A stretch of DNA of 52,473 nucleotides from a virus (IMGVR_UViG_3300037245_002311:1-52473), one strand, 5' to 3'; shown: positions 1-52,473, counted from the stretch's first letter. Made by a program: numbers and translations. Notes: a model not told the origin generated them from the letters alone.

Positions 1-47
1 CTGCCCGGCTCGGCAGGTTAGATCGCTGAATCGTTACCTGATACGGC

Positions 48-79
48 GCCCCCAGGCTGGGGGCTTGTTTCGGTTTTCT
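48..79 (+). terminator. Putative intrinsic terminator upstream of the first sigma28-like promoter
   Basis: GCCCCCA-GGC-TGGGGGC hairpin followed by TTGTTTCGGTTTTCT. Confidence 0.45.
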
Positions 80-122
80 CACCATACCAGGGCCGCGACC
101 TGCCTGCCTGCGAAAAAAGTGC

Positions 123-150
123 TCAAGTGCCGAGACCGGTCTGCCGTTAA
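123..150 (+). promoter_or_regulatory. sigma28-like promoter P1
   Basis: TCAA-N16-GCCGTTAA with upstream A-tract; leadered, gene starts at 188. Confidence 0.75.
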
Positions 151-187
151 GGCTGGAAATCGCGCAGAGCGCGCCAGGGGGCACGGC

Positions 188-520
188 ATGGCAGTGATCA
201 GAACCTTCGAAATCGACTACGAGCCCGACACCGCCGAGAACGCTGAGCAGTTTCAGGTCGAAGCGATCGTCGAGATTCACGACCAGGCCGAGACGGTCGA
301 GGTCGTGATCGGCCAGGTCGATATTTGGGTGCAGCCGATCAGGCCGAACGTCTCGCCCTGGGTCGAGATCATGCACCCGCTGCCCGAGTGGCTCGAGACC
401 GAGCTGCGCGACCAGGTGCTCGACATTCTTCGAAGCGACGGCGCCGAATATGACGCGACCCTCGCCGCCCAGGAAGTGCTCGACGAGCTGCGCGCTCGCG
501 AAGCGCAGGCAGGCCTCTGA
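188..520 (+). CDS. Hypothetical protein (acidic)
   Basis: ATG at 188 after GGGG; part of ORF 65..520; stop overlaps next start. Confidence 0.75.
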   Translation: MAVIRTFEIDYEPDTAENAEQFQVEAIVEIHDQAETVEVVIGQVDIWVQPIRPNVSPWVEIMHPLPEWLETELRDQVLDILRSDGAEYDATLAAQEVLDELRAREAQAGL

Positions 521-741
521 TGCCGGTCGAGACTCCTGAAGACCTGATGCACGAGGCCGTCGTGCGACTCGCCGAGAGCCTCGACCCTGCCCAGCAGGTG
601 CAGGTGCAACTCATGAAGGCGGCCGGCCGACTGCCGACCTGGTCGCCCAGGCTCACGAAGCTCGGGCTCGTCGCCGAGAATGGCCTGCTGACTGAGCTGG
701 GGCTCGAGGTCGCGACTCACCTGCTCGAGGGCGAACTGTGA
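520..741 (+). CDS. Hypothetical protein
   Basis: TGATG coupling to upstream gene. Confidence 0.7.
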   Translation: MPVETPEDLMHEAVVRLAESLDPAQQVQVQLMKAAGRLPTWSPRLTKLGLVAENGLLTELGLEVATHLLEGEL

Positions 742-968
742 AGAAAACACTCACGATTCTCGCACTGATCACCCTGCTCGCCGGCTGCGCGAGCTGGAAT
801 AACCCAGAACGAAGGGGGCACCGAAATGACGTCAGGCACTCAGCCGCCGAGCGACTCGAAGCAGAGAAGCTCTGGCTCTCGCACTGCAGAATCCACGAAA
901 ATGATGCCCGATGTCGATCGGGTGATTCGCAATCTCGCAGGCACCGCGACCAGGCCGACCGACGCTGA
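738..968 (+). CDS. Small putative lipoprotein
   Basis: MKK + hydrophobic stretch + lipobox LAGC. Confidence 0.6.
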   Translation: MKKTLTILALITLLAGCASWNNPERRGHRNDVRHSAAERLEAEKLWLSHCRIHENDARCRSGDSQSRRHRDQADRR

Positions 969-1389
969 CGAAGCCGAGGTCGAGGTGATCTTCGAGCGCC
1001 GCGACGGCTGGCGGCTCGGTGCACCTCTGCACTTCGAGCGCACGGCATTCGAGACATGGGCTGATCGCTGGGTCGCCTACTGGCTGAGGGTCAGAGCGGG
1101 CCGATACCGCGGCTGGGAGCGCGTGCCGATCAGCCAGCATCGCTTTCTCGCCGTCGACTGCGAGATCGCAGCCGAAGAGCAGATTCGAAATCTGGTCGGG
1201 CGCTGGGGCCAGCAGGGCGCTGCGGGCTACCGGAAGGCGCTGCTGCTCGCCGGCGTGATCGACGAGCTGCTCGGCCGAGAGGTGCACGGCACGCTCTTCG
1301 CCTCGAGCCCTCCGGGCTGCAGCTACAAGCTGGCCCGGCGCTTCGTGCGCGAGACTCTGAACCCGACCGACGACGAGGTGACATCGTGA
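826..1389 (+). CDS. Hypothetical protein
   Basis: GGGGG RBS before ATG 826; alternative start 901/904. Confidence 0.65.
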   Translation: MTSGTQPPSDSKQRSSGSRTAESTKMMPDVDRVIRNLAGTATRPTDADEAEVEVIFERRDGWRLGAPLHFERTAFETWADRWVAYWLRVRAGRYRGWERVPISQHRFLAVDCEIAAEEQIRNLVGRWGQQGAAGYRKALLLAGVIDELLGREVHGTLFASSPPGCSYKLARRFVRETLNPTDDEVTS

Positions 1390-1841
1390 GCGAGCAGACT
1401 GAAAGAGACGAAGGGCGCGAGCTTCGCCGCAGAAAGGTGATCGCGATGCTGATCAGGGCCGGCGGCCGCTCGATCTGGGATGGTGACGACAGGGTCGGCT
1501 GGGAAGACGGCGAGCCCAGGCAGACGATGCGAGGCTATGCGGTCGGCAGTCAGCTACTCGTCATGATCGAGAGCGAGGGCGGCATCGACGTGCTGCGCTC
1601 GATTAACCCGAAGAATTCGCTCGACGACCTGGGCGAGACGATCGCCCGAATCGGTAGGGGTGAGCCCGAGCCCTACCTGATCACGCAAGCGCTGCGCGAC
1701 AGCCTGATCGAGGCCGGCCGCCAGGCGATCGCGAAGCTCTGGTCGCACGAAGACCCAGAGCCGAGCCCCGAGCACCTGGCCCTGATCTCGGCGATCGACG
1801 AGCTGAGCCTGCTGCCTGCGGCCGCCACGAATAGGGGGTGA
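1386..1841 (+). CDS. Hypothetical protein
   Basis: GTGA overlap coupling. Confidence 0.7.
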   Translation: MSEQTERDEGRELRRRKVIAMLIRAGGRSIWDGDDRVGWEDGEPRQTMRGYAVGSQLLVMIESEGGIDVLRSINPKNSLDDLGETIARIGRGEPEPYLITQALRDSLIEAGRQAIAKLWSHEDPEPSPEHLALISAIDELSLLPAAATNRG

Positions 1842-1843
1842 GC

Positions 1844-2500
1844 ATGACCGAGACGCAAGCCGAAGAGAAAGACGAGGTCGCCTTTTTCGATCTCGAGACT
1901 GGGGGCTTCAAGAAATCCCAGCCGACGATTCAGGTCGCCGCGATCGTCGTCGACATCGCCCGCGACGGCTGGCCCGAGATCGAGCGCATCGAGGCGAAGG
2001 TGCAATTCGACCCCGAGATCTGCGACCCGCGAGCGCTCGAGCTGAATCACTACGACCCCGAGGTCTGGGCTCGTGAGGCCGTGCCAGCCGCCCAGGTGCG
2101 CCAGGATCTCGAGGCCTTCTTCAAGCGGCACCAGACGCTCGACCTGATCGGAAAGTCGAAGGGGGGCAAGCCTGGCAGGCCCTACAAGCTGGCGAAGGTC
2201 GGGGGGCACAACGTGAAGAGCTTCGACCTGCCTCGGCTCATACGCCTCTGGGGTGACGCTTTCCCGCCCTTCTGCCATTGGCGGTCGCTCGACACCCTTC
2301 AGCTGGCGGCCTGGGTGTTCGGATCAGGCCAGCACCCGCGGCGGCCGCTCGATCACAAGCTGCCGACGCTCTGCGCATTCTTCGACATCGAGCACGGGCA
2401 GGCCCATGAGGCGCTCGCCGATGTCGCGGCGACGATTCAGCTGGCCCAGAAGCTGCTCGAGCTGCAGCGCACCCTGGGGCTCGGGCAGAGGCCAGAATGA
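1844..2500 (+). CDS. DEDDh 3'-5' exonuclease (DnaQ-like)
   Basis: FFDLETGG, GHNVKSFD, SLDT, HEALADV motifs. Confidence 0.9.
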   Translation: MTETQAEEKDEVAFFDLETGGFKKSQPTIQVAAIVVDIARDGWPEIERIEAKVQFDPEICDPRALELNHYDPEVWAREAVPAAQVRQDLEAFFKRHQTLDLIGKSKGGKPGRPYKLAKVGGHNVKSFDLPRLIRLWGDAFPPFCHWRSLDTLQLAAWVFGSGQHPRRPLDHKLPTLCAFFDIEHGQAHEALADVAATIQLAQKLLELQRTLGLGQRPE

Positions 2501-2534
2501 GCTGAGAAAAAGGCGCTCACCGCGGGAAAAACTC

Positions 2535-2561
2535 TCAAGTTTCAGGGGTTTCGACCGTTAA
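2535..2561 (+). promoter_or_regulatory. sigma28-like promoter P2
   Basis: TCAA-N15-ACCGTTAA; ATG 7 nt later (2569). Confidence 0.75.
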
Positions 2562-2568
2562 GCAGTGC

Positions 2569-3528
2569 ATGACCGCCGCAAAAAACGCCGCCGAAAACGA
2601 CCTTCGAGACTTCGACTGGGTCGTCGTCAGCAGCTCAGCAGGGAAGGATTCGCAGGCGATGCTCGATCTGATCGTCGAAAAAGCCCGCCAGGCCGACGTG
2701 CTCGATCGCGTCGTCGTCGTGCACGCCGACCTGGGTCGCGTCGAATGGCAGGCGACCAGCCAGCCGATGCCCGAAGGCGTCGCCGAGATCTCAGTGCCTG
2801 ACCTGGCCGCCGAGCACGCTAAGGCCTACGGCCTGCGCTTCGAGATCGTGACACGACCGCAGGGCGACCTGCTCGAGCAGATCGAAGAGCGGGGCATGTT
2901 CCCCGGCATGGGCATGACTCAGTATTGCACCAGCGACCACAAGACCGCGCAGATCAAAAAGCTCTTCACCCGGCTCGTGCGCGAGACGAACGAAGCCGAC
3001 CCGAGCACGAAGAGCCGCCGAGTGCGAATTCTCGACTGCGTCGGGCTGCGAGCAAAAGAGTCTGACAAGCGGAGCGACCACCTTCTCGGCGGGCACTGGA
3101 AGGCCGACGAGTGGATCGTGAAGGGCGAGGCGCTGCCGATCGACGCGAACGGCTTCGCCTTCGAGCTAAACAAGAGAGCCAGCAACCCGACGAAGCGCGA
3201 AGTCATCAGCTGTTACCCGATCGCCGACTGGTCAGAGGCTGAGGTCTGGGCCCGAATCGACCAGGCCGTCACGCGATCGCACTGGGCCTATCAGGCCGGA
3301 ATGCCTCGCCTTTCTTGCTGCTTCTGCATCTATGCCTCGAAGCACGCGCTCATGATCGCCGGCCGCCATAACCCCGACCTGCTCGTCGAGTACGTGAGGG
3401 TAGAAAAGGCGATCGGGCACAATTTCCACGGCGAACCCGGAAAGAGCGGCAGCTTCTCGATCGCCTCGATCGCCGAGGCCCTCGAGACGGGCACCGAAAT
3501 CGAAGACGAAGGCTGGGGGAATTCATGA
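2569..3528 (+). CDS. PAPS-reductase-family (PP-loop) protein
   Basis: SSSAGKDSQA PP-loop, HADLGRVEW, YCTSDHK, GLRAKES, YPIADWS, RLSCCFCI. Confidence 0.85.
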   Translation: MTAAKNAAENDLRDFDWVVVSSSAGKDSQAMLDLIVEKARQADVLDRVVVVHADLGRVEWQATSQPMPEGVAEISVPDLAAEHAKAYGLRFEIVTRPQGDLLEQIEERGMFPGMGMTQYCTSDHKTAQIKKLFTRLVRETNEADPSTKSRRVRILDCVGLRAKESDKRSDHLLGGHWKADEWIVKGEALPIDANGFAFELNKRASNPTKREVISCYPIADWSEAEVWARIDQAVTRSHWAYQAGMPRLSCCFCIYASKHALMIAGRHNPDLLVEYVRVEKAIGHNFHGEPGKSGSFSIASIAEALETGTEIEDEGWGNS

Positions 3529-3908
3529 AGAAATGCCCGCAAGGCTGGGAAGACTGCGGCCGATGTCACCGGCCGAAATTCAAAAGCAACGCGCACGGGC
3601 CCGACCAGGCGATCAGGCCTCTGCTGCCTGGCGCGCACGGCGAGGCGATCGAGGTGCGCGAAGAATGGCACCGGAAACGCGAAGAGATTCTCGAAAACTT
3701 CGACCGGCGCCCCGACCTGGTGCGCGCTCTGGGCGCTGGCAGCCGCGAAGCCGTGCTCGCCGACACCCTGCGCGAGCTGCGCAACGTCGAAGCCGATCTG
3801 CGGCGCTGGGTCGAGCAGGTGCCCGTCGGCTGGCGCCTCGAGATGGAAATGCGCCTCGGCACCGTCGAGCTGGCGAATCGGGCCGTCGAGCGTGAGGGGC
3901 TCGAATGA
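3525..3908 (+). CDS. Hypothetical protein
   Basis: ATGA coupling, GGGG RBS, N-terminal Cys cluster. Confidence 0.65.
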   Translation: MKKCPQGWEDCGRCHRPKFKSNAHGPDQAIRPLLPGAHGEAIEVREEWHRKREEILENFDRRPDLVRALGAGSREAVLADTLRELRNVEADLRRWVEQVPVGWRLEMEMRLGTVELANRAVEREGLE

Positions 3909-4150
3909 AGCGCCCGCAGGCCCTTGAGTCAGAGAGCGACATCGAGGAGCGAGAAGAAAACGCGCGACTGACGGCCGACGCGCTGCTCGACGAATGGCAG
4001 GCTGCAGCGCGTGCGCTCGAGAGAATCAGCGGGCACCTCGCCGGCCTCCATGCGATGCGAGAGCTTCGGCGCTTCGAGCGGCAATTCGAAGCGGCCACTA
4101 AGAAGCTAGAGGCCTTGGCCGCTCGGATCATTCGAGACGGCAAGCGCTGA
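3905..4150 (+). CDS. Hypothetical coiled-coil protein
   Basis: ATGA coupling. Confidence 0.65.
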   Translation: MKRPQALESESDIEEREENARLTADALLDEWQAAARALERISGHLAGLHAMRELRRFERQFEAATKKLEALAARIIRDGKR

Positions 4151-4202
4151 ACGCGGCCGCCAGGCCTGAGGTTATGACGGGCCCAAGAAAAGGGGGGAAA
4201 CC

Positions 4203-4448
4203 ATGCACGACGAACTGAATCGCGAGACTCTGAAGCTGCTCGAGAAGCAGCACCGCCGGCGCGCGCTGGGCCTTCGAGGCTGCCTGGTGCGGGTGGTGGT
4301 GCTCGATGGGCCTAACGTGGTGAGATCATTCTTCGGCGAGCTGCAGAGCTTCGAGCCTGACGCCGACGAGATTCACCTGATGGGCGGGCACCCTGAGCTG
4401 ATCTCTTTCGACCGTGTCGTCGACATCAGACTCGCAGAGCCCTCATGA
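4203..4448 (+). CDS. Hypothetical protein
   Basis: GGGGGG RBS before ATG. Confidence 0.7.
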   Translation: MHDELNRETLKLLEKQHRRRALGLRGCLVRVVVLDGPNVVRSFFGELQSFEPDADEIHLMGGHPELISFDRVVDIRLAEPS

Positions 4449-4639
4449 CCTTTCGCTGCTCGATCTGCCGCCAGGTCTATCTCGACCAGGGCGGCCAGGC
4501 TGGCGAGGCGATCGGCGTCTGCGAGGCCTGCGGCCGCCGGCTGCTCGGCGACGCCGGCTTCGAGGCTGCTCGAGATCGAGCCCTCGACAAAGTGCACCGC
4601 CTGCGCACTCGCCTGAATCTGAAGCGAAAAAAGGCCTAA
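4445..4639 (+). CDS. Small Zn-finger-like protein
   Basis: CSIC...CEAC; stop codon TAA lies inside promoter P3. Confidence 0.65.
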   Translation: MTFRCSICRQVYLDQGGQAGEAIGVCEACGRRLLGDAGFEAARDRALDKVHRLRTRLNLKRKKA

Positions 4640-4663
4640 AGATCTCGAGGGGCTCACCGATAA
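4637..4663 (+). promoter_or_regulatory. sigma28-like promoter P3
   Basis: TAAA-N15-ACCGATAA; ATG 7 nt later (4671). Confidence 0.8.
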
Positions 4664-4670
4664 GGTGAGC

Positions 4671-5987
4671 ATGACCGACGCAAACACTCTCGAGACCCAG
4701 ACCCGCCGCTTCGTCGTGCTCAGCTACGGCATGGGCGTCGATTCGACCGCGATTCTGCTGCGCTGGCTCAGCGACCCCAGCTCTCGAGACTTCGACCTGG
4801 CCGACCTGATCGTCGTCACCAGCCAGACCGGCAGCGAGTTTCGGGGCTCGATCAGCCTCTGCGAGCAGCACGTGCTGCCGCTGCTCAAGGCCGCCGGCGT
4901 GCGCTTCGTCGAGATCGCCCGCCACCAGCGCAGCCAGAAGGGCCAGAAGTTTACCGTGCTGCAGGACTCTCGCAGCCCTGAGCGCCTGCACCCTGCCGGC
5001 GCCTATACGCTGGCCCGCGAGATGATCGAAGCCGGCACCGTGCCGCAGAGCGGCGGCGGTCACCTCTGCTCGATCAAAAGCAAGGCCGTGCCGATCGAGG
5101 CCTGGCTGGCCGAGCAGCCCGAGCTTCTGGGCGAGCGCGTGCACGTCATGGGCTACGCGAAGGGCGAAGAGAGCCGCAGCGCGAAAGACGTCGCCGCTCG
5201 AGCCGCCGCCGGCACGCTCGTGATCGAGCCCTACCGCATCGCCTTCGGCTTCGCGGCCGACGAGATGCCCCGAAGCGAGAAGACCGAGCGCGTCAGGGCC
5301 GAGAAAGCTCAGGTCGTCGCCGAGTTTCCGCTGCAGACCTGGGGCTGGGATCGAGACGCCTGCCTGGCCTTCATCGCCGAGCAGACCGGCGCCGTCTGGC
5401 CGAAGAGCGCCTGCACCTTCTGCCCCTTCGCCTTCAGTCGGAAAGACCGGCACCTGGTGCTCGGCCGCTTCGACGCCGAGCCGGCTGAGGCCCTCGAGGG
5501 CCTGCTCATGGAGGCTGGCGCGCTGGCGCTGAATCCCAGGGCGAAGCTCTTCAAGACGACCGGCCTGCGCGAAGCGCTCGAGGCCGCCGGGCACACCGAG
5601 GCCCTGGCGCTCTTCGAAGACGCCCTCGACGCCGCACCCTGGGCGATCTACCGCACCCGCCGGCAATTCACCGAGCGCCGCGATCACGTCGCCGGCTGCA
5701 AAAAAAGCACCTGCAGCTGCCCGATCAGCACCGAGAAATTCGGCGTGAATCGCTCGGTCGAGATCGTCGCCCAGGGCTCGCGCGCCGCGATCCTCGAGCA
5801 CCTCGAGCTGCTGGCTGAAGACCAGGGCCTGAAGGTCGACCGCGACGGGCCGATCGCCAGGGCGACCGTGCAGGGCTTCACCGAGAAGAGCCTCGAGGCC
5901 CGCGAAGAGATCCTCGCCGCAGCACCTCAGCAGGCCGAGGCGAAGGCGCCCCGATTCGACGAGGCGGCCTGGGCGGCGATCGACTGA
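4671..5987 (+). CDS. PP-loop (PAPS reductase/adenine-nucleotide alpha hydrolase-like) protein
   Basis: VLSYGMGVDSTAIL, QTGSE, CSIKSK, FPLQTWGWDRDAC, KSACTFCPF. Confidence 0.8.
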   Translation: MTDANTLETQTRRFVVLSYGMGVDSTAILLRWLSDPSSRDFDLADLIVVTSQTGSEFRGSISLCEQHVLPLLKAAGVRFVEIARHQRSQKGQKFTVLQDSRSPERLHPAGAYTLAREMIEAGTVPQSGGGHLCSIKSKAVPIEAWLAEQPELLGERVHVMGYAKGEESRSAKDVAARAAAGTLVIEPYRIAFGFAADEMPRSEKTERVRAEKAQVVAEFPLQTWGWDRDACLAFIAEQTGAVWPKSACTFCPFAFSRKDRHLVLGRFDAEPAEALEGLLMEAGALALNPRAKLFKTTGLREALEAAGHTEALALFEDALDAAPWAIYRTRRQFTERRDHVAGCKKSTCSCPISTEKFGVNRSVEIVAQGSRAAILEHLELLAEDQGLKVDRDGPIARATVQGFTEKSLEAREEILAAAPQQAEAKAPRFDEAAWAAID

Positions 5988-6052
5988 GCTGGGGGCTCAG
6001 ATCCGGCACCTCGATCGAGGTCGAGAATCTGAAACCAGGCCGAGAAAAAGGC

Positions 6053-6080
6053 TCAAGTTTCGGGCACCTCTGGCCGTTAA
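6053..6080 (+). promoter_or_regulatory. sigma28-like promoter P4
   Basis: TCAA-N16-GCCGTTAA; ATG 7 nt later (6088). Confidence 0.75.
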
Positions 6081-6087
6081 GGTGTGC

Positions 6088-6966
6088 ATGACCGACGCAA
6101 AAACCCTCAGATTCTACCTGGCAGGCATTAACTCACGACCGCTCGCAGCCGTCGCGAAAGGGCACGACGTGCTGATCAGCTTCGCAGACGTGAAGAAGGG
6201 CCCGGCATTCTGGGCCTGGCTCGCACCGATGATCGACGCCGGTCACTTTCGCTCAGTGATCCTCGACTCGGGCGCCTTCACCGAGCTGAGCGCTCGCAAG
6301 CGGGGCAAGACCTTCACGATCGACCTAGTCGACTTCGCCGACTTTGCAGTCGAAAACGCTCACCGCTTCACCTGGGTCGCGAATCTCGACTCGATCGAAG
6401 GCGATGTCGATCTATCGAATCGGAATCTGGCCTACCTCGAGAGCCGCGGCCTGCCCGTCGCACCCGTCTATCACGAGGGCGAGAGCCTCGAGCAGCTCGA
6501 GCACTGCGCCGCCCAGGCCCGCCAGGGTCGAGGCGTGCTGGCGATCGGCTGCCAGCGACCGAAGGGCTCTCTGCGACCCCGAAAGGTCGTCGAGTTTCTG
6601 ACCTGGCTCGCCCCCCAGCTCGAGCGCCTGGCCGGCGATCTCGAAGTGCACGGCTTCGGCCTGACCCGCTACGCGAGCGCAGCCTGCCCGTGCGGCTCTG
6701 ACGGCTTCAGCTTCGCGAGCGTCGACTCGACGACCTGGATCGCCGAGGGGTGCGCACTGTATCGATCGGGCGCGATCGCCGACCGTCACGCCTCGTTTCG
6801 CGCGACCGTCGACAGCTATCACGGCGTCGCCTGGGTCGACCAGCTCGAGCCCGACGTCGGCTTTCACGGCGAGCCCTTCGACATCGCCCAGGCCCTCGAG
6901 GCTGGCGGCCAGGCCGCGACCGTCGCCCGCCGGCACCAGGCGCTCGACCAGGCCGTCGCCGCCTGA
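6088..6966 (+). CDS. tRNA-guanine-transglycosylase-fold (DpdA-like) protein
   Basis: ILDSGAFT, ANLD, APVYHEGE, LAIG, VHGFG, SVDSTTW motifs of phage TGT-like proteins. Confidence 0.75.
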   Translation: MTDAKTLRFYLAGINSRPLAAVAKGHDVLISFADVKKGPAFWAWLAPMIDAGHFRSVILDSGAFTELSARKRGKTFTIDLVDFADFAVENAHRFTWVANLDSIEGDVDLSNRNLAYLESRGLPVAPVYHEGESLEQLEHCAAQARQGRGVLAIGCQRPKGSLRPRKVVEFLTWLAPQLERLAGDLEVHGFGLTRYASAACPCGSDGFSFASVDSTTWIAEGCALYRSGAIADRHASFRATVDSYHGVAWVDQLEPDVGFHGEPFDIAQALEAGGQAATVARRHQALDQAVAA

Positions 6967-7017
6967 GCCCAGGCCCTCATTCGCGCAGGAAAAACGACAA
7001 GAGCGCGAAAAAAGGGC

Positions 7018-7045
7018 TCAAGCTCGAGGCCCGTTCTGCCGTTAA
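7018..7045 (+). promoter_or_regulatory. sigma28-like promoter P5 (no gene directly downstream)
   Basis: TCAA-N16-GCCGTTAA with upstream A-tract. Confidence 0.7.
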
Positions 7046-7080
7046 GAGAACTACGGCGCCCCTGCGCGATGACAAGCAAC

Positions 7081-7108
7081 TAAAGCGCAACTTCTGCGCG
7101 GCCGTTCA
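7081..7108 (+). promoter_or_regulatory. Degenerate sigma28-like element
   Basis: CTAAAG with TAAA-N16-GCCGTTCA. Confidence 0.35.
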
Positions 7109-7164
7109 GCTTTCCGCTGGTTATGGAATCGGTAATAAATCGACCGCCGAATGTGAAAAACCGC

Positions 7165-7192
7165 TCAAGCTCAGGCCCTGCCCTGCCGTTAA
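7165..7192 (+). promoter_or_regulatory. sigma28-like promoter P6
   Basis: TCAA-N16-GCCGTTAA; ATG 7 nt later (7200). Confidence 0.75.
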
Positions 7193-7199
7193 GGGGTGC

Positions 7200-7388
7200 A
7201 TGACCGCAGAGAAAAAAGGGCAGAGAATGACCTGCAAAGTCGCGATTCGATACGTCTGCACCGCCTGCCGCTACCGCTGGGTGCGAGACGTGAACGCCAG
7301 CAGCCCTCAGATCATGACCCGACCGATTGGAACGCCCGACTGCCCGGCCTGCCGGCCGGCGCCTCGAGGCGAGTGCCGCACGCGCTGA
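7200..7388 (+). CDS. Small Zn-ribbon protein
   Basis: CTAC...CPAC; second in-frame ATG at 7227. Confidence 0.65.
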   Translation: MTAEKKGQRMTCKVAIRYVCTACRYRWVRDVNASSPQIMTRPIGTPDCPACRPAPRGECRTR

Positions 7389-7397
7389 AAAAAGGGC

Positions 7398-7424
7398 TCA
7401 AGCTCGCTGCCGTGCTGCCGATAA
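7398..7424 (+). promoter_or_regulatory. sigma28-like promoter P7
   Basis: TCAA-N15-GCCGATAA; ATG 7 nt later (7432). Confidence 0.8.
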
Positions 7425-7431
7425 GGTGAGC

Positions 7432-7827
7432 ATGACCGCGACGCAAACTGGGGGCACTGAGATGAGCATCAGACTGAACGAGCTGCTGACGAAGCCGGCG
7501 ATCGACTGGGCGCACTATGAGACCCAGGCCGCCGAGATGACCGACGAAGAGCTGATCGCCGCTCGCGTCGTCGCCTTCGAGACGTCGCGCGACCCGATGG
7601 TCACCGGCACCGATCTCGAGGGCTGCTGGCGCGACGCCGGCAGCGTCTTCGCCGGCGAGACCCGATTTCGAGAAGCGAAGGCCGCGACGATCGCGAAGAC
7701 CGCCGCCAGTCTGCGCCTCGACTCGAAAGACTTGGCCGACCGGATTCACGAAGCCGCCGCCGCCGATCCCAGCTCGATCTGGGCCGGCATCGCTGACCTG
7801 CTCGACACCGTCGAGGCAACGTCGTGA
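7432..7827 (+). CDS. Hypothetical protein
   Basis: Leaderless ATG 7432; second in-frame ATG 7462 after GGGGG. Confidence 0.7.
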   Translation: MTATQTGGTEMSIRLNELLTKPAIDWAHYETQAAEMTDEELIAARVVAFETSRDPMVTGTDLEGCWRDAGSVFAGETRFREAKAATIAKTAASLRLDSKDLADRIHEAAAADPSSIWAGIADLLDTVEATS

Positions 7828-8507
7828 GCGCGCCCTACCTCGACGACGGGCCGAAGGTCGACTGCCCCGAAGGTCGCCAGGTGCTCGAGGGCCTGGTCGT
7901 TTCCGAGAAGACCCGCGACGACGGCTTCGGGCCCGAGGGCCGCCAGGTGCTGACCGTGAAGGTCGAGACGCCCGAGGGCGCCTTCGTGATCTGGGGCACG
8001 TCGCCGAAGGCACTGCGCGAAGCTCCTGGGCTGCGTGGCTCGACCGTGCGATTCACCGCGACGCTGACTCGCAGCGACCGCGACGCGAGCTTCGGCTTCT
8101 TCAGCCGGCCGGCGAAGGCTGAAGTGCTCGAGCAGGGCGACGCCCAGAAGCCCGAGCTGATCGGCGCCTCGGGCTCGACCTTTCGGCTGCTCGAGCAGAT
8201 CATGCACGGCAAGAAAAACGCCGACCTGACGGTGAAGAGCGTCGGCCGAGTGCTCGCCCAGGCAGGCCTCGAGCGGCAGCGCTTCGAAGAGAATTTCGAC
8301 CATGACCGCGAGAATCACGCCCAGGAAATCTTCGACGGCGAGGGCGGCCGGCTCTTTCTGCGAATCTGGCCGAACGGCTGCGCGGGCGCCTGGTATGGCC
8401 CGCACCGAGACGAGCTGCGAGCCCAGGCTGAAGAGCGCGAAGCAGTGCTCGAGCGCGAGAAGGCCGAGCTGCTCGCCGATGTCGAGCGCTTCAGGGCTGG
8501 GCGCTGA
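7824..8507 (+). CDS. Hypothetical protein (beta-rich N-terminal domain)
   Basis: GTGA coupling; 227 aa ORF. Confidence 0.7.
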   Translation: MSAPYLDDGPKVDCPEGRQVLEGLVVSEKTRDDGFGPEGRQVLTVKVETPEGAFVIWGTSPKALREAPGLRGSTVRFTATLTRSDRDASFGFFSRPAKAEVLEQGDAQKPELIGASGSTFRLLEQIMHGKKNADLTVKSVGRVLAQAGLERQRFEENFDHDRENHAQEIFDGEGGRLFLRIWPNGCAGAWYGPHRDELRAQAEEREAVLEREKAELLADVERFRAGR

Positions 8508-8509
8508 TC

Positions 8510-8821
8510 ATGCGGCGAGAGCGCCTCAGCGGGCCGCAGATCAGCGCGCTCGAGTGCTGCGGGCTCGAGCACCCAGACGACGACGCCGAGCGCCTGCTCG
8601 CTCGATGCTGGGCTGCTGGTGATCGCCGAGCCCTCGTCTTCGACCCAGGCGAGGCCGAGGCACTCTGGGCTGCTCTGCGCGATCTCTCGAATGCTGAAGA
8701 CGATTTCGCCGAAGACCGCAGCCAGGATCGTGAAATGCGGCGACTCGCAGGTCGAGCTGCTCGCAGCCTGGGGGCGATCGGCAGCCGAGTGCTGATCTGC
8801 TGCAAGACCGGCCGATCGTGA
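8510..8821 (+). CDS. Hypothetical protein
   Basis: Starts 2 nt after upstream stop. Confidence 0.65.
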   Translation: MRRERLSGPQISALECCGLEHPDDDAERLLARCWAAGDRRALVFDPGEAEALWAALRDLSNAEDDFAEDRSQDREMRRLAGRAARSLGAIGSRVLICCKTGRS

Positions 8822-9213
8822 GCGCGCTCGAGGCGATCGCCCTGAGCTTCGAGCAGCTGCGCCAGGCTGCCGCTCAGATCGTGATCGCTGACCTGCCGAT
8901 GATCGAGATCTGCGATCGTGAGATCTGGGCACGCCTGCCCTGCGAGTGCTCGGCCGTCTATTTCGTGACGCACCCGATCGACGGCGTGCTCTACATCGGG
9001 AAAACCGCCGCGATCCGGCAGCGCTGGGCCTCGACGTATCGGCTGGGCCGGCAGATCTATACTCTGAACCATTCGAAGCACGCCCAGGCTCTCGACCTGG
9101 GCGACTGCGAGCTTTCCTGGCTCGAGATCGATCGCTGCTACCTGGCCGCGCTCGAGGCCGCGCTGATCGGGCTGCACCTGCCTCCCTGGAATCTGCGCGA
9201 GAAATACACCTGA
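8818..9213 (+). CDS. GIY-YIG nuclease family protein
   Basis: SAVYF...LYIGKT...RQRW...LE motif order. Confidence 0.75.
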   Translation: MSALEAIALSFEQLRQAAAQIVIADLPMIEICDREIWARLPCECSAVYFVTHPIDGVLYIGKTAAIRQRWASTYRLGRQIYTLNHSKHAQALDLGDCELSWLEIDRCYLAALEAALIGLHLPPWNLREKYT

Positions 9214-9226
9214 CCCGAAAAAAGGC

Positions 9227-9253
9227 TAAAGCCCTGGGCTGGTCTGCCGATAA
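9227..9253 (+). promoter_or_regulatory. sigma28-like promoter P8 (perfect consensus)
   Basis: TAAA-N15-GCCGATAA; ATG 7 nt later (9261). Confidence 0.85.
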
Positions 9254-9260
9254 GTAGTGC

Positions 9261-9479
9261 ATGACCGACACAAACCTCGACAGCTTCGTGACACGAACCA
9301 ACGAGCACTTTCTCGTGCCCGAGTATCGGGCGCAGCGAGGCGCTGGCTGGACGCTGCACACCGACAAGGCGCAGCGATTCACCTTCGGCGACGCGATCGT
9401 CGAGCACCGGCTGCACGAGCGCAGCACGGTCGTCGAGGCCTTCGCCGACGCGATCGAGCAGCTGGCAGCAGCCAGCTGA
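9261..9479 (+). CDS. Hypothetical protein
   Basis: Single-gene unit between P8 and P9. Confidence 0.7.
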   Translation: MTDTNLDSFVTRTNEHFLVPEYRAQRGAGWTLHTDKAQRFTFGDAIVEHRLHERSTVVEAFADAIEQLAAAS

Positions 9480-9487
9480 AAAAAGGC

Positions 9488-9514
9488 TCAAGTCCAGCCA
9501 GGTCTCGCCGATAA
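9488..9514 (+). promoter_or_regulatory. sigma28-like promoter P9
   Basis: TCAA-N15-GCCGATAA; ATG 7 nt later (9522). Confidence 0.8.
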
Positions 9515-9521
9515 GTAGTGC

Positions 9522-9746
9522 ATGACCGCGACGCAAAAAGGGGACACCATGACCGCCGAGATCGCCGAAGCCAAAGCTGATCACCTCGACACGATCGAGA
9601 CCTGCGAGGCCTACCTCGCCGACTACCAGGCGCACGTCGAGGCCGGCGGCAGCAACGCCGGCGCGCTCTTCAATATCACCGCCGCCGATTTCGCGAAGGC
9701 CCAGATCGCCTTCGAGCGCGACGCGATCGCGAAGCTCGAGGTCTAA
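9522..9746 (+). CDS. Hypothetical protein
   Basis: Second in-frame ATG 9549 after GGGGA. Confidence 0.7.
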   Translation: MTATQKGDTMTAEIAEAKADHLDTIETCEAYLADYQAHVEAGGSNAGALFNITAADFAKAQIAFERDAIAKLEV

Positions 9747-9756
9747 AGGGGCAGCC

Positions 9757-9987
9757 ATGAAAAAACACGTTCCGCAGAATCACGGGCTAATGCAGCGAAT
9801 CATCTCGGCCGAAAGGGTGAGCGAGCCGAGGCTCGAGCAGATCGTCGCGCTCGAATGCGGCCACGACTTCCGAGGCAACTGGACGACGTTATTTCCCCTC
9901 GGTGAGCTTTCGAGGTGTCGCGAATGCTTGTCGCCGAACGCTGACCCGACGAGCAGCCACTTCACTGGGGAAAAAGGCTCAAGTTAG
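9757..9987 (+). CDS. Hypothetical protein with Cys/His cluster
   Basis: GGGG RBS; LECGH...CREC. Confidence 0.65.
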   Translation: MKKHVPQNHGLMQRIISAERVSEPRLEQIVALECGHDFRGNWTTLFPLGELSRCRECLSPNADPTSSHFTGEKGSS

Positions 9988-10006
9988 AAGCTCGATCGAC
10001 CGTTAA
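9979..10006 (+). promoter_or_regulatory. sigma28-like promoter P10
   Basis: TCAA-N16-ACCGTTAA; ATG 7 nt later (10014). Confidence 0.75.
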
Positions 10007-10013
10007 GGTGAGC

Positions 10014-10343
10014 ATGACCGCGACAAAAACCGCAAACCGAAAAGGGGCAGCCATGCAGCGACCTAATGACCCGATCACCCGCCTCGCCGACGTGGCGATG
10101 CACCTTTTCGCCGATCTCGCGGCCGCAGCTGGCCCCGAGGCGCCCTTCGCCCAGGCGCGCGAGCAGCTGGGCGATCGCTTCTTCACGGCCGCGACCGACG
10201 GCCTGCGCGCAGGGCTGAAGGCTCTGCTCACCGACGACCAGGTCGTCGCTGATCTCGATGCGGTCGGCCAGGCTGCGGCCGCTGAGCGTCTGCTCGGCGT
10301 CGCCCAGGCTGGGATCGACGCAGTGATCGAGGCCGCGGCATGA
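10014..10343 (+). CDS. Hypothetical protein
   Basis: Second in-frame ATG 10053 after GGGG. Confidence 0.7.
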   Translation: MTATKTANRKGAAMQRPNDPITRLADVAMHLFADLAAAAGPEAPFAQAREQLGDRFFTAATDGLRAGLKALLTDDQVVADLDAVGQAAAAERLLGVAQAGIDAVIEAAA

Positions 10344-10492
10344 CGATCGAAGAGCTGCGGCAGAGACTTCACGAGATCTGGCTCGAGCACGGCGACGTCG
10401 AGGTGCTGATCGACGACCGAGGCGTCGAGCCGAAGCTCGAGATCGACATCGTCGACGAAGAGACCGGCCGGCTCGCAGTTTGGATCGGCTGA
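10340..10492 (+). CDS. Small hypothetical protein (50 aa, not in ORF track)
   Basis: ATGA coupling; MTIEELRQRLHEIWLEHGDVEV. Confidence 0.65.
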   Translation: MTIEELRQRLHEIWLEHGDVEVLIDDRGVEPKLEIDIVDEETGRLAVWIG

Positions 10493-10518
10493 GCTTCGTC
10501 GCTTGAAAGGGGGAAATC

Positions 10519-10809
10519 ATGCACGAAAAAACCGAGGCAGCGACCAGGGGCGCGATTCAGCGCGCGATCGACACTCGAGCGTGGAATCTCACCGGCCAGC
10601 CAGTGCGCCTGGTCGTCGACCGGCTTCGCGGCGGCCAAGGCCCCGAGCTTCACTTCGGCACGATCACCCTCGTGACGGGCTCAGTCGTCGAGCTGGCAAG
10701 CGACGGCACGGGCAGCTGCCTGCTCAGCACCTTCGAGATCGTCAGGGTCGACGCCGCGACCGCCGAAGATCTCGAAAAGGCTAAAGCCCGGCGGCCGGCT
10801 GCCCGATAA
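10519..10809 (+). CDS. Hypothetical protein
   Basis: GGGGG RBS; stop TAA is part of the P11 -10 element. Confidence 0.7.
   Translation: MHEKTEAATRGAIQRAIDTRAWNLTGQPVRLVVDRLRGGQGPELHFGTITLVTGSVVELASDGTGSCLLSTFEIVRVDAATAEDLEKAKARRPAAR
10782..10809 (+). promoter_or_regulatory. sigma28-like promoter P11
   Basis: TAAA-N16-CCCGATAA; ATG 7 nt later (10817). Confidence 0.7.
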
Positions 10810-10816
10810 GGTGAGC

Positions 10817-10951
10817 ATGACCGACACCGACCGACCCGCGAATGACCGGCTCGAGCTTCCTGCCGACGTGGCAGCCCTCGAGGCGGCGATCGCAGATCTC
10901 GACCCTGAAGAGCAGGCGCTGGTCGCCGCGATTCAGGCCGCCCAGGGCTAA
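10817..10951 (+). CDS. Small acidic protein (44 aa, not in ORF track)
   Basis: MTDTDRPANDRLELPADVAALEAAIADLDPEEQALVAAIQAAQG, directly after P11. Confidence 0.6.
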   Translation: MTDTDRPANDRLELPADVAALEAAIADLDPEEQALVAAIQAAQG

Positions 10952-10990
10952 CAGGCGGGCCCGACTCCCAGGGCCTACTCGCCAGAGGGC

Positions 10991-11020
10991 CGCCCCCTTC
11001 GACCGTTCACGAAGGGGGCG
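10991..11020. terminator. 11-bp GC hairpin (terminator or RNA-stabilising element)
   Basis: CGCCCCCTTCG-ACCGTTCA-CGAAGGGGGCG, intergenic; no clear U-tract. Confidence 0.4.
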
Positions 11021-11078
11021 CGCTCGCTCTGCCGATCATTCTGCCGATTGAATTCGCCCCGAATCTGCCCTTTTTCGC

Positions 11079-11105
11079 TCAAGTTTGGCCGAGGCTCGCC
11101 GATAA
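11079..11105 (+). promoter_or_regulatory. sigma28-like promoter P12
   Basis: TCAAGTTT, TCAA-N15-GCCGATAA; ATG 7 nt later (11113). Confidence 0.8.
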
Positions 11106-11112
11106 GGTGAGC

Positions 11113-11310
11113 ATGACCGACGCACACCGACTCGAGACCGAAACCGGAAACCCGCTCATGCCGACGACCGCAGTCGTCGACTGCCCCGAGTGCCCGCAGG
11201 CGGGCCCTGGGCACACTCAGCTCGAGCTGCTCGCAGACGGCGGCGCGACCTGCCCGAACTGCAGCCGCTGGTGGGCCGACGCGAAAGCGCTGGTCGAGGC
11301 CGCACGATGA
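11113..11310 (+). CDS. Small Zn-ribbon protein
   Basis: CPEC...CPNC. Confidence 0.7.
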   Translation: MTDAHRLETETGNPLMPTTAVVDCPECPQAGPGHTQLELLADGGATCPNCSRWWADAKALVEAAR

Positions 11311-12242
11311 GGGCCGTCGATCTCTTCGCCGGCGCTGGCGGATTCACCCAGGGCGCGAGCCAGGCCGGCGTCGACGTCGTCTGGGCCGCGAATCACTGGC
11401 AGATCGCAGTCGATGCGCACTCGGCGAATCACCCGAGCGCGATTCACGTCTGCCAGGATCTGCAGCAGGCCGACTTCACGCAACTGCCCGAGCATGAGCT
11501 GCTGCTCGCGAGCCCGGCGTGCCAGGGGCACTCGAAAGCTCGAGGCGTCGACCGACCGCAGCACGACGTCACCAGGGCGACCGCCTGGGCAGTGATCGCA
11601 GCCGTCGAGGCCGCGATGCCTCAGGCCCTGATCGTCGAGAACGTGCCCGAATTCGCCGACTGGCAACTCTTTCCGATCTGGCGCCAGGCCCTCGAGGCCT
11701 ACGGTTACCAGGTCAGCACCCAGGTGCTCGACGCTGCCGACGCCGGCACGCCCCAGCATCGAGAGCGGCTCTTCGTCGTCGGCTCTCGCCAGGGCGCGAT
11801 CGACATCGAGGCCCCTCAGGCCGAGCACGTGCCCGCCTCGAGCTTCATCGACTTCGAGTCTGGCAGCTGGTCTGCGATCGATAAGCCGGGCCGCGCTCAG
11901 AAGACCCTCGACCGCATCGCCCGCGGCCGGCTCGAATTCGGCACGACGCCCTTTCTCGCGCCCTATTACGGCAGCGGCTCAGGGAAGACTGGCCGCAGCC
12001 TCGACCGCCCGATCGGCACGATCACGACCCGCGACCGCTGGTCACTGATCAAGGGCGACCGCATGAGAATGCTCACCGTCGCCGAGTATGCCGCCGCTAT
12101 GGGCTTCCCTCGGGGCTACGTGCTCGAGACCAGCCGAAAAAAGGCGATTCACCTGCTCGGCAACGCCGTGCCGCCGCAGCTGGCCGCGCACGTGATCAGC
12201 CAGGTCGCCGGCCAGATCGAGCAGGCCGAGCAGGCGGCATGA
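11307..12242 (+). CDS. DNA (cytosine-5) methyltransferase
   Basis: DLFAGAGG (motif I), SPACQGHS (IV), ENV (VI), QHRERLF (VIII), GNAVPP (X). Confidence 0.92.
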   Translation: MRAVDLFAGAGGFTQGASQAGVDVVWAANHWQIAVDAHSANHPSAIHVCQDLQQADFTQLPEHELLLASPACQGHSKARGVDRPQHDVTRATAWAVIAAVEAAMPQALIVENVPEFADWQLFPIWRQALEAYGYQVSTQVLDAADAGTPQHRERLFVVGSRQGAIDIEAPQAEHVPASSFIDFESGSWSAIDKPGRAQKTLDRIARGRLEFGTTPFLAPYYGSGSGKTGRSLDRPIGTITTRDRWSLIKGDRMRMLTVAEYAAAMGFPRGYVLETSRKKAIHLLGNAVPPQLAAHVISQVAGQIEQAEQAA

Positions 12243-12270
12243 GTTTTTTCGATCGGCCGTCACTTTTCGC

Positions 12271-12298
12271 TCAAGGCTGGGCACTAACAGGCCGATAA
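12271..12298 (+). promoter_or_regulatory. sigma28-like promoter P13
   Basis: TCAA-N16-GCCGATAA; ATG 7 nt later (12306) opens a 9-codon uORF. Confidence 0.75.
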
Positions 12299-12336
12299 GT
12301 AGTGCATGACAGCGAGACAAACGGCAGGGGGATGAA

Positions 12337-12435
12337 ATGACGACTCGAGCTTTCTTCGGTTTTATGGTTTTCTTCACGACCTTCGTGGCTGGCATGGTCT
12401 GCCTGCTGAGTGCCGCGACCGGCGGGTGCCTGTAG
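12337..12435 (+). CDS. Small membrane peptide (32 aa)
   Basis: MTTRAFFGFMVFFTTFVAGMVCLLSAATGGCL after GGGGG RBS. Confidence 0.55.
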   Translation: MTTRAFFGFMVFFTTFVAGMVCLLSAATGGCL

Positions 12436-12662
12436 TGGGCGACTTTCAGACCGCCGCCGACATCGAGGCCGCCGACTTCGACGAGCACCTCGAGCAGCTC
12501 ACGCGCTCGAGGCTCGTCTCGAGGGCCGCCCAGGTCGCACCGCATTCGATCGACTTCGATCGGCTGGCCCTCGAGGTCGACCTGGTCGCCTTCGATCGCG
12601 ACCAGGTGCGAAAGGTCGAGACGATCGACCGGCACGACGGCCTCGACGACTTCGCCGAATAG
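12435..12662 (+). CDS. Hypothetical acidic protein
   Basis: TAGTG coupling; within ORF 12426..12662. Confidence 0.55.
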   Translation: MGDFQTAADIEAADFDEHLEQLTRSRLVSRAAQVAPHSIDFDRLALEVDLVAFDRDQVRKVETIDRHDGLDDFAE

Positions 12663-12731
12663 CGGGCAGCCGAAAAAACTGCCCCAGGGCAGCCGCGGCA
12701 TGGTAAGCTGGCGCTTTTTCGAGGTGACCCG

Positions 12732-13088
12732 ATGTCGAATGCGCTGAAACCGAGCAAGCCCCAGCAGGCTCTGCTGAACCCAGTCGCCAGATCGAAGCTC
12801 GACGAGACGAAAACGAAGGTGAAGGCGCTCGAGAATATGGCGAACGATGCGAGCGACGAGGTGCAGCTCGATCTCGTGCGGTCGCTGGTCTCGAATCAAC
12901 TCGTGCACGTCACCGATCAGATCGAGCAGACGGCGGTCAGCCTCCGCAGCTTCGACATCGGCAGAGACGGCGAGAAGGCGCGGGCTGAATATCAGGCGCT
13001 GCTCGCCGACCAGGTGACGCTCTGCGACGATATCGTCGAATCGCTGGCCCACGTGACCGACCGAATCGCCGAGTGCTTCGAGCAGTGA
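12732..13088 (+). CDS. Hypothetical helical protein
   Basis: GAGG RBS; extended -10-like TGGTAAGCT at 12701-12709. Confidence 0.7.
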   Translation: MSNALKPSKPQQALLNPVARSKLDETKTKVKALENMANDASDEVQLDLVRSLVSNQLVHVTDQIEQTAVSLRSFDIGRDGEKARAEYQALLADQVTLCDDIVESLAHVTDRIAECFEQ

Positions 13089-13345
13089 GCGAGCGAGACG
13101 AAGAGAAGGCCACACTCAAGGCGCTCGAGGCGCTCACCGACGCGACACCGCCGCCGAATATCACGAGTAACCCTGGCGACCTGCTGATGGTGCTCGACTT
13201 TGCGATTCGGCACCTCGACGGCATTCGAAACACCAGGCCGAGCGATCGCATCGCAGTGCTCGCCTCGGCGAAGGCAACGAAGATCGCGCTCGATACGTGG
13301 ATCGCGCTGGCAGAGAAAGAGATCGCCGGCGAGGCGCCGAACTGA
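13085..13345 (+). CDS. Hypothetical protein
   Basis: GTGA coupling. Confidence 0.65.
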   Translation: MSERDEEKATLKALEALTDATPPPNITSNPGDLLMVLDFAIRHLDGIRNTRPSDRIAVLASAKATKIALDTWIALAEKEIAGEAPN

Positions 13346-13365
13346 CTCAGCTCTGGGGGGGGCTT

Positions 13366-13605
13366 ATGGCGACGAAGACTCGAGGGGGCAAGCGGCGAGC
13401 GTGGAAACGAATCCACCCTGGCGGCGGCGGCGACCCGTATCACGCCGAGGTGATCGAAGTCTATGGGAAGATCGGCGGAAAGAAGCGCGGCTCGCACTAT
13501 TCGATCACGAAGCACGGCGTCGCCGGCGCGAATGCACTGGCCGACGGCTGGCTCGAGCGACATCGAGCGCAGGCTGCGAAATTCGAAGCAGGGGGGAAAT
13601 CATGA
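13366..13605 (+). CDS. Possible AP2-like DNA-binding protein
   Basis: G-run RBS; GKKRGSHYSITKHGVAGANALADGW resembles the AP2 C-terminal pattern. Confidence 0.5.
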   Translation: MATKTRGGKRRAWKRIHPGGGGDPYHAEVIEVYGKIGGKKRGSHYSITKHGVAGANALADGWLERHRAQAAKFEAGGKS

Positions 13606-13883
13606 GCACGAGAGACCTGCGCGATCAGTCGCGCGACTTCGAGACCTGCGGAAATAAGCGGCTCACCGATCTCCGCCTGAATGCCTGGGGCTTCGAGCTT
13701 TTCGTCGAGAGTTACTGGGATCAGATCGAGAAAATGATCACCAGCGGCGGCGTGCCGCCCGATCGCGAGCCCGACCTGGTGCTCGAGCTGACCTATCGCG
13801 GCATGAAGATCACGCTCGACCCAGGCCCAGGCCTGGCTGCCTGGGATCGCCCCGAGAAAGCAACCGCCGAGGCCGGATCATGA
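13602..13883 (+). CDS. Hypothetical protein
   Basis: GGGGGG RBS, ATGA coupling. Confidence 0.7.
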   Translation: MSTRDLRDQSRDFETCGNKRLTDLRLNAWGFELFVESYWDQIEKMITSGGVPPDREPDLVLELTYRGMKITLDPGPGLAAWDRPEKATAEAGS

Positions 13884-14449
13884 GCGCCCGACGCTGGCCC
13901 GCAGAGCACCCGACCGACAAGCGACCCTGCCTGGTCTGCGAGGTGAAGCCCGTCGTCATGAAGCAGAGCCAGGTCGACCAGGTCGGCCGATGCGCAAACT
14001 GCTCGACGCCTTACGCCTTCCGAGACGATGCCGGCGAACTACTCGAGCTGCTCGAGTGTGCACTCGACGCCCAACTGCTGGCTGCAGCTCGTGAGGCCTG
14101 GGCCTCGATGCACCTTCAGATTCAGATCAGGCCCTGGCTGCTGAAAGACTGGCCGATCTGCACCTCAGCCTCCCAGGCTCACGCCGATCGCATCGAGGTC
14201 GGCGACCCTCAGCTGACCGACTTCGAGCGCTACATCGATCACCATCGGGCCGCCTGGCTGGTGCGGCCTGACCCGAACCAGCTCGACGAGCGCCTGACCG
14301 TGCAGGGCCGCGGCCGCGCTGCCTGCTGGGTGCGCCAGATCCCAGGCCAGAAGACGAAGATCGAGCACGGCGCGCTGCGCATCGATCCGGTCGACCTGCC
14401 CGAGGGCTCGAGAATCACGATCGAAAAACCAGGGGGTTTCACCGAATGA
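13880..14449 (+). CDS. Hypothetical protein with N-terminal Zn finger
   Basis: CLVC...CANC. Confidence 0.65.
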   Translation: MSARRWPAEHPTDKRPCLVCEVKPVVMKQSQVDQVGRCANCSTPYAFRDDAGELLELLECALDAQLLAAAREAWASMHLQIQIRPWLLKDWPICTSASQAHADRIEVGDPQLTDFERYIDHHRAAWLVRPDPNQLDERLTVQGRGRAACWVRQIPGQKTKIEHGALRIDPVDLPEGSRITIEKPGGFTE

Positions 14450-14775
14450 GCGACCTTCACCTCGTGCTCGACTGGGTGCTCTGGCTGCTGCTGATCTCGA
14501 GCTGGGTTTTCGAGATCGTCGTGCGACGGCAGCGAAAGCAACGCGACGACCTGATCGCGAAGAATAAAGGCCTCAGGGCCCAGGTCGACGCGAATTCGGC
14601 CGGCGTGCTGAAGTGCTGCGTCGAGATCGTCGTGCTGATCTGGGCGGGGCTCGACAAGAGCCCGGAGCGCGAAGCCTTCGCGGTCTCACGTGCGATCGAG
14701 CGGCTCGAGAAGGTGCGCAACCTCTTGAAAGAGCTGCGCGAAGAGCTTGAAAAGGTCAGGGCAGGGGCAGATTGA
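14446..14775 (+). CDS. Membrane-anchored coiled-coil protein
   Basis: N-terminal hydrophobic helix; ATGA coupling. Confidence 0.65.
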   Translation: MSDLHLVLDWVLWLLLISSWVFEIVVRRQRKQRDDLIAKNKGLRAQVDANSAGVLKCCVEIVVLIWAGLDKSPEREAFAVSRAIERLEKVRNLLKELREELEKVRAGAD

Positions 14776-15332
14776 TGCTCTTTCTGCGCGATCACCGCAC
14801 GCTGATCCTCGAGGGCATAAAGACCGAGACCAGGCGGCCGCATAGTCGACCGGTGAGCAGGCCTGGCGGCTCGCAGCGCACTCGGCTCGGCCGCCGGCCA
14901 GCGAGGCCCGAGGCTCTGCGGAAATTCTACACTCGGCCGGCATTCTGCAGGCCTGCCGGCGTGCCCTTCTGCACGTCACTGATTCTCGACTGCCAGCTCG
15001 AGCCGCTGGGCGACATCGACGCCGCCGGCGCCTATGCCGAGGGCTACTCGACCGTGCAGGGCTTCGTCGACGTCTGGAATCGAATATGGGGCGCCGGCAG
15101 CTTCGAGGCCCAGGCCGACGAAGAGATCTGGGTCGTGAAGTTTAAGCTGATCGAGCAGCTCGCCTGCGCGACGTGCGGAATTCCGAAGACGGTCGGCGGC
15201 TCGTTTCTCGAGGTCGGGCTTTCTGGATTCACCCAGGCCGAGCAGTGCTGGGCCTGCCGGCGTGGCGACATCGAGCGCGGCGAGTGGAAGGCAGGCGGCG
15301 GCGACGAGCCCAGGCGCGAACTCTACGCTTGA
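14775..15332 (+). CDS. ASCH-domain protein
   Basis: ILEGIKTETRR and LGDI...AYAEG...W...IWVVKF; C-terminal CxxC pair. Confidence 0.8.
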   Translation: MLFLRDHRTLILEGIKTETRRPHSRPVSRPGGSQRTRLGRRPARPEALRKFYTRPAFCRPAGVPFCTSLILDCQLEPLGDIDAAGAYAEGYSTVQGFVDVWNRIWGAGSFEAQADEEIWVVKFKLIEQLACATCGIPKTVGGSFLEVGLSGFTQAEQCWACRRGDIERGEWKAGGGDEPRRELYA

Positions 15333-15357
15333 CATCGTAAAGGGGCAGCCGCAGAAT
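15329..15357 (+). promoter_or_regulatory. sigma70-like promoter
   Basis: TTGACA-N17-CAGAAT upstream of gene at 15392. Confidence 0.55.
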
Positions 15358-15391
15358 CACCTGGCTGAATCGAAATCGGAGGCGGCACTTA

Positions 15392-15757
15392 ATGGCGAAG
15401 AAGCGAAATCTGCATGCACTGCCCAGGCCGAAGAAGGCCTACCCGAAGAAGCCGCACGACTGCGATCACGACGGCCGCAAATTTGAACTGCAGGGCACCG
15501 TGCAGCCGGCGATCGCCTTCAATAAAGAGATCGGGCCCGACGACCCCGACCGCCAGGTGGTCGGGCACGTGCTGGCGCTCGGGCTCGTCAAGTGCGACGA
15601 ATGCGGGCAGCCCTTTCGATTCTTGAATCTTCCGACGAAGGGCAACCTACTGCAGGGCCCGCTGATGTCGCGGCAGAATCTGCAGCTGACGACACCCGTC
15701 GAGCCAGATACGAAAATCATCGCACCCGACAGCGCTGCGATTCTCGTGCCCCGGTGA
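15392..15757 (+). CDS. Hypothetical protein
   Basis: GGAGG RBS; CDH...CDECG. Confidence 0.7.
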   Translation: MAKKRNLHALPRPKKAYPKKPHDCDHDGRKFELQGTVQPAIAFNKEIGPDDPDRQVVGHVLALGLVKCDECGQPFRFLNLPTKGNLLQGPLMSRQNLQLTTPVEPDTKIIAPDSAAILVPR

Positions 15758-16377
15758 TCGGCTGGACGCTTCACTCTCGACGAGAGCTTCGAAAGGTCTG
15801 CTTAACAAAGGGCGCACACTTCGACAGCTGGCTCGACTACGTGCGCGACCTGATCGAGTTTCACGGCCGCAACTCTCGAATTGCCTACCAGGCTGCCATG
15901 CACAACGTCGAGCACGCCCTGCACTTCTGCGACTGGCGACTGTGGGCGATGTCGGTCGGCGGTCAGCCTGAAGGCGTGCGGATCGTTCACTTCTGCCGAA
16001 AGGCGATCGGGCACACTGGCGCGCACTCGCCGATCACACCCTCGACCCTTTACTGCTCACTCTGGTGGCGAGGCACTGAGCCGCCGCCGCCGATCGCCTT
16101 TCCGCCGCCCAGGCTGAAAAATTGCCGCTGCATCCTGGTGACTGAGGGCAGATCGCCGCTCACCGGCCTGGCCGCGATGCTGAACGGCGCGACCGTCAGC
16201 ACCGAGCTGACGCCGGAAGCTGCGCCAGGAATCGAGGCGATATTCGACGCAGTGCAGGAGTCGCGGCCAGAACTCAATACTGCTCGAGGGGGCCTGAGCC
16301 CAGAGCGGCTCGAGCGCCTGAACACGCCAGATCCGAGGGCGTATGAGTCGCCGATGAATCGAAAGGGGAAAAAGTGA
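15754..16377 (+). CDS. Hypothetical protein
   Basis: GTGA coupling within ORF 15592..16377. Confidence 0.6.
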   Translation: MIGWTLHSRRELRKVCLTKGAHFDSWLDYVRDLIEFHGRNSRIAYQAAMHNVEHALHFCDWRLWAMSVGGQPEGVRIVHFCRKAIGHTGAHSPITPSTLYCSLWWRGTEPPPPIAFPPPRLKNCRCILVTEGRSPLTGLAAMLNGATVSTELTPEAAPGIEAIFDAVQESRPELNTARGGLSPERLERLNTPDPRAYESPMNRKGKK

Positions 16378-16598
16378 AGCTCATTATCGAGACGCGAAAC
16401 GGATTCTATGACGGCTGGCTGGCTGAGATTCTCGGCCTCGAGCTGCCCGAGGGGCTCGACGACCAGGGCGTCGAGAGCGGGCGACAGACGGCAGCCGAAA
16501 GCGGCGAGCCCTGCCTGCTTCTGCGGGCACTGAGGCTCGAGCTTTCGCAGGGGGTGCGGAATCTCAAGGCGAGCTTTCAGCTCGAGGTGCGCGACTGA
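16374..16598 (+). CDS. Hypothetical protein
   Basis: GGGG RBS, GTGA coupling. Confidence 0.65.
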   Translation: MKLIIETRNGFYDGWLAEILGLELPEGLDDQGVESGRQTAAESGEPCLLLRALRLELSQGVRNLKASFQLEVRD

Positions 16599-16894
16599 TG
16601 AATGCTGACGACCTTCACCGCTACTGGCAGCTGCTGAACGAAACGATCGACATCGGCATGAGCCGCTTCACCGAGCAGGTCGACCGCATCGAGGCCGCAG
16701 CCGAGAAGATCGCGAAGGCGAGCGAGCCGCCGCGATATGAGGTCAGGACGATTGACCGCGAGACGATCGAGGCGGCCGTGCGCGACCTGATCGAGCGGGG
16801 CTATTCCGACGAGCAGATTCTCGGGAAATTGAAGAAGAGAGCAGGCTGGCGCTGGCGGCGCTTCGTCGGGCGCCTGAAGCTGGTGCTGCGCTGA
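16598..16894 (+). CDS. Hypothetical protein
   Basis: TGATG coupling. Confidence 0.65.
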   Translation: MNADDLHRYWQLLNETIDIGMSRFTEQVDRIEAAAEKIAKASEPPRYEVRTIDRETIEAAVRDLIERGYSDEQILGKLKKRAGWRWRRFVGRLKLVLR

Positions 16895-17238
16895 TGCCGC
16901 TGCCCAAGCCGTGCGAGGCTCAAGTGATCAAGCAACTCGAGGCCGCCCGGCTGCCGCCTGATATGGCACTTCGCTGGCAGATCACCCTCAACCCTGGCGC
17001 CGAGATCAGCAGAACGCTCGAGCTGCACTTCGACCTGAAGACGCAGCACCCAGATCGGCCTGGCGAGATTTCGACGCTCTTCAGGGTGAGGCACGTCACC
17101 TTCGAGCAGATCGAGCAGGCTTCAGACTGGCGATACTTCCTGAAAATCCAGATCGAGGTCTGCGCGACCGAGCTGCTCCAGGAAGGCTTCACTGCCTGGT
17201 TCAGCTGCGCACCGATCGCGCTGCTGAGGGCCGTCTGA
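16894..17238 (+). CDS. Hypothetical protein
   Basis: TGATG coupling. Confidence 0.65.
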   Translation: MPLPKPCEAQVIKQLEAARLPPDMALRWQITLNPGAEISRTLELHFDLKTQHPDRPGEISTLFRVRHVTFEQIEQASDWRYFLKIQIEVCATELLQEGFTAWFSCAPIALLRAV

Positions 17239-17474
17239 TGCGCGACCGACGCCTGCTCGCACTTTCGAAGCTCGGCGAATTCGCCGCCTGGGCGAAGACG
17301 AAGGGCTACCGGCGCGAGAAGACAAAAGGCCACTATGAGGTGCTGCGACTTCGGAAGCCCGGCGAGAAGCCGAGGCTCTACTTTCGGCGCGATGTCGGCG
17401 GGGGCGTGCACGCGACCTGCCAGGCGGCATCGGTCGGCCTGGTGAAGCGATGGCTGCGCGAGCGTGAGGCATGA
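17238..17474 (+). CDS. Small basic protein
   Basis: TGATG coupling. Confidence 0.65.
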   Translation: MRDRRLLALSKLGEFAAWAKTKGYRREKTKGHYEVLRLRKPGEKPRLYFRRDVGGGVHATCQAASVGLVKRWLREREA

Positions 17475-18127
17475 AGCCCGATCCGCTCTGCGTCTGCAGC
17501 CACGTGCTGAGTCGGCACTTCTGCGGCAAAATCTGCGACGTCTGCGGGCCGCCGAAGGGCAAGGGCCGGAAAAATCGAGGCTGCCTGAAGTTTCGCGAGT
17601 CGCCCTTTCAGCTCGCGATCATGCCAGGCGCTCAGTTTGGGAAGACCCAGGCTCTCGAGACTGAACTGCGGCGGCGCTCTGGTGGCGACTTCGAGGTCGA
17701 TCGACTGACGCGCATGCCCGAGCGGCAGGTGCCGCCCGACCCGCAAAAGCCGCCGGCCAGCCTCGAGACTCAGGTGCCGAGATCGCACACCCCAGACCCG
17801 AGCACCAGCAAGCGAGCCGAGAAGCGAATGCGGCGCAGCGGGCTGATGAATGCCCAGAGCGCTGACGTGCTCTCGATCGTCGCCGAGTTTCCGATGAATG
17901 GCGCGAAGGCCCTGGCCGATCTGACAGTCGAAGGCTGCGCCGAGGGCCGCTGGCCGTCGCTCTGCGCTGACGACGAGACCCTGCGAAAGGTGCAGATCAG
18001 CCGCCGGCTCAGCGACCTGAAGGGCGACGGCTGGCTGATCGCGCACGATCACGACCAGGCGCTAAACGAATGCCCGCACGAGCTGGCGCCCTACGATCGA
18101 CTGCCCGACATCGAGGCGCCAGAATGA
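17471..18127 (+). CDS. Putative DNA-binding protein (Cys-rich N-terminus, winged-helix-like C-terminus)
   Basis: CVCSH...CDVC; SHTPDPSTS...ISRRLSDL pattern. Confidence 0.55.
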   Translation: MKPDPLCVCSHVLSRHFCGKICDVCGPPKGKGRKNRGCLKFRESPFQLAIMPGAQFGKTQALETELRRRSGGDFEVDRLTRMPERQVPPDPQKPPASLETQVPRSHTPDPSTSKRAEKRMRRSGLMNAQSADVLSIVAEFPMNGAKALADLTVEGCAEGRWPSLCADDETLRKVQISRRLSDLKGDGWLIAHDHDQALNECPHELAPYDRLPDIEAPE

Positions 18128-18243
18128 CGATCGACGCCGTGCTGAGCTTTCTCGGCGACCTGGCCGGCTGGGTGATCGCGATCGCCTTCATCGTCGGATT
18201 CTGCGGCTGGGTCGACCGCGGAAAGCGCACCGGGCACTGGTGA
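18124..18243 (+). CDS. Small membrane protein (39 aa)
   Basis: ATGA coupling; single hydrophobic helix. Confidence 0.55.
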   Translation: MTIDAVLSFLGDLAGWVIAIAFIVGFCGWVDRGKRTGHW

Positions 18244-18247
18244 CCGA

Positions 18248-18511
18248 ATGAGCGAAGGCGACCAACTGCAGATCGAGCCCGGCATTCTGGTCGAGGCGGT
18301 CGTCGACGACGCCCTGATCGGCTGCGGCGAGGTCGAAGAGCGCAGCCGCAGCTATTCGATCCGGCGCTCTCACGCTAGAATGGCCTGGCTGATCACCGAC
18401 GCCGATTCAGGGCAGACCCTCGCCACGATCACCGAGCACCAACTCGCCGAACTGCCGGCGCCTAAATATCGGAGATTTCTACAAATGCTCGAAGATTTCG
18501 AGAGCCGCTGA
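18248..18511 (+). CDS. Hypothetical protein
   Basis: 87 aa ORF in co-directional run. Confidence 0.65.
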   Translation: MSEGDQLQIEPGILVEAVVDDALIGCGEVEERSRSYSIRRSHARMAWLITDADSGQTLATITEHQLAELPAPKYRRFLQMLEDFESR

Positions 18512-18855
18512 TGATCGACCGCCGAGCCTTCCTGCAACGAGCGAGCGCGCTGCTCGCCGCCTGCGCGATCTACCGGCCTGCCGCTGCAGCCGCCGACGAC
18601 CTGCTCGAGCGCGAGAAGCTCGACGCGAAAGAGCGCATTCTCGAGCTGAATTGTCACCCCGACCCATGGCTGGCTGAGGTGATCGGACTCGAGGCCGGCG
18701 GGCCGATTCGCCTGGGCGACTTCATCGCGATCGACCCTCGAGGCCGAGCGATCCGAGCGACTGAGCCGGCGCAGGTGGTCGGCGTCGCCATTCGCTGCGA
18801 AGGCCGTCGCGTCTTCGTGCGCCGAAACGGCTATCTGAGGCTCGACGAATGCTGA
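18511..18855 (+). CDS. Protein with Tat-like signal peptide
   Basis: MIDRRAFL + hydrophobic stretch + AAAAA. Confidence 0.65.
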   Translation: MIDRRAFLQRASALLAACAIYRPAAAAADDLLEREKLDAKERILELNCHPDPWLAEVIGLEAGGPIRLGDFIAIDPRGRAIRATEPAQVVGVAIRCEGRRVFVRRNGYLRLDEC

Positions 18856-18860
18856 ACTCT

Positions 18861-19296
18861 CAAAAGTTTCCGCGATGCCCTTCGTGACCTGGGAGCGGTC
18901 GCGATTCGTCGAAAGTTTTCGAGCGCCGGCGGCATCGATCTCTCGGCGCAACTCCTGCCCCTAGAAGCTCTCTAACTGCACGGCGTGCACTTTCAGCGCG
19001 TGGCGTTTTCACTTCAGCGAGATGCCCTTCTGGCCTGGGAGCGGGCCCGATCTCTTGAAAGTTTTCGAGATGCCCTTCTCGACCTGGGAGCAGGCCGGAT
19101 TCACCGAAAGTTTTCAGGATCACTTTTCGAGCTGGGAGCGCTCGAGATTTCACAAAAGTTTTCAGGATCACTTTTCGAGCTGGGAGCAGGCCGAGATCGC
19201 CGAAAGTTTCTGAGATCACTTTTCGAACTCGCAGCGGTCGAGATTCCGCAAAGGTTTCTGAGATCGATTCGCGCGCTGGAAAAGGTGGCTTCTTGA
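18861..19296. repeat. Degenerate 48-49 bp tandem repeat array (about 7 units)
   Basis: Units begin near 18861, 19019 (partial), 19057, 19106, 19154, 19202, 19250; consensus about GAAAGTTTTCxxGATxxCTTxTCGAxCTGGGAGC-N14. Confidence 0.85.
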
Positions 19297-19648
19297 GTTT
19301 TTCGCGCATGACCAGCTTTTCGCGCGCCGAATCGGTTACCACCCGAGGCCCTCGGCAAGCCCGCGAAAACGCTCACCTTTTCGCGCAGGCGGAAACCGCT
19401 TTCTGCCAGGTTTCCGCTTTCTCGCAGTCGAATGAGGCCCAGGCTGAACTCGAGGCCGCCGCCGGCATTCATCCCGACCGAGATGCGATCGCGCGCTGAA
19501 AAACCAGCAAGCACGAAAAAAGCCCGGCGAAAAACGCAGCACTTTCAAGGGCTTGCGAGGCGCGATCGAAGGCCAGGCCGAAACGATCGGCTGCGCGAAT
19601 TATTCCCAGAAAGCAGCAGCGGCTGCCCTTTAGCGTTATTGTTTCGGC

Positions 19649-20152
19649 ATGGCTGAGCAGGCCCTGCGCTACTTCGAGCTGCGAACTCGGGCGAAATATG
19701 AGGTCGAGACCGCGATCTTTTTCGAGACCGGCATCGAGAGCGCCGGCTTCGAACTGCCATTCTGCGGAATCACGCCGCCAGGCCTGCTCTATATCGACCC
19801 AGGCTTCGTCTGGGATGGGCCGAGCGGGCCGACCGTCGATCGAGAATGGAATATGAAGGCGTCACTGAAGCACGACCCGCTCGTGAAGCTTCTCAGGCAC
19901 ACCGGCTTCGGCCTGGTCGATCACGACGAGCGCCAGCTCGCTGCTGATCGCATCTATCTCGAGACCTGCCTCACTGCGATCGAGGATCTCGCCGACCTGG
20001 CCCCGAGAGAAACGGCCTGGGCCCGATTCAGCACGGCCGTGCGCTACAACTGGCGCCGCTCGAAGGCGCACCTGCACTATCGAGCGCTGAGGATTTTCGG
20101 CGCCTCAGCCGGCGAGCTTGAAGGCCCGCGCGAAATCCTGACGGCGATCTGA
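19649..20152 (+). CDS. DUF1353-like protein
   Basis: IDPGFVWDGPS...ASLKHD...AAD..Y...YRALRIFG pattern. Confidence 0.6.
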   Translation: MAEQALRYFELRTRAKYEVETAIFFETGIESAGFELPFCGITPPGLLYIDPGFVWDGPSGPTVDREWNMKASLKHDPLVKLLRHTGFGLVDHDERQLAADRIYLETCLTAIEDLADLAPRETAWARFSTAVRYNWRRSKAHLHYRALRIFGASAGELEGPREILTAI

Positions 20153-20403
20153 TGTCGCCCGAACTCGGCGAGATGACGATCGACCAGCTGGCCCGCGCGA
20201 TCTCCGATCACCTTTCGCTGCCCCATGAGCGAGAATCGCATAGCTGGCACGCCCAGATCGGTCGACTGCTCTCTGAGAAGATACGTCGCCAGGGTGCAGC
20301 GATGCAGGAAAAGCAGCGCCAGGCGAGACGGGCACTGGTGCAGCCGCCAGCTCAGGCCGCTGCAGGGGCGAGCACCAGCACCGCGGGCAGATCGGCCAGT
20401 TGA
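20152..20403 (+). CDS. Hypothetical protein
   Basis: TGATG coupling. Confidence 0.5.
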   Translation: MSPELGEMTIDQLARAISDHLSLPHERESHSWHAQIGRLLSEKIRRQGAAMQEKQRQARRALVQPPAQAAAGASTSTAGRSAS

Positions 20404-20520
20404 CGCTATCCTGAGGCCTGAATGCTCGAGGCCTAGCAGAGGGCCAGCTACCCGACGCGAAAACCTGGCCGCACCAGCCAGGCCGGTCTCGAGCGCTTTG
20501 TCGCGACGGCTCTTCTCTTC

Positions 20521-20689
20521 TAGGGGTTTATGTAATAATGCAATAATAGTGATAGGTGCCGACCTTCCGATAAAACGCACCGAAGAGCCCGAAAAGGCTA
20601 AAGAATCCCGTTTGTCCGATCCGACAAAACTCTCGAGACCCGACAAAACGACCGCCGAGAATCGGCACCAGGTGCCGACTTTTGTCGGC
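20521..20689. other. Putative replication origin (AT-rich tract plus CCGACAAAA iteron-like repeats)
   Basis: TTTATGTAATAATGCAATAATAGTGATA; CCGA(C/T)AAAA at 20567, 20621, 20640 and inverted at 20680. Confidence 0.45.
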
Positions 20690-20692
20690 TTC

Positions 20693-20708
20693 TGTTCCAC
20701 GTGGAACG
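20693..20708. promoter_or_regulatory. parS: parS centromere-like site (chromosomal ParB/Spo0J type)
   Basis: TGTTCCACGTGGAACG containing the perfect palindrome GTTCCACGTGGAAC, intergenic. Confidence 0.8.
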
Positions 20709-20724
20709 CTGAGCGGGGCGCCTG

Positions 20725-21291
20725 GTGAGCCTGCGCGATCTCGACGTCGACGATGTTCTCTTTGAATTCCTCGAGCGGGTGCAGCGTATTGAGGCACCGG
20801 CCGGCGGCCGGCTGGTCGATGACTCTGGCCTGACCTACGCCGCAGCCTGCGAATGCGGGGGCACTGAGCGAGTCTTCGCCGCGATAAAACTGCGCGAGTG
20901 CGAGGGCGACGTGCTCGAGCGCTGGATCTGCGCCGAGTGCGACCAACTCTGGGTGTTCAATCGAGGCGAGATCGCCGTGCACGAGGTGCAGGTGCCGAAT
21001 GGCTGCGGGCCCGAGCACGCCCTGGCCGACATCGCAGAACTGAAGGCCGCGCTCGAGCTGCTCGATCTCTGGGAAACACGCCTTTATCTGCAGCTTTTTC
21101 TCTGGGAAGATATGCACGATCGCTTCGAGATCGCGAAGCTCGCGAATCGGCGCTGGCACTGCTCGAGGTGGTCTGAGTGGAAGGTGCGCCAGACGATCAG
21201 CGGCGCCCAGAAGAAGATTCACCGCCGCCTCGGGCTGCACGCGCGAGCCCGAAAAAATCCCGACTGGACACTCGAAGATCACCGGCGCTAA
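20725..21291 (+). CDS. Putative late-gene regulator with sigma-region-4-like HTH and Zn ribbon
   Basis: CECG...CAEC; LKAALELLDLWETRL...EIAKL...VRQTISGAQKKI; directly upstream of terS. Confidence 0.65.
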   Translation: MSLRDLDVDDVLFEFLERVQRIEAPAGGRLVDDSGLTYAAACECGGTERVFAAIKLRECEGDVLERWICAECDQLWVFNRGEIAVHEVQVPNGCGPEHALADIAELKAALELLDLWETRLYLQLFLWEDMHDRFEIAKLANRRWHCSRWSEWKVRQTISGAQKKIHRRLGLHARARKNPDWTLEDHRR

Positions 21292-21325
21292 TCGCTGAGA
21301 ATCCGCGGGCCTATAAGGCCCCGAC

Positions 21326-21354
21326 TTGCGTGACGCCTCATAAAGCGGCAGGAT
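21326..21354 (+). promoter_or_regulatory. Possible late promoter
   Basis: TTGCGT-N17-CAGGAT upstream of terS; weak match. Confidence 0.3.
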
Positions 21355-21418
21355 TTATAGCACGGTCGTGAAGCTCGCAGAGAGCTGAGCGGCCGTTTTT
21401 GATCCGGGGGCGCTTTTA

Positions 21419-21958
21419 ATGGCAGCCCGAAAGAAGAAAACAACGAAGAAGGCACCGAAGAAGAAGGCGCCGGCGAAGCGGGCGAAGGCCCCTCGAGCGA
21501 AGAAGTCGAAGGCCTCGAGGAAGGGCACCGGCGGCGGGCGTCGGCGCTACGTCTTCGGAAAGCACGCCTGCGAGTGCCTGGCTTTGCTGGCCGGCGCAGG
21601 AAATACGATCGAAGACGCTGCGCGCATCGTCACGGTCTCGAAATCGACCCTCGAGCGCGCGATCGCGAAAGAAGGCAGCCCGGCGAGCGAGGCCTGGGCC
21701 GCTGGGAAGTCATATCTCAATAACCGGCTGCGCGTCGCCCAGGTCGAGCTGGCGATCGACGACAAAAACCCGACGATGCAGATCTGGCTCGGAAAGCAAC
21801 TGCTCGGCCAGCGCGACTATAAGCGCATCGAGGTCACCGGCGCCGGCGGCGGGCCTCTGAAAATCGGCGAGGGCGGCGAATACCTCGAGCTTCTCGGCCA
21901 GAAGATCGTCGAGCTTCAGCGCAGCAGACGAAAGGTCGATCTCGATCTGCCCGAATAA
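21419..21958 (+). CDS. terS: Terminase small subunit
   Basis: HTH then LRVAQ...NPTMQIWLGKQLLGQ...IEVTGAGGGPL; upstream of terL. Confidence 0.8.
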   Translation: MAARKKKTTKKAPKKKAPAKRAKAPRAKKSKASRKGTGGGRRRYVFGKHACECLALLAGAGNTIEDAARIVTVSKSTLERAIAKEGSPASEAWAAGKSYLNNRLRVAQVELAIDDKNPTMQIWLGKQLLGQRDYKRIEVTGAGGGPLKIGEGGEYLELLGQKIVELQRSRRKVDLDLPE

Positions 21959-21973
21959 GGGGGCAGGCCTCCG

Positions 21974-23422
21974 ATGCTATTCGACGACATCAGCGCGCAA
22001 CTCGACGAGCTTCGGCCTGAAGACGTCGGCGCTCTGATCGCGTCGCTGAAGACGACACCCGAGCACGCTCAGCGGGCGATTCTCGCGCCGTTTTACGACT
22101 GGCAGAACTGGGCCAGGCCGGCGCAACTCGAGCCGAAGGGCAACTGGCGCACCTGGGTGCTGAACGCTGGGCGGGGCTACGGCAAGACCCGCACGGGCGC
22201 CTCGACCGTTCAGAAAAACGTCGTCGAGGGGAAGGCCCGCAGAGTCGCACTCGTGAGCCAGACCGCGAGCGACGTGCGCGACGTCATGGTCGAAGGGCCG
22301 TCGGGCATTCTGGCCGTCGCGGCGCCCTGGGAGCGGCCAGCCTATTACCCGTCGAAGCGTAAGCTCGTCTGGCACTGCCTGAAAGACCGGCTCGGATATG
22401 AGCCCGTAGCCTTTACCTACACCGCCGAAAAGCCCGACAAGCTGCGAGGCCCCGAGCACGACTTCGCCTGGGCCGATGAGCTGGGCAGCTGGCGGTATCA
22501 TGCCGCATGGTCGAATCTGCAATTCGGCCTACGCCAGGGCGATCACCCGCGCTGCGTCGTCACGACGACGCCGAAGCCGTCGATTCTGATCAAAAAACTC
22601 TATTCGCGAGCCTCGACGGTGATCACCGGCGGCTCGACCTATGAGAATGCCGCTAACCTGGCCGACTCAGCGCTCGAAGAATTCATTCTCGAATATCACG
22701 GCACGACGCTCGGCCGCCAAGAGCTGATGGCCGAGCTGCTCGAAGAAGCTGAGGGCGCGCTCTGGCTGCGGCAGTGGATCGACGATAACCGGATCATCGA
22801 GCGCGACGAAGAAGGGCACCTGGTGCTGCCCGATCTCGACGCCCTGGTCGTCGCGATCGATCCGGCAGTTACTGCGAAGAAGACCAGCGACGAGACCGGC
22901 ATTATCGTCGTAGGCCGCGAGAGCCGCGTCATCGTCAGCCCGGTGAGTGGCGCCGAGAAGGTGCGCGAGCATTTCTATATCGTCGACGACGGCTCAGGCC
23001 GGCACCGCCCCGATCAGTGGGCAGAGGCCGCGATCGAGCTGAGGCAGCACTATGAAGCCGACTACATTCTCGGCGAAGTAAACAACGGCGGCGACCTGGT
23101 CGAATTCACCATTCACGCGGTCGACGAGACCGAACTCTTCGAGAGCGTCACCGCCTCGAGGGGGAAGCAGACGAGGGCGCACCCAGTCGCGGCGGCGGCC
23201 AGGCAGGGCAGGATTCACCATGTCGGCGAACTCGACGAACTCGAAGACCAGCTCTGCAACTGGATACCAGGCGGCACGCCCGAATATCCGAATGACCGTC
23301 TCGACGCTATGGTCTGGGGCGTCTCGAAGCTGATGAAGAAGGCGACCCAGAGGCCCAGGCGTAAGAATTTGGATCTGAGCCAGAGCCTCGGCAAGTCTTC
23401 GCACTTCAGGGGCTCGCACTAA
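21974..23422 (+). CDS. terL: Terminase large subunit
   Basis: Walker A GRGYGKT, Walker B WADE, TTTP, nuclease AIDPA...DRLDA. Confidence 0.95.
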   Translation: MLFDDISAQLDELRPEDVGALIASLKTTPEHAQRAILAPFYDWQNWARPAQLEPKGNWRTWVLNAGRGYGKTRTGASTVQKNVVEGKARRVALVSQTASDVRDVMVEGPSGILAVAAPWERPAYYPSKRKLVWHCLKDRLGYEPVAFTYTAEKPDKLRGPEHDFAWADELGSWRYHAAWSNLQFGLRQGDHPRCVVTTTPKPSILIKKLYSRASTVITGGSTYENAANLADSALEEFILEYHGTTLGRQELMAELLEEAEGALWLRQWIDDNRIIERDEEGHLVLPDLDALVVAIDPAVTAKKTSDETGIIVVGRESRVIVSPVSGAEKVREHFYIVDDGSGRHRPDQWAEAAIELRQHYEADYILGEVNNGGDLVEFTIHAVDETELFESVTASRGKQTRAHPVAAAARQGRIHHVGELDELEDQLCNWIPGGTPEYPNDRLDAMVWGVSKLMKKATQRPRRKNLDLSQSLGKSSHFRGSH

Positions 23423-23433
23423 AGGGGGCGCAG

Positions 23434-25044
23434 GTGCCGAAACGAAAGAAGGCGCGAACCTGGTCGACCCTGCTTCTCGGCGTCGAGCCTCGGCCGCGAA
23501 CTCACTCAGAGCGCGTCGCCCTGCAGGTCGCGAAGACCAAGACGAATCTGCGGCCGTCATTTCTCGGCCGAGTCGGTGTGCGACTCACGAAGGCCGCCTC
23601 GATCGACCCACAAGGCACGCCGCCTTCGCGCGTCGAGATCGGCAGCACCGGCCTGAAAGAGCACGGCGGCATTCTCGCCGAGGAATTCCTGCCCGCGCTG
23701 CAGGGCAAGCAGGCGATAGAAGTCTATCGCGAGATGAAAGAAAACGATGCGACCGTCGGGTCGATGCTCTTCGCGGTCGAGATGCTGATGCGTCAAGTCG
23801 ACTGGCGGGTCGAGGTGAACGGCGAAGAAAAAACAGACGTCGAGAAGGCCGCCTTTCTCAGCGAGTGCATGGAAGATATGAGCACGACCTGGGCGGATAC
23901 GATGGCCGAGATTCTCACCTTCCTGCCTTTCGGTCACTCGGTGCACGAGCCCGTTTTTAAGACCAGAGGCGGCGCTTCGCGAGACCCTCGGCGAGATTCT
24001 CAATTTGACGATGGCCGAATCGGCTGGCAGAAGATTCCAGGCCGCGCGCAGGAAACGCTCGAGCGCTGGCTCTTCGATGAGCAGACCGGCGAACTCGACG
24101 GCGTCGTGCAGGTCGCGCTGCCGAAAATGCAAGAGGTCACGATCCCAGCGTCGAGGTTTCTGCTCTTTCGCACGACGACCGCGAAGGGCAACCCCGAGGG
24201 CCGCTCGGTGCTGCGCTCGATCTATCGTAGCTGGTGGTTCAAGCGCAGAATCGAAGAGATCGAGGGCATCGGCATCGAGCGCGACCTGGCCGGTCTTCCG
24301 GTCGCATACCTGCCGGCCGAGATGCTGGCGAATGATGCCAGCGACACCGACAAGGCGCTGCTCGCAGAGATCACGACCATCGTGCGCAATATCCGGCGCG
24401 ACGAACTCGAGGGCGTCGTCTTCCCGATCGACACCGATGAGAATGGAAACCCGCGCTATAAGCTCGAGCTGCTCACGACTGGCGGCCGGCGGCAATTCGA
24501 CACGACGGGCGTGATCGACCGCTACGACAAGCGAATGACGATGTCGATGATGAGCGACTTCCTGATGCTGGGGCAGAGCAGCGTCGGCAGCTTCGCGCTC
24601 TCGAGCGACAAGACGCACCTTTTCGCCGTCGCGATCGGCGCCTATCTCGACGTCATCGAGCAGGTTTTTAATCGGCAGGCCGTGCCGCAGCTCTTCAGGC
24701 TTAACACTTTCCCTGATCTCGACCGCCTGCCGAAGCTGGTGCACGGCGATGTCGAGTCGGCCGACCTGACTGCGCTGGCTGAATTCATCTCGAAGCTCTC
24801 GGCCGCTGGCGCTCTCACTCTGGGCGAAGACGAAGAGACCGAGAATCACCTTCGAAAGCTGGGGGGCTTGCCGCCTCGGCCTGAGGGGCTCGAGCCTGAA
24901 GACGAGCCCGAGCCGCCTGTGCCGCCTGCACCGCCCGACGTGCCCGAGCCCGAATCAGACGACACCAAGGGCGACGACGTGCCTGAGCCCGAATCAGACG
25001 ACGCCGAGGGCGACGACGTGCCTGAGGCAGCGGCCGAAACGTGA
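23434..25044 (+). CDS. Portal protein (DUF935/Mu gp29-like)
   Basis: Follows terL; GNPEGRSVLR...GIERDLAGLP...GSFALS. Confidence 0.9.
   Translation: MPKRKKARTWSTLLLGVEPRPRTHSERVALQVAKTKTNLRPSFLGRVGVRLTKAASIDPQGTPPSRVEIGSTGLKEHGGILAEEFLPALQGKQAIEVYREMKENDATVGSMLFAVEMLMRQVDWRVEVNGEEKTDVEKAAFLSECMEDMSTTWADTMAEILTFLPFGHSVHEPVFKTRGGASRDPRRDSQFDDGRIGWQKIPGRAQETLERWLFDEQTGELDGVVQVALPKMQEVTIPASRFLLFRTTTAKGNPEGRSVLRSIYRSWWFKRRIEEIEGIGIERDLAGLPVAYLPAEMLANDASDTDKALLAEITTIVRNIRRDELEGVVFPIDTDENGNPRYKLELLTTGGRRQFDTTGVIDRYDKRMTMSMMSDFLMLGQSSVGSFALSSDKTHLFAVAIGAYLDVIEQVFNRQAVPQLFRLNTFPDLDRLPKLVHGDVESADLTALAEFISKLSAAGALTLGEDEETENHLRKLGGLPPRPEGLEPEDEPEPPVPPAPPDVPEPESDDTKGDDVPEPESDDAEGDDVPEAAAET
24937..25026 (+). 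repeat. 39-bp tandem repeat (about 2.3 copies) in portal C-terminal tail
   Basis: DVPEPESDDTKGD / DVPEPESDDAEGD / DVPE. Confidence 0.85.
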
Positions 25045-26051
25045 TCGCAGTCGTGCCCCAGGCCCGAAATCGGCGCTTCAGGCTGATCAAAAGCCGGCGT
25101 CGCGTGATCGGGGGGCACTCTTTTCGCGTCTGCGTGCAAAAGGGCAGCTTCACCGAGCGAGCTGCGAATCGGCGGGCTCGAGAGCGAGTCGCCGGCGCAC
25201 TGGCTGGCGACCTGGTCGAAGCCGTCAGCACGATGCAGCAGGGCATCGACTTCGCTGGCATCGCCGACAGCATCGCAGCGGGGGGCGATGTCGCGGCCGT
25301 CAATGAGGCGATCGGCCTGGGCCGCCTGCAGGGCACCATGAGCGCGCGAGTGCTCGATCGAATGCACGAGGCGATCGCAGAAGGCGCGAATATCGGCCTG
25401 CGCTTCTCGCCGCCGGCGCTCGAGGGCGTCTCGCCGCTGCTGGTGAATGAAGCCGCGGCCGGCTGGGTCGAGCAGCACGCGCTCGCAGCGATTCAGGGCC
25501 TGAATGAGCGCACCCAGGCCGGCATTCGGCGAGCGCTCGCTGATCAGCTGAGCGACCAGATCAGCCCGACACGGGCCGCAGCTCGGATCGGCGACATGGT
25601 CGGGCTGACCGAGCAGCAGTCGGTCACGCTGAACCGATTCAGGCAGCAGCTCGAGCGGCAGCTGATCCCAGTCGCCGAGGCCGAGACCGTGCTGGTGCGC
25701 GAGACGATCGAGGCGAGGGTGAAGGCGCGATCGCAGCAGCTGCTTCGGCAGCGAGGCGCGACGATCGCCGAGACCGAGATTCAGACCGCGATTCAGCAGG
25801 GCGAGCGCACCTTCTGGCAGGTCGCAGCAGACGAGGGCGCCGTCGATCTCGAGCAGGTCGTCAAAACCTGGTTCACAGTCGACGACGGCGACGTCTGCGA
25901 AATCTGCATGCCGATGCACGGCCTCGAGGCGAAAGAAACCGAGCCTTTCGAGAGCCCTGAGGGCTGGATAGGCGACGCACCGCCCGCACACCCGCGCTGC
26001 CGCTGCTACCTCGAGTATGCAATTCTCGACGTATCAGCCGAGGCCGCCTGA
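25041..26051 (+). CDS. Head morphogenesis (SPP1 gp7/Mu F-like) minor head protein
   Basis: TIAETE...KTW...VCEIC...PPAHPRCRC. Confidence 0.85.
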   Translation: MIAVVPQARNRRFRLIKSRRRVIGGHSFRVCVQKGSFTERAANRRARERVAGALAGDLVEAVSTMQQGIDFAGIADSIAAGGDVAAVNEAIGLGRLQGTMSARVLDRMHEAIAEGANIGLRFSPPALEGVSPLLVNEAAAGWVEQHALAAIQGLNERTQAGIRRALADQLSDQISPTRAAARIGDMVGLTEQQSVTLNRFRQQLERQLIPVAEAETVLVRETIEARVKARSQQLLRQRGATIAETEIQTAIQQGERTFWQVAADEGAVDLEQVVKTWFTVDDGDVCEICMPMHGLEAKETEPFESPEGWIGDAPPAHPRCRCYLEYAILDVSAEAA

Positions 26052-26110
26052 CCTTTTCGGCGGGCCTGCTCATAAAACGCTAGTTTTTCTGCGACACCTG
26101 GGGGGGTGCT

Positions 26111-26569
26111 ATGCCGACATGGGGCGACAGAATCAATCGCACGCTGGGCCTGCTGACTGCTTCGAATCGCACGCTAAGCCGCGTCTCGGCTGTGGGCACC
26201 GGTGTCGTCTCGGCTGAGATCACAGTGCCCGAAGGCGAGCGATGGCGGGTAATCGGGGTCGTGATCAGGATCGTGACAAGCGCAGTCGTCGGCAATCGAA
26301 ATCTGCGATTCGAAATCGAAATCGGCGGCGTACTCGGCGGCGCGATTCAGTCGGCGGTCAATATCGCGGCAAGCAAAACGGTCGTCGCGACATTCTCGCC
26401 CGGCAACGCTGTGAGCCCTGGCCTGGTGGGTGATACGTTTCTCGAGCCGTTCGCCGAATGCGTCTCGATGCCGGGGGATATTCTGCGCGGACTGGCATCA
26501 GCGAACGGCAAGGCTGGCGACGTGATCACGATCGTCGCCCACGCAGAAAGAGAGGTCATAGCGACCTGA
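26111..26569 (+). CDS. Hypothetical virion protein
   Basis: G-run RBS; beta-rich; located in head module. Confidence 0.7.
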   Translation: MPTWGDRINRTLGLLTASNRTLSRVSAVGTGVVSAEITVPEGERWRVIGVVIRIVTSAVVGNRNLRFEIEIGGVLGGAIQSAVNIAASKTVVATFSPGNAVSPGLVGDTFLEPFAECVSMPGDILRGLASANGKAGDVITIVAHAEREVIAT

Positions 26570-27168
26570 TGCCTTACCCCAGGAATTCAGCCCTGCCGGC
26601 CAGAATTCGCGCCGAGATGCCGGGCGCCTGCTGCACAGTCTTCAGGCACGCCTGCAACTCGAGCCTGGGAAACGGCGCCAGCCGAGGGCGGGCTTTCGTG
26701 GCTGGATATGCGGCCATTCGGCGGGCCGGCTGGAAGAAGGGCAGCGGCGACGAGCACTTTCACAAGCGGCTGAGGCTGGCGAAGGCGAAGCTCGAGCTAC
26801 ACAAGCTCGACGAAGATCAGCGCATTTTTTACGCCTGGGCGACGATCGTCGAGAAGGGCGGGCAGCTCGTCTCAGATCACGAGGGCGACGGCTGGACGCC
26901 GGCCGAAATGGAAAAGACCGCCTGGCGCTTCGTCTCGAGCGGCGGCCAGCACGGCGTCATGCACGACGGCCTGGCGGGCTCTGACCTGGTCGCCTCGATG
27001 CCCTTCACTCACGACCTGCAGAAGGCGCTCGGCATCGATCTCGAGAAGGTCGGCTGGCTGGTCGGCTTTCACGTAAACGACGAGGCCCTCTGGGGCCGCA
27101 TTCGCGACGGCGATCTGCCGATGCTCTCGATCGGCGGCAACGGCCTGCGCGCACCGGTGACTGCATGA
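26569..27168 (+). CDS. ChaB-like domain fused to XkdF-like prohead serine protease
   Basis: MPY..N..LP..IR ChaB pattern; DHEGD...MH...GW.VGF...W..I..G.L..LSIGG. Confidence 0.75.
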   Translation: MPYPRNSALPARIRAEMPGACCTVFRHACNSSLGNGASRGRAFVAGYAAIRRAGWKKGSGDEHFHKRLRLAKAKLELHKLDEDQRIFYAWATIVEKGGQLVSDHEGDGWTPAEMEKTAWRFVSSGGQHGVMHDGLAGSDLVASMPFTHDLQKALGIDLEKVGWLVGFHVNDEALWGRIRDGDLPMLSIGGNGLRAPVTA

Positions 27169-28682
27169 GGGTGAAAATTCGGAAAGACCCGAACGCGCCG
27201 GCCGTCGTGGCGCCGCTGAAGAATATGCTGGTCGACGTCGATGTCGACGAGCTTTCGAGTGTCGATCGCGGCACGAATCAGCTCGCTGACGTGATCCTGG
27301 CGAAGCAGCTCGGCCTCACGAAGGCGATGAGCGTGAGCCTCGAGCGGCGAGCCAGCGAAGGCCCTGCTCACGATCACGGGCCGGCAGAATTTCCCGACGG
27401 CCAGATCGCCGCGGGCTCTTATCGCTTTGGCGCTGGTGGCGAGATCGAGCACGAGCACACCGTCACGCTGACCCAGGCTCTCGAGCCAGGGGGCCAGGTC
27501 ACGCTCGAGTCGAGTGTCGGCGGGGATATTCCTCACCGGCACGACGTGACAATTCAAGCGGGGGAAGTCGTGAGAAAACGCTATGAGCGGCACCTGGGAG
27601 CGATCGCGAAGATCTTCGAGTCTGCAGCTGAAGCCGGCATTTCGATCGAAGAGATCGAGGCAGCACTGAAGAAGGCCGACGAAGAGCCGCGCACCTTCGA
27701 AGAGATGCGCACCGACGGCCGCATTCACGAGATCGACGGCGCGATCGACGACCGGTCTCGGGCTTTCATGTCGACGACCTGGGAAATCATCCTAAGCGAC
27801 GAAGACGACAAAGCGGCTCTGATTCTGCAAGCGGTCGAGGATTTCGCCGCAGTCATGCAGGAAGACGTGCCGCGACTTTTCAGCGGCGAGCTGGCGAAGC
27901 AGCTCGGTGAAGCGCTGATCGAATTCACGCCGGCAGGCGAGGGCCAGCCGACACTCAGCGACGTGCACGACTGCGTCGCAAAGCTGCTCCCAGGTGGGGG
28001 CAAGGGGGGTCATAGCACCATGTTTGAAAAACTGAACGCCGATGAGAAGGCAGCCCTCGACGAGCTGCAGAAGGGCAGCGACGCGAACGCCGAGAACGTC
28101 TCGAAGATCGCGACGCTCGAGGCCCAGGTCGAAGCGCTCGAGAAGGGCGAGCCCGGCGACGACGAGCAGCACGAGCTGCTGAAGGGCCTCAGCGACGAGC
28201 AGCGCACGCTGGTCGGGCCGGTCGTCGACTTCTTCGAGAAGAAGATCGAGGCGCAGACCGACGAAGCGAAGGTCGATCGCGAGAAATTCGAGAAGCGCGA
28301 GAGCGCAGCGCGCACCGAGAAGATCGCGATCTTCGTGAAGAGCCTCGACTCGATCGGAACGCCCGACGAAGAGCTGATCGAAGCGCTCGAGAAGGCGCAC
28401 GACGCAGGCTCTGGCGAGATCCTCGAGAAGACCCTCGCCGCCGCGAATGAAGCGGCGAGCGATGGCGGCCTCGAGCCGATCGGCAGCGAAGCCGGCACGA
28501 CCGTGATCACCAAGGGCGGCAAGGGCTCGCCCGCTGCGGCCTATGCCGTCGTCGAGAAGCGGGCGCACGAGCTGCGGAAGGGGCGAGAGGGCGAGATCAC
28601 CTTCGAGGGCGCCTACCTCGAGGCCGAGATCGAGCTGCCCGACGAGGCGGCGATCGCTGCCGAGGTCGCCACTCTTCAGTGA
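27165..28682 (+). CDS. Capsid assembly/scaffolding protein
   Basis: N-terminal ELSSVDRGTN motif, acidic coiled-coil C-terminus; internal start at 28020. Confidence 0.7.
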   Translation: MRVKIRKDPNAPAVVAPLKNMLVDVDVDELSSVDRGTNQLADVILAKQLGLTKAMSVSLERRASEGPAHDHGPAEFPDGQIAAGSYRFGAGGEIEHEHTVTLTQALEPGGQVTLESSVGGDIPHRHDVTIQAGEVVRKRYERHLGAIAKIFESAAEAGISIEEIEAALKKADEEPRTFEEMRTDGRIHEIDGAIDDRSRAFMSTTWEIILSDEDDKAALILQAVEDFAAVMQEDVPRLFSGELAKQLGEALIEFTPAGEGQPTLSDVHDCVAKLLPGGGKGGHSTMFEKLNADEKAALDELQKGSDANAENVSKIATLEAQVEALEKGEPGDDEQHELLKGLSDEQRTLVGPVVDFFEKKIEAQTDEAKVDREKFEKRESAARTEKIAIFVKSLDSIGTPDEELIEALEKAHDAGSGEILEKTLAAANEAASDGGLEPIGSEAGTTVITKGGKGSPAAAYAVVEKRAHELRKGREGEITFEGAYLEAEIELPDEAAIAAEVATLQ

Positions 28683-28723
28683 CCGAGGCGAACGTCACCA
28701 GGTGCAGCTCTTAACGCAACGAC

Positions 28724-28748
28724 GCAGGGCCTCGAGCTGAGGCCCTGC
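28724..28748. terminator. 10-bp hairpin between scaffold and decoration genes
   Basis: GCAGGGCCTC-GAGCT-GAGGCCCTGC. Confidence 0.4.
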
Positions 28749-28774
28749 ACTTGAAAAAAGGGAGTCAATCGAAA

Positions 28775-29839
28775 ATGGCTTATGAAATTCCTCTGGGGAA
28801 GCACACCCTCGAAGCGGGGCAGGATCTTTCCGCCAAGCAGTTTTACTTCATGTCAGTGGCAGCCGATGGTCAGGTCGACCCGACGGGCGCTGGCGAAGCG
28901 AGTGTCGGGGTGCTGCAGAATAAGCCCGACGCCGCCGGCAAGGCCGCCGAGCTGACGACCCTGCTGATCTCGAAGGTCGTCGCAGGTGAGGCGATCGCGA
29001 TCGGCGCTTCGGTCGCCTCTGATGCGTCTGGCAAGGCGCGCACGGCGATCGCTGGCGACACGATTCAGGGCATTGCGCTGACGGCCTCGGGGGCCGACGG
29101 AAACGTCATGTCAGTGCTGCTCGGTCAGAGTCGTTTGGAAGGCGATCTCGGGCTCACCTCGGGGCAGGATCTTTCGACAAGCGTGGGCCTGTTTATGGCA
29201 GTGGCCGCCGATGGGAAGATCGACCCGGCGACGGCTGGCGTCATGTGTGCAGGCATTCTGCAGACTGGCCCGGCGGCAGTCGATCTCGAGGCGATCGTCC
29301 GACAGATCGGAATCAGCGACGTGATTTCGGGCGCGGCATTCACGACGGGCGACGCACTCGCCAGCGACTCGGCCGGCAAGGCCGTGAAGGCGGTCGGTAA
29401 CGATGTCGTGCAGGCGATCGCACTCGAAACCGCAAGCGCTGCCGATGAGACGATCTCGGTGCTGCTCGGTCAGAGCTTCAAGGAGGGCGATATCACTCTG
29501 GTATCGGGGCAAGACCTTTCCTCGGATCAGTTTCTTTTCATGGCCTACGCCTCCGACAGTAAGATCGACGCGGCCGGCGACGGTGTACTCGGCTGCGGCG
29601 TGCTTCAGAACGCACCGGGCGCAGTCGATCTGCCGGCGATCTGCCGCATCTCTGGGATCACGAGTGTGATCACGGGCGCCGCGATCACGGCGGGCGCTGC
29701 GGTCACCAGCGACTCGGCTGGGAAGGCGAAGACGGCCGCGACGGGCGACATCGTGCAGGGCGTCGCACTGAATGACGCATCGGGTGCCGACGAGACTGAT
29801 CTGATCCTGCTCTCGATCAATGGATACGTCGCAAGTTAA
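28775..29839 (+). CDS. Capsid decoration/cement protein, three tandem DUF2190-like domains
   Basis: Three repeats GQDLS...FM..A.DG/S.ID...G.LQ...SD..GKA..A..D..Q.IAL. Confidence 0.8.
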   Translation: MAYEIPLGKHTLEAGQDLSAKQFYFMSVAADGQVDPTGAGEASVGVLQNKPDAAGKAAELTTLLISKVVAGEAIAIGASVASDASGKARTAIAGDTIQGIALTASGADGNVMSVLLGQSRLEGDLGLTSGQDLSTSVGLFMAVAADGKIDPATAGVMCAGILQTGPAAVDLEAIVRQIGISDVISGAAFTTGDALASDSAGKAVKAVGNDVVQAIALETASAADETISVLLGQSFKEGDITLVSGQDLSSDQFLFMAYASDSKIDAAGDGVLGCGVLQNAPGAVDLPAICRISGITSVITGAAITAGAAVTSDSAGKAKTAATGDIVQGVALNDASGADETDLILLSINGYVAS

Positions 29840-29924
29840 ACCGCCGCTGGGCGATCCCAGCTTCACCGGCTGACCCGACGTCGGCGACGCCGAAAAGTGA
29901 TTCACCCTGAGGGGGATAAGGAAG

Positions 29925-30905
29925 ATGCGCAATACAGCTATTCGGAAAGGGCAGCCGTCGGCGGGCGACGTTCATGTGAATCGACCGCTCACGAATGTGT
30001 CGATCGACTTCTCGCAGAACGCCGAGGGCTTCGTTCACAATAAGGTTTTTCCTGTGATCCCGGTGGCGAAGCAGACCGATAGTTACTTCATCTACGATAA
30101 AGGCCAGTGGCAGCGTGGCGGCTCGCAGAAGCGCGCGCCGGCGACCGAATCGGCGGGGAGCGGTTACACCGTTTCGACCGATAGCTATGCCTGCGACGTC
30201 TGGGCACTGCACAAAGATGTCGCCGACCAGACGCGGGCGAATTCCGATTCGCCTCTGCGACCCGATCAGGATGCTGCCCGGTATGTGACCGAGCAGATGA
30301 TGATCGACAAAGAAGTCGAATGGGCGTCGGCCTATTTCGTGACGGGCGTCTGGACGGTCGACGAGACGGTGAGCCCTCTCTGGGATGCTGCCGACTCGAC
30401 ACCGATCGAAGACGTGCGGGCGCAGAAGACGGCCATGCTCAAGCTGACCGGTCGGAAGCCGAACGTCATGGTGATGTCGGTCGAGGTTTTCGACGTGCTG
30501 GTCGATCATCCCGATATCGTCGCTCGCCTGAGTGGCGGCGCGACTCCGCAGAACATGGCGATTCCGCAAGAAGTGCAGCTCGCGACGATCTTCGGCATGG
30601 AGCGCATTCACGTCGCCGAGGCCGTGCAGAATGAGGCAGTCGAGGGCGCGACCGATTCGAATGACTTCGTGCTCGGTCAGCACTGCTTGCTGCTTCACGT
30701 GCCGCGCACGGCTGGGCTCTACACACCCAGCGCCGGTTACACTTTCGCGTGGACTGGCCTGCTCGGCTCGAGTGCAGGTAACACGGTGATTTCGCGGATT
30801 CGCGCGGATCTTCTGAAGGCCTGGCGAGTCGAGGGTGAGTGCGCCTACGACCAGAAGGTCGTGAGTGCGGATCTCGGCACGCTCTTCGCCTCGGTGCTCA
30901 CCTAA
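29925..30905 (+). CDS. Major capsid protein
   Basis: PLTNVSI...VFPVIPV...RAPATES...PSAGYTF; 326 aa after decoration gene. Confidence 0.85.
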   Translation: MRNTAIRKGQPSAGDVHVNRPLTNVSIDFSQNAEGFVHNKVFPVIPVAKQTDSYFIYDKGQWQRGGSQKRAPATESAGSGYTVSTDSYACDVWALHKDVADQTRANSDSPLRPDQDAARYVTEQMMIDKEVEWASAYFVTGVWTVDETVSPLWDAADSTPIEDVRAQKTAMLKLTGRKPNVMVMSVEVFDVLVDHPDIVARLSGGATPQNMAIPQEVQLATIFGMERIHVAEAVQNEAVEGATDSNDFVLGQHCLLLHVPRTAGLYTPSAGYTFAWTGLLGSSAGNTVISRIRADLLKAWRVEGECAYDQKVVSADLGTLFASVLT

Positions 30906-30919
30906 AGGGGGGCGCCGCC

Positions 30920-31366
30920 GTGCCTGAGATCACCTACGTCGCAGGCCGCAGGCTCAAGGGTATTCCTCGCAACGGCGAGCTAGTCGACGTCGCTGCGAGG
31001 CAGCCCGTGCCCGAGGCCGCAAAATTCAGGAAGCTGAAAATCCTGATCAAGGCGGGTTTCGTCGTGCGACTGATCGACGGCGTGCCCGATAAGCCGTCGA
31101 AGCAGCGCGCTCGGCAGCTGGGGCTCACACCCTATCGAAGGCACGACAAGCCGAGCGGGTCGGTCGCTGCCGAGGCTGGCTCGGCAGCGTCAAGGGGGGG
31201 CGAGGCCGGCAAGCCCGGCAGCGATCGGCCCCAGTCTGACAAAAAGCCCGAAGACTCGAAGCCGGCCGAAGTAAAGCCTGCCGCGAAGAAGAAGACGCCG
31301 AAGAAGAAGGCGCCGAAGAAGAAGGCGAAGAAGGGCACGAGGCGAATCACTCGACGCGAAGGGTGA
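30920..31366 (+). CDS. Lys-rich head-associated protein
   Basis: GGGGGG RBS, GTG 30920; KKKTPKKKAPKKKAKK tail. Confidence 0.7.
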   Translation: MPEITYVAGRRLKGIPRNGELVDVAARQPVPEAAKFRKLKILIKAGFVVRLIDGVPDKPSKQRARQLGLTPYRRHDKPSGSVAAEAGSAASRGGEAGKPGSDRPQSDKKPEDSKPAEVKPAAKKKTPKKKAPKKKAKKGTRRITRREG

Positions 31367-31369
31367 CCC

Positions 31370-31810
31370 ATGGCAGAGACCTACACATACACGAATGATC
31401 CGGCGAATTCAGCGCGCGATCGGATCAGAATTCAAATTGGTGACGCCGATGTCGCGATCGGGGTGCCTATTCTCAGCGACCAGGTGATCGACTTTCGCCT
31501 GGGCGCTGAGGACACCGAGGCGAAGGCGGCCTGGCGCTGCTGCGAAGATATCGTCGCTGCGCTTTCCGCGAAGGCGGTCGACTGGACGACGGGCGGCCAG
31601 TCGGCGTCGAAGAGCCAGAAGCTCGAGCACTATCGTGCACTCGAGAAGAAGCTGCGCCGAGATGCGTCTGGGCGAAACGTGGCATTTTCTGCTGGCGGGC
31701 TGAGCCTCGACGAGAAGGTCGACAATAAGGCCGACCCAGATCGCACGCAGGGCACCTTTCACGCCGACATGATGCGAAACCCTGAGCGGGGCAGTGCGGG
31801 GCAGTCGTGA
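31370..31810 (+). CDS. Head-tail connector
   Basis: YTNDP...DRIRIQIGD...LSD; position after capsid. Confidence 0.75.
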   Translation: MAETYTYTNDPANSARDRIRIQIGDADVAIGVPILSDQVIDFRLGAEDTEAKAAWRCCEDIVAALSAKAVDWTTGGQSASKSQKLEHYRALEKKLRRDASGRNVAFSAGGLSLDEKVDNKADPDRTQGTFHADMMRNPERGSAGQS

Positions 31811-32169
31811 TCGAATCCGACAGCATAAACGTGAGAGATCTCGAGCTATTCCGGCGCACGATGTCGGGAATAGGCGGCGACGGCACCGATGAGTCGCTGA
31901 TCGCCGACCTGGTCGCGCATCATGAGCAGGTCGACGAAGGCTCTCGCAGCGTGCAGGGGCGCGACAGTCGCGTGACTGATTCGCTTTATATTCACGGCTT
32001 CGACCCAGCAGACGGCTCGGCGCTCGATGTCAGAGAGCACGATCTCGCGTCGTGGACTGATCACCGAGGCACTCTGATCGAGAAGGTCTCGATCACTCGA
32101 GTCGCGGCGAACTCAGAGCCCGGCACTGGCACGCCTGGCACCGCGCACCTTCGGCTCGATATTGGCTAA
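31807..32169 (+). CDS. Head closure protein
   Basis: Position and size. Confidence 0.6.
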   Translation: MIESDSINVRDLELFRRTMSGIGGDGTDESLIADLVAHHEQVDEGSRSVQGRDSRVTDSLYIHGFDPADGSALDVREHDLASWTDHRGTLIEKVSITRVAANSEPGTGTPGTAHLRLDIG

Positions 32170-32569
32170 GAGAAAGCCGGTCACCGGCCGGAAATCGACA
32201 GTGAAGCGCGCGAAGATCGTGCTTCGAAACGTCGAAGAAGCCGTCGAGCAGCAGCTCGATGACAACGCCGCCGACCTGCTGAACCGATCCGATGCGATTT
32301 CGCCTCAGCTGACCGGCGCTCACATTCACACCGGAAAGGTGACGCGGCTCGGCCGCTTCTTTCGCGTCGTTTCGTATGACGAGGATTACTCGGTGAGGAT
32401 TCACGAAGATCGCTATAACCTCGGGCCGATTTCAAGTCGCAAGCCGCCGACATCCGACGGGCCCGTCGGTCGTCGCTTTCTTGCGAGAGCATTCGATCGA
32501 AACGCGAAGCGCTACATCGACGAAATCGGAAAGGCTGCCGCGAAGGCCCTGCGGCAGAGTGTGCGCTGA
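32162..32569 (+). CDS. HK97 gp10-like tail completion protein
   Basis: PQLTG...YSVRIHE...RFLARA. Confidence 0.7.
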   Translation: MAKRKPVTGRKSTVKRAKIVLRNVEEAVEQQLDDNAADLLNRSDAISPQLTGAHIHTGKVTRLGRFFRVVSYDEDYSVRIHEDRYNLGPISSRKPPTSDGPVGRRFLARAFDRNAKRYIDEIGKAAAKALRQSVR

Positions 32570-32982
32570 TGGCTCTTCTTCTCGAGCGTGGAATCGCAGA
32601 GGTGCTCGAGGCCTCAGACTTGGGCGACTTCAGCGCGCCGGCTTCGGCCGTGCCGCCGGCGATCATGGTCGGCGAAGAGCTTGAATATCCCGACCAGTCG
32701 ATCACAGTGAACGCAGTCGGCGGCGCCGCGAACGATCGAGTGCTCGGGCGCTTTCCGAAATTCGTGATCATCAATCGGGGGCCGAGCTACGCGACCGAGC
32801 GCGACCTGGCCGATGACATTCACGCAGCACTCGATCAGCACCAGGGCGCGCTCGACTCGCTGCCCTGCGGGCGCATTCAGCCCGACACCCTGCCCGTGTA
32901 CCTGGGCCGCGATCCCAGCGGCAAGGGCGGCGGGCTCGCGAAGTTTACCCAGACCGTAACGGTCTTCACGCACGACCTTTAA
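32569..32982 (+). CDS. Tail terminator protein
   Basis: Directly upstream of tail tube gene; 137 aa. Confidence 0.7.
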   Translation: MALLLERGIAEVLEASDLGDFSAPASAVPPAIMVGEELEYPDQSITVNAVGGAANDRVLGRFPKFVIINRGPSYATERDLADDIHAALDQHQGALDSLPCGRIQPDTLPVYLGRDPSGKGGGLAKFTQTVTVFTHDL

Positions 32983-32996
32983 GGGGGCGAATCATC

Positions 32997-34094
32997 ATGT
33001 CAGTTCAGACCCGACCGGTAGATCTTCTCACTCGCGTGCACGGCCTGCTCGGCACGCCTTTCGTCGAATTCGCCTTCGCTCTCGCCAGCGGGGGCTTTTC
33101 ATCCTATCGCGAGATCGGCATCGTCGAGGCGGCCGAGGTGCAGCAGGCCGTCGCTCATGCCGATATGCGCGACCCGCGCAGCGGCACCTCGCAGCTCGTG
33201 CGCCGGCATACGCGCGAATTCGACCTGACTCTGAACGCGACGACGAAGAAATTCGACGGCGCGAATATGCAGCTGATGCTGCTCTCGAGCGCACTGCGCC
33301 AGGTCGCCGCCGGCGTGACGTCGATCGCCGACGAGGCCTTTCAGCTGACCGACGACGCCGACGACTTCGTCGATCTCGACAATGCCTCGCTGGTCGAGCC
33401 GCTCACTGCGGTATCGGCTGCTGAGGTCGTGCTCGAGCGCGTCGGCACCGGCCAGGGCGGCAGCTTCGGCGAGACCCAGGCCGACTTCGCGCTCGACTTC
33501 TCGGTGCTGATCGTCGCGAACGTCTCGAGCTACATCGAGACGAGCGCGGCCGGTGTTCCGACCGAGCGCGTCAGCGACATCGTCGCAGGCGCTTCGCCTG
33601 GTGCTGGCGAGATCGGAATCATCGAGGGCGCCTCGGCGACATCGGGCGAGATCAAATATCCCTCAGGCGAGGCACCGGCTGCGGGCACGACGATCGACGT
33701 CACCTATGAGCCGACGCACACCTTCACCGAAAACGCCGACTATTTCGTCGACCCGAAGAGCGGTCGGGTGCGGGTGCTCTTCTCGACCAACAAGGCCCGC
33801 GCGGCTCAGCCCATGGAAACCAGCTACGACTTCAATGCCTACGCGCACGAAGAGATCGACCCTGGCACGCAGCTGACCTTTCCTGGCCGCGCTCGCATCA
33901 GGCACCTGCCCGACGCCGGCGTGAATCTGATCTGGCCGATTCCGCAGGTTTCGATTCAGGCGAGCGGCGACGCCTTCACCTTCAATCCTGACGAATGGGC
34001 CGGCCAGGCCATTCAGATCACGCTCGAGCATGACGGCACTTCGACGCCTTACGGCACTTGCGAGATCTACGACGAGACGCTGACCGAGGCCTAA
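32997..34094 (+). CDS. Major tail tube protein
   Basis: Position before chaperone and tape measure; beta-rich with central insertion. Confidence 0.75.
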   Translation: MSVQTRPVDLLTRVHGLLGTPFVEFAFALASGGFSSYREIGIVEAAEVQQAVAHADMRDPRSGTSQLVRRHTREFDLTLNATTKKFDGANMQLMLLSSALRQVAAGVTSIADEAFQLTDDADDFVDLDNASLVEPLTAVSAAEVVLERVGTGQGGSFGETQADFALDFSVLIVANVSSYIETSAAGVPTERVSDIVAGASPGAGEIGIIEGASATSGEIKYPSGEAPAAGTTIDVTYEPTHTFTENADYFVDPKSGRVRVLFSTNKARAAQPMETSYDFNAYAHEEIDPGTQLTFPGRARIRHLPDAGVNLIWPIPQVSIQASGDAFTFNPDEWAGQAIQITLEHDGTSTPYGTCEIYDETLTEA

Positions 34095-34115
34095 CGGTCA
34101 GCCGCCAGGTGATCT

Positions 34116-34150
34116 AGCCTCCGGGGGATTCACCGCCCCCCCCGGAGGCT
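34116..34150 (+). promoter_or_regulatory. 12-bp hairpin after tail tube gene that covers the chaperone RBS
   Basis: AGCCTCCGGGGG...CCCCCGGAGGCT; GGAGG at 34144-34148 in the 3' arm, ATG at 34158. Confidence 0.6.
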
Positions 34151-34157
34151 TCACCTA

Positions 34158-34667
34158 ATGCCGAAAGACCGAACGCTTCGCGAGAAGCTGCTGAACGGAA
34201 AGACCCTCACCCTGCTCGACGGCAAGAGCGTGACGATTCGACCCTGGTCGATCGATCAGCGCGACCACCTGATCCCGGTACTCGCCGAGATCGTCGTCGA
34301 GATTCAAAAATCCGGCCGCGAAACGTGGAATCTCGCGGCACCGGCCTTCCTGCTTCAATACTCAAAGCAAACCGACGAACTCGTGCGGCTCAGCCTCGGC
34401 TGGTCTGATGCGGAAATGAAGAAGCTCACGCTCGAAGACTCTCTGCAGCTCACGAATGCAGTGATCGAAATCTGCATTATCCGCCCCGATGGGGGTGGGC
34501 CGCTGGGGGAATTGTTACGGCTCTTCTCGCTTGGGATCGACACGGTCGAGAAGGTGGTGGGGCCGGCACTTCTGGAAATAGCAGAGACGGACTCGAAGAC
34601 GCAGTCGCGATCATCTTCGCACGGGGTCACTCGATCGGAGAAATCCGAAGCTATCCCCCCGAACTGA
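34158..34667 (+). CDS. Tail assembly chaperone (G)
   Basis: Between tail tube and tape measure; slippery G GGG GAA at 34505-34511. Confidence 0.75.
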   Translation: MPKDRTLREKLLNGKTLTLLDGKSVTIRPWSIDQRDHLIPVLAEIVVEIQKSGRETWNLAAPAFLLQYSKQTDELVRLSLGWSDAEMKKLTLEDSLQLTNAVIEICIIRPDGGGPLGELLRLFSLGIDTVEKVVGPALLEIAETDSKTQSRSSSHGVTRSEKSEAIPPN

Positions 34668-34936
34668 TCGAAGAGCTGGCACGAATCGAGTCGCAGCGGC
34701 AGCGGGCTGAACTCTCGATGCTGCTCACGATCGTGACCGTCGCAGCCGGCGCAGCCCTGACTGGGAAGAAGACCGCTTCGGATAAGCTGCACTCGCTGCT
34801 GACCGATCGGGGTGCAATCCCCGCAGACGAAAGAGACGATGCACGCCGTGAGCGGCGCGCTACTCTCGACGCCGGCAGCGTGAGGCGAGGGGGGGCCCGT
34901 GGGCGTCACGGTCGGCGAGCTGAAGGTCGAATTTGA
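34505..34936 (+). CDS. -1 frame extension of tail assembly chaperone (GT)
   Basis: -1 frame is open from 34505 to 34936 (includes ORF 34718..34936). Confidence 0.65.
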   Translation, partial: GGIVTALLAWDRHGREGGGAGTSGNSRDGLEDAVAIIFARGHSIGEIRSYPPELIEELARIESQRQRAELSMLLTIVTVAAGAALTGKKTASDKLHSLLTDRGAIPADERDDARRERRATLDAGSVRRGGARGRHGRRAEGRI

Positions 34937-37079
34937 CGCTGAAACGAAGCGGCTGAACTCTGGCCTGAAGACCCTCGACAAGAAGCTCAATAGATTCGAG
35001 AAGAAGGCGACCAGGGCGACCGCCGCAGCGACCCGCGGCTTCGCGAAAATGCGGGCCGGTCTCGCGAAGATCGGGCCCCTCGTGGCCGGCCTCGCTGCAG
35101 CCCTGGGCCCGGCATTTCTTCTGCGCGGCGTCAAGAATGCGGCCGCATTCGGCGACAATATCGCGAAGACCGCCGACCGCATCGGCATCGGCACCGAGAG
35201 CCTTCAAGAGCTGGGCTTCGCTGCGACCCAGAGCGGCGTCGATCTCTCAGTGCTGCAGTCGAGCCTGGGCGCCTTCTCGAAGCGGCTCGGTGAAGCTCGA
35301 GCGGGCACTGGGGCGCTGATCACCCAGCTGAAGAAATCGAACCCAGAGCTGCTTGAAAATCTGCAGTCGGCGACCAGCCTCGGCGGCGGGCTCGACCTGC
35401 TCGCCGACTCGATCTCGGGCATGGATTCAGAGCTAGACCAGGCCGCACTGGCCTCGGCTGCATTCTCTCGAGCCGGCCTGGCGATGGTGAATCTGCTTCG
35501 CAAGGGCAGCGACGGCATGCGGCAAATGCGCGCCCAGGCTCGAGATCTGGGCCTGGTGCTCGACGATCACCTGATTCGAAAATCTGAAGTCGTCACCGAT
35601 CAGTTTGACATTCTAAATCGGCAGCTCGGCACGACCTTCAGGCAGATTCTGATCGATCTCGGGCCGCTGGTGGTCGGCGTCTCGAGGCGAATCGGCACCT
35701 TCGCGCAGAATGTCGGCTTCCTGGTCGCGAAGTTTCGCGAGATCGAGAATATCTCGACCGGCCAGATCCAGGCCGAAACGATCGATCTCACTCACGACCT
35801 GATCGAACTACGCTCGCAGCTCGAGAAGGCTCAAGAGCTGGTGGGCGACAGCAGCGTGAACGCCTGGCTGGAAAACATCAGCTCAGCCGGCGGCACCGCC
35901 GAAGAGCGCGTCGCAGCGATCGCGGCCGCGATCGATACCGTGCAGGCGAAGCTCGATCGAGGCGAGGCTGAACTCGAGCGGCGCCGGAAAGCGAAGGCAG
36001 GCTCGACCGGCGACGAGGGCGAGGGCGAAGTCAATATCGACGCCGACGCCCTGCTCGCCCAGCAGAAAGCGCTCGCAGACGCCCAGAAGGCCGGCCTCGG
36101 CGAGGTGCTCGCCCTGCAGCAGCAGCTGCGAAACGAGCGCCTGGCGGCGCTCGATCCTCTGCTCGGTGAGATCGACGCACTCGACCAGCAGATCGCCAGG
36201 CAGCAGACTCTCGTCGTCGCTGAGGGCGACGCAAGCGAGCGCAGGCAGGAAAATCTCGACAATCTGCGGGCCGACCGGAAGGCGCTGCAGACTGAACTCG
36301 AAGATGCGACGCTCGCCCAGGTCGGCCTGCAGGAGCAGCTCGGCCTGGCACTCGACCAGGTCGCCGAGAAAGACGGCGAGCGCGTCGCCCTGATCCTGCA
36401 GGCGCTGCGAGCGCGCCAGGCTGAGGGCCTGGGCATCGCCCAGAATGCCGAAGATCTGAAGCAGGCGATTCTCGACATCAGAGACCTGAAGGGCGCCGGC
36501 GAGGGCGACGAAGACGAGCCCAGCGGGGCCGACAAGCTCGGCGAGTCGATCGCCGGCTCGGTGAGCAGGGGCGCGCTGAGAGGGCTCGAGAGCGCATTCA
36601 GCGGCGAGGGCATCGACTTCGCCGAGAGCTTCGGCGACATCTTCGGCGACATTTTTCTCGACTCGATGCAAGACGTGCTGAGCGAGCTGCAGGATTCGCT
36701 CAGCGACATGATCTCGGAATTCGCCGAGGGCCTGGGCGGGGGGCCTGGGCTCAGCGCTGCGATCGGCGCCGGCATCGGCATCGCCGGCCAGCTCGTCGCT
36801 CGCCAGGTCGCCGGCACTGAGGTGAAGCAGCAGCGCTCTAGGACTCAGAGCGCCGTCACCGGCTCGCAAGAGATCAGGGGCGTCGTCGCGGGCCCGACTT
36901 CGATACCCATCGCCCAGGTCGGCAACGCGATCAGAGACGCCGGCCAGCTGCAGCTCGACGAGTCGAAGAAGCAGACGACCCTGCTCGAGATGATTAACTC
37001 GAAGCTGGGCGGTCTGGGCGGCGGCGGCGGCGGCGGCCTGGGCCTCGATCTCACCGCGAGCCAGGTGCTCGGCGGCTGA
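34899..37079 (+). CDS. Tape measure protein
   Basis: VGELKVEFDAET N-terminus, DNIAKTADRIGIGTESLQEL, helical Ala/Leu-rich 726 aa. Confidence 0.9.
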   Translation: MGVTVGELKVEFDAETKRLNSGLKTLDKKLNRFEKKATRATAAATRGFAKMRAGLAKIGPLVAGLAAALGPAFLLRGVKNAAAFGDNIAKTADRIGIGTESLQELGFAATQSGVDLSVLQSSLGAFSKRLGEARAGTGALITQLKKSNPELLENLQSATSLGGGLDLLADSISGMDSELDQAALASAAFSRAGLAMVNLLRKGSDGMRQMRAQARDLGLVLDDHLIRKSEVVTDQFDILNRQLGTTFRQILIDLGPLVVGVSRRIGTFAQNVGFLVAKFREIENISTGQIQAETIDLTHDLIELRSQLEKAQELVGDSSVNAWLENISSAGGTAEERVAAIAAAIDTVQAKLDRGEAELERRRKAKAGSTGDEGEGEVNIDADALLAQQKALADAQKAGLGEVLALQQQLRNERLAALDPLLGEIDALDQQIARQQTLVVAEGDASERRQENLDNLRADRKALQTELEDATLAQVGLQEQLGLALDQVAEKDGERVALILQALRARQAEGLGIAQNAEDLKQAILDIRDLKGAGEGDEDEPSGADKLGESIAGSVSRGALRGLESAFSGEGIDFAESFGDIFGDIFLDSMQDVLSELQDSLSDMISEFAEGLGGGPGLSAAIGAGIGIAGQLVARQVAGTEVKQQRSRTQSAVTGSQEIRGVVAGPTSIPIAQVGNAIRDAGQLQLDESKKQTTLLEMINSKLGGLGGGGGGGLGLDLTASQVLGG

Positions 37080-37089
37080 AGGGGGGCAC

Positions 37090-37440
37090 GTGATCAAATT
37101 TCTCGACGACTCGACGATCGGCGCCAGCGCGAAGGGCGACTCGATAACCTACGGGCTAGCAGAGACGCTCGAGAAGCTCGAGAAGGGCGACGCCTTCGCC
37201 GGCCTCGAGCTGCTGCTCTGGGGCGTGATCGCCGCCTACCGCGAGCAGACCCAGCTGATGCGCGACCAGGTCGAGCACGTGCGGGGCAACGCACCGAATT
37301 TCGAAACGATCTTCGACCTGGTCGCCGAGAAGCTGCCGGGCATGGTGGACTCACTCGCTGCGACTGGCGGCGGCGACCCCTCGCAGGCGCAAATTTTCCC
37401 GAAGGCAAGCGGCGACGCAGCTGATGACGGGAGTTTTTGA
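37090..37440 (+). CDS. Hypothetical protein
   Basis: GGGGGG RBS. Confidence 0.7.
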   Translation: MIKFLDDSTIGASAKGDSITYGLAETLEKLEKGDAFAGLELLLWGVIAAYREQTQLMRDQVEHVRGNAPNFETIFDLVAEKLPGMVDSLAATGGGDPSQAQIFPKASGDAADDGSF

Positions 37441-39126
37441 ATGTCGCTGAAAGAGATCTCGCGCGTCGACAAAAGCGCTTGGATTCAATCTATTCAAGCG
37501 GCGAGCCTTCTCGGCGATAACGACTCTTTCGCCGAAGCGGCCAAATTCTCGACGATCGTCGTCTATGAGCACTGGCGCGACCAGGTCTGGGCCTCGGTCG
37601 AGTCTGCGGTCGACGACTGGCTGCGCTTCGATCCTCTGATGACGATTCTCGGGTACACCGGCGGCACGAATCGGCACTATCAGACCAGCTTCAGCGGTGC
37701 ACTGGCTCTCGGTGAATACGACCCTGACCTGAGCATTCAACGCTTCTATGGGTACACGAACGGCGGAAATCACCTGATCGAGCACGTCGACGATTCAGTG
37801 CCCTGGCAGCTCGCGAGTCCGAGCTGGTCGACCGATAACTGGCGAGCGGCTGGCGTCTTTCACCTGCTCTCGACGGGCGGCGCAGTCGAAGGCGCGCGCA
37901 CGGTCGGCGCTGGCGGCCTGGTGGTCTTCGAGAATGCCGAGCCCGGCACCTGGCCGGCAGGCTATGCGCTGCAGGCCGACGTCAGCGTGCAAGAAGGCGG
38001 CTCGGTTTACCAGCACGTACTCTGCCAGATCGACCTGGCCGACGAGGGCGGCTCGACGGGCCCCCCAGGCGGAAACGGAAAGGCGCAGATCATCCCGACT
38101 GCAAACTGGTACACCGCGACACCCTCACCGCAGCACCCGACCGCGCACGCTGCGCCGCTCGCCGGCTTCGACGTCGCCTTCGATACGTTGCAATTCGTGC
38201 CCGACGACGACAGCACGATCGCAGCACCGAAAGGCCGGCTTTTCTTGTTCAATAAAAACATCGGCTTTCCTGGTAACAATCAACATCGCGACGGCAGCGT
38301 CGGGCCGTCGACGGGCACCGTCATGAATAAATTCGTGAAGGTGATCGACTGGAATCCAACCGCGAAAGACGCAACGCCTGGCAACGTGAGCCGAATTCAC
38401 CTTCGCGAGCGCCTGCTTTCTCGGTGCCGCTTCGTCGAAGAGCAGACGATCGCGCTCGGCGGAATCGGCATCAGCGCCGGCGTGACGGTCGGCTACCTCG
38501 AGCATCATGGTTTCTATCACCCGCCCAGCGACACGATTCGATTTCGGTTTAATGCAGCCAGCGGCGCGAATGACGGGCTCACGAGCGAGATGGTCTTCTC
38601 GATGCAGCCCGCGCTCGCGAGTCTTTCGACGCCGACGAATCACGGCGAGGCTGAGACGGCGAAGACGATCACCTTCGAAGTGATCGCCGCGGGCGATCTC
38701 GGCGAGCGAATCTCGGCGCTCGACATCGGCTGGGCTCTCGACCGGCGCTCGACTGAAGGCGAAGAGCTGGCAGCGTCGACGCCTGGCGGCACGGTCTTCG
38801 TCGATCATTTCCCGATCGACGGCGTCAGCGCGACCGACTCGAGCCTGGTCGTCTATGAAGACGGCTCGCCGCTCACGGTGACAACTCACTACACCGTCGT
38901 GCTGGCGACCGGCGCGATCACCGGCGTCGGTGCAGTCTTCGATTCGGCCAAGACCTATACCGTCGACTATGAGCACCAGCAGACTGGCGCGCAGCCGCCG
39001 AACGGTATTCTGCGCACGACGCTCAGCACGACCGACGAGAATGGCAAGGCGATCGCTCGAGTCGAAGCACCCGACGACCTGACGATCGTCGGCGAACTCG
39101 ACGCGATCGAAGCCAGCGAGGCCTGA
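37441..39126 (+). CDS. Tail protein with C-terminal Ig-like (Big-1-like) domain
   Basis: Tail module; TTDENGKA motif. Confidence 0.7.
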   Translation: MSLKEISRVDKSAWIQSIQAASLLGDNDSFAEAAKFSTIVVYEHWRDQVWASVESAVDDWLRFDPLMTILGYTGGTNRHYQTSFSGALALGEYDPDLSIQRFYGYTNGGNHLIEHVDDSVPWQLASPSWSTDNWRAAGVFHLLSTGGAVEGARTVGAGGLVVFENAEPGTWPAGYALQADVSVQEGGSVYQHVLCQIDLADEGGSTGPPGGNGKAQIIPTANWYTATPSPQHPTAHAAPLAGFDVAFDTLQFVPDDDSTIAAPKGRLFLFNKNIGFPGNNQHRDGSVGPSTGTVMNKFVKVIDWNPTAKDATPGNVSRIHLRERLLSRCRFVEEQTIALGGIGISAGVTVGYLEHHGFYHPPSDTIRFRFNAASGANDGLTSEMVFSMQPALASLSTPTNHGEAETAKTITFEVIAAGDLGERISALDIGWALDRRSTEGEELAASTPGGTVFVDHFPIDGVSATDSSLVVYEDGSPLTVTTHYTVVLATGAITGVGAVFDSAKTYTVDYEHQQTGAQPPNGILRTTLSTTDENGKAIARVEAPDDLTIVGELDAIEASEA

Positions 39127-39130
39127 TCTC

Positions 39131-40942
39131 GTGGCGATGACCGCCGACCAGATCACCTTTGAACTTTCAGGGGGCGCTGCGAACTCCGACCCGACGCTGA
39201 GCTTCGGCGGCGAGAAGTCGGGCACGCCGATCGAAGAGCTTCAGAGCACGGTCACGACGAACCAGGGCCCCGACCGCTCGATCTTTTTCGACTCAGCCCG
39301 AATCGGCGACGGCGACGGCACGCATGCCGATAAGTGGATTCTTTTTATCACGGGCCCGAATGCGCTCAGCGCTGGGCGAGTGCGCGACTTCCGATCGGCC
39401 GACGGCCGCTTTCAGCTCGAGGGCCGAATGCCGAGCACCGGCGTGATCGGGAATATCTATCGCCTTTTCGACTTGAATTCTCTCTTTCACGAGGTCACCG
39501 CCGAGCAGTGCGCGCTCGGGCACACCGACTTCAGAATGGTGTACGTGCGAAACACTTCGGGCGACTTCGCTTCGAAATATCAGTGTTACTTGAGAGCGCA
39601 CGGCGACGGGCCGAGCTGGGCTGGTGTCGACTTCGAGATCTTTTCGAAGGAAGATCAGAATCCACTCGAGGGCACACCAGCCGACGAAGAGACGCCGCCG
39701 GCAGGGCTCGACGCGATCGAGAACTTCTCGCGCACAACTGCATACTATGGTTTCCCATCGCCGCAGCCTTTCCGGGCGCGCACTCATGCTCAGAATTTCG
39801 CCGGCGGAACGTGGAAAGCGGTCTATCTGAAGCGCATCGTGCCGCTGAATCAGCGCCGGCAGCCCTTCGCGGTCTGCATGATCGTCGTCGAGATGCGCGA
39901 CGCAGGCTCGACGCTCGTCAGCTGCGGTTGCCTCATGCCTTTCGGCCTGCTGGGCTTCACGCCCGAGATCGCACTCAGCCGAGACCGCGGGCCGATTCGC
40001 ACCGAGCAGCAGATCGCTGACGGTTACGACTCGGCGATTCGCGTCGGGCACGGCGCGCGATTCACGGCCGAGGTGAGGTCGCAAGAGACGGGCCTGGTCG
40101 TGCCCGATCTCGAGGTCGGCTGGACGCTCGACGGGCCTGGGCAGCTCTGGACGCCGCCAGGGCCGCTCACCGATTCGAACGGCATCGCGAAGGCGACCTA
40201 TTCGGCGCCCAGCGAGGCGACTGCGACCAGGCAGACGATCACGGCAGGGAATGTTTCGAGTAAAGCCTTCGGGAAATCCGACACCAGCGGCGGGCCTAAC
40301 GCGCACACCGTCGCAGCTGGTGCTGATCGCATTCTCTGCTGCTACGTGCACGCCGGCACCGATGTCGACGGGCCGGCTGACCTGACCCCCTACGGCGGCA
40401 GCGTCTGCACCTATGACGACGACCCGATGACGCTGGCCGCTCGAGCCTTCAGCTTCAGCGGCCTGCTGATCGATCTCTTCTATCTGCTCGACCCTCCGGT
40501 CGGCTCTCACCTTCTCGAATTCAGCCTGCCAGGCGTCGCGGTCGGCATTCTGATGCAGGGGGTTGACTTTTCTGGCGTCGACCAGGTGAGCCCCCTCGAT
40601 GTCGCGCCGAGCGTCTTCGTCGAAGACGACGCAGCCTCGACTGAGATTATTCACCCTTTCACTACAGTGACCGACGGCGCGATGCTCTGGGGCACTGCCG
40701 GAAACGGGCATCCGATCGACCCGACCATGAATAACGGCGCCGGCCAGACGCAGACCGGCGGCGCGACCGGCGGCGACGTGCCGCATGAGACGGCCAGACT
40801 AAAGGCGGGCTACAAGCTGCTAGGCGCAGCAGGGGCTGATCAGCTGCGCTGGTTCAATATCGCCGCCGGCGGCGATCATCTCGGCGTCGCGGTCGCCTTG
40901 CGAGCGGCTCTCACGCCCGCCACTCTCACCGCAAAGGTCTGA
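39131..40942 (+). CDS. Tail protein with Ig-like domain
   Basis: LSGGAANSDP N-terminus; LTDSNGIAKATY motif; start may be 39137. Confidence 0.7.
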   Translation: MAMTADQITFELSGGAANSDPTLSFGGEKSGTPIEELQSTVTTNQGPDRSIFFDSARIGDGDGTHADKWILFITGPNALSAGRVRDFRSADGRFQLEGRMPSTGVIGNIYRLFDLNSLFHEVTAEQCALGHTDFRMVYVRNTSGDFASKYQCYLRAHGDGPSWAGVDFEIFSKEDQNPLEGTPADEETPPAGLDAIENFSRTTAYYGFPSPQPFRARTHAQNFAGGTWKAVYLKRIVPLNQRRQPFAVCMIVVEMRDAGSTLVSCGCLMPFGLLGFTPEIALSRDRGPIRTEQQIADGYDSAIRVGHGARFTAEVRSQETGLVVPDLEVGWTLDGPGQLWTPPGPLTDSNGIAKATYSAPSEATATRQTITAGNVSSKAFGKSDTSGGPNAHTVAAGADRILCCYVHAGTDVDGPADLTPYGGSVCTYDDDPMTLAARAFSFSGLLIDLFYLLDPPVGSHLLEFSLPGVAVGILMQGVDFSGVDQVSPLDVAPSVFVEDDAASTEIIHPFTTVTDGAMLWGTAGNGHPIDPTMNNGAGQTQTGGATGGDVPHETARLKAGYKLLGAAGADQLRWFNIAAGGDHLGVAVALRAALTPATLTAKV

Positions 40943-40946
40943 GCCT

Positions 40947-41564
40947 ATGAGTCTTCGAGTCTTCGAATATTTCGCAGGATCACCAGAGACGGCTGAAGAC
41001 GAGATCGCCTTCGTCGAGCTGGCCTCAGCGGGCGACCCGACCGCGAAGTCGCGGCTCGTTTACCCTGGCAGCCCGCCAGCTCTCAACCCAGTGACCTATT
41101 TCACGAACCCCGACCGGCGCCTCGGCTTCGATAACGACGACGTGATCGTGACGCCGGCGAATACCCTGGTCGAGACGCTCGACGACCAGGTGCTGCTGAG
41201 CTTCGAGCACACCATCGTCGACCGCATCGTCGTCGAGAAGTGGACCGTCGGCGGCAGCAAGCTCTCAATGTCGACGGCCTTCTATCGCGAGCTGCGCAAC
41301 TACCACGAAAACCCGCCCGACCCTGAGGTCGACGGCTTTCTGCAATGGTCGCCTGCGAACCAGAGCACGAAGACCTTCGAAGTGCAGCTCGTGACCCTGC
41401 AGCTCGGCAGTGACTTGCGAAACCCTGACGCGACCGAGTTTCGGCCGATCGGGGGCGACGGCACGAACGCCGGGCCCGACGGCGACCTGGGGGTCGAGTT
41501 TGCCTCGGCTGGCTGGCTCGATGTCGAGGTCGTGCAGACCCTGCGCATCGTCGCGGAGGTTTAA
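40947..41564 (+). CDS. Putative distal tail protein
   Basis: Position and size. Confidence 0.55.
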   Translation: MSLRVFEYFAGSPETAEDEIAFVELASAGDPTAKSRLVYPGSPPALNPVTYFTNPDRRLGFDNDDVIVTPANTLVETLDDQVLLSFEHTIVDRIVVEKWTVGGSKLSMSTAFYRELRNYHENPPDPEVDGFLQWSPANQSTKTFEVQLVTLQLGSDLRNPDATEFRPIGGDGTNAGPDGDLGVEFASAGWLDVEVVQTLRIVAEV

Positions 41565-41566
41565 GC

Positions 41567-43216
41567 GTGGGCCGAAGTCTTCCTGCAGCGCTCGATCAGA
41601 TTCAGCTTTCTCGAGAGCGCCGCGATGCCTGGCGAATCGAGGTCTTCGACCTGAAGTCGAGCACGGGCGACACGATCGGCGACATAGTGCTGGGCCTGAC
41701 CCTCGAGGCGATCACCGGGCCTCGAGACTTCACGGGCGACGTGAAGCAGTTTCACCTGCTCGAGGTCGCCAGCGACTTCGCGACGACCGGCGTCGCAGTG
41801 CCGAGTATCACCCTGCAGGTGATCGATCCGAATGGCGAATTCGACCCAGTCGAAAACCCTGGCGGAAACGGCCGCTGGCTGCGCCGAGGCAACGCCGTGC
41901 GACTCTATGAAGGCGACTCGAGAGTCGACTCGAGCCTCTGGCCCTGCACCTTCACCGGTAAGCTCGTCGGCCAGTATGGGCTCGACCTAAACCGCACCGG
42001 CGGCGGCCGCGCGATCGGCACCATGAAGGGCCTCGGCCGCGAAGCCGACTATCTGAACGTGCCGATTACGACTGACGACTACTCTGCCGGCACGACCCTG
42101 AAGTCGATCGGGCTCGACATCGCCCAGGCCGACATGGGGCTCGATATCGACGAGATCGACTGGGTGAACTGGGGCGCGCAGGTGAACGGGCACCTGAGCC
42201 TGCAATTCGTCGAGCTGCCGCCGCTGGTATCGATCGCGAATCTAATGATGATCGACGGCATGATGCCCAGATTCGACGGCGAGGGGAAGCTGACCCAGAC
42301 GCTCGGCCTGGTCACTCAGAACGCTGATCGCGTCTATACGAACCTGCGGCAGATCGTGAACATCGTGCGCCCCTTCAGCGAAGCGAATCCTGCTAACTCG
42401 GTGCTGGTGATCGGGCTCGACGCAGAGACGACTGAGATCAGCCAGCCCGCGCAGGATCTCACCGAGCTGCACGTGACGACGGGCTATTTCACCCAAGACG
42501 AAGCGATCGAGGTTTTCTGGTCGGAAGACCAGCGCTCAATGGCGAACGGCATCAGCCTGAAGATCATTAAGTCGGCGAATGGCGGCCTGAGCCTGCTCGG
42601 TGGCGGCGAGACCTTCACGACGCTGCCGGCGCCGATCGGCACGGGCACCGTCGGCGCGACGCTCACCATCTCGACGGGCTTCGCGCCCTATATCGTGATT
42701 TTTCTAACGGTCATTTATGTGACACTGGCGGCAGTGCCTGACCTGGTCGCGGCTTTAATCGTCGGCGAGACGATCTCAGTCGGTCGGATCATTCAAGCGA
42801 TCGCGCTGGCTGCGATTCTGATGCTGATGACAAAGATCGGGAAAGGCCAATATATCTTCAGCGGCGAGCCCTTCGAAAACGTCTATCTCGAGCTGCGGGG
42901 CCAGGCTGAACTCGAGGGGCTGACGACCGAGACCCGCAAGCAGATCACCATAAGCAACCAGGTGCTGCAGACCCAGGCCGATGTCGACTCGGTCGCTCGA
43001 AATACGCTCTTCAGGCAGCAGACGCTGGCGGCAACTCGCTCGGCCGAGATGATCGCCGACCTGGCGCTGACGCCTGACGACGTTTTCGAAGTGCCTGGCC
43101 CGAAGCGCTATCAGATTCAGACCTATGAGCGCACCGGCACGAGGGGCTCGGCTGGCACCTTCGCGACTGCCGCTCGGCTGACGCTCAGCGAGCTGACCGC
43201 GGTCGGCTTCGAATGA
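41567..43216 (+). CDS. Putative tail tip/hub protein
   Basis: 549 aa; FDGEGKL, NSVLVIG; internal hydrophobic hairpin. Confidence 0.65.
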   Translation: MGRSLPAALDQIQLSRERRDAWRIEVFDLKSSTGDTIGDIVLGLTLEAITGPRDFTGDVKQFHLLEVASDFATTGVAVPSITLQVIDPNGEFDPVENPGGNGRWLRRGNAVRLYEGDSRVDSSLWPCTFTGKLVGQYGLDLNRTGGGRAIGTMKGLGREADYLNVPITTDDYSAGTTLKSIGLDIAQADMGLDIDEIDWVNWGAQVNGHLSLQFVELPPLVSIANLMMIDGMMPRFDGEGKLTQTLGLVTQNADRVYTNLRQIVNIVRPFSEANPANSVLVIGLDAETTEISQPAQDLTELHVTTGYFTQDEAIEVFWSEDQRSMANGISLKIIKSANGGLSLLGGGETFTTLPAPIGTGTVGATLTISTGFAPYIVIFLTVIYVTLAAVPDLVAALIVGETISVGRIIQAIALAAILMLMTKIGKGQYIFSGEPFENVYLELRGQAELEGLTTETRKQITISNQVLQTQADVDSVARNTLFRQQTLAATRSAEMIADLALTPDDVFEVPGPKRYQIQTYERTGTRGSAGTFATAARLTLSELTAVGFE

Positions 43217-43701
43217 CGACCCCGACGCAGCAACTGCGCGACTTCGTCGCTCGAGAAGTGCGCGCTCGAGGTGAGTCGATCTCGGGCACGGTACTGACGC
43301 CGCCGAAGCTCAAGAATTTCGGCGCCGGATCTTCGCCGGTCTGGGTCGTAGATGTCGCGATCGGCTCGAATCGTCAGCTCAAAAACGTGCCCGTGAAGGC
43401 CGACTCGAGAGGCTCGAGAAATTACGCCGCACTAGAGCAGGCCGTGATCTGCAAGCGGCAGACGGGCGAGAAGTTTCAGGTGATCGGGCCTGGCGATAAG
43501 AAGATCGCGGTCACCGTCGTGAAGACCTATACCGTCGGCGACATTAACCCGCTGGCGACTGCGAATCTCGGTCAGCAGGTGATTCGCCGGCCGTTTTCAT
43601 ACTATCAGGGCGACCTGCCGGGCACGCCGAATTCGGGGCTATGGGGCACGGCTGGGTTTCCGAAAATCGAGACCGTCGACGGCAACGGCGACCCGATATA
43701 A
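43213..43701 (+). CDS. Tail-associated protein
   Basis: ATGA coupling; beta-rich. Confidence 0.65.
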   Translation: MTTPTQQLRDFVAREVRARGESISGTVLTPPKLKNFGAGSSPVWVVDVAIGSNRQLKNVPVKADSRGSRNYAALEQAVICKRQTGEKFQVIGPGDKKIAVTVVKTYTVGDINPLATANLGQQVIRRPFSYYQGDLPGTPNSGLWGTAGFPKIETVDGNGDPI

Positions 43702-43710
43702 GGGGGCGAC

Positions 43711-45093
43711 ATGGGCAGCAAAATCTCGACCGATCCGGCGATCTTCTTCATAAATTTCGATACCGGAAACGCCGCCGGCGACATCGACAGTTATTTGAAT
43801 TACGGCGACGATCTCGATTCTAACTTCGTCGACGTGCGCGACAAATTCAACATTCTAGTTGACGAAGTGAATGCGCTCGGCGGCTCTGGCGCGCTCGTGA
43901 ACTTCGACCTGATCAGCACCGACTCGGCCGGCACGCCTGGCGGCGTGCGCACTTCGGGCCTGATCGGCGCTCACTCTTATGCTGTCAGCATTAACGGCGG
44001 CGACGCTTCTTTTCTCGATGTCACCGCCGGCGTTGCGCTCATTAACGGAAAGCAGCGCGTCGAGAGCCTTTCGCCAGTTTCGCTCGACGGCGCCGCAGCG
44101 ACCCCGATCGTCGGCGTGAACTATGTCGCGCTCGACGTGAACGGCGCCCCATCGATTCAGACCGGCGCCGGCGCGAAGAGCCTCGACGTCGCTTCGGCAG
44201 TTTGGAGCGGCTCGATTTTCACCTCGGTGACCCGATTCGAAAGCTCGGGCACGCAGGTCTCGGGCGATCAGTTTCTCGCGACGATCATGCCCGACGGCGA
44301 CGCTCACCGAGAATTTCTATTTCGCCCGAATATCGGCTCGAGCTGGCAGGACAAAAATTACTATCGGCCGGTCGATCGAATGCTGGCGATCGAGCGCATT
44401 CTGGCCGGCGTCACGACTGACGGCGACGGGCACGCGATCGGGCCGCTCGCGCTCGATGCCGCCTGGCTCGCTGCGGGCGTCGTGAAGCACGAGCGAGGCG
44501 GGCTCGAATTCGACGCCTCTGCGGTCGTCGACGGCGACTTTATCGTCGGCACCGGCGCCGGCGCGATGGGGCTCGAGAGCGGCGCGACGGCGCGCACCTC
44601 GATCGGGCTGGGGCTCACCGATACGCCGTCATTTACCCGGCTTGGGCTCGGGATATTCGCGAGCGCCACGGCTTCCGAGCTGCTCCTGCTCTCGCGAGCT
44701 GGCGACGCCGAGCTGATTCTGGTCGACTCGACCCCGAACGCTCGAGTGGAAATCACCGCAGCCAGCACCGGCCGCCTGGCGACGAACTCAGCCCACGATC
44801 TCGAGCTATATCGAGGCGGCCTCGCAGCTGCGAATCTGCGGGCCGACTTGAATGCGAGCGGCGTCGACCTTTACGATGATGCCGGAAACATCGCCCTGAG
44901 CACGAACACGACCGGCGGCACCCAGGCCGTGCAGCTCGGCATGAGTGGCGGAAAGGTCGGCTTCTTCGCGACGACCCCGATCGCCCTGCCGACCGTCAGC
45001 GGGGCTCGAGATGACCCCGAGGCCGCCCTGGCGAATCTGCTCACGGCGCTCAGCAACCTGGGCCTGGTAAACGACACGACGACAGCGAGCTGA
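43711..45093 (+). CDS. Tail fibre/receptor-binding-like protein
   Basis: Gly/Ala/Ser-rich; ATARTSIGLG; C-terminal KVGFFATTP...LLTALSNLGLV. Confidence 0.7.
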   Translation: MGSKISTDPAIFFINFDTGNAAGDIDSYLNYGDDLDSNFVDVRDKFNILVDEVNALGGSGALVNFDLISTDSAGTPGGVRTSGLIGAHSYAVSINGGDASFLDVTAGVALINGKQRVESLSPVSLDGAAATPIVGVNYVALDVNGAPSIQTGAGAKSLDVASAVWSGSIFTSVTRFESSGTQVSGDQFLATIMPDGDAHREFLFRPNIGSSWQDKNYYRPVDRMLAIERILAGVTTDGDGHAIGPLALDAAWLAAGVVKHERGGLEFDASAVVDGDFIVGTGAGAMGLESGATARTSIGLGLTDTPSFTRLGLGIFASATASELLLLSRAGDAELILVDSTPNARVEITAASTGRLATNSAHDLELYRGGLAAANLRADLNASGVDLYDDAGNIALSTNTTGGTQAVQLGMSGGKVGFFATTPIALPTVSGARDDPEAALANLLTALSNLGLVNDTTTAS

Positions 45094-45118
45094 GATTTCC
45101 TGGGGTAAGCTCGAGCCC

Positions 45119-45412
45119 GTGCCCGCTATAAATTCGATCGAGGCCGTGATCGCCGCAGCTCGAGAGGCACGCCTGACTGCTGACGGGCACCAGCAGCTCG
45201 CGATCGCGATCAGCCAGGTGCTCACGCAGCTCGAGGCGGCCGGCCAGAGCGTGCCCGAACTCGAGCGCCGGCGACTTCGAATCGAGCGGCTCGAGCAGCA
45301 GCTGCGAAATGCTGGCCTCGAGCCAGAAGAAGGCCCCCCCGTCGAGAATGACCCACAGTCGAAGCCCCTTCGGGCGGTCGGCGCTTCAGAGTCTGAATCT
45401 GTAGAGGGGTGA
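45119..45412 (+). CDS. Small coiled-coil protein
   Basis: Follows fibre gene. Confidence 0.6.
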   Translation: MPAINSIEAVIAAAREARLTADGHQQLAIAISQVLTQLEAAGQSVPELERRRLRIERLEQQLRNAGLEPEEGPPVENDPQSKPLRAVGASESESVEG

Positions 45413-45415
45413 GAA

Positions 45416-45838
45416 ATGCCGAGCGCATCTAGTGCATCGAATCAGTCGAGAGCCTGGTCTGCCTTTCAGGTAATAGCGGCGCCGCTCGCAGTGCTTGCGA
45501 TCATCGGCGTGATCGGCATGCGCGACAGTGTGCGCGACGGCGAGACCTTCGACCGCGATGCCCAGGTTTTTCACGGCGACGTGAAGACCCGACTCACGCA
45601 CCTCGAGCGACCCGAGGCGATCATTCAACTCGCCCAGGCGACCGAGGCGGTCTCTGATGTCAAAGAGACCGCCAAGCTCGCAGCTGCGAACGCCAGCGCG
45701 ATCGGCGTCGTGCAGGTCGAGCAGCAGGCCCAGCGCGCCGACCTTTCTCGGCAAGAAGGCTACCTGCTACAGCTGCTCGAGCACGCGAACGTGATACCGA
45801 AACCGAGGTCAGCGCCGAGGTCGACTGGGGGGCCCTGA
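45416..45838 (+). CDS. Membrane-anchored coiled-coil protein (lysis module)
   Basis: One TM helix; upstream of endolysin. Confidence 0.6.
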   Translation: MPSASSASNQSRAWSAFQVIAAPLAVLAIIGVIGMRDSVRDGETFDRDAQVFHGDVKTRLTHLERPEAIIQLAQATEAVSDVKETAKLAAANASAIGVVQVEQQAQRADLSRQEGYLLQLLEHANVIPKPRSAPRSTGGP

Positions 45839-46389
45839 TGCCGAAGGCTCGATTTCCGCTCTTCATTCCCGACCGCATCGCAGTGCATCATTCAGCCTCT
45901 GGCCGCGCGACGAGCTTCGCCCAGGTCGTGCGCTGGCACACCGACCCGAAGCCGAAGACGAAGGGCGGGCACGGCGGGCACGGCTGGCCGGCCGTCGGAT
46001 ATAATCACATGATCGGGGCAAAAGGGGGCAGCCAGGTCGGCCGCATCGTGCCGCAGCGAGGCTGCGCGGTCGCCCTTCGCAACTCGGGCACGCTGAGCGT
46101 GCTGCTGATGGGGCACAATTCCGCAGAAATACCTCGAGGCCGTGCGCTCTGGAAGGTCGAGCACGAGCGCCGCCGCTGGGCTCAGGTGCAGGTCGACGCC
46201 CTGCAGCGATACCTCGACGCCTGCTTCGTGATCTGGCCTCACCTCGAGCACCAGGTCGGCGGGCACCGAGACTTCACCGCCCCGAATCGCCCGAGCGAGT
46301 GCCCTGGCCTCGACATCGGCGAACTGAGGGGCTACCGCTGGAATCTCGAGCTTTACTGGCGGCGCGCACTCGAGCGCGCAAAGGGGTGA
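45838..46389 (+). CDS. Endolysin, N-acetylmuramoyl-L-alanine amidase (Amidase_2)
   Basis: IAVHHSA, GWPAVGYNHMI, GR, GHRDF...SECPG. Confidence 0.88.
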   Translation: MPKARFPLFIPDRIAVHHSASGRATSFAQVVRWHTDPKPKTKGGHGGHGWPAVGYNHMIGAKGGSQVGRIVPQRGCAVALRNSGTLSVLLMGHNSAEIPRGRALWKVEHERRRWAQVQVDALQRYLDACFVIWPHLEHQVGGHRDFTAPNRPSECPGLDIGELRGYRWNLELYWRRALERAKG

Positions 46390-46393
46390 TCTG

Positions 46394-46993
46394 ATGACGA
46401 CTCGAGACCCAGCAAGCGGCAAGAGAATCGGCACCGAAGGCCTGCTCGCTCTCACGCCGGCCGGCGTCGTGATCGTCTATTTCGCCGGGCAGATCTTTCC
46501 TGGCATGCCAGAAGAAGTGAAGCAGGCCCTGGTCGGCCTGGTCGTCACTGGCGGCGCGATCGTGATCAGCCGCCTGCGAGACCGCAGGCACGCCGGCAAA
46601 AGCCTGCTGGGTGTCGGCCTGGTGATCAGCCTGCTGATGCTGCAGGGCTGCGTGAGCTACGACGCCGCGGGCTATCGCGGCACGGCCTCGGCTGAGATCC
46701 GAGCGCTGAGCCAGACGCCTGCCCAGCTGACCGCAGCTCGCTGCCAGGCTCACCTGGCCGCCTCGAAGGCCCTGCTCGATGAAGACGGCGACGCCTCTGC
46801 CTTTCGTGGGCCTCTGGGTGCCGCTCGTGCCCTGAATCCGACCGCCCAGGCGCACGCGCGCCAGGCCGCGATCTGCCAGAAGTTTCTCGAGCTGGTCGCT
46901 GACGGCCGCGCGAGCCAGGCCTCGATCGACCGAGCCTTCGCCGCCTGGCTGAGGCAGTATCGAAGCGGCAACGCGCTGCTAGGGGGCAACTGA
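46394..46993 (+). CDS. Holin-like/spanin-like membrane lipoprotein
   Basis: Two TM segments, then a third hydrophobic segment ending in lipobox LQGC. Confidence 0.55.
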   Translation: MTTRDPASGKRIGTEGLLALTPAGVVIVYFAGQIFPGMPEEVKQALVGLVVTGGAIVISRLRDRRHAGKSLLGVGLVISLLMLQGCVSYDAAGYRGTASAEIRALSQTPAQLTAARCQAHLAASKALLDEDGDASAFRGPLGAARALNPTAQAHARQAAICQKFLELVADGRASQASIDRAFAAWLRQYRSGNALLGGN

Positions 46994-47449
46994 ATGCCGA
47001 TCGACGCTGAGCTTCTGCGAACCTTCGCGACCAGCAGCGCCGCAGCGCTCGCTGCAGGCATCTCTGACACCGGCGCCGCCGATGTCGTGACCCTCGAGAC
47101 CGCGACGACTCAGATCGATCGCTTTATCGAGAAGCACGTCGAAGCGCTCGGCCGAGCCAGCGGCGACTTCGTCGTCGAGATCATCGCCCAGGCGACAGCG
47201 CCGGCCGTCGAGCCCGTGAGCTTCACCTATTCGCTCGAGGAACTCAGCGCCGACGAGCTGGCCGACCTGGCCGAGGCCGACGCCGCGATCGTCGGGCAGC
47301 TCGAGGCCGATATTCTCGGGGCTCGAAAAGAGCTGATCGCAGACCTGCAGCAAGCAGTCGGCACGCTGGCGCGCGCTGCTCTCGCTGCCGGCGTCGCAGG
47401 CCTGGCGGGGATGGATTCGACGCCCGACCTGCATGGGGGTGCCCGATGA
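46994..47449 (+). CDS. Hypothetical helical protein
   Basis: GGGGG RBS. Confidence 0.7.
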   Translation: MPIDAELLRTFATSSAAALAAGISDTGAADVVTLETATTQIDRFIEKHVEALGRASGDFVVEIIAQATAPAVEPVSFTYSLEELSADELADLAEADAAIVGQLEADILGARKELIADLQQAVGTLARAALAAGVAGLAGMDSTPDLHGGAR

Positions 47450-48081
47450 CAGGAAGACGACCCGACATCCCGAGACCTGACGACTCGCTGCCGCCGGCGG
47501 CCTGGTCGATTCAATATCGCCCTGGCACCTTTCCCGATGAATTCAATAAGGTCGACGAATTCAGCTTCGAAGACTCGCCGAGCTTCGACCCGGATGATCG
47601 CGCGACGCACGCGAAGCCCTGGGAGGCACCTGGTGCTTATGCGGTTTTCGCGACCTACCTGGACGAATTCGGCAACCGTCGCGAAATCCCAGGCGCTGAT
47701 TTTATCATCTATCAGCGAATCGCTGAGCAGGGTATCACCGAGGGCACCTTCATCGGTGGCGGGCGCGATGACGTTGCCGATCGCATGGTCGACGGTGAAT
47801 CGATCGCCGTCTTCGCTGGCAAGTGGATCGCCGACGAGAACTTCGAGCGCGTGCGGCAGAGCGCTCGACATGACCGGCGATTCCCTGCGAGCCTAGACGA
47901 CCGCGACGGCGTGATCGCCGAACTCGAAGCGGCGGCAGCCGACACTGGGAAAAATCGTTATGACGTGATCATGCAGGCGATCTACAGGGCGCGAAATCTC
48001 GGCTATCCCCAGTCGCCTTTTATCGACGACATCGTCGAGGATGCGCTCTATGCCGCGATGCAGGCCAGGCGCGGCCGCTGA
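47446..48081 (+). CDS. Hypothetical protein
   Basis: GGGGG RBS, ATGA coupling. Confidence 0.7.
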   Translation: MTGRRPDIPRPDDSLPPAAWSIQYRPGTFPDEFNKVDEFSFEDSPSFDPDDRATHAKPWEAPGAYAVFATYLDEFGNRREIPGADFIIYQRIAEQGITEGTFIGGGRDDVADRMVDGESIAVFAGKWIADENFERVRQSARHDRRFPASLDDRDGVIAELEAAAADTGKNRYDVIMQAIYRARNLGYPQSPFIDDIVEDALYAAMQARRGR

Positions 48082-48102
48082 CGCCGGGGGGCTTAACTCC
48101 GT

Positions 48103-49719
48103 ATGGGCGTTTGCATCTCCTGCAACGAACTCAGCCAGCGAAACTACGTCATTAGAAATAACGACGGCGGGCTGCAGCCTCCTGCCGACGGTGGGGCAAG
48201 CGCTAAGACTGACATAAACGAAGAAAAAGGGTTATTCGCCGCTGGCAACCGATACGCTGGCGGAATCTTCCGAGTCCGTGTGACTGTGCGCAGCACGTTT
48301 CCCGACTCTCACGTCTTCAGGTGGAAACGCAAGAAGGGAAATCAAAATTTTTTCAATCTACACACGACTTCGAGCGTCGCGCGCATCGCCTTCGACCCCG
48401 AGCGGGATCACTACGACCACAACGACGACTGCCCTTTTTATATCGGGGGGCTCGGCGAGTCGGCTCACATTGAAAACAATAACGGCGCGATCCGCAGCGG
48501 TGACTTCACCGGCACCTGCACCTTTCCGTCTGGCACCAACGAAGCCGAGCTAGAGGTCTCCGTTTACATACTGGCCGGCGACGTGAACTCAGGCCAGGGC
48601 GTCAGCTTTCGCGTGTACGAAGACAGCGGCCAGGCCTTCGATTCTGGTTACCAGAACACAGCTAAGGTCTTCGGACGAAAGCAGCTTATCGGCGGCGATA
48701 TGGTGCAGGCTGCTTTTCAAGTGCGAGCAGACGATGGGCCCGAGCACCTTCTGCCTGTTCAAGGCGGCGCCAGCAACCTCGCCGGCTTGAATCAGAATCC
48801 GACGATCGTCGTCGGAGGCGAGGGCCTTCGCGGAGAAGTGCAGAACTTTCGAAACCGTTACCTGATGCAGGGCGATCTCAACTGGCCGCAAGAGATTCAG
48901 CTGATCGAGGTCTATAGCGTCGACGACGGCGCGAACTGGCTCGACGTGCCCGAGGGCCCCCAGCTGGTCGCACCCGTCGAGCGCGTGCCGAGCAGCTACC
49001 TCAGGCAGGGCGACGACATCGCCGACGGGCCGGCACGACTCGGCTCGGGCACGTTTCTGAGTGCGAACGCCGGCCAGGTCGTCGAGACGAAGCAGGCCTT
49101 TCTCGAGTACCCAAGCGGCGAAGTCGAAACCGAGCTTGAATTCTGTAACCGTCCAGTGCCGAGTCTGATCGACGGCGACGTGCCGATTCGCTTCAGGCTC
49201 GAGCGCGTCACGCCTCCGATCGCCGAACAATTCAACACGCGCTCGAGCTGGTATCTCGACAGCTATGCCGACGATCTCGAGATCACCTTCTCGAAACAGA
49301 CCGCCGGCGCACTCGATGAAGGCATCGCAACGCTGCTGCAGTCGAAAGGCCTCGGCACGATCGGCGCACCTGCTGCGATCGCTGGCACGGCGATCGTCGT
49401 CGGCGAAGAGCAGGAATCGAAGCGCCCGCAGATCGCCATTCTGCCCGAAGGCGGCCGCAGCGATCGGGTGCTCGGTGAGTTTCCGAAGTTTCAGATCTTC
49501 ACGAGCAGCCTGAACTATGAAGAAGCGAGGGCGCTCTCTGAATCGGTGCACCAGGCGCTGAATCAGCACCAGGGCGCTCTGCTCGGCCGGCCGGTCGCTC
49601 GCATTCAGGCCGAATTCGAGCCGATCCCTCTGGGCCGCGGCACTGACGGCGTGCAGGGCGGCCGGCACCGATTCGCCCAGACCTTCGAAGTGATCACCCG
49701 AGCCTTCAGGCCGACCTGA
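48103..49719 (+). CDS. Large protein with duplicated beta domain and C-terminal tail-terminator paralogue
   Basis: C-terminal about 135 aa aligns with 32569..32982 (DRVLG.FPKF, H.AL.QHQGAL, RIQ, LGR, F.QT). Confidence 0.75.
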   Translation: MGVCISCNELSQRNYVIRNNDGGLQPPADGGASAKTDINEEKGLFAAGNRYAGGIFRVRVTVRSTFPDSHVFRWKRKKGNQNFFNLHTTSSVARIAFDPERDHYDHNDDCPFYIGGLGESAHIENNNGAIRSGDFTGTCTFPSGTNEAELEVSVYILAGDVNSGQGVSFRVYEDSGQAFDSGYQNTAKVFGRKQLIGGDMVQAAFQVRADDGPEHLLPVQGGASNLAGLNQNPTIVVGGEGLRGEVQNFRNRYLMQGDLNWPQEIQLIEVYSVDDGANWLDVPEGPQLVAPVERVPSSYLRQGDDIADGPARLGSGTFLSANAGQVVETKQAFLEYPSGEVETELEFCNRPVPSLIDGDVPIRFRLERVTPPIAEQFNTRSSWYLDSYADDLEITFSKQTAGALDEGIATLLQSKGLGTIGAPAAIAGTAIVVGEEQESKRPQIAILPEGGRSDRVLGEFPKFQIFTSSLNYEEARALSESVHQALNQHQGALLGRPVARIQAEFEPIPLGRGTDGVQGGRHRFAQTFEVITRAFRPT

Positions 49720-49859
49720 TGCAGCTCGAGCGCCTGGTGCGCCGGCGCTTCGGGCTCGCCGTGCTGGGGTTTTCAGCCGCCTATGCCGGGCTACTCTGGG
49801 CGCTCACGAAGCCGAATCTGCTGCGCGATGTCGTCGCGTGGCTCTGGGGGAAATCATGA
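49719..49859 (+). CDS. Small membrane protein (46 aa, not in ORF track)
   Basis: TGATG and ATGA coupling on both sides; one TM helix. Confidence 0.55.
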   Translation: MQLERLVRRRFGLAVLGFSAAYAGLLWALTKPNLLRDVVAWLWGKS

Positions 49860-50338
49860 AGCAGCACACCGAGGCGCTCTGCAGCATCGCTCTGCTGATC
49901 GCTGGCATTCTCATCGCCGTCGCGCTCTGGTCTTCGATCACGGCACCAGCTCACGCAGTTGACGAGGTCTGCCTGCTCTCGGCGCTACCAGCTGAGCCGA
50001 CCGAGATCGACGCCTCGAGCGGAAAGATCGCGATCTGCTCGCCGCTCTTCGATAACTCGACGCCCGAGCTGGCCTGGCCGGAAACCGGCAGGCCGATGCG
50101 CTGCGTGATCGAGATCGACGGCGATGTCGTCGTGCAAACCGGCGACATCGGGCCCGGTGTCGCCTATGAATTCGTCGACTTGACGATGCGCGACGTGCAC
50201 CTTCTGCAGAGCTGGTGCACCTCTGCGCATATCGAGGGGAAGGGCGACCTGCTGGCGATTCAGCCGATCCCTGCGAATTTCCCGCCGACGCCGCCGCTGC
50301 TGCAGCCCTGCCGGCCTTTCATGGTGCCGCTGCAGTAA
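49856..50338 (+). CDS. Putative secreted protein
   Basis: GGGGG RBS; signal peptide ending AHA; four Cys in the mature core. Confidence 0.65.
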   Translation: MKQHTEALCSIALLIAGILIAVALWSSITAPAHAVDEVCLLSALPAEPTEIDASSGKIAICSPLFDNSTPELAWPETGRPMRCVIEIDGDVVVQTGDIGPGVAYEFVDLTMRDVHLLQSWCTSAHIEGKGDLLAIQPIPANFPPTPPLLQPCRPFMVPLQ

Positions 50339-50415
50339 TCGTCTGGTGATCCTGGGCGATGCGCTCGAGCGCCGCCGCCTCTGAAAACGCCCGCCTGCCC
50401 TGAGATTACCGGTCG

Positions 50416-50452
50416 AAGGGCTGACGGGCGCCGGCTGGACTGTCCAGCCCTT
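50416..50452. terminator. Hairpin between convergent gene blocks
   Basis: AAGGGCTG...CAGCCCTT arms. Confidence 0.35.
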
Positions 50453-50725
50453 TCAGAGGTGCGGGGCAGGGCGCCCCGAAGCTGCACGCCGATCTCGAGC
50501 GCGACCGACCGAACCAGGCTCTGCGGCACCGGCGTCGCCGCTCTCGACCAGCGACTTGATGAATGACTCTCGAGCCTTCTTCAGCGCTCGCAGGCCGTCG
50601 CTTTTATTCTTCCCCTCGGCGAGCAGCTCGTCGACCAGGTGCGCGAAATCGTCGATCGGCTCGCTGACCCGCCTCAGCGCCTTCGTGTGGTGCTTGTGAT
50701 TAAAAAACCGCAGAAGCTCGCTCAC
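50453..50725 (-). CDS. Hypothetical protein
   Basis: MSELLRFFNHKH...GLRALKKARE; overlap coupling. Confidence 0.7.
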   Translation of the reverse strand: MSELLRFFNHKHHTKALRRVSEPIDDFAHLVDELLAEGKNKSDGLRALKKARESFIKSLVESGDAGAAEPGSVGRARDRRAASGRPAPHL

Positions 50726-51120
50726 GATGTCGCCCCCTTCAGAAAGCGCTGCCCGATTTCTTCAGTCGCACCCTCGACGGCGGCCATCGTCTCGCAGGGC
50801 CAGATCTCTCTGCACCTGGTGCAGATCCAGATATAGGCCGCATTCCCCGGCAGGTCGCCGACCATCTCGACGCGACGGTGAACGGCTCGCAGCTCGCCGA
50901 CGTGCTCGCGAATCGTTTCGAGATCATCTCTCACGCAGCCCAGGCACTGAAAGTCTCGATTCTCGTGCCGATCGCATTCGCTGAGCCAGGGCTTCTCGAC
51001 CATGTCGACCAGGCGCTCGACCGTCTCGAGCAGCACACCGGTGAGCAGATCAGACCCCGAGGTGTGACTTCTGAGAATGCGGCGCGCGTCTTCGACCAGC
51101 TGGTCGCGAGCCTCGCTCAT
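50722..51120 (-). CDS. Hypothetical protein with Cys/His motifs
   Basis: CDRH...CLGC; H...CTRC...WPC. Confidence 0.7.
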   Translation of the reverse strand: MSEARDQLVEDARRILRSHTSGSDLLTGVLLETVERLVDMVEKPWLSECDRHENRDFQCLGCVRDDLETIREHVGELRAVHRRVEMVGDLPGNAAYIWICTRCREIWPCETMAAVEGATEEIGQRFLKGATS

Positions 51121-51491
51121 GACATCGAGACCGCGACATAAGCCGCGACCAGGTCGGCGACCAGGCCGTCGTGCGAGCGCGCATCGAGGTCTAACTGCGA
51201 GCCTTCGGTGACTCTCTTCGCGATCGCCGCGGCCGCATCGGTCAGCGCTTCGATCGCCAGTTTGCGCTCACTCTTCAAGCGCGAGAATTCGTCGGCCATC
51301 GGGCAGGTCGAGAAGTGACTCACCAGAAAGGCCGCCTCGCCCTCGACGATCTGACGGCTCGCCAGCTTCGCGACGGGCTGGCCTTGCTGCAGCGTCACCT
51401 CATAGGTCGGCGCCGAGACGTCGAGCGGCACTGCGTGCTGGCCTTCGACTGCGCCGAAAATGATCTTCTTTCCGCATTTACATCGCTTCAC
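51117..51491 (-). CDS. Hypothetical protein with Zn-binding motif
   Basis: GGGGGG RBS before GTG 51491; CKCG...SHFSTCP. Confidence 0.7.
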   Translation of the reverse strand: MKRCKCGKKIIFGAVEGQHAVPLDVSAPTYEVTLQQGQPVAKLASRQIVEGEAAFLVSHFSTCPMADEFSRLKSERKLAIEALTDAAAAIAKRVTEGSQLDLDARSHDGLVADLVAAYVAVSMS

Positions 51492-51771
51492 CTGGCCCCC
51501 CTTTCGGCCTGGCACTCTTCGCGACGAGCGCACCCGTCAGAAAGAGCTGCTCGATCGCTGAATTCATGTCGGCCGAGAGCAGGCGACTGCCGCCGGCTCT
51601 CTTAATCGCCTGCCCCAGATCGTCGATTCTGATCAGCAAGTCGCCGACGTTCAGGTCGCGCTCGAGCAGTCGCTCGAGGGTTGCTTTCGTGAGGCGCGCT
51701 ACTCTGCTCAGCTCTCGATTGCTGAGCGCGCAGAGCTGCTTCGCAGTCGTCAGCGCTTCGAGATCATTCAC
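51478..51771 (-). CDS. Hypothetical protein, possible HTH
   Basis: LSNRELSRVARLTKATLERL. Confidence 0.6.
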   Translation of the reverse strand: MNDLEALTTAKQLCALSNRELSRVARLTKATLERLLERDLNVGDLLIRIDDLGQAIKRAGGSRLLSADMNSAIEQLFLTGALVAKSARPKGGPGEAM

Positions 51772-51921
51772 GCCTGCCCCCCCATTGAGTCGATCGCCGG
51801 CACTCCAGGGTGCAAAAAACCCATCGCCGACGATCGACTCGCCTCACTTCCAGCGCTGGGGCCTCATCGCTTAAGAGCCCCAGCGACCGCTACCGCGACA
51901 CCGTTGCCGCGGGCGATTCGT

Positions 51922-52164
51922 TCAGCGCGCTCTGCGCATTTTTCCCTTGCCGAGAATCAGCCAGTCGAGGCTGACGCCTTCCTTCAGCGCGATCGTGATC
52001 AGAAAGTCGATATGCGGATTCGTGCCGCTCTCGTAGCGATTCACATTTTGCTGGAAGACTCCCAGCTTTCGAGCGAAGGCGCGCTGGGATCGGTCTGGGC
52101 CCCTCACCGCCGCGATCCGGTCGGCGAGGTGCCGCTTCACTTGCTGAATACTACGGTCGGGCAT
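51922..52164 (-). CDS. XRE-family HTH transcriptional regulator
   Basis: SQRAFARKLGVFQQNVNRYESG...P...VSLDWLILG. Confidence 0.9.
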   Translation of the reverse strand: MPDRSIQQVKRHLADRIAAVRGPDRSQRAFARKLGVFQQNVNRYESGTNPHIDFLITIALKEGVSLDWLILGKGKMRRAR

Positions 52165-52168
52165 GGTC

Positions 52169-52473
52169 TCATTCTCCTATTCGGGCAGCGCCAGTGCCGC
52201 CTTCAGTGAACCAGGTCACGACGCCGGCGAGCTGCGCCGCCGGGGGGTCGGGCTTCTGGCAGGTCGCCAGGGCCAGCACCGCCTGGTAGTTCGGCGAGAC
52301 GTCGACCAGGGCTCGCAGCAGCGCGCCCTTTCCGACCTGGTCGAGGTGATCGACTCGGTCGACGACCAGCATCGGAAAGCCAGCGATCGAGGCGATCGCG
52401 TGCTGCACGGCGACCGCCAGGCGCTCTCGGCAGCTCTCGCTGAGCTGCTGCCAGCGCCGCCAGCGGCCAGCCC
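52169..52473 (-). CDS. C-terminus of SbcC/Rad50-like ABC ATPase (5' end outside window)
   Basis: Frame open to window edge: WQQLSESCRERL...PMLVVDRVDHLD (signature-like plus Walker B/D-loop). Confidence 0.7.
   Translation of the reverse strand, partial: AGRWRRWQQLSESCRERLAVAVQHAIASIAGFPMLVVDRVDHLDQVGKGALLRALVDVSPNYQAVLALATCQKPDPPAAQLAGVVTWFTEGGTGAARIGE

Follow-up and report, generated by a model that had tools for sequence, protein, structure and literature searches.

Which sigma factor reads a series of near-identical promoter-like elements at the start of a phage contig, and which genes do the elements drive? The question was investigated in a stretch of 52,473 nt, referred to here as the window, for which the original prediction proposed 13 same-strand copies of a two-box element acting as sigma28 (FliA/WhiG) promoters.

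The repeated two-box element

The phage contig carries 13 elements of the form A-tract, CTMAAG, N15/16, CCGWTAAG on the + strand, spanning 114 to 12,300 (Table 1). The octamer CCGWTAAG was found 16 times in the window against an expectation of 1.11, and 0 of 100 dinucleotide shuffles reached 16. Thirteen of these sites are on the + strand (144 to 12,299), each with an upstream CTMAAG at a distance of 15 nt (six copies) or 16 nt (seven copies); the remaining three (31086+, 39327+ and 48692-) had no -35 partner. A two-block weight matrix, of the kind the original prediction had proposed for scanning the full genome, set the 13 copies apart at 26-40 bits, and 20 mononucleotide-shuffled versions of the window yielded 0-1 hits of >=14 bits. 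Shuffles, strand bias and matrix together bear out the predicted number of copies. In the rest of the window, the matrix returned just two weak hits (15-17 bits, at 20590 and 20624); no complete copy was found outside 114-12,300 in the 52.5-kb contig, structural region included, in agreement with the original prediction. Its placement of the copies at gene boundaries was likewise correct, as 13/13 lie at or across upstream ORF ends. Its -35 coordinates are each one base higher than the CTMAAG starts in Table 1 because they refer to the T in T(C/A)AAG.

The -35 element is CTMAAG in 13/13 copies (10 TCAAG and three TAAAG). Within the -10 element, (G)CCGWTAAG, CCG and TAA are invariant (13/13), the preceding base is G in 9/13, and the base at -11 is A in 7/13 and T in 6/13 (C in one copy of the relative L003). 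An A-tract stands before the -35 box in 11/13 copies and a T-tract in those at 11078 and 12270; the A-rich tract, at about -43 to -38, is presumably UP-element-like. In two relatives, L002 and L003, the boxes were retained at orthologous places and the spacers had diverged, with identity between the window and L003 of 24/24 in the -10 box, 17/18 in the -35 box and 30/48 in the spacer. Invariant boxes joined by a spacer bound in length and free in sequence are the signature of a sigma-dependent promoter, and this anatomy supports the assignment of the elements as candidate promoters of a bacterial multi-subunit RNA polymerase.

Modules that differ between the window and L003 begin with a copy. 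Missing from L003 are the PAPS-reductase module, the 4.6-10.8 kb block and the whole of the methylase module behind copy 12, which is bounded by the two T-tract copies. These differences favor the idea that the repeats are not mainly promoters and serve as recombination or cassette junctions, or as translation signals on a long polycistronic transcript, an idea we consider highly improbable. Such roles are compatible with promoter function and need not replace it.

Table 1. Array copies and flanking hairpins, in window coordinates.
Feature	Coordinates	Strand	CTMAAG start	Description
Terminator-like hairpin	48..67	+		G+C hairpin with T-rich tail just 5' of copy 1; upstream boundary of block
Copy 1	114..151	+	122	A-tract, CTCAAG, N16, CCGTTAAG; no leaderless block; GGGGG Shine-Dalgarno-like run, then ATG 188 (110-aa ORF)
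Copy 2	2526..2571	+	2534	N15, CCGTTAAG; ATG 2569, 319-aa PAPS-reductase-like ORF
Copy 3	4628..4673	+	4636	CTAAAG, N15, CCGATAAG; ATG 4671, 438-aa ORF with PAPS-reductase-like N-terminal part
Copy 4	6044..6090	+	6052	N16, CCGTTAAG; ATG 6088, 292-aa DpdA/queuine tRNA-ribosyltransferase-like ORF
Copy 5	7009..7046	+	7017	N16, CCGTTAAG; no leaderless block; no ORF ahead of copy 6
Copy 6	7156..7202	+	7164	N16, CCGTTAAG; ATG 7200 (62-aa ORF); second in-frame ATG behind SD-like run
Copy 7	7389..7434	+	7397	N15, CCGATAAG; ATG 7432 (131-aa ORF); second in-frame ATG, +10 codons, behind GGGGG
Copy 8	9218..9263	+	9226	CTAAAG, N15, GCCGATAAG; exact TAAA-N15-GCCGATAA; ATG 9261 (72-aa ORF)
Copy 9	9479..9524	+	9487	N15, CCGATAAG; ATG 9522 (74-aa ORF)
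Copy 10	9970..10016	+	9978	N16, CCGTTAAG; ATG 10014 (109-aa ORF)
Copy 11	10773..10819	+	10781	CTAAAG, N16, CCGATAAG; ATG 10817 (44-aa ORF); L003 ortholog at 10664
Copy 12	11070..11115	+	11078	T-tract, N15, CCGATAAG; ATG 11113 (65-aa ORF), then C5 cytosine methylase
Copy 13	12262..12308	+	12270	T-tract, N16, CCGATAAG; ATG 12306, 9 codons only, then SD-like GGGGG and new ATG; L003 ortholog at 11194
Two overlapping terminator-like hairpins	20662..20689	+		T-rich tails; first + strand ones past array

Comparison with sigma28 promoters

Among known promoters, sigma28 (FliA/WhiG) is supported as the best class match in both boxes and spacing, with TAAAG or TCAAG at -35 and GCCGATAA at -10. In the available text of PMC12784957, the P. 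aeruginosa fliC promoter reads (-36)TCTAAAG(-30) and (-15)GCCGATAA(-8). The phage elements read GCTMAAG, 14-15 nt, (G)CCGWTAA, and the copies with 15-nt spacers have the fliC spacing, with the predicted start 8 positions past the last A of the -10 box. The sigma28 spacing is kept exactly in six copies and is one base longer in seven; copy 8, given as 9227 in the original prediction, is the perfect match it was said to be. The original sigma28 reading thus holds for the boxes and spacing, and use of the elements by sigma28 is predicted only. On sequence comparison, the sole mismatch to the class is the A or T at -11. The available text of PMC12784957 describes -11A as the single non-template base read (flipped) by sigma28, in contrast to the T found there in 6/13 phage copies. 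The same text gives -7 as not conserved among sigma28 promoters, whereas G occupies -7 in 13/13 phage copies vs. 0/20 host T-variant sites.

These host sites were 20 TMAAG-N15/16-CCGTTAA matches from one bacterial family, a non-random set hand-picked by co-location or -35 extension. The genes behind them encoded MotA (5), STAS-domain proteins (7), proteins of no family (4) and one each of FliD, a Cache/HAMP protein, a response regulator and a GGDEF protein. The -11 base was swapped between genomes: the STAS gene had A and motA had T in four genomes, with the reverse in two, and the orthologous proteins compared were 62-71% and 81-83% identical. The motA start lay 8-9 nt past the -10 box in 7/7 genomes looked at, and that of a Pseudoxanthomonas CheW-domain gene 7 nt past it. 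Within the single bacterial family tested, A/T variation at -11 is natural at these apparent sigma28-type promoters. Over 151 genomes, the T-variant pattern showed no enrichment (matched in 48/151), and a hand tally gave about 84 matches for it vs. about 147 for a reversed-pattern control.

The phage copies resemble the host promoters in the A/T alternation at -11 and in start codons close to the box (7-9 nt past it at motA, the STAS gene and cheW-like genes). Unlike them, the phage copies form an array of 13 in 12 kb, vary far less than the host promoters compared, have an A-tract upstream, an invariant -7 G and a conserved block reaching about +17, and precede DNA-modification and nuclease genes instead of motility genes.

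The likeness to sigma28 would be coincidental if a phage factor steered the host primary-sigma holoenzyme to the elements; it could be an activator bound at the A-tract/CTMAAG box or a sigma-appropriation pair of the T4 middle type. TAAG could then begin a -10 hexamer, with the G two bases upstream and the free W recalling an extended -10, and small immediate-early proteins are encoded upstream in L003. However, the hexamer TAAGNN ends in T in just 6/13 copies, the start would fall 2-3 nt inside the ATG, and CTMAAG stands 19-20 nt from the hexamer, not 17. It is also unlikely that both boxes, the spacing and the natural variants would match sigma28 by chance, and we regard such redirection as improbable.

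A start codon at the predicted transcription start

An ATG lies exactly 7 nt past CCGWTAA (6 nt past the octamer) in 11/13 copies. When the P. aeruginosa fliC numbering in the available text of PMC12784957 is applied, the A of this ATG falls at +1, and leaderless mRNAs are therefore predicted; the 11 copies would give transcripts starting 5'-AUGACC. The fixed ATG and the block downstream of it are a feature that the original prediction overlooked. Conservation beyond the -10 box runs from -6 to about +17, and the part following the ATG is conserved in two reading frames (ATGACCGACGCAAA vs. ATGACCGCGACGCAAA), which argues for a nucleotide-level and not a peptide-level signal. In three ORFs, homology begins near the ATG (residues 2-54 in the 2569 ORF, 13 in the 4665 frame and 5 in the 6082 frame), and a later start therefore has no room. 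A second in-frame ATG, led by a Shine-Dalgarno sequence, lies 9-13 codons downstream in four copies.

The conservation in two frames would also suit a translation signal made of an SD-like AAGG, the ATG and the CA/A-rich downstream region, and TAAGG does place AAGG 5 nt ahead of the ATG in 8/11 ATG copies. Copies 1 and 5, however, keep both boxes and have no ATG block, which speaks against this reading. Leaderless mRNAs are known for lambda cI from PRM and for many actinobacterial, Deinococcus and Caulobacter genes. The array is like these in a predicted transcript that begins at the A of the AUG and in the CA/A-rich stretch after the start codon, but differs in repeating the design at 11 same-class promoters in one phage and in the four copies with a Shine-Dalgarno-led second ATG.

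The block probably fed by the array and its candidate sigma factors

The overlapping hairpins at the far end of Table 1 are likely the downstream end of the block fed by the array. Since no terminator-like hairpin was found on the + strand between 48-67 and 20,662-20,689, the array probably feeds an early/middle block of ~20.6 kb, which the same-direction copies, free of terminators up to 20.69 kb, would drive additively. Block genes include DpdA-like, PAPS-reductase-like, C5-methylase, exonuclease and GIY-YIG genes; the copies do precede DNA-modification genes, as originally claimed, and nuclease genes as well. Between 1 and 20 kb, sigma70-consensus promoters were not in excess (1 found vs. 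0.9 expected). The description of the region as early was not upheld. In L003, the first copy is preceded by a sigma70-like promoter and three small genes as well as a terminator-like hairpin; given this sigma70-like promoter, the array is probably not immediate-early, and the arrangement is suggestive of delayed-early or middle expression.

From the element anatomy and +1 geometry, which come from the sequence and published numbering, we infer promoter use, start site and sigma identity. The elements would be 13 sigma28-class promoters, read most likely by the host's own sigma28 (probability roughly 0.47). Reading by host sigma28 would restrict the block to, or boost it in, cells with active flagellar sigma. 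Active sigma28 signals a flagellated cell that has exported its FlgM. Placing essential early functions under a FlgM-restrained sigma would nevertheless be risky.

A phage-encoded sigma28-like (group 3) factor, perhaps a captured host fliA, is a rather unlikely but substantial alternative, under which the array would be a classic phage middle-promoter regulon merely resembling the host flagellar class. Its gene could be in genome sequence that the contig lacks, as the contig is an estimated 61% complete, and L003 has at least 3.6 kb of unmatched sequence beyond the window start, with a leftward operon running off the contig. The 13 near-invariant copies, conserved past the known sigma28 contacts (-7 G; -6 to about +17), show an invariance typical of phage-specific promoters, and the sigma70-like promoter, small early genes and hairpin ahead of copy 1 in this lineage form a layout characteristic of cascades that depend on a phage product. 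FliA/sigmaF-like sigmas also occur in phages: tblastn with Pseudoxanthomonas FliA matched annotated sigma factors at 25-29% identity in Xanthomonas phage Xoo-sp15, Microcystis phage MaAM05 (gene named fliA) and Bacillus phages Gamma, Fah and WBeta. On the other side, the search for a sigma factor proposed by the original prediction found none in the available sequence. Six-frame translation of the 52.5-kb window yielded no match to Sigma70_r2, r4 or r4_2, and 18 unannotated proteins matched no sigma-like family at E values up to 5; among them were the three small + strand ORFs (2755-3600) from the additional 3.6 kb of L003. The motif also mirrors the host A/T and TCAAG/TAAAG variation, for which a private sigma would have no obvious need.

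Phage-encoded sigmas such as SPO1 gp28, T4 gp55 and phiEco32 gp36 read middle or late promoter regulons. The array is like these in its many near-identical non-sigma70 promoters, in forming one temporal block and in lying downstream of a host-type early promoter, and is unlike them in that its motif is a host alternative-sigma consensus and not a private one, with no sigma gene in the available contig sequence. Morons and the T4-type mobile promoter cassettes (PeSL elements) carry sigma70 early promoters with stem-loops. Like the array, they join promoter and gene in modules that one close relative may have and another lack, and the repeated promoter could provide homology for module exchange; the array promoter, by contrast, is sigma28-type, fused to a predicted leaderless start and without a terminator. 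Going by titles and abstracts, we found no phage with such an array in the literature, consistent with the original prediction, which was aware of no described phage with such a regulon.

We tentatively propose that reading by host sigma28 wires ~20 kb of early/middle genes, including DNA modification, to the flagellar sigma through 13 UP-element-boosted promoters, 11 of them with leaderless starts; the phage would read the motility state and bypass both sigma70 and Shine-Dalgarno initiation, and the repeats would double as cassette-swap junctions. If confirmed, phage gene expression could be tied to motile host cells, and phage development would sense host motility state through sigma28 activity. 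That the copies titrate sigma28 off flagellin genes is speculation. On the host side, the capsid protein had no match in 401 genomes of the single bacterial family tested, and the structural proteins were 38-47% identical to phages of Proteobacteria and of Actinobacteria alike.

Among 116 loci examined, three unrelated phage-like contigs of 46-63% G+C held two full two-box copies each, with about 0.4 expected by chance by our own estimate. The recurrence of the pattern at such different G+C speaks against a private phage sigma, and the pairs hint at a wider use of sigma28 by mobile elements.

The two-box element and its probable promoter class

The octamer CCGWTAAG (W at the −11 position) occurs 16 times in the window against 1.11 expected, and 13 of these occurrences lie on the plus strand between 144 and 12,299. 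CTMAAG precedes all 13, at a distance of 15 nt in six copies and 16 nt in seven, and is itself directly preceded by an A-tract in 11 copies and by a T-tract in the last two. Both the description and the coordinates of these elements in the original prediction were correct, its positions marking the T of T(C/A)AAG. With a two-block weight matrix the 13 copies scored 26–40 bits; 20 shuffles each returned zero to one match at ≥14 bits. The same scan of the remaining window gave no further complete copy and two weak matches near 20.6 kb. L003, a relative viral contig collinear with the window at 80–90% identity, shares three orthologous copies, in which 24/24 positions of the −10 box, 17/18 of the −35 box and 30/48 of the spacer were identical, the sole −35 change falling at the known A/C position. 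Sigma-dependent promoters are characterized by invariant boxes around a spacer whose length is fixed and whose sequence is free, and it is very improbable that these repeats serve primarily as something else.

The A-tract lies at about −43 to −38, the location of the proximal UP-element subsite, as expected for a multi-subunit polymerase that has alpha subunits. The fliC promoter of P. aeruginosa consists of (−36)TCTAAAG(−30) and (−15)GCCGATAA(−8) (PMC12784957). The phage arrangement of GCTMAAG, 14–15 nt and (G)CCGWTAA matches both fliC boxes, and the copies with a 15-nt spacer have exactly the fliC spacing. The proposed resemblance to the sigma28 class was thereby upheld, together with its perfect-consensus copy (9227 in the original numbering), which reads TAAA-N15-GCCGATAA at 9226. 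Sigma70-consensus promoters did not exceed chance within 1–20 kb (one found vs. 0.9 expected), and a redirected sigma70 as the factor reading the array is quite improbable. Judged by eye, none of the consensus sequences of sigma32, sigmaE/ECF (including the EcfG and PvdS types), sigma54, the alphaproteobacterial primary sigma and CtrA boxes agrees with the two boxes and the two −11 variants together.

The probable transcribed block and its predicted leaderless starts

The IMG/VR viral contig that makes up the whole window has 52,473 bp and a G+C content of 64%. It is categorized as linear with an estimated completeness of 61%, and nearly all of its genes are on the plus strand (Table). No tRNA or Rfam family was found in it. 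Within 1–21 kb, terminator-like hairpins on the plus strand were confined to the two tabulated locations. With 13 co-directional promoters and no hairpin between, the array probably feeds one block of ~20.6 kb, within which transcript levels would probably build up in the downstream direction. Besides many small genes without known function, the block carries two PAPS-reductase-like genes, a DpdA-like gene and a C5 methylase, a gene content suggestive of a DNA-modification (anti-restriction) kit with several layers, 7-deazaguanine modification possibly among them.

Table. Coordinates of features in the window and of two-box sites on three other viral contigs
Feature	Position	Strand	Remark
Terminator-like hairpin	48–67	plus	upstream of copy 1
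Early/middle region, small genes	114 to about 20,700
PAPS-reductase-like gene, first	2569–3528		behind own promoter copy
PAPS-reductase-like gene, second	4671–5987		behind own promoter copy
DpdA/queuine-tRNA-ribosyltransferase-like gene	6088–6966		behind own promoter copy
C5 cytosine methylase	11190–12242		behind own promoter copy
DnaQ-like exonuclease			in ~20.6-kb block
GIY-YIG nuclease			in ~20.6-kb block
Two overlapping terminator-like hairpins	20,662–20,689	plus
Terminase, portal, capsid, tail, lysis genes	21.4–48 kb
A few genes, one for a CI-type helix-turn-helix protein	right end	minus
L088 sites	9892, 7405	minus
L126 sites	3859, 3437	minus
L089 site	7312	plus
L089 sites	6261, 4304	minus

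A feature that the original prediction had overlooked is an ATG exactly 6 nt past the octamer in 11 of the 13 copies, inside a conserved GYGCATGACCG..ACGCAAA. ORFs of 44–438 codons with MT(A/D) as their first residues start at ten of these ATGs, and for three of them (2569, 4671 and 6088) family homology begins almost at the ATG, so that a later start is not possible. The block after the ATG occurs in two registers, ATGACCGACGCAAA and ATGACCGCGACGCAAA, so its conservation is at the nucleotide and not the peptide level. Numbered as in fliC, the box has its last A at −8, and the next 7 nt are −7 to −1. Consequently, the A of the ATG falls at +1, and 11 promoters are predicted to give leaderless mRNAs. 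Copies 1 and 5 are without the conserved block: copy 1 has an ordinary Shine-Dalgarno-led start at 188, and copy 5 has no ORF ahead of copy 6 and no unusual degree of structure in the 112 nt after it (z = 0.03).

Four of the genes (7200, 7432, 9522 and 10014) have a second in-frame ATG 9–13 codons on, with a G-rich run resembling a Shine-Dalgarno sequence ahead of it. The first frame at 12306, in contrast, ends after nine codons, just before a start of this kind. Genes with two ATGs could produce two N-terminal isoforms or be translated from either a leaderless or a leadered transcript. In eight of the 11 ATG-bearing copies, the invariant G after TAA creates an AAGG 5 nt upstream of the ATG. 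We infer that ribosomes could bind read-through transcripts at this AAGG, each promoter's own transcript being leaderless; such dual use would explain the conservation from −7 to about +17 beyond the needs of sigma28.

Further non-coding features lie within the window. Tandem 48-bp units occupy a gap between early genes at 19058–19257 (4.1 copies, 78% matches; consensus starting AAAGTTTTCAGGATCAC), with degenerate copies from 18854, and could be replication-origin iterons or a partition or packaging site. A non-coding island at 20523–20725, following a stop at 20522, contains an AT-rich stretch, the overlapping hairpins, three CCGACAAAAC-like repeats and, at 20590, a single half site resembling a −35 box, GAAAAGGCTAAAG, that lacks a proper −10 partner; it is probably a boundary and control region between early/middle and late genes. 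The minus-strand genes include one for an 80-aa CI-type protein at 51922–52164 (Phage_CI_repr, HTH_3); the window showed no integrase.

The −11 position and the sigma factor

The −11 position is A in seven phage copies and T in six, and C in one L003 copy. According to PMC12784957, the single non-template base read by sigma28 is a flipped −11A, which is the main objection to a sigma28 reading. A scan of bacterial genomes with the composite motif gave two matches, about the number estimated for chance, one of them at a real flagellar/chemotaxis locus of Pseudoxanthomonas, ahead of a CheW-domain gene that flgA, flgM and flgN adjoin by ORF reading. The flgM-like ORF of Pseudoxanthomonas has TAAAGTCC-N11-GCCGATAA upstream. 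Among 151 genomes of the Pseudoxanthomonas family, the A-variant pattern was present in 74 and the T-variant in 48; by hand tally, T-variant matches were not enriched across these genomes (about 84 vs. about 147 for a reversed-pattern control). Ten T-variant sites were on the same contig as A-variant sites, 1.8–3.7 kb apart. Among 20 T-variant sites hand-picked for co-location or a TCAAGT extension, the downstream genes encoded STAS-domain proteins (7), MotA (5), FliD, a Cache/HAMP protein, a response regulator and a GGDEF protein (1 each), and four belonged to no family.

Four genomes combined CCGATAA at the STAS-gene promoter with CCGTTAA at motA, and two others had the reverse. The proteins behind these swapped promoters are orthologous (62–71% and 81–83% identity), so A and T alternate at −11 in this family. 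The start codon follows the box by 8–9 nt for motA in 7/7 genomes examined and by 7 nt for the CheW gene, and a near-leaderless layout is thus natural too; the motA mRNA of the family would be leaderless or nearly so. For predicted promoters of this kind, the −11A objection is removed for at least one bacterial family, and the phage host may lie outside it. The T at −11 in apparent sigma28-type promoters of the Pseudoxanthomonas-family genomes L010–L029 and L151–L156 conflicts with −11A as the sole base read and shows that such promoters of this family tolerate T there.

Our leading reading, held tentatively at a probability of roughly 0.47, is that the host's own sigma28 reads the promoters. 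The original prediction had also allowed for a phage-encoded sigma factor. Searches for a sigma gene found none: six frames of the 61%-complete contig contained no sigma domain, and lenient thresholds gave no sigma-like family among 18 unannotated proteins, three of them encoded in the additional 3.6 kb of L003 upstream of the window. The protein atlas returned nothing usable for the 110-aa L003 protein or a 187-aa window protein. The phage copies also vary between TCAAG and TAAAG, and between A and T, in the way that natural sites do. Moreover, at least three unrelated phage-like contigs (L088, L089 and L126), among 116 loci examined, carry two full copies each, against about 0.4 estimated for chance, and one copy on them has the same AAAAAGGGCTCAAG...GCCGATAAG architecture. 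Use of sigma28-type promoters by mobile elements may be wider. L088, L126 and L089 have G+C contents of 46%, 58% and 63%, and genes near their sites encode AAA_25 and GHKL ATPases, Macro and SprT domains, a C5 methylase and a GP88-family protein.

Several observations count against the host factor. The contig is incomplete, the 13 phage copies are more uniform than host sites, and G at −7 is found in 13/13 phage copies vs. 0/20 host T-variant sites. Upstream of copy 1, L003 has a sigma70-like promoter (TTGCTT-N18-TAAAAT, 9 nt ahead of a start at ATGACAGA), followed by three small genes and a terminator-like hairpin (window 48–64), an order that is a cascade layout. FliA/sigmaF-like sigmas occur in phages Xoo-sp15 (Xanthomonas) and MaAM05 (Microcystis) and in Bacillus phages Gamma, Fah and WBeta. 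A sigma28-like factor encoded by the phage itself is somewhat unlikely as the reader of the array.

Phages can use the host's primary sigma, their own polymerase or sigma, or a remodelled sigma70. If host sigma28 does read the array, a whole temporal gene class would be under an alternative host sigma that reports cell state (motility or differentiation), a new regulatory strategy that would bear on which cells a phage chooses to exploit, e.g., flagellated planktonic cells. Sigma28-type promoters, leaderless mRNAs, phage promoter arrays and promoter-bearing cassettes are all known individually; their combination was not found described in literature searches outside subscription journals. With one promoter class fused serially to predicted leaderless start codons, the array is a small natural model in which the choice of start sites and the translation of leaderless mRNAs could be studied. 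The array is of real interest within the limits of an uncultured, incomplete genome and predicted promoter use.

Relatives and promoter-bearing cassettes

Among viral contigs with the composite motif, the true relatives were L002 and L003 only; metagenome contigs gave three loci with one copy each, and L009 among these looks related. Searches for related loci with the portal, an L003 nuclease and an early window protein returned only the already-known relative. L003 is without the PAPS-reductase module (window 2,502–3,496), most of window 4.6–10.8 kb and the small-ORF-plus-methylase module (window 11,073–12,258), so promoter-plus-gene units come and go between relatives. The two T-tract copies flank the methylase module in the window, and L003 has one there. 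In this one comparison, the pattern fits repeated promoters providing homology for cassette exchange. A role of this kind has been suggested for morons and for the promoter cassettes of T4-type phages, which are alike in being promoter-plus-gene units gained or lost between relatives. The sequence that precedes the window start is seen in L003 at 2600–3600. It comprises a divergent control region containing the sigma70-like promoter, three small plus-strand genes (for proteins of 87 aa, with CxxC pairs, 110 aa and 78 aa) and a leftward operon for a PD-(D/E)XK nuclease and a DUF7352 protein.

Megablast of window 1–12,400 against cultured phages gave no match. No cultured phage reached 60% identity to the terminase, capsid, portal or endolysin, and the phages matched had both proteobacterial and actinobacterial hosts. 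The capsid protein was not found in 401 Pseudoxanthomonas-family genomes, the endolysin search gave 12 metagenome proteins with no host clue, and the lysis cassette did not discriminate between Gram-negative and Gram-positive hosts. Two capsid/portal relatives with complete genomes had no array: Pseudomonas phage KPP23 (50 kb scanned, one loose site) and Arthrobacter phage Laroye (42 kb scanned, two loose sites). KPP23 (L146, 1–50000) has a repeated 10-mer of its own, TTCGTTTTAC, in 10 copies on the gene strand; it is unrelated to the two-box motif and may be a phage-specific regulatory motif.
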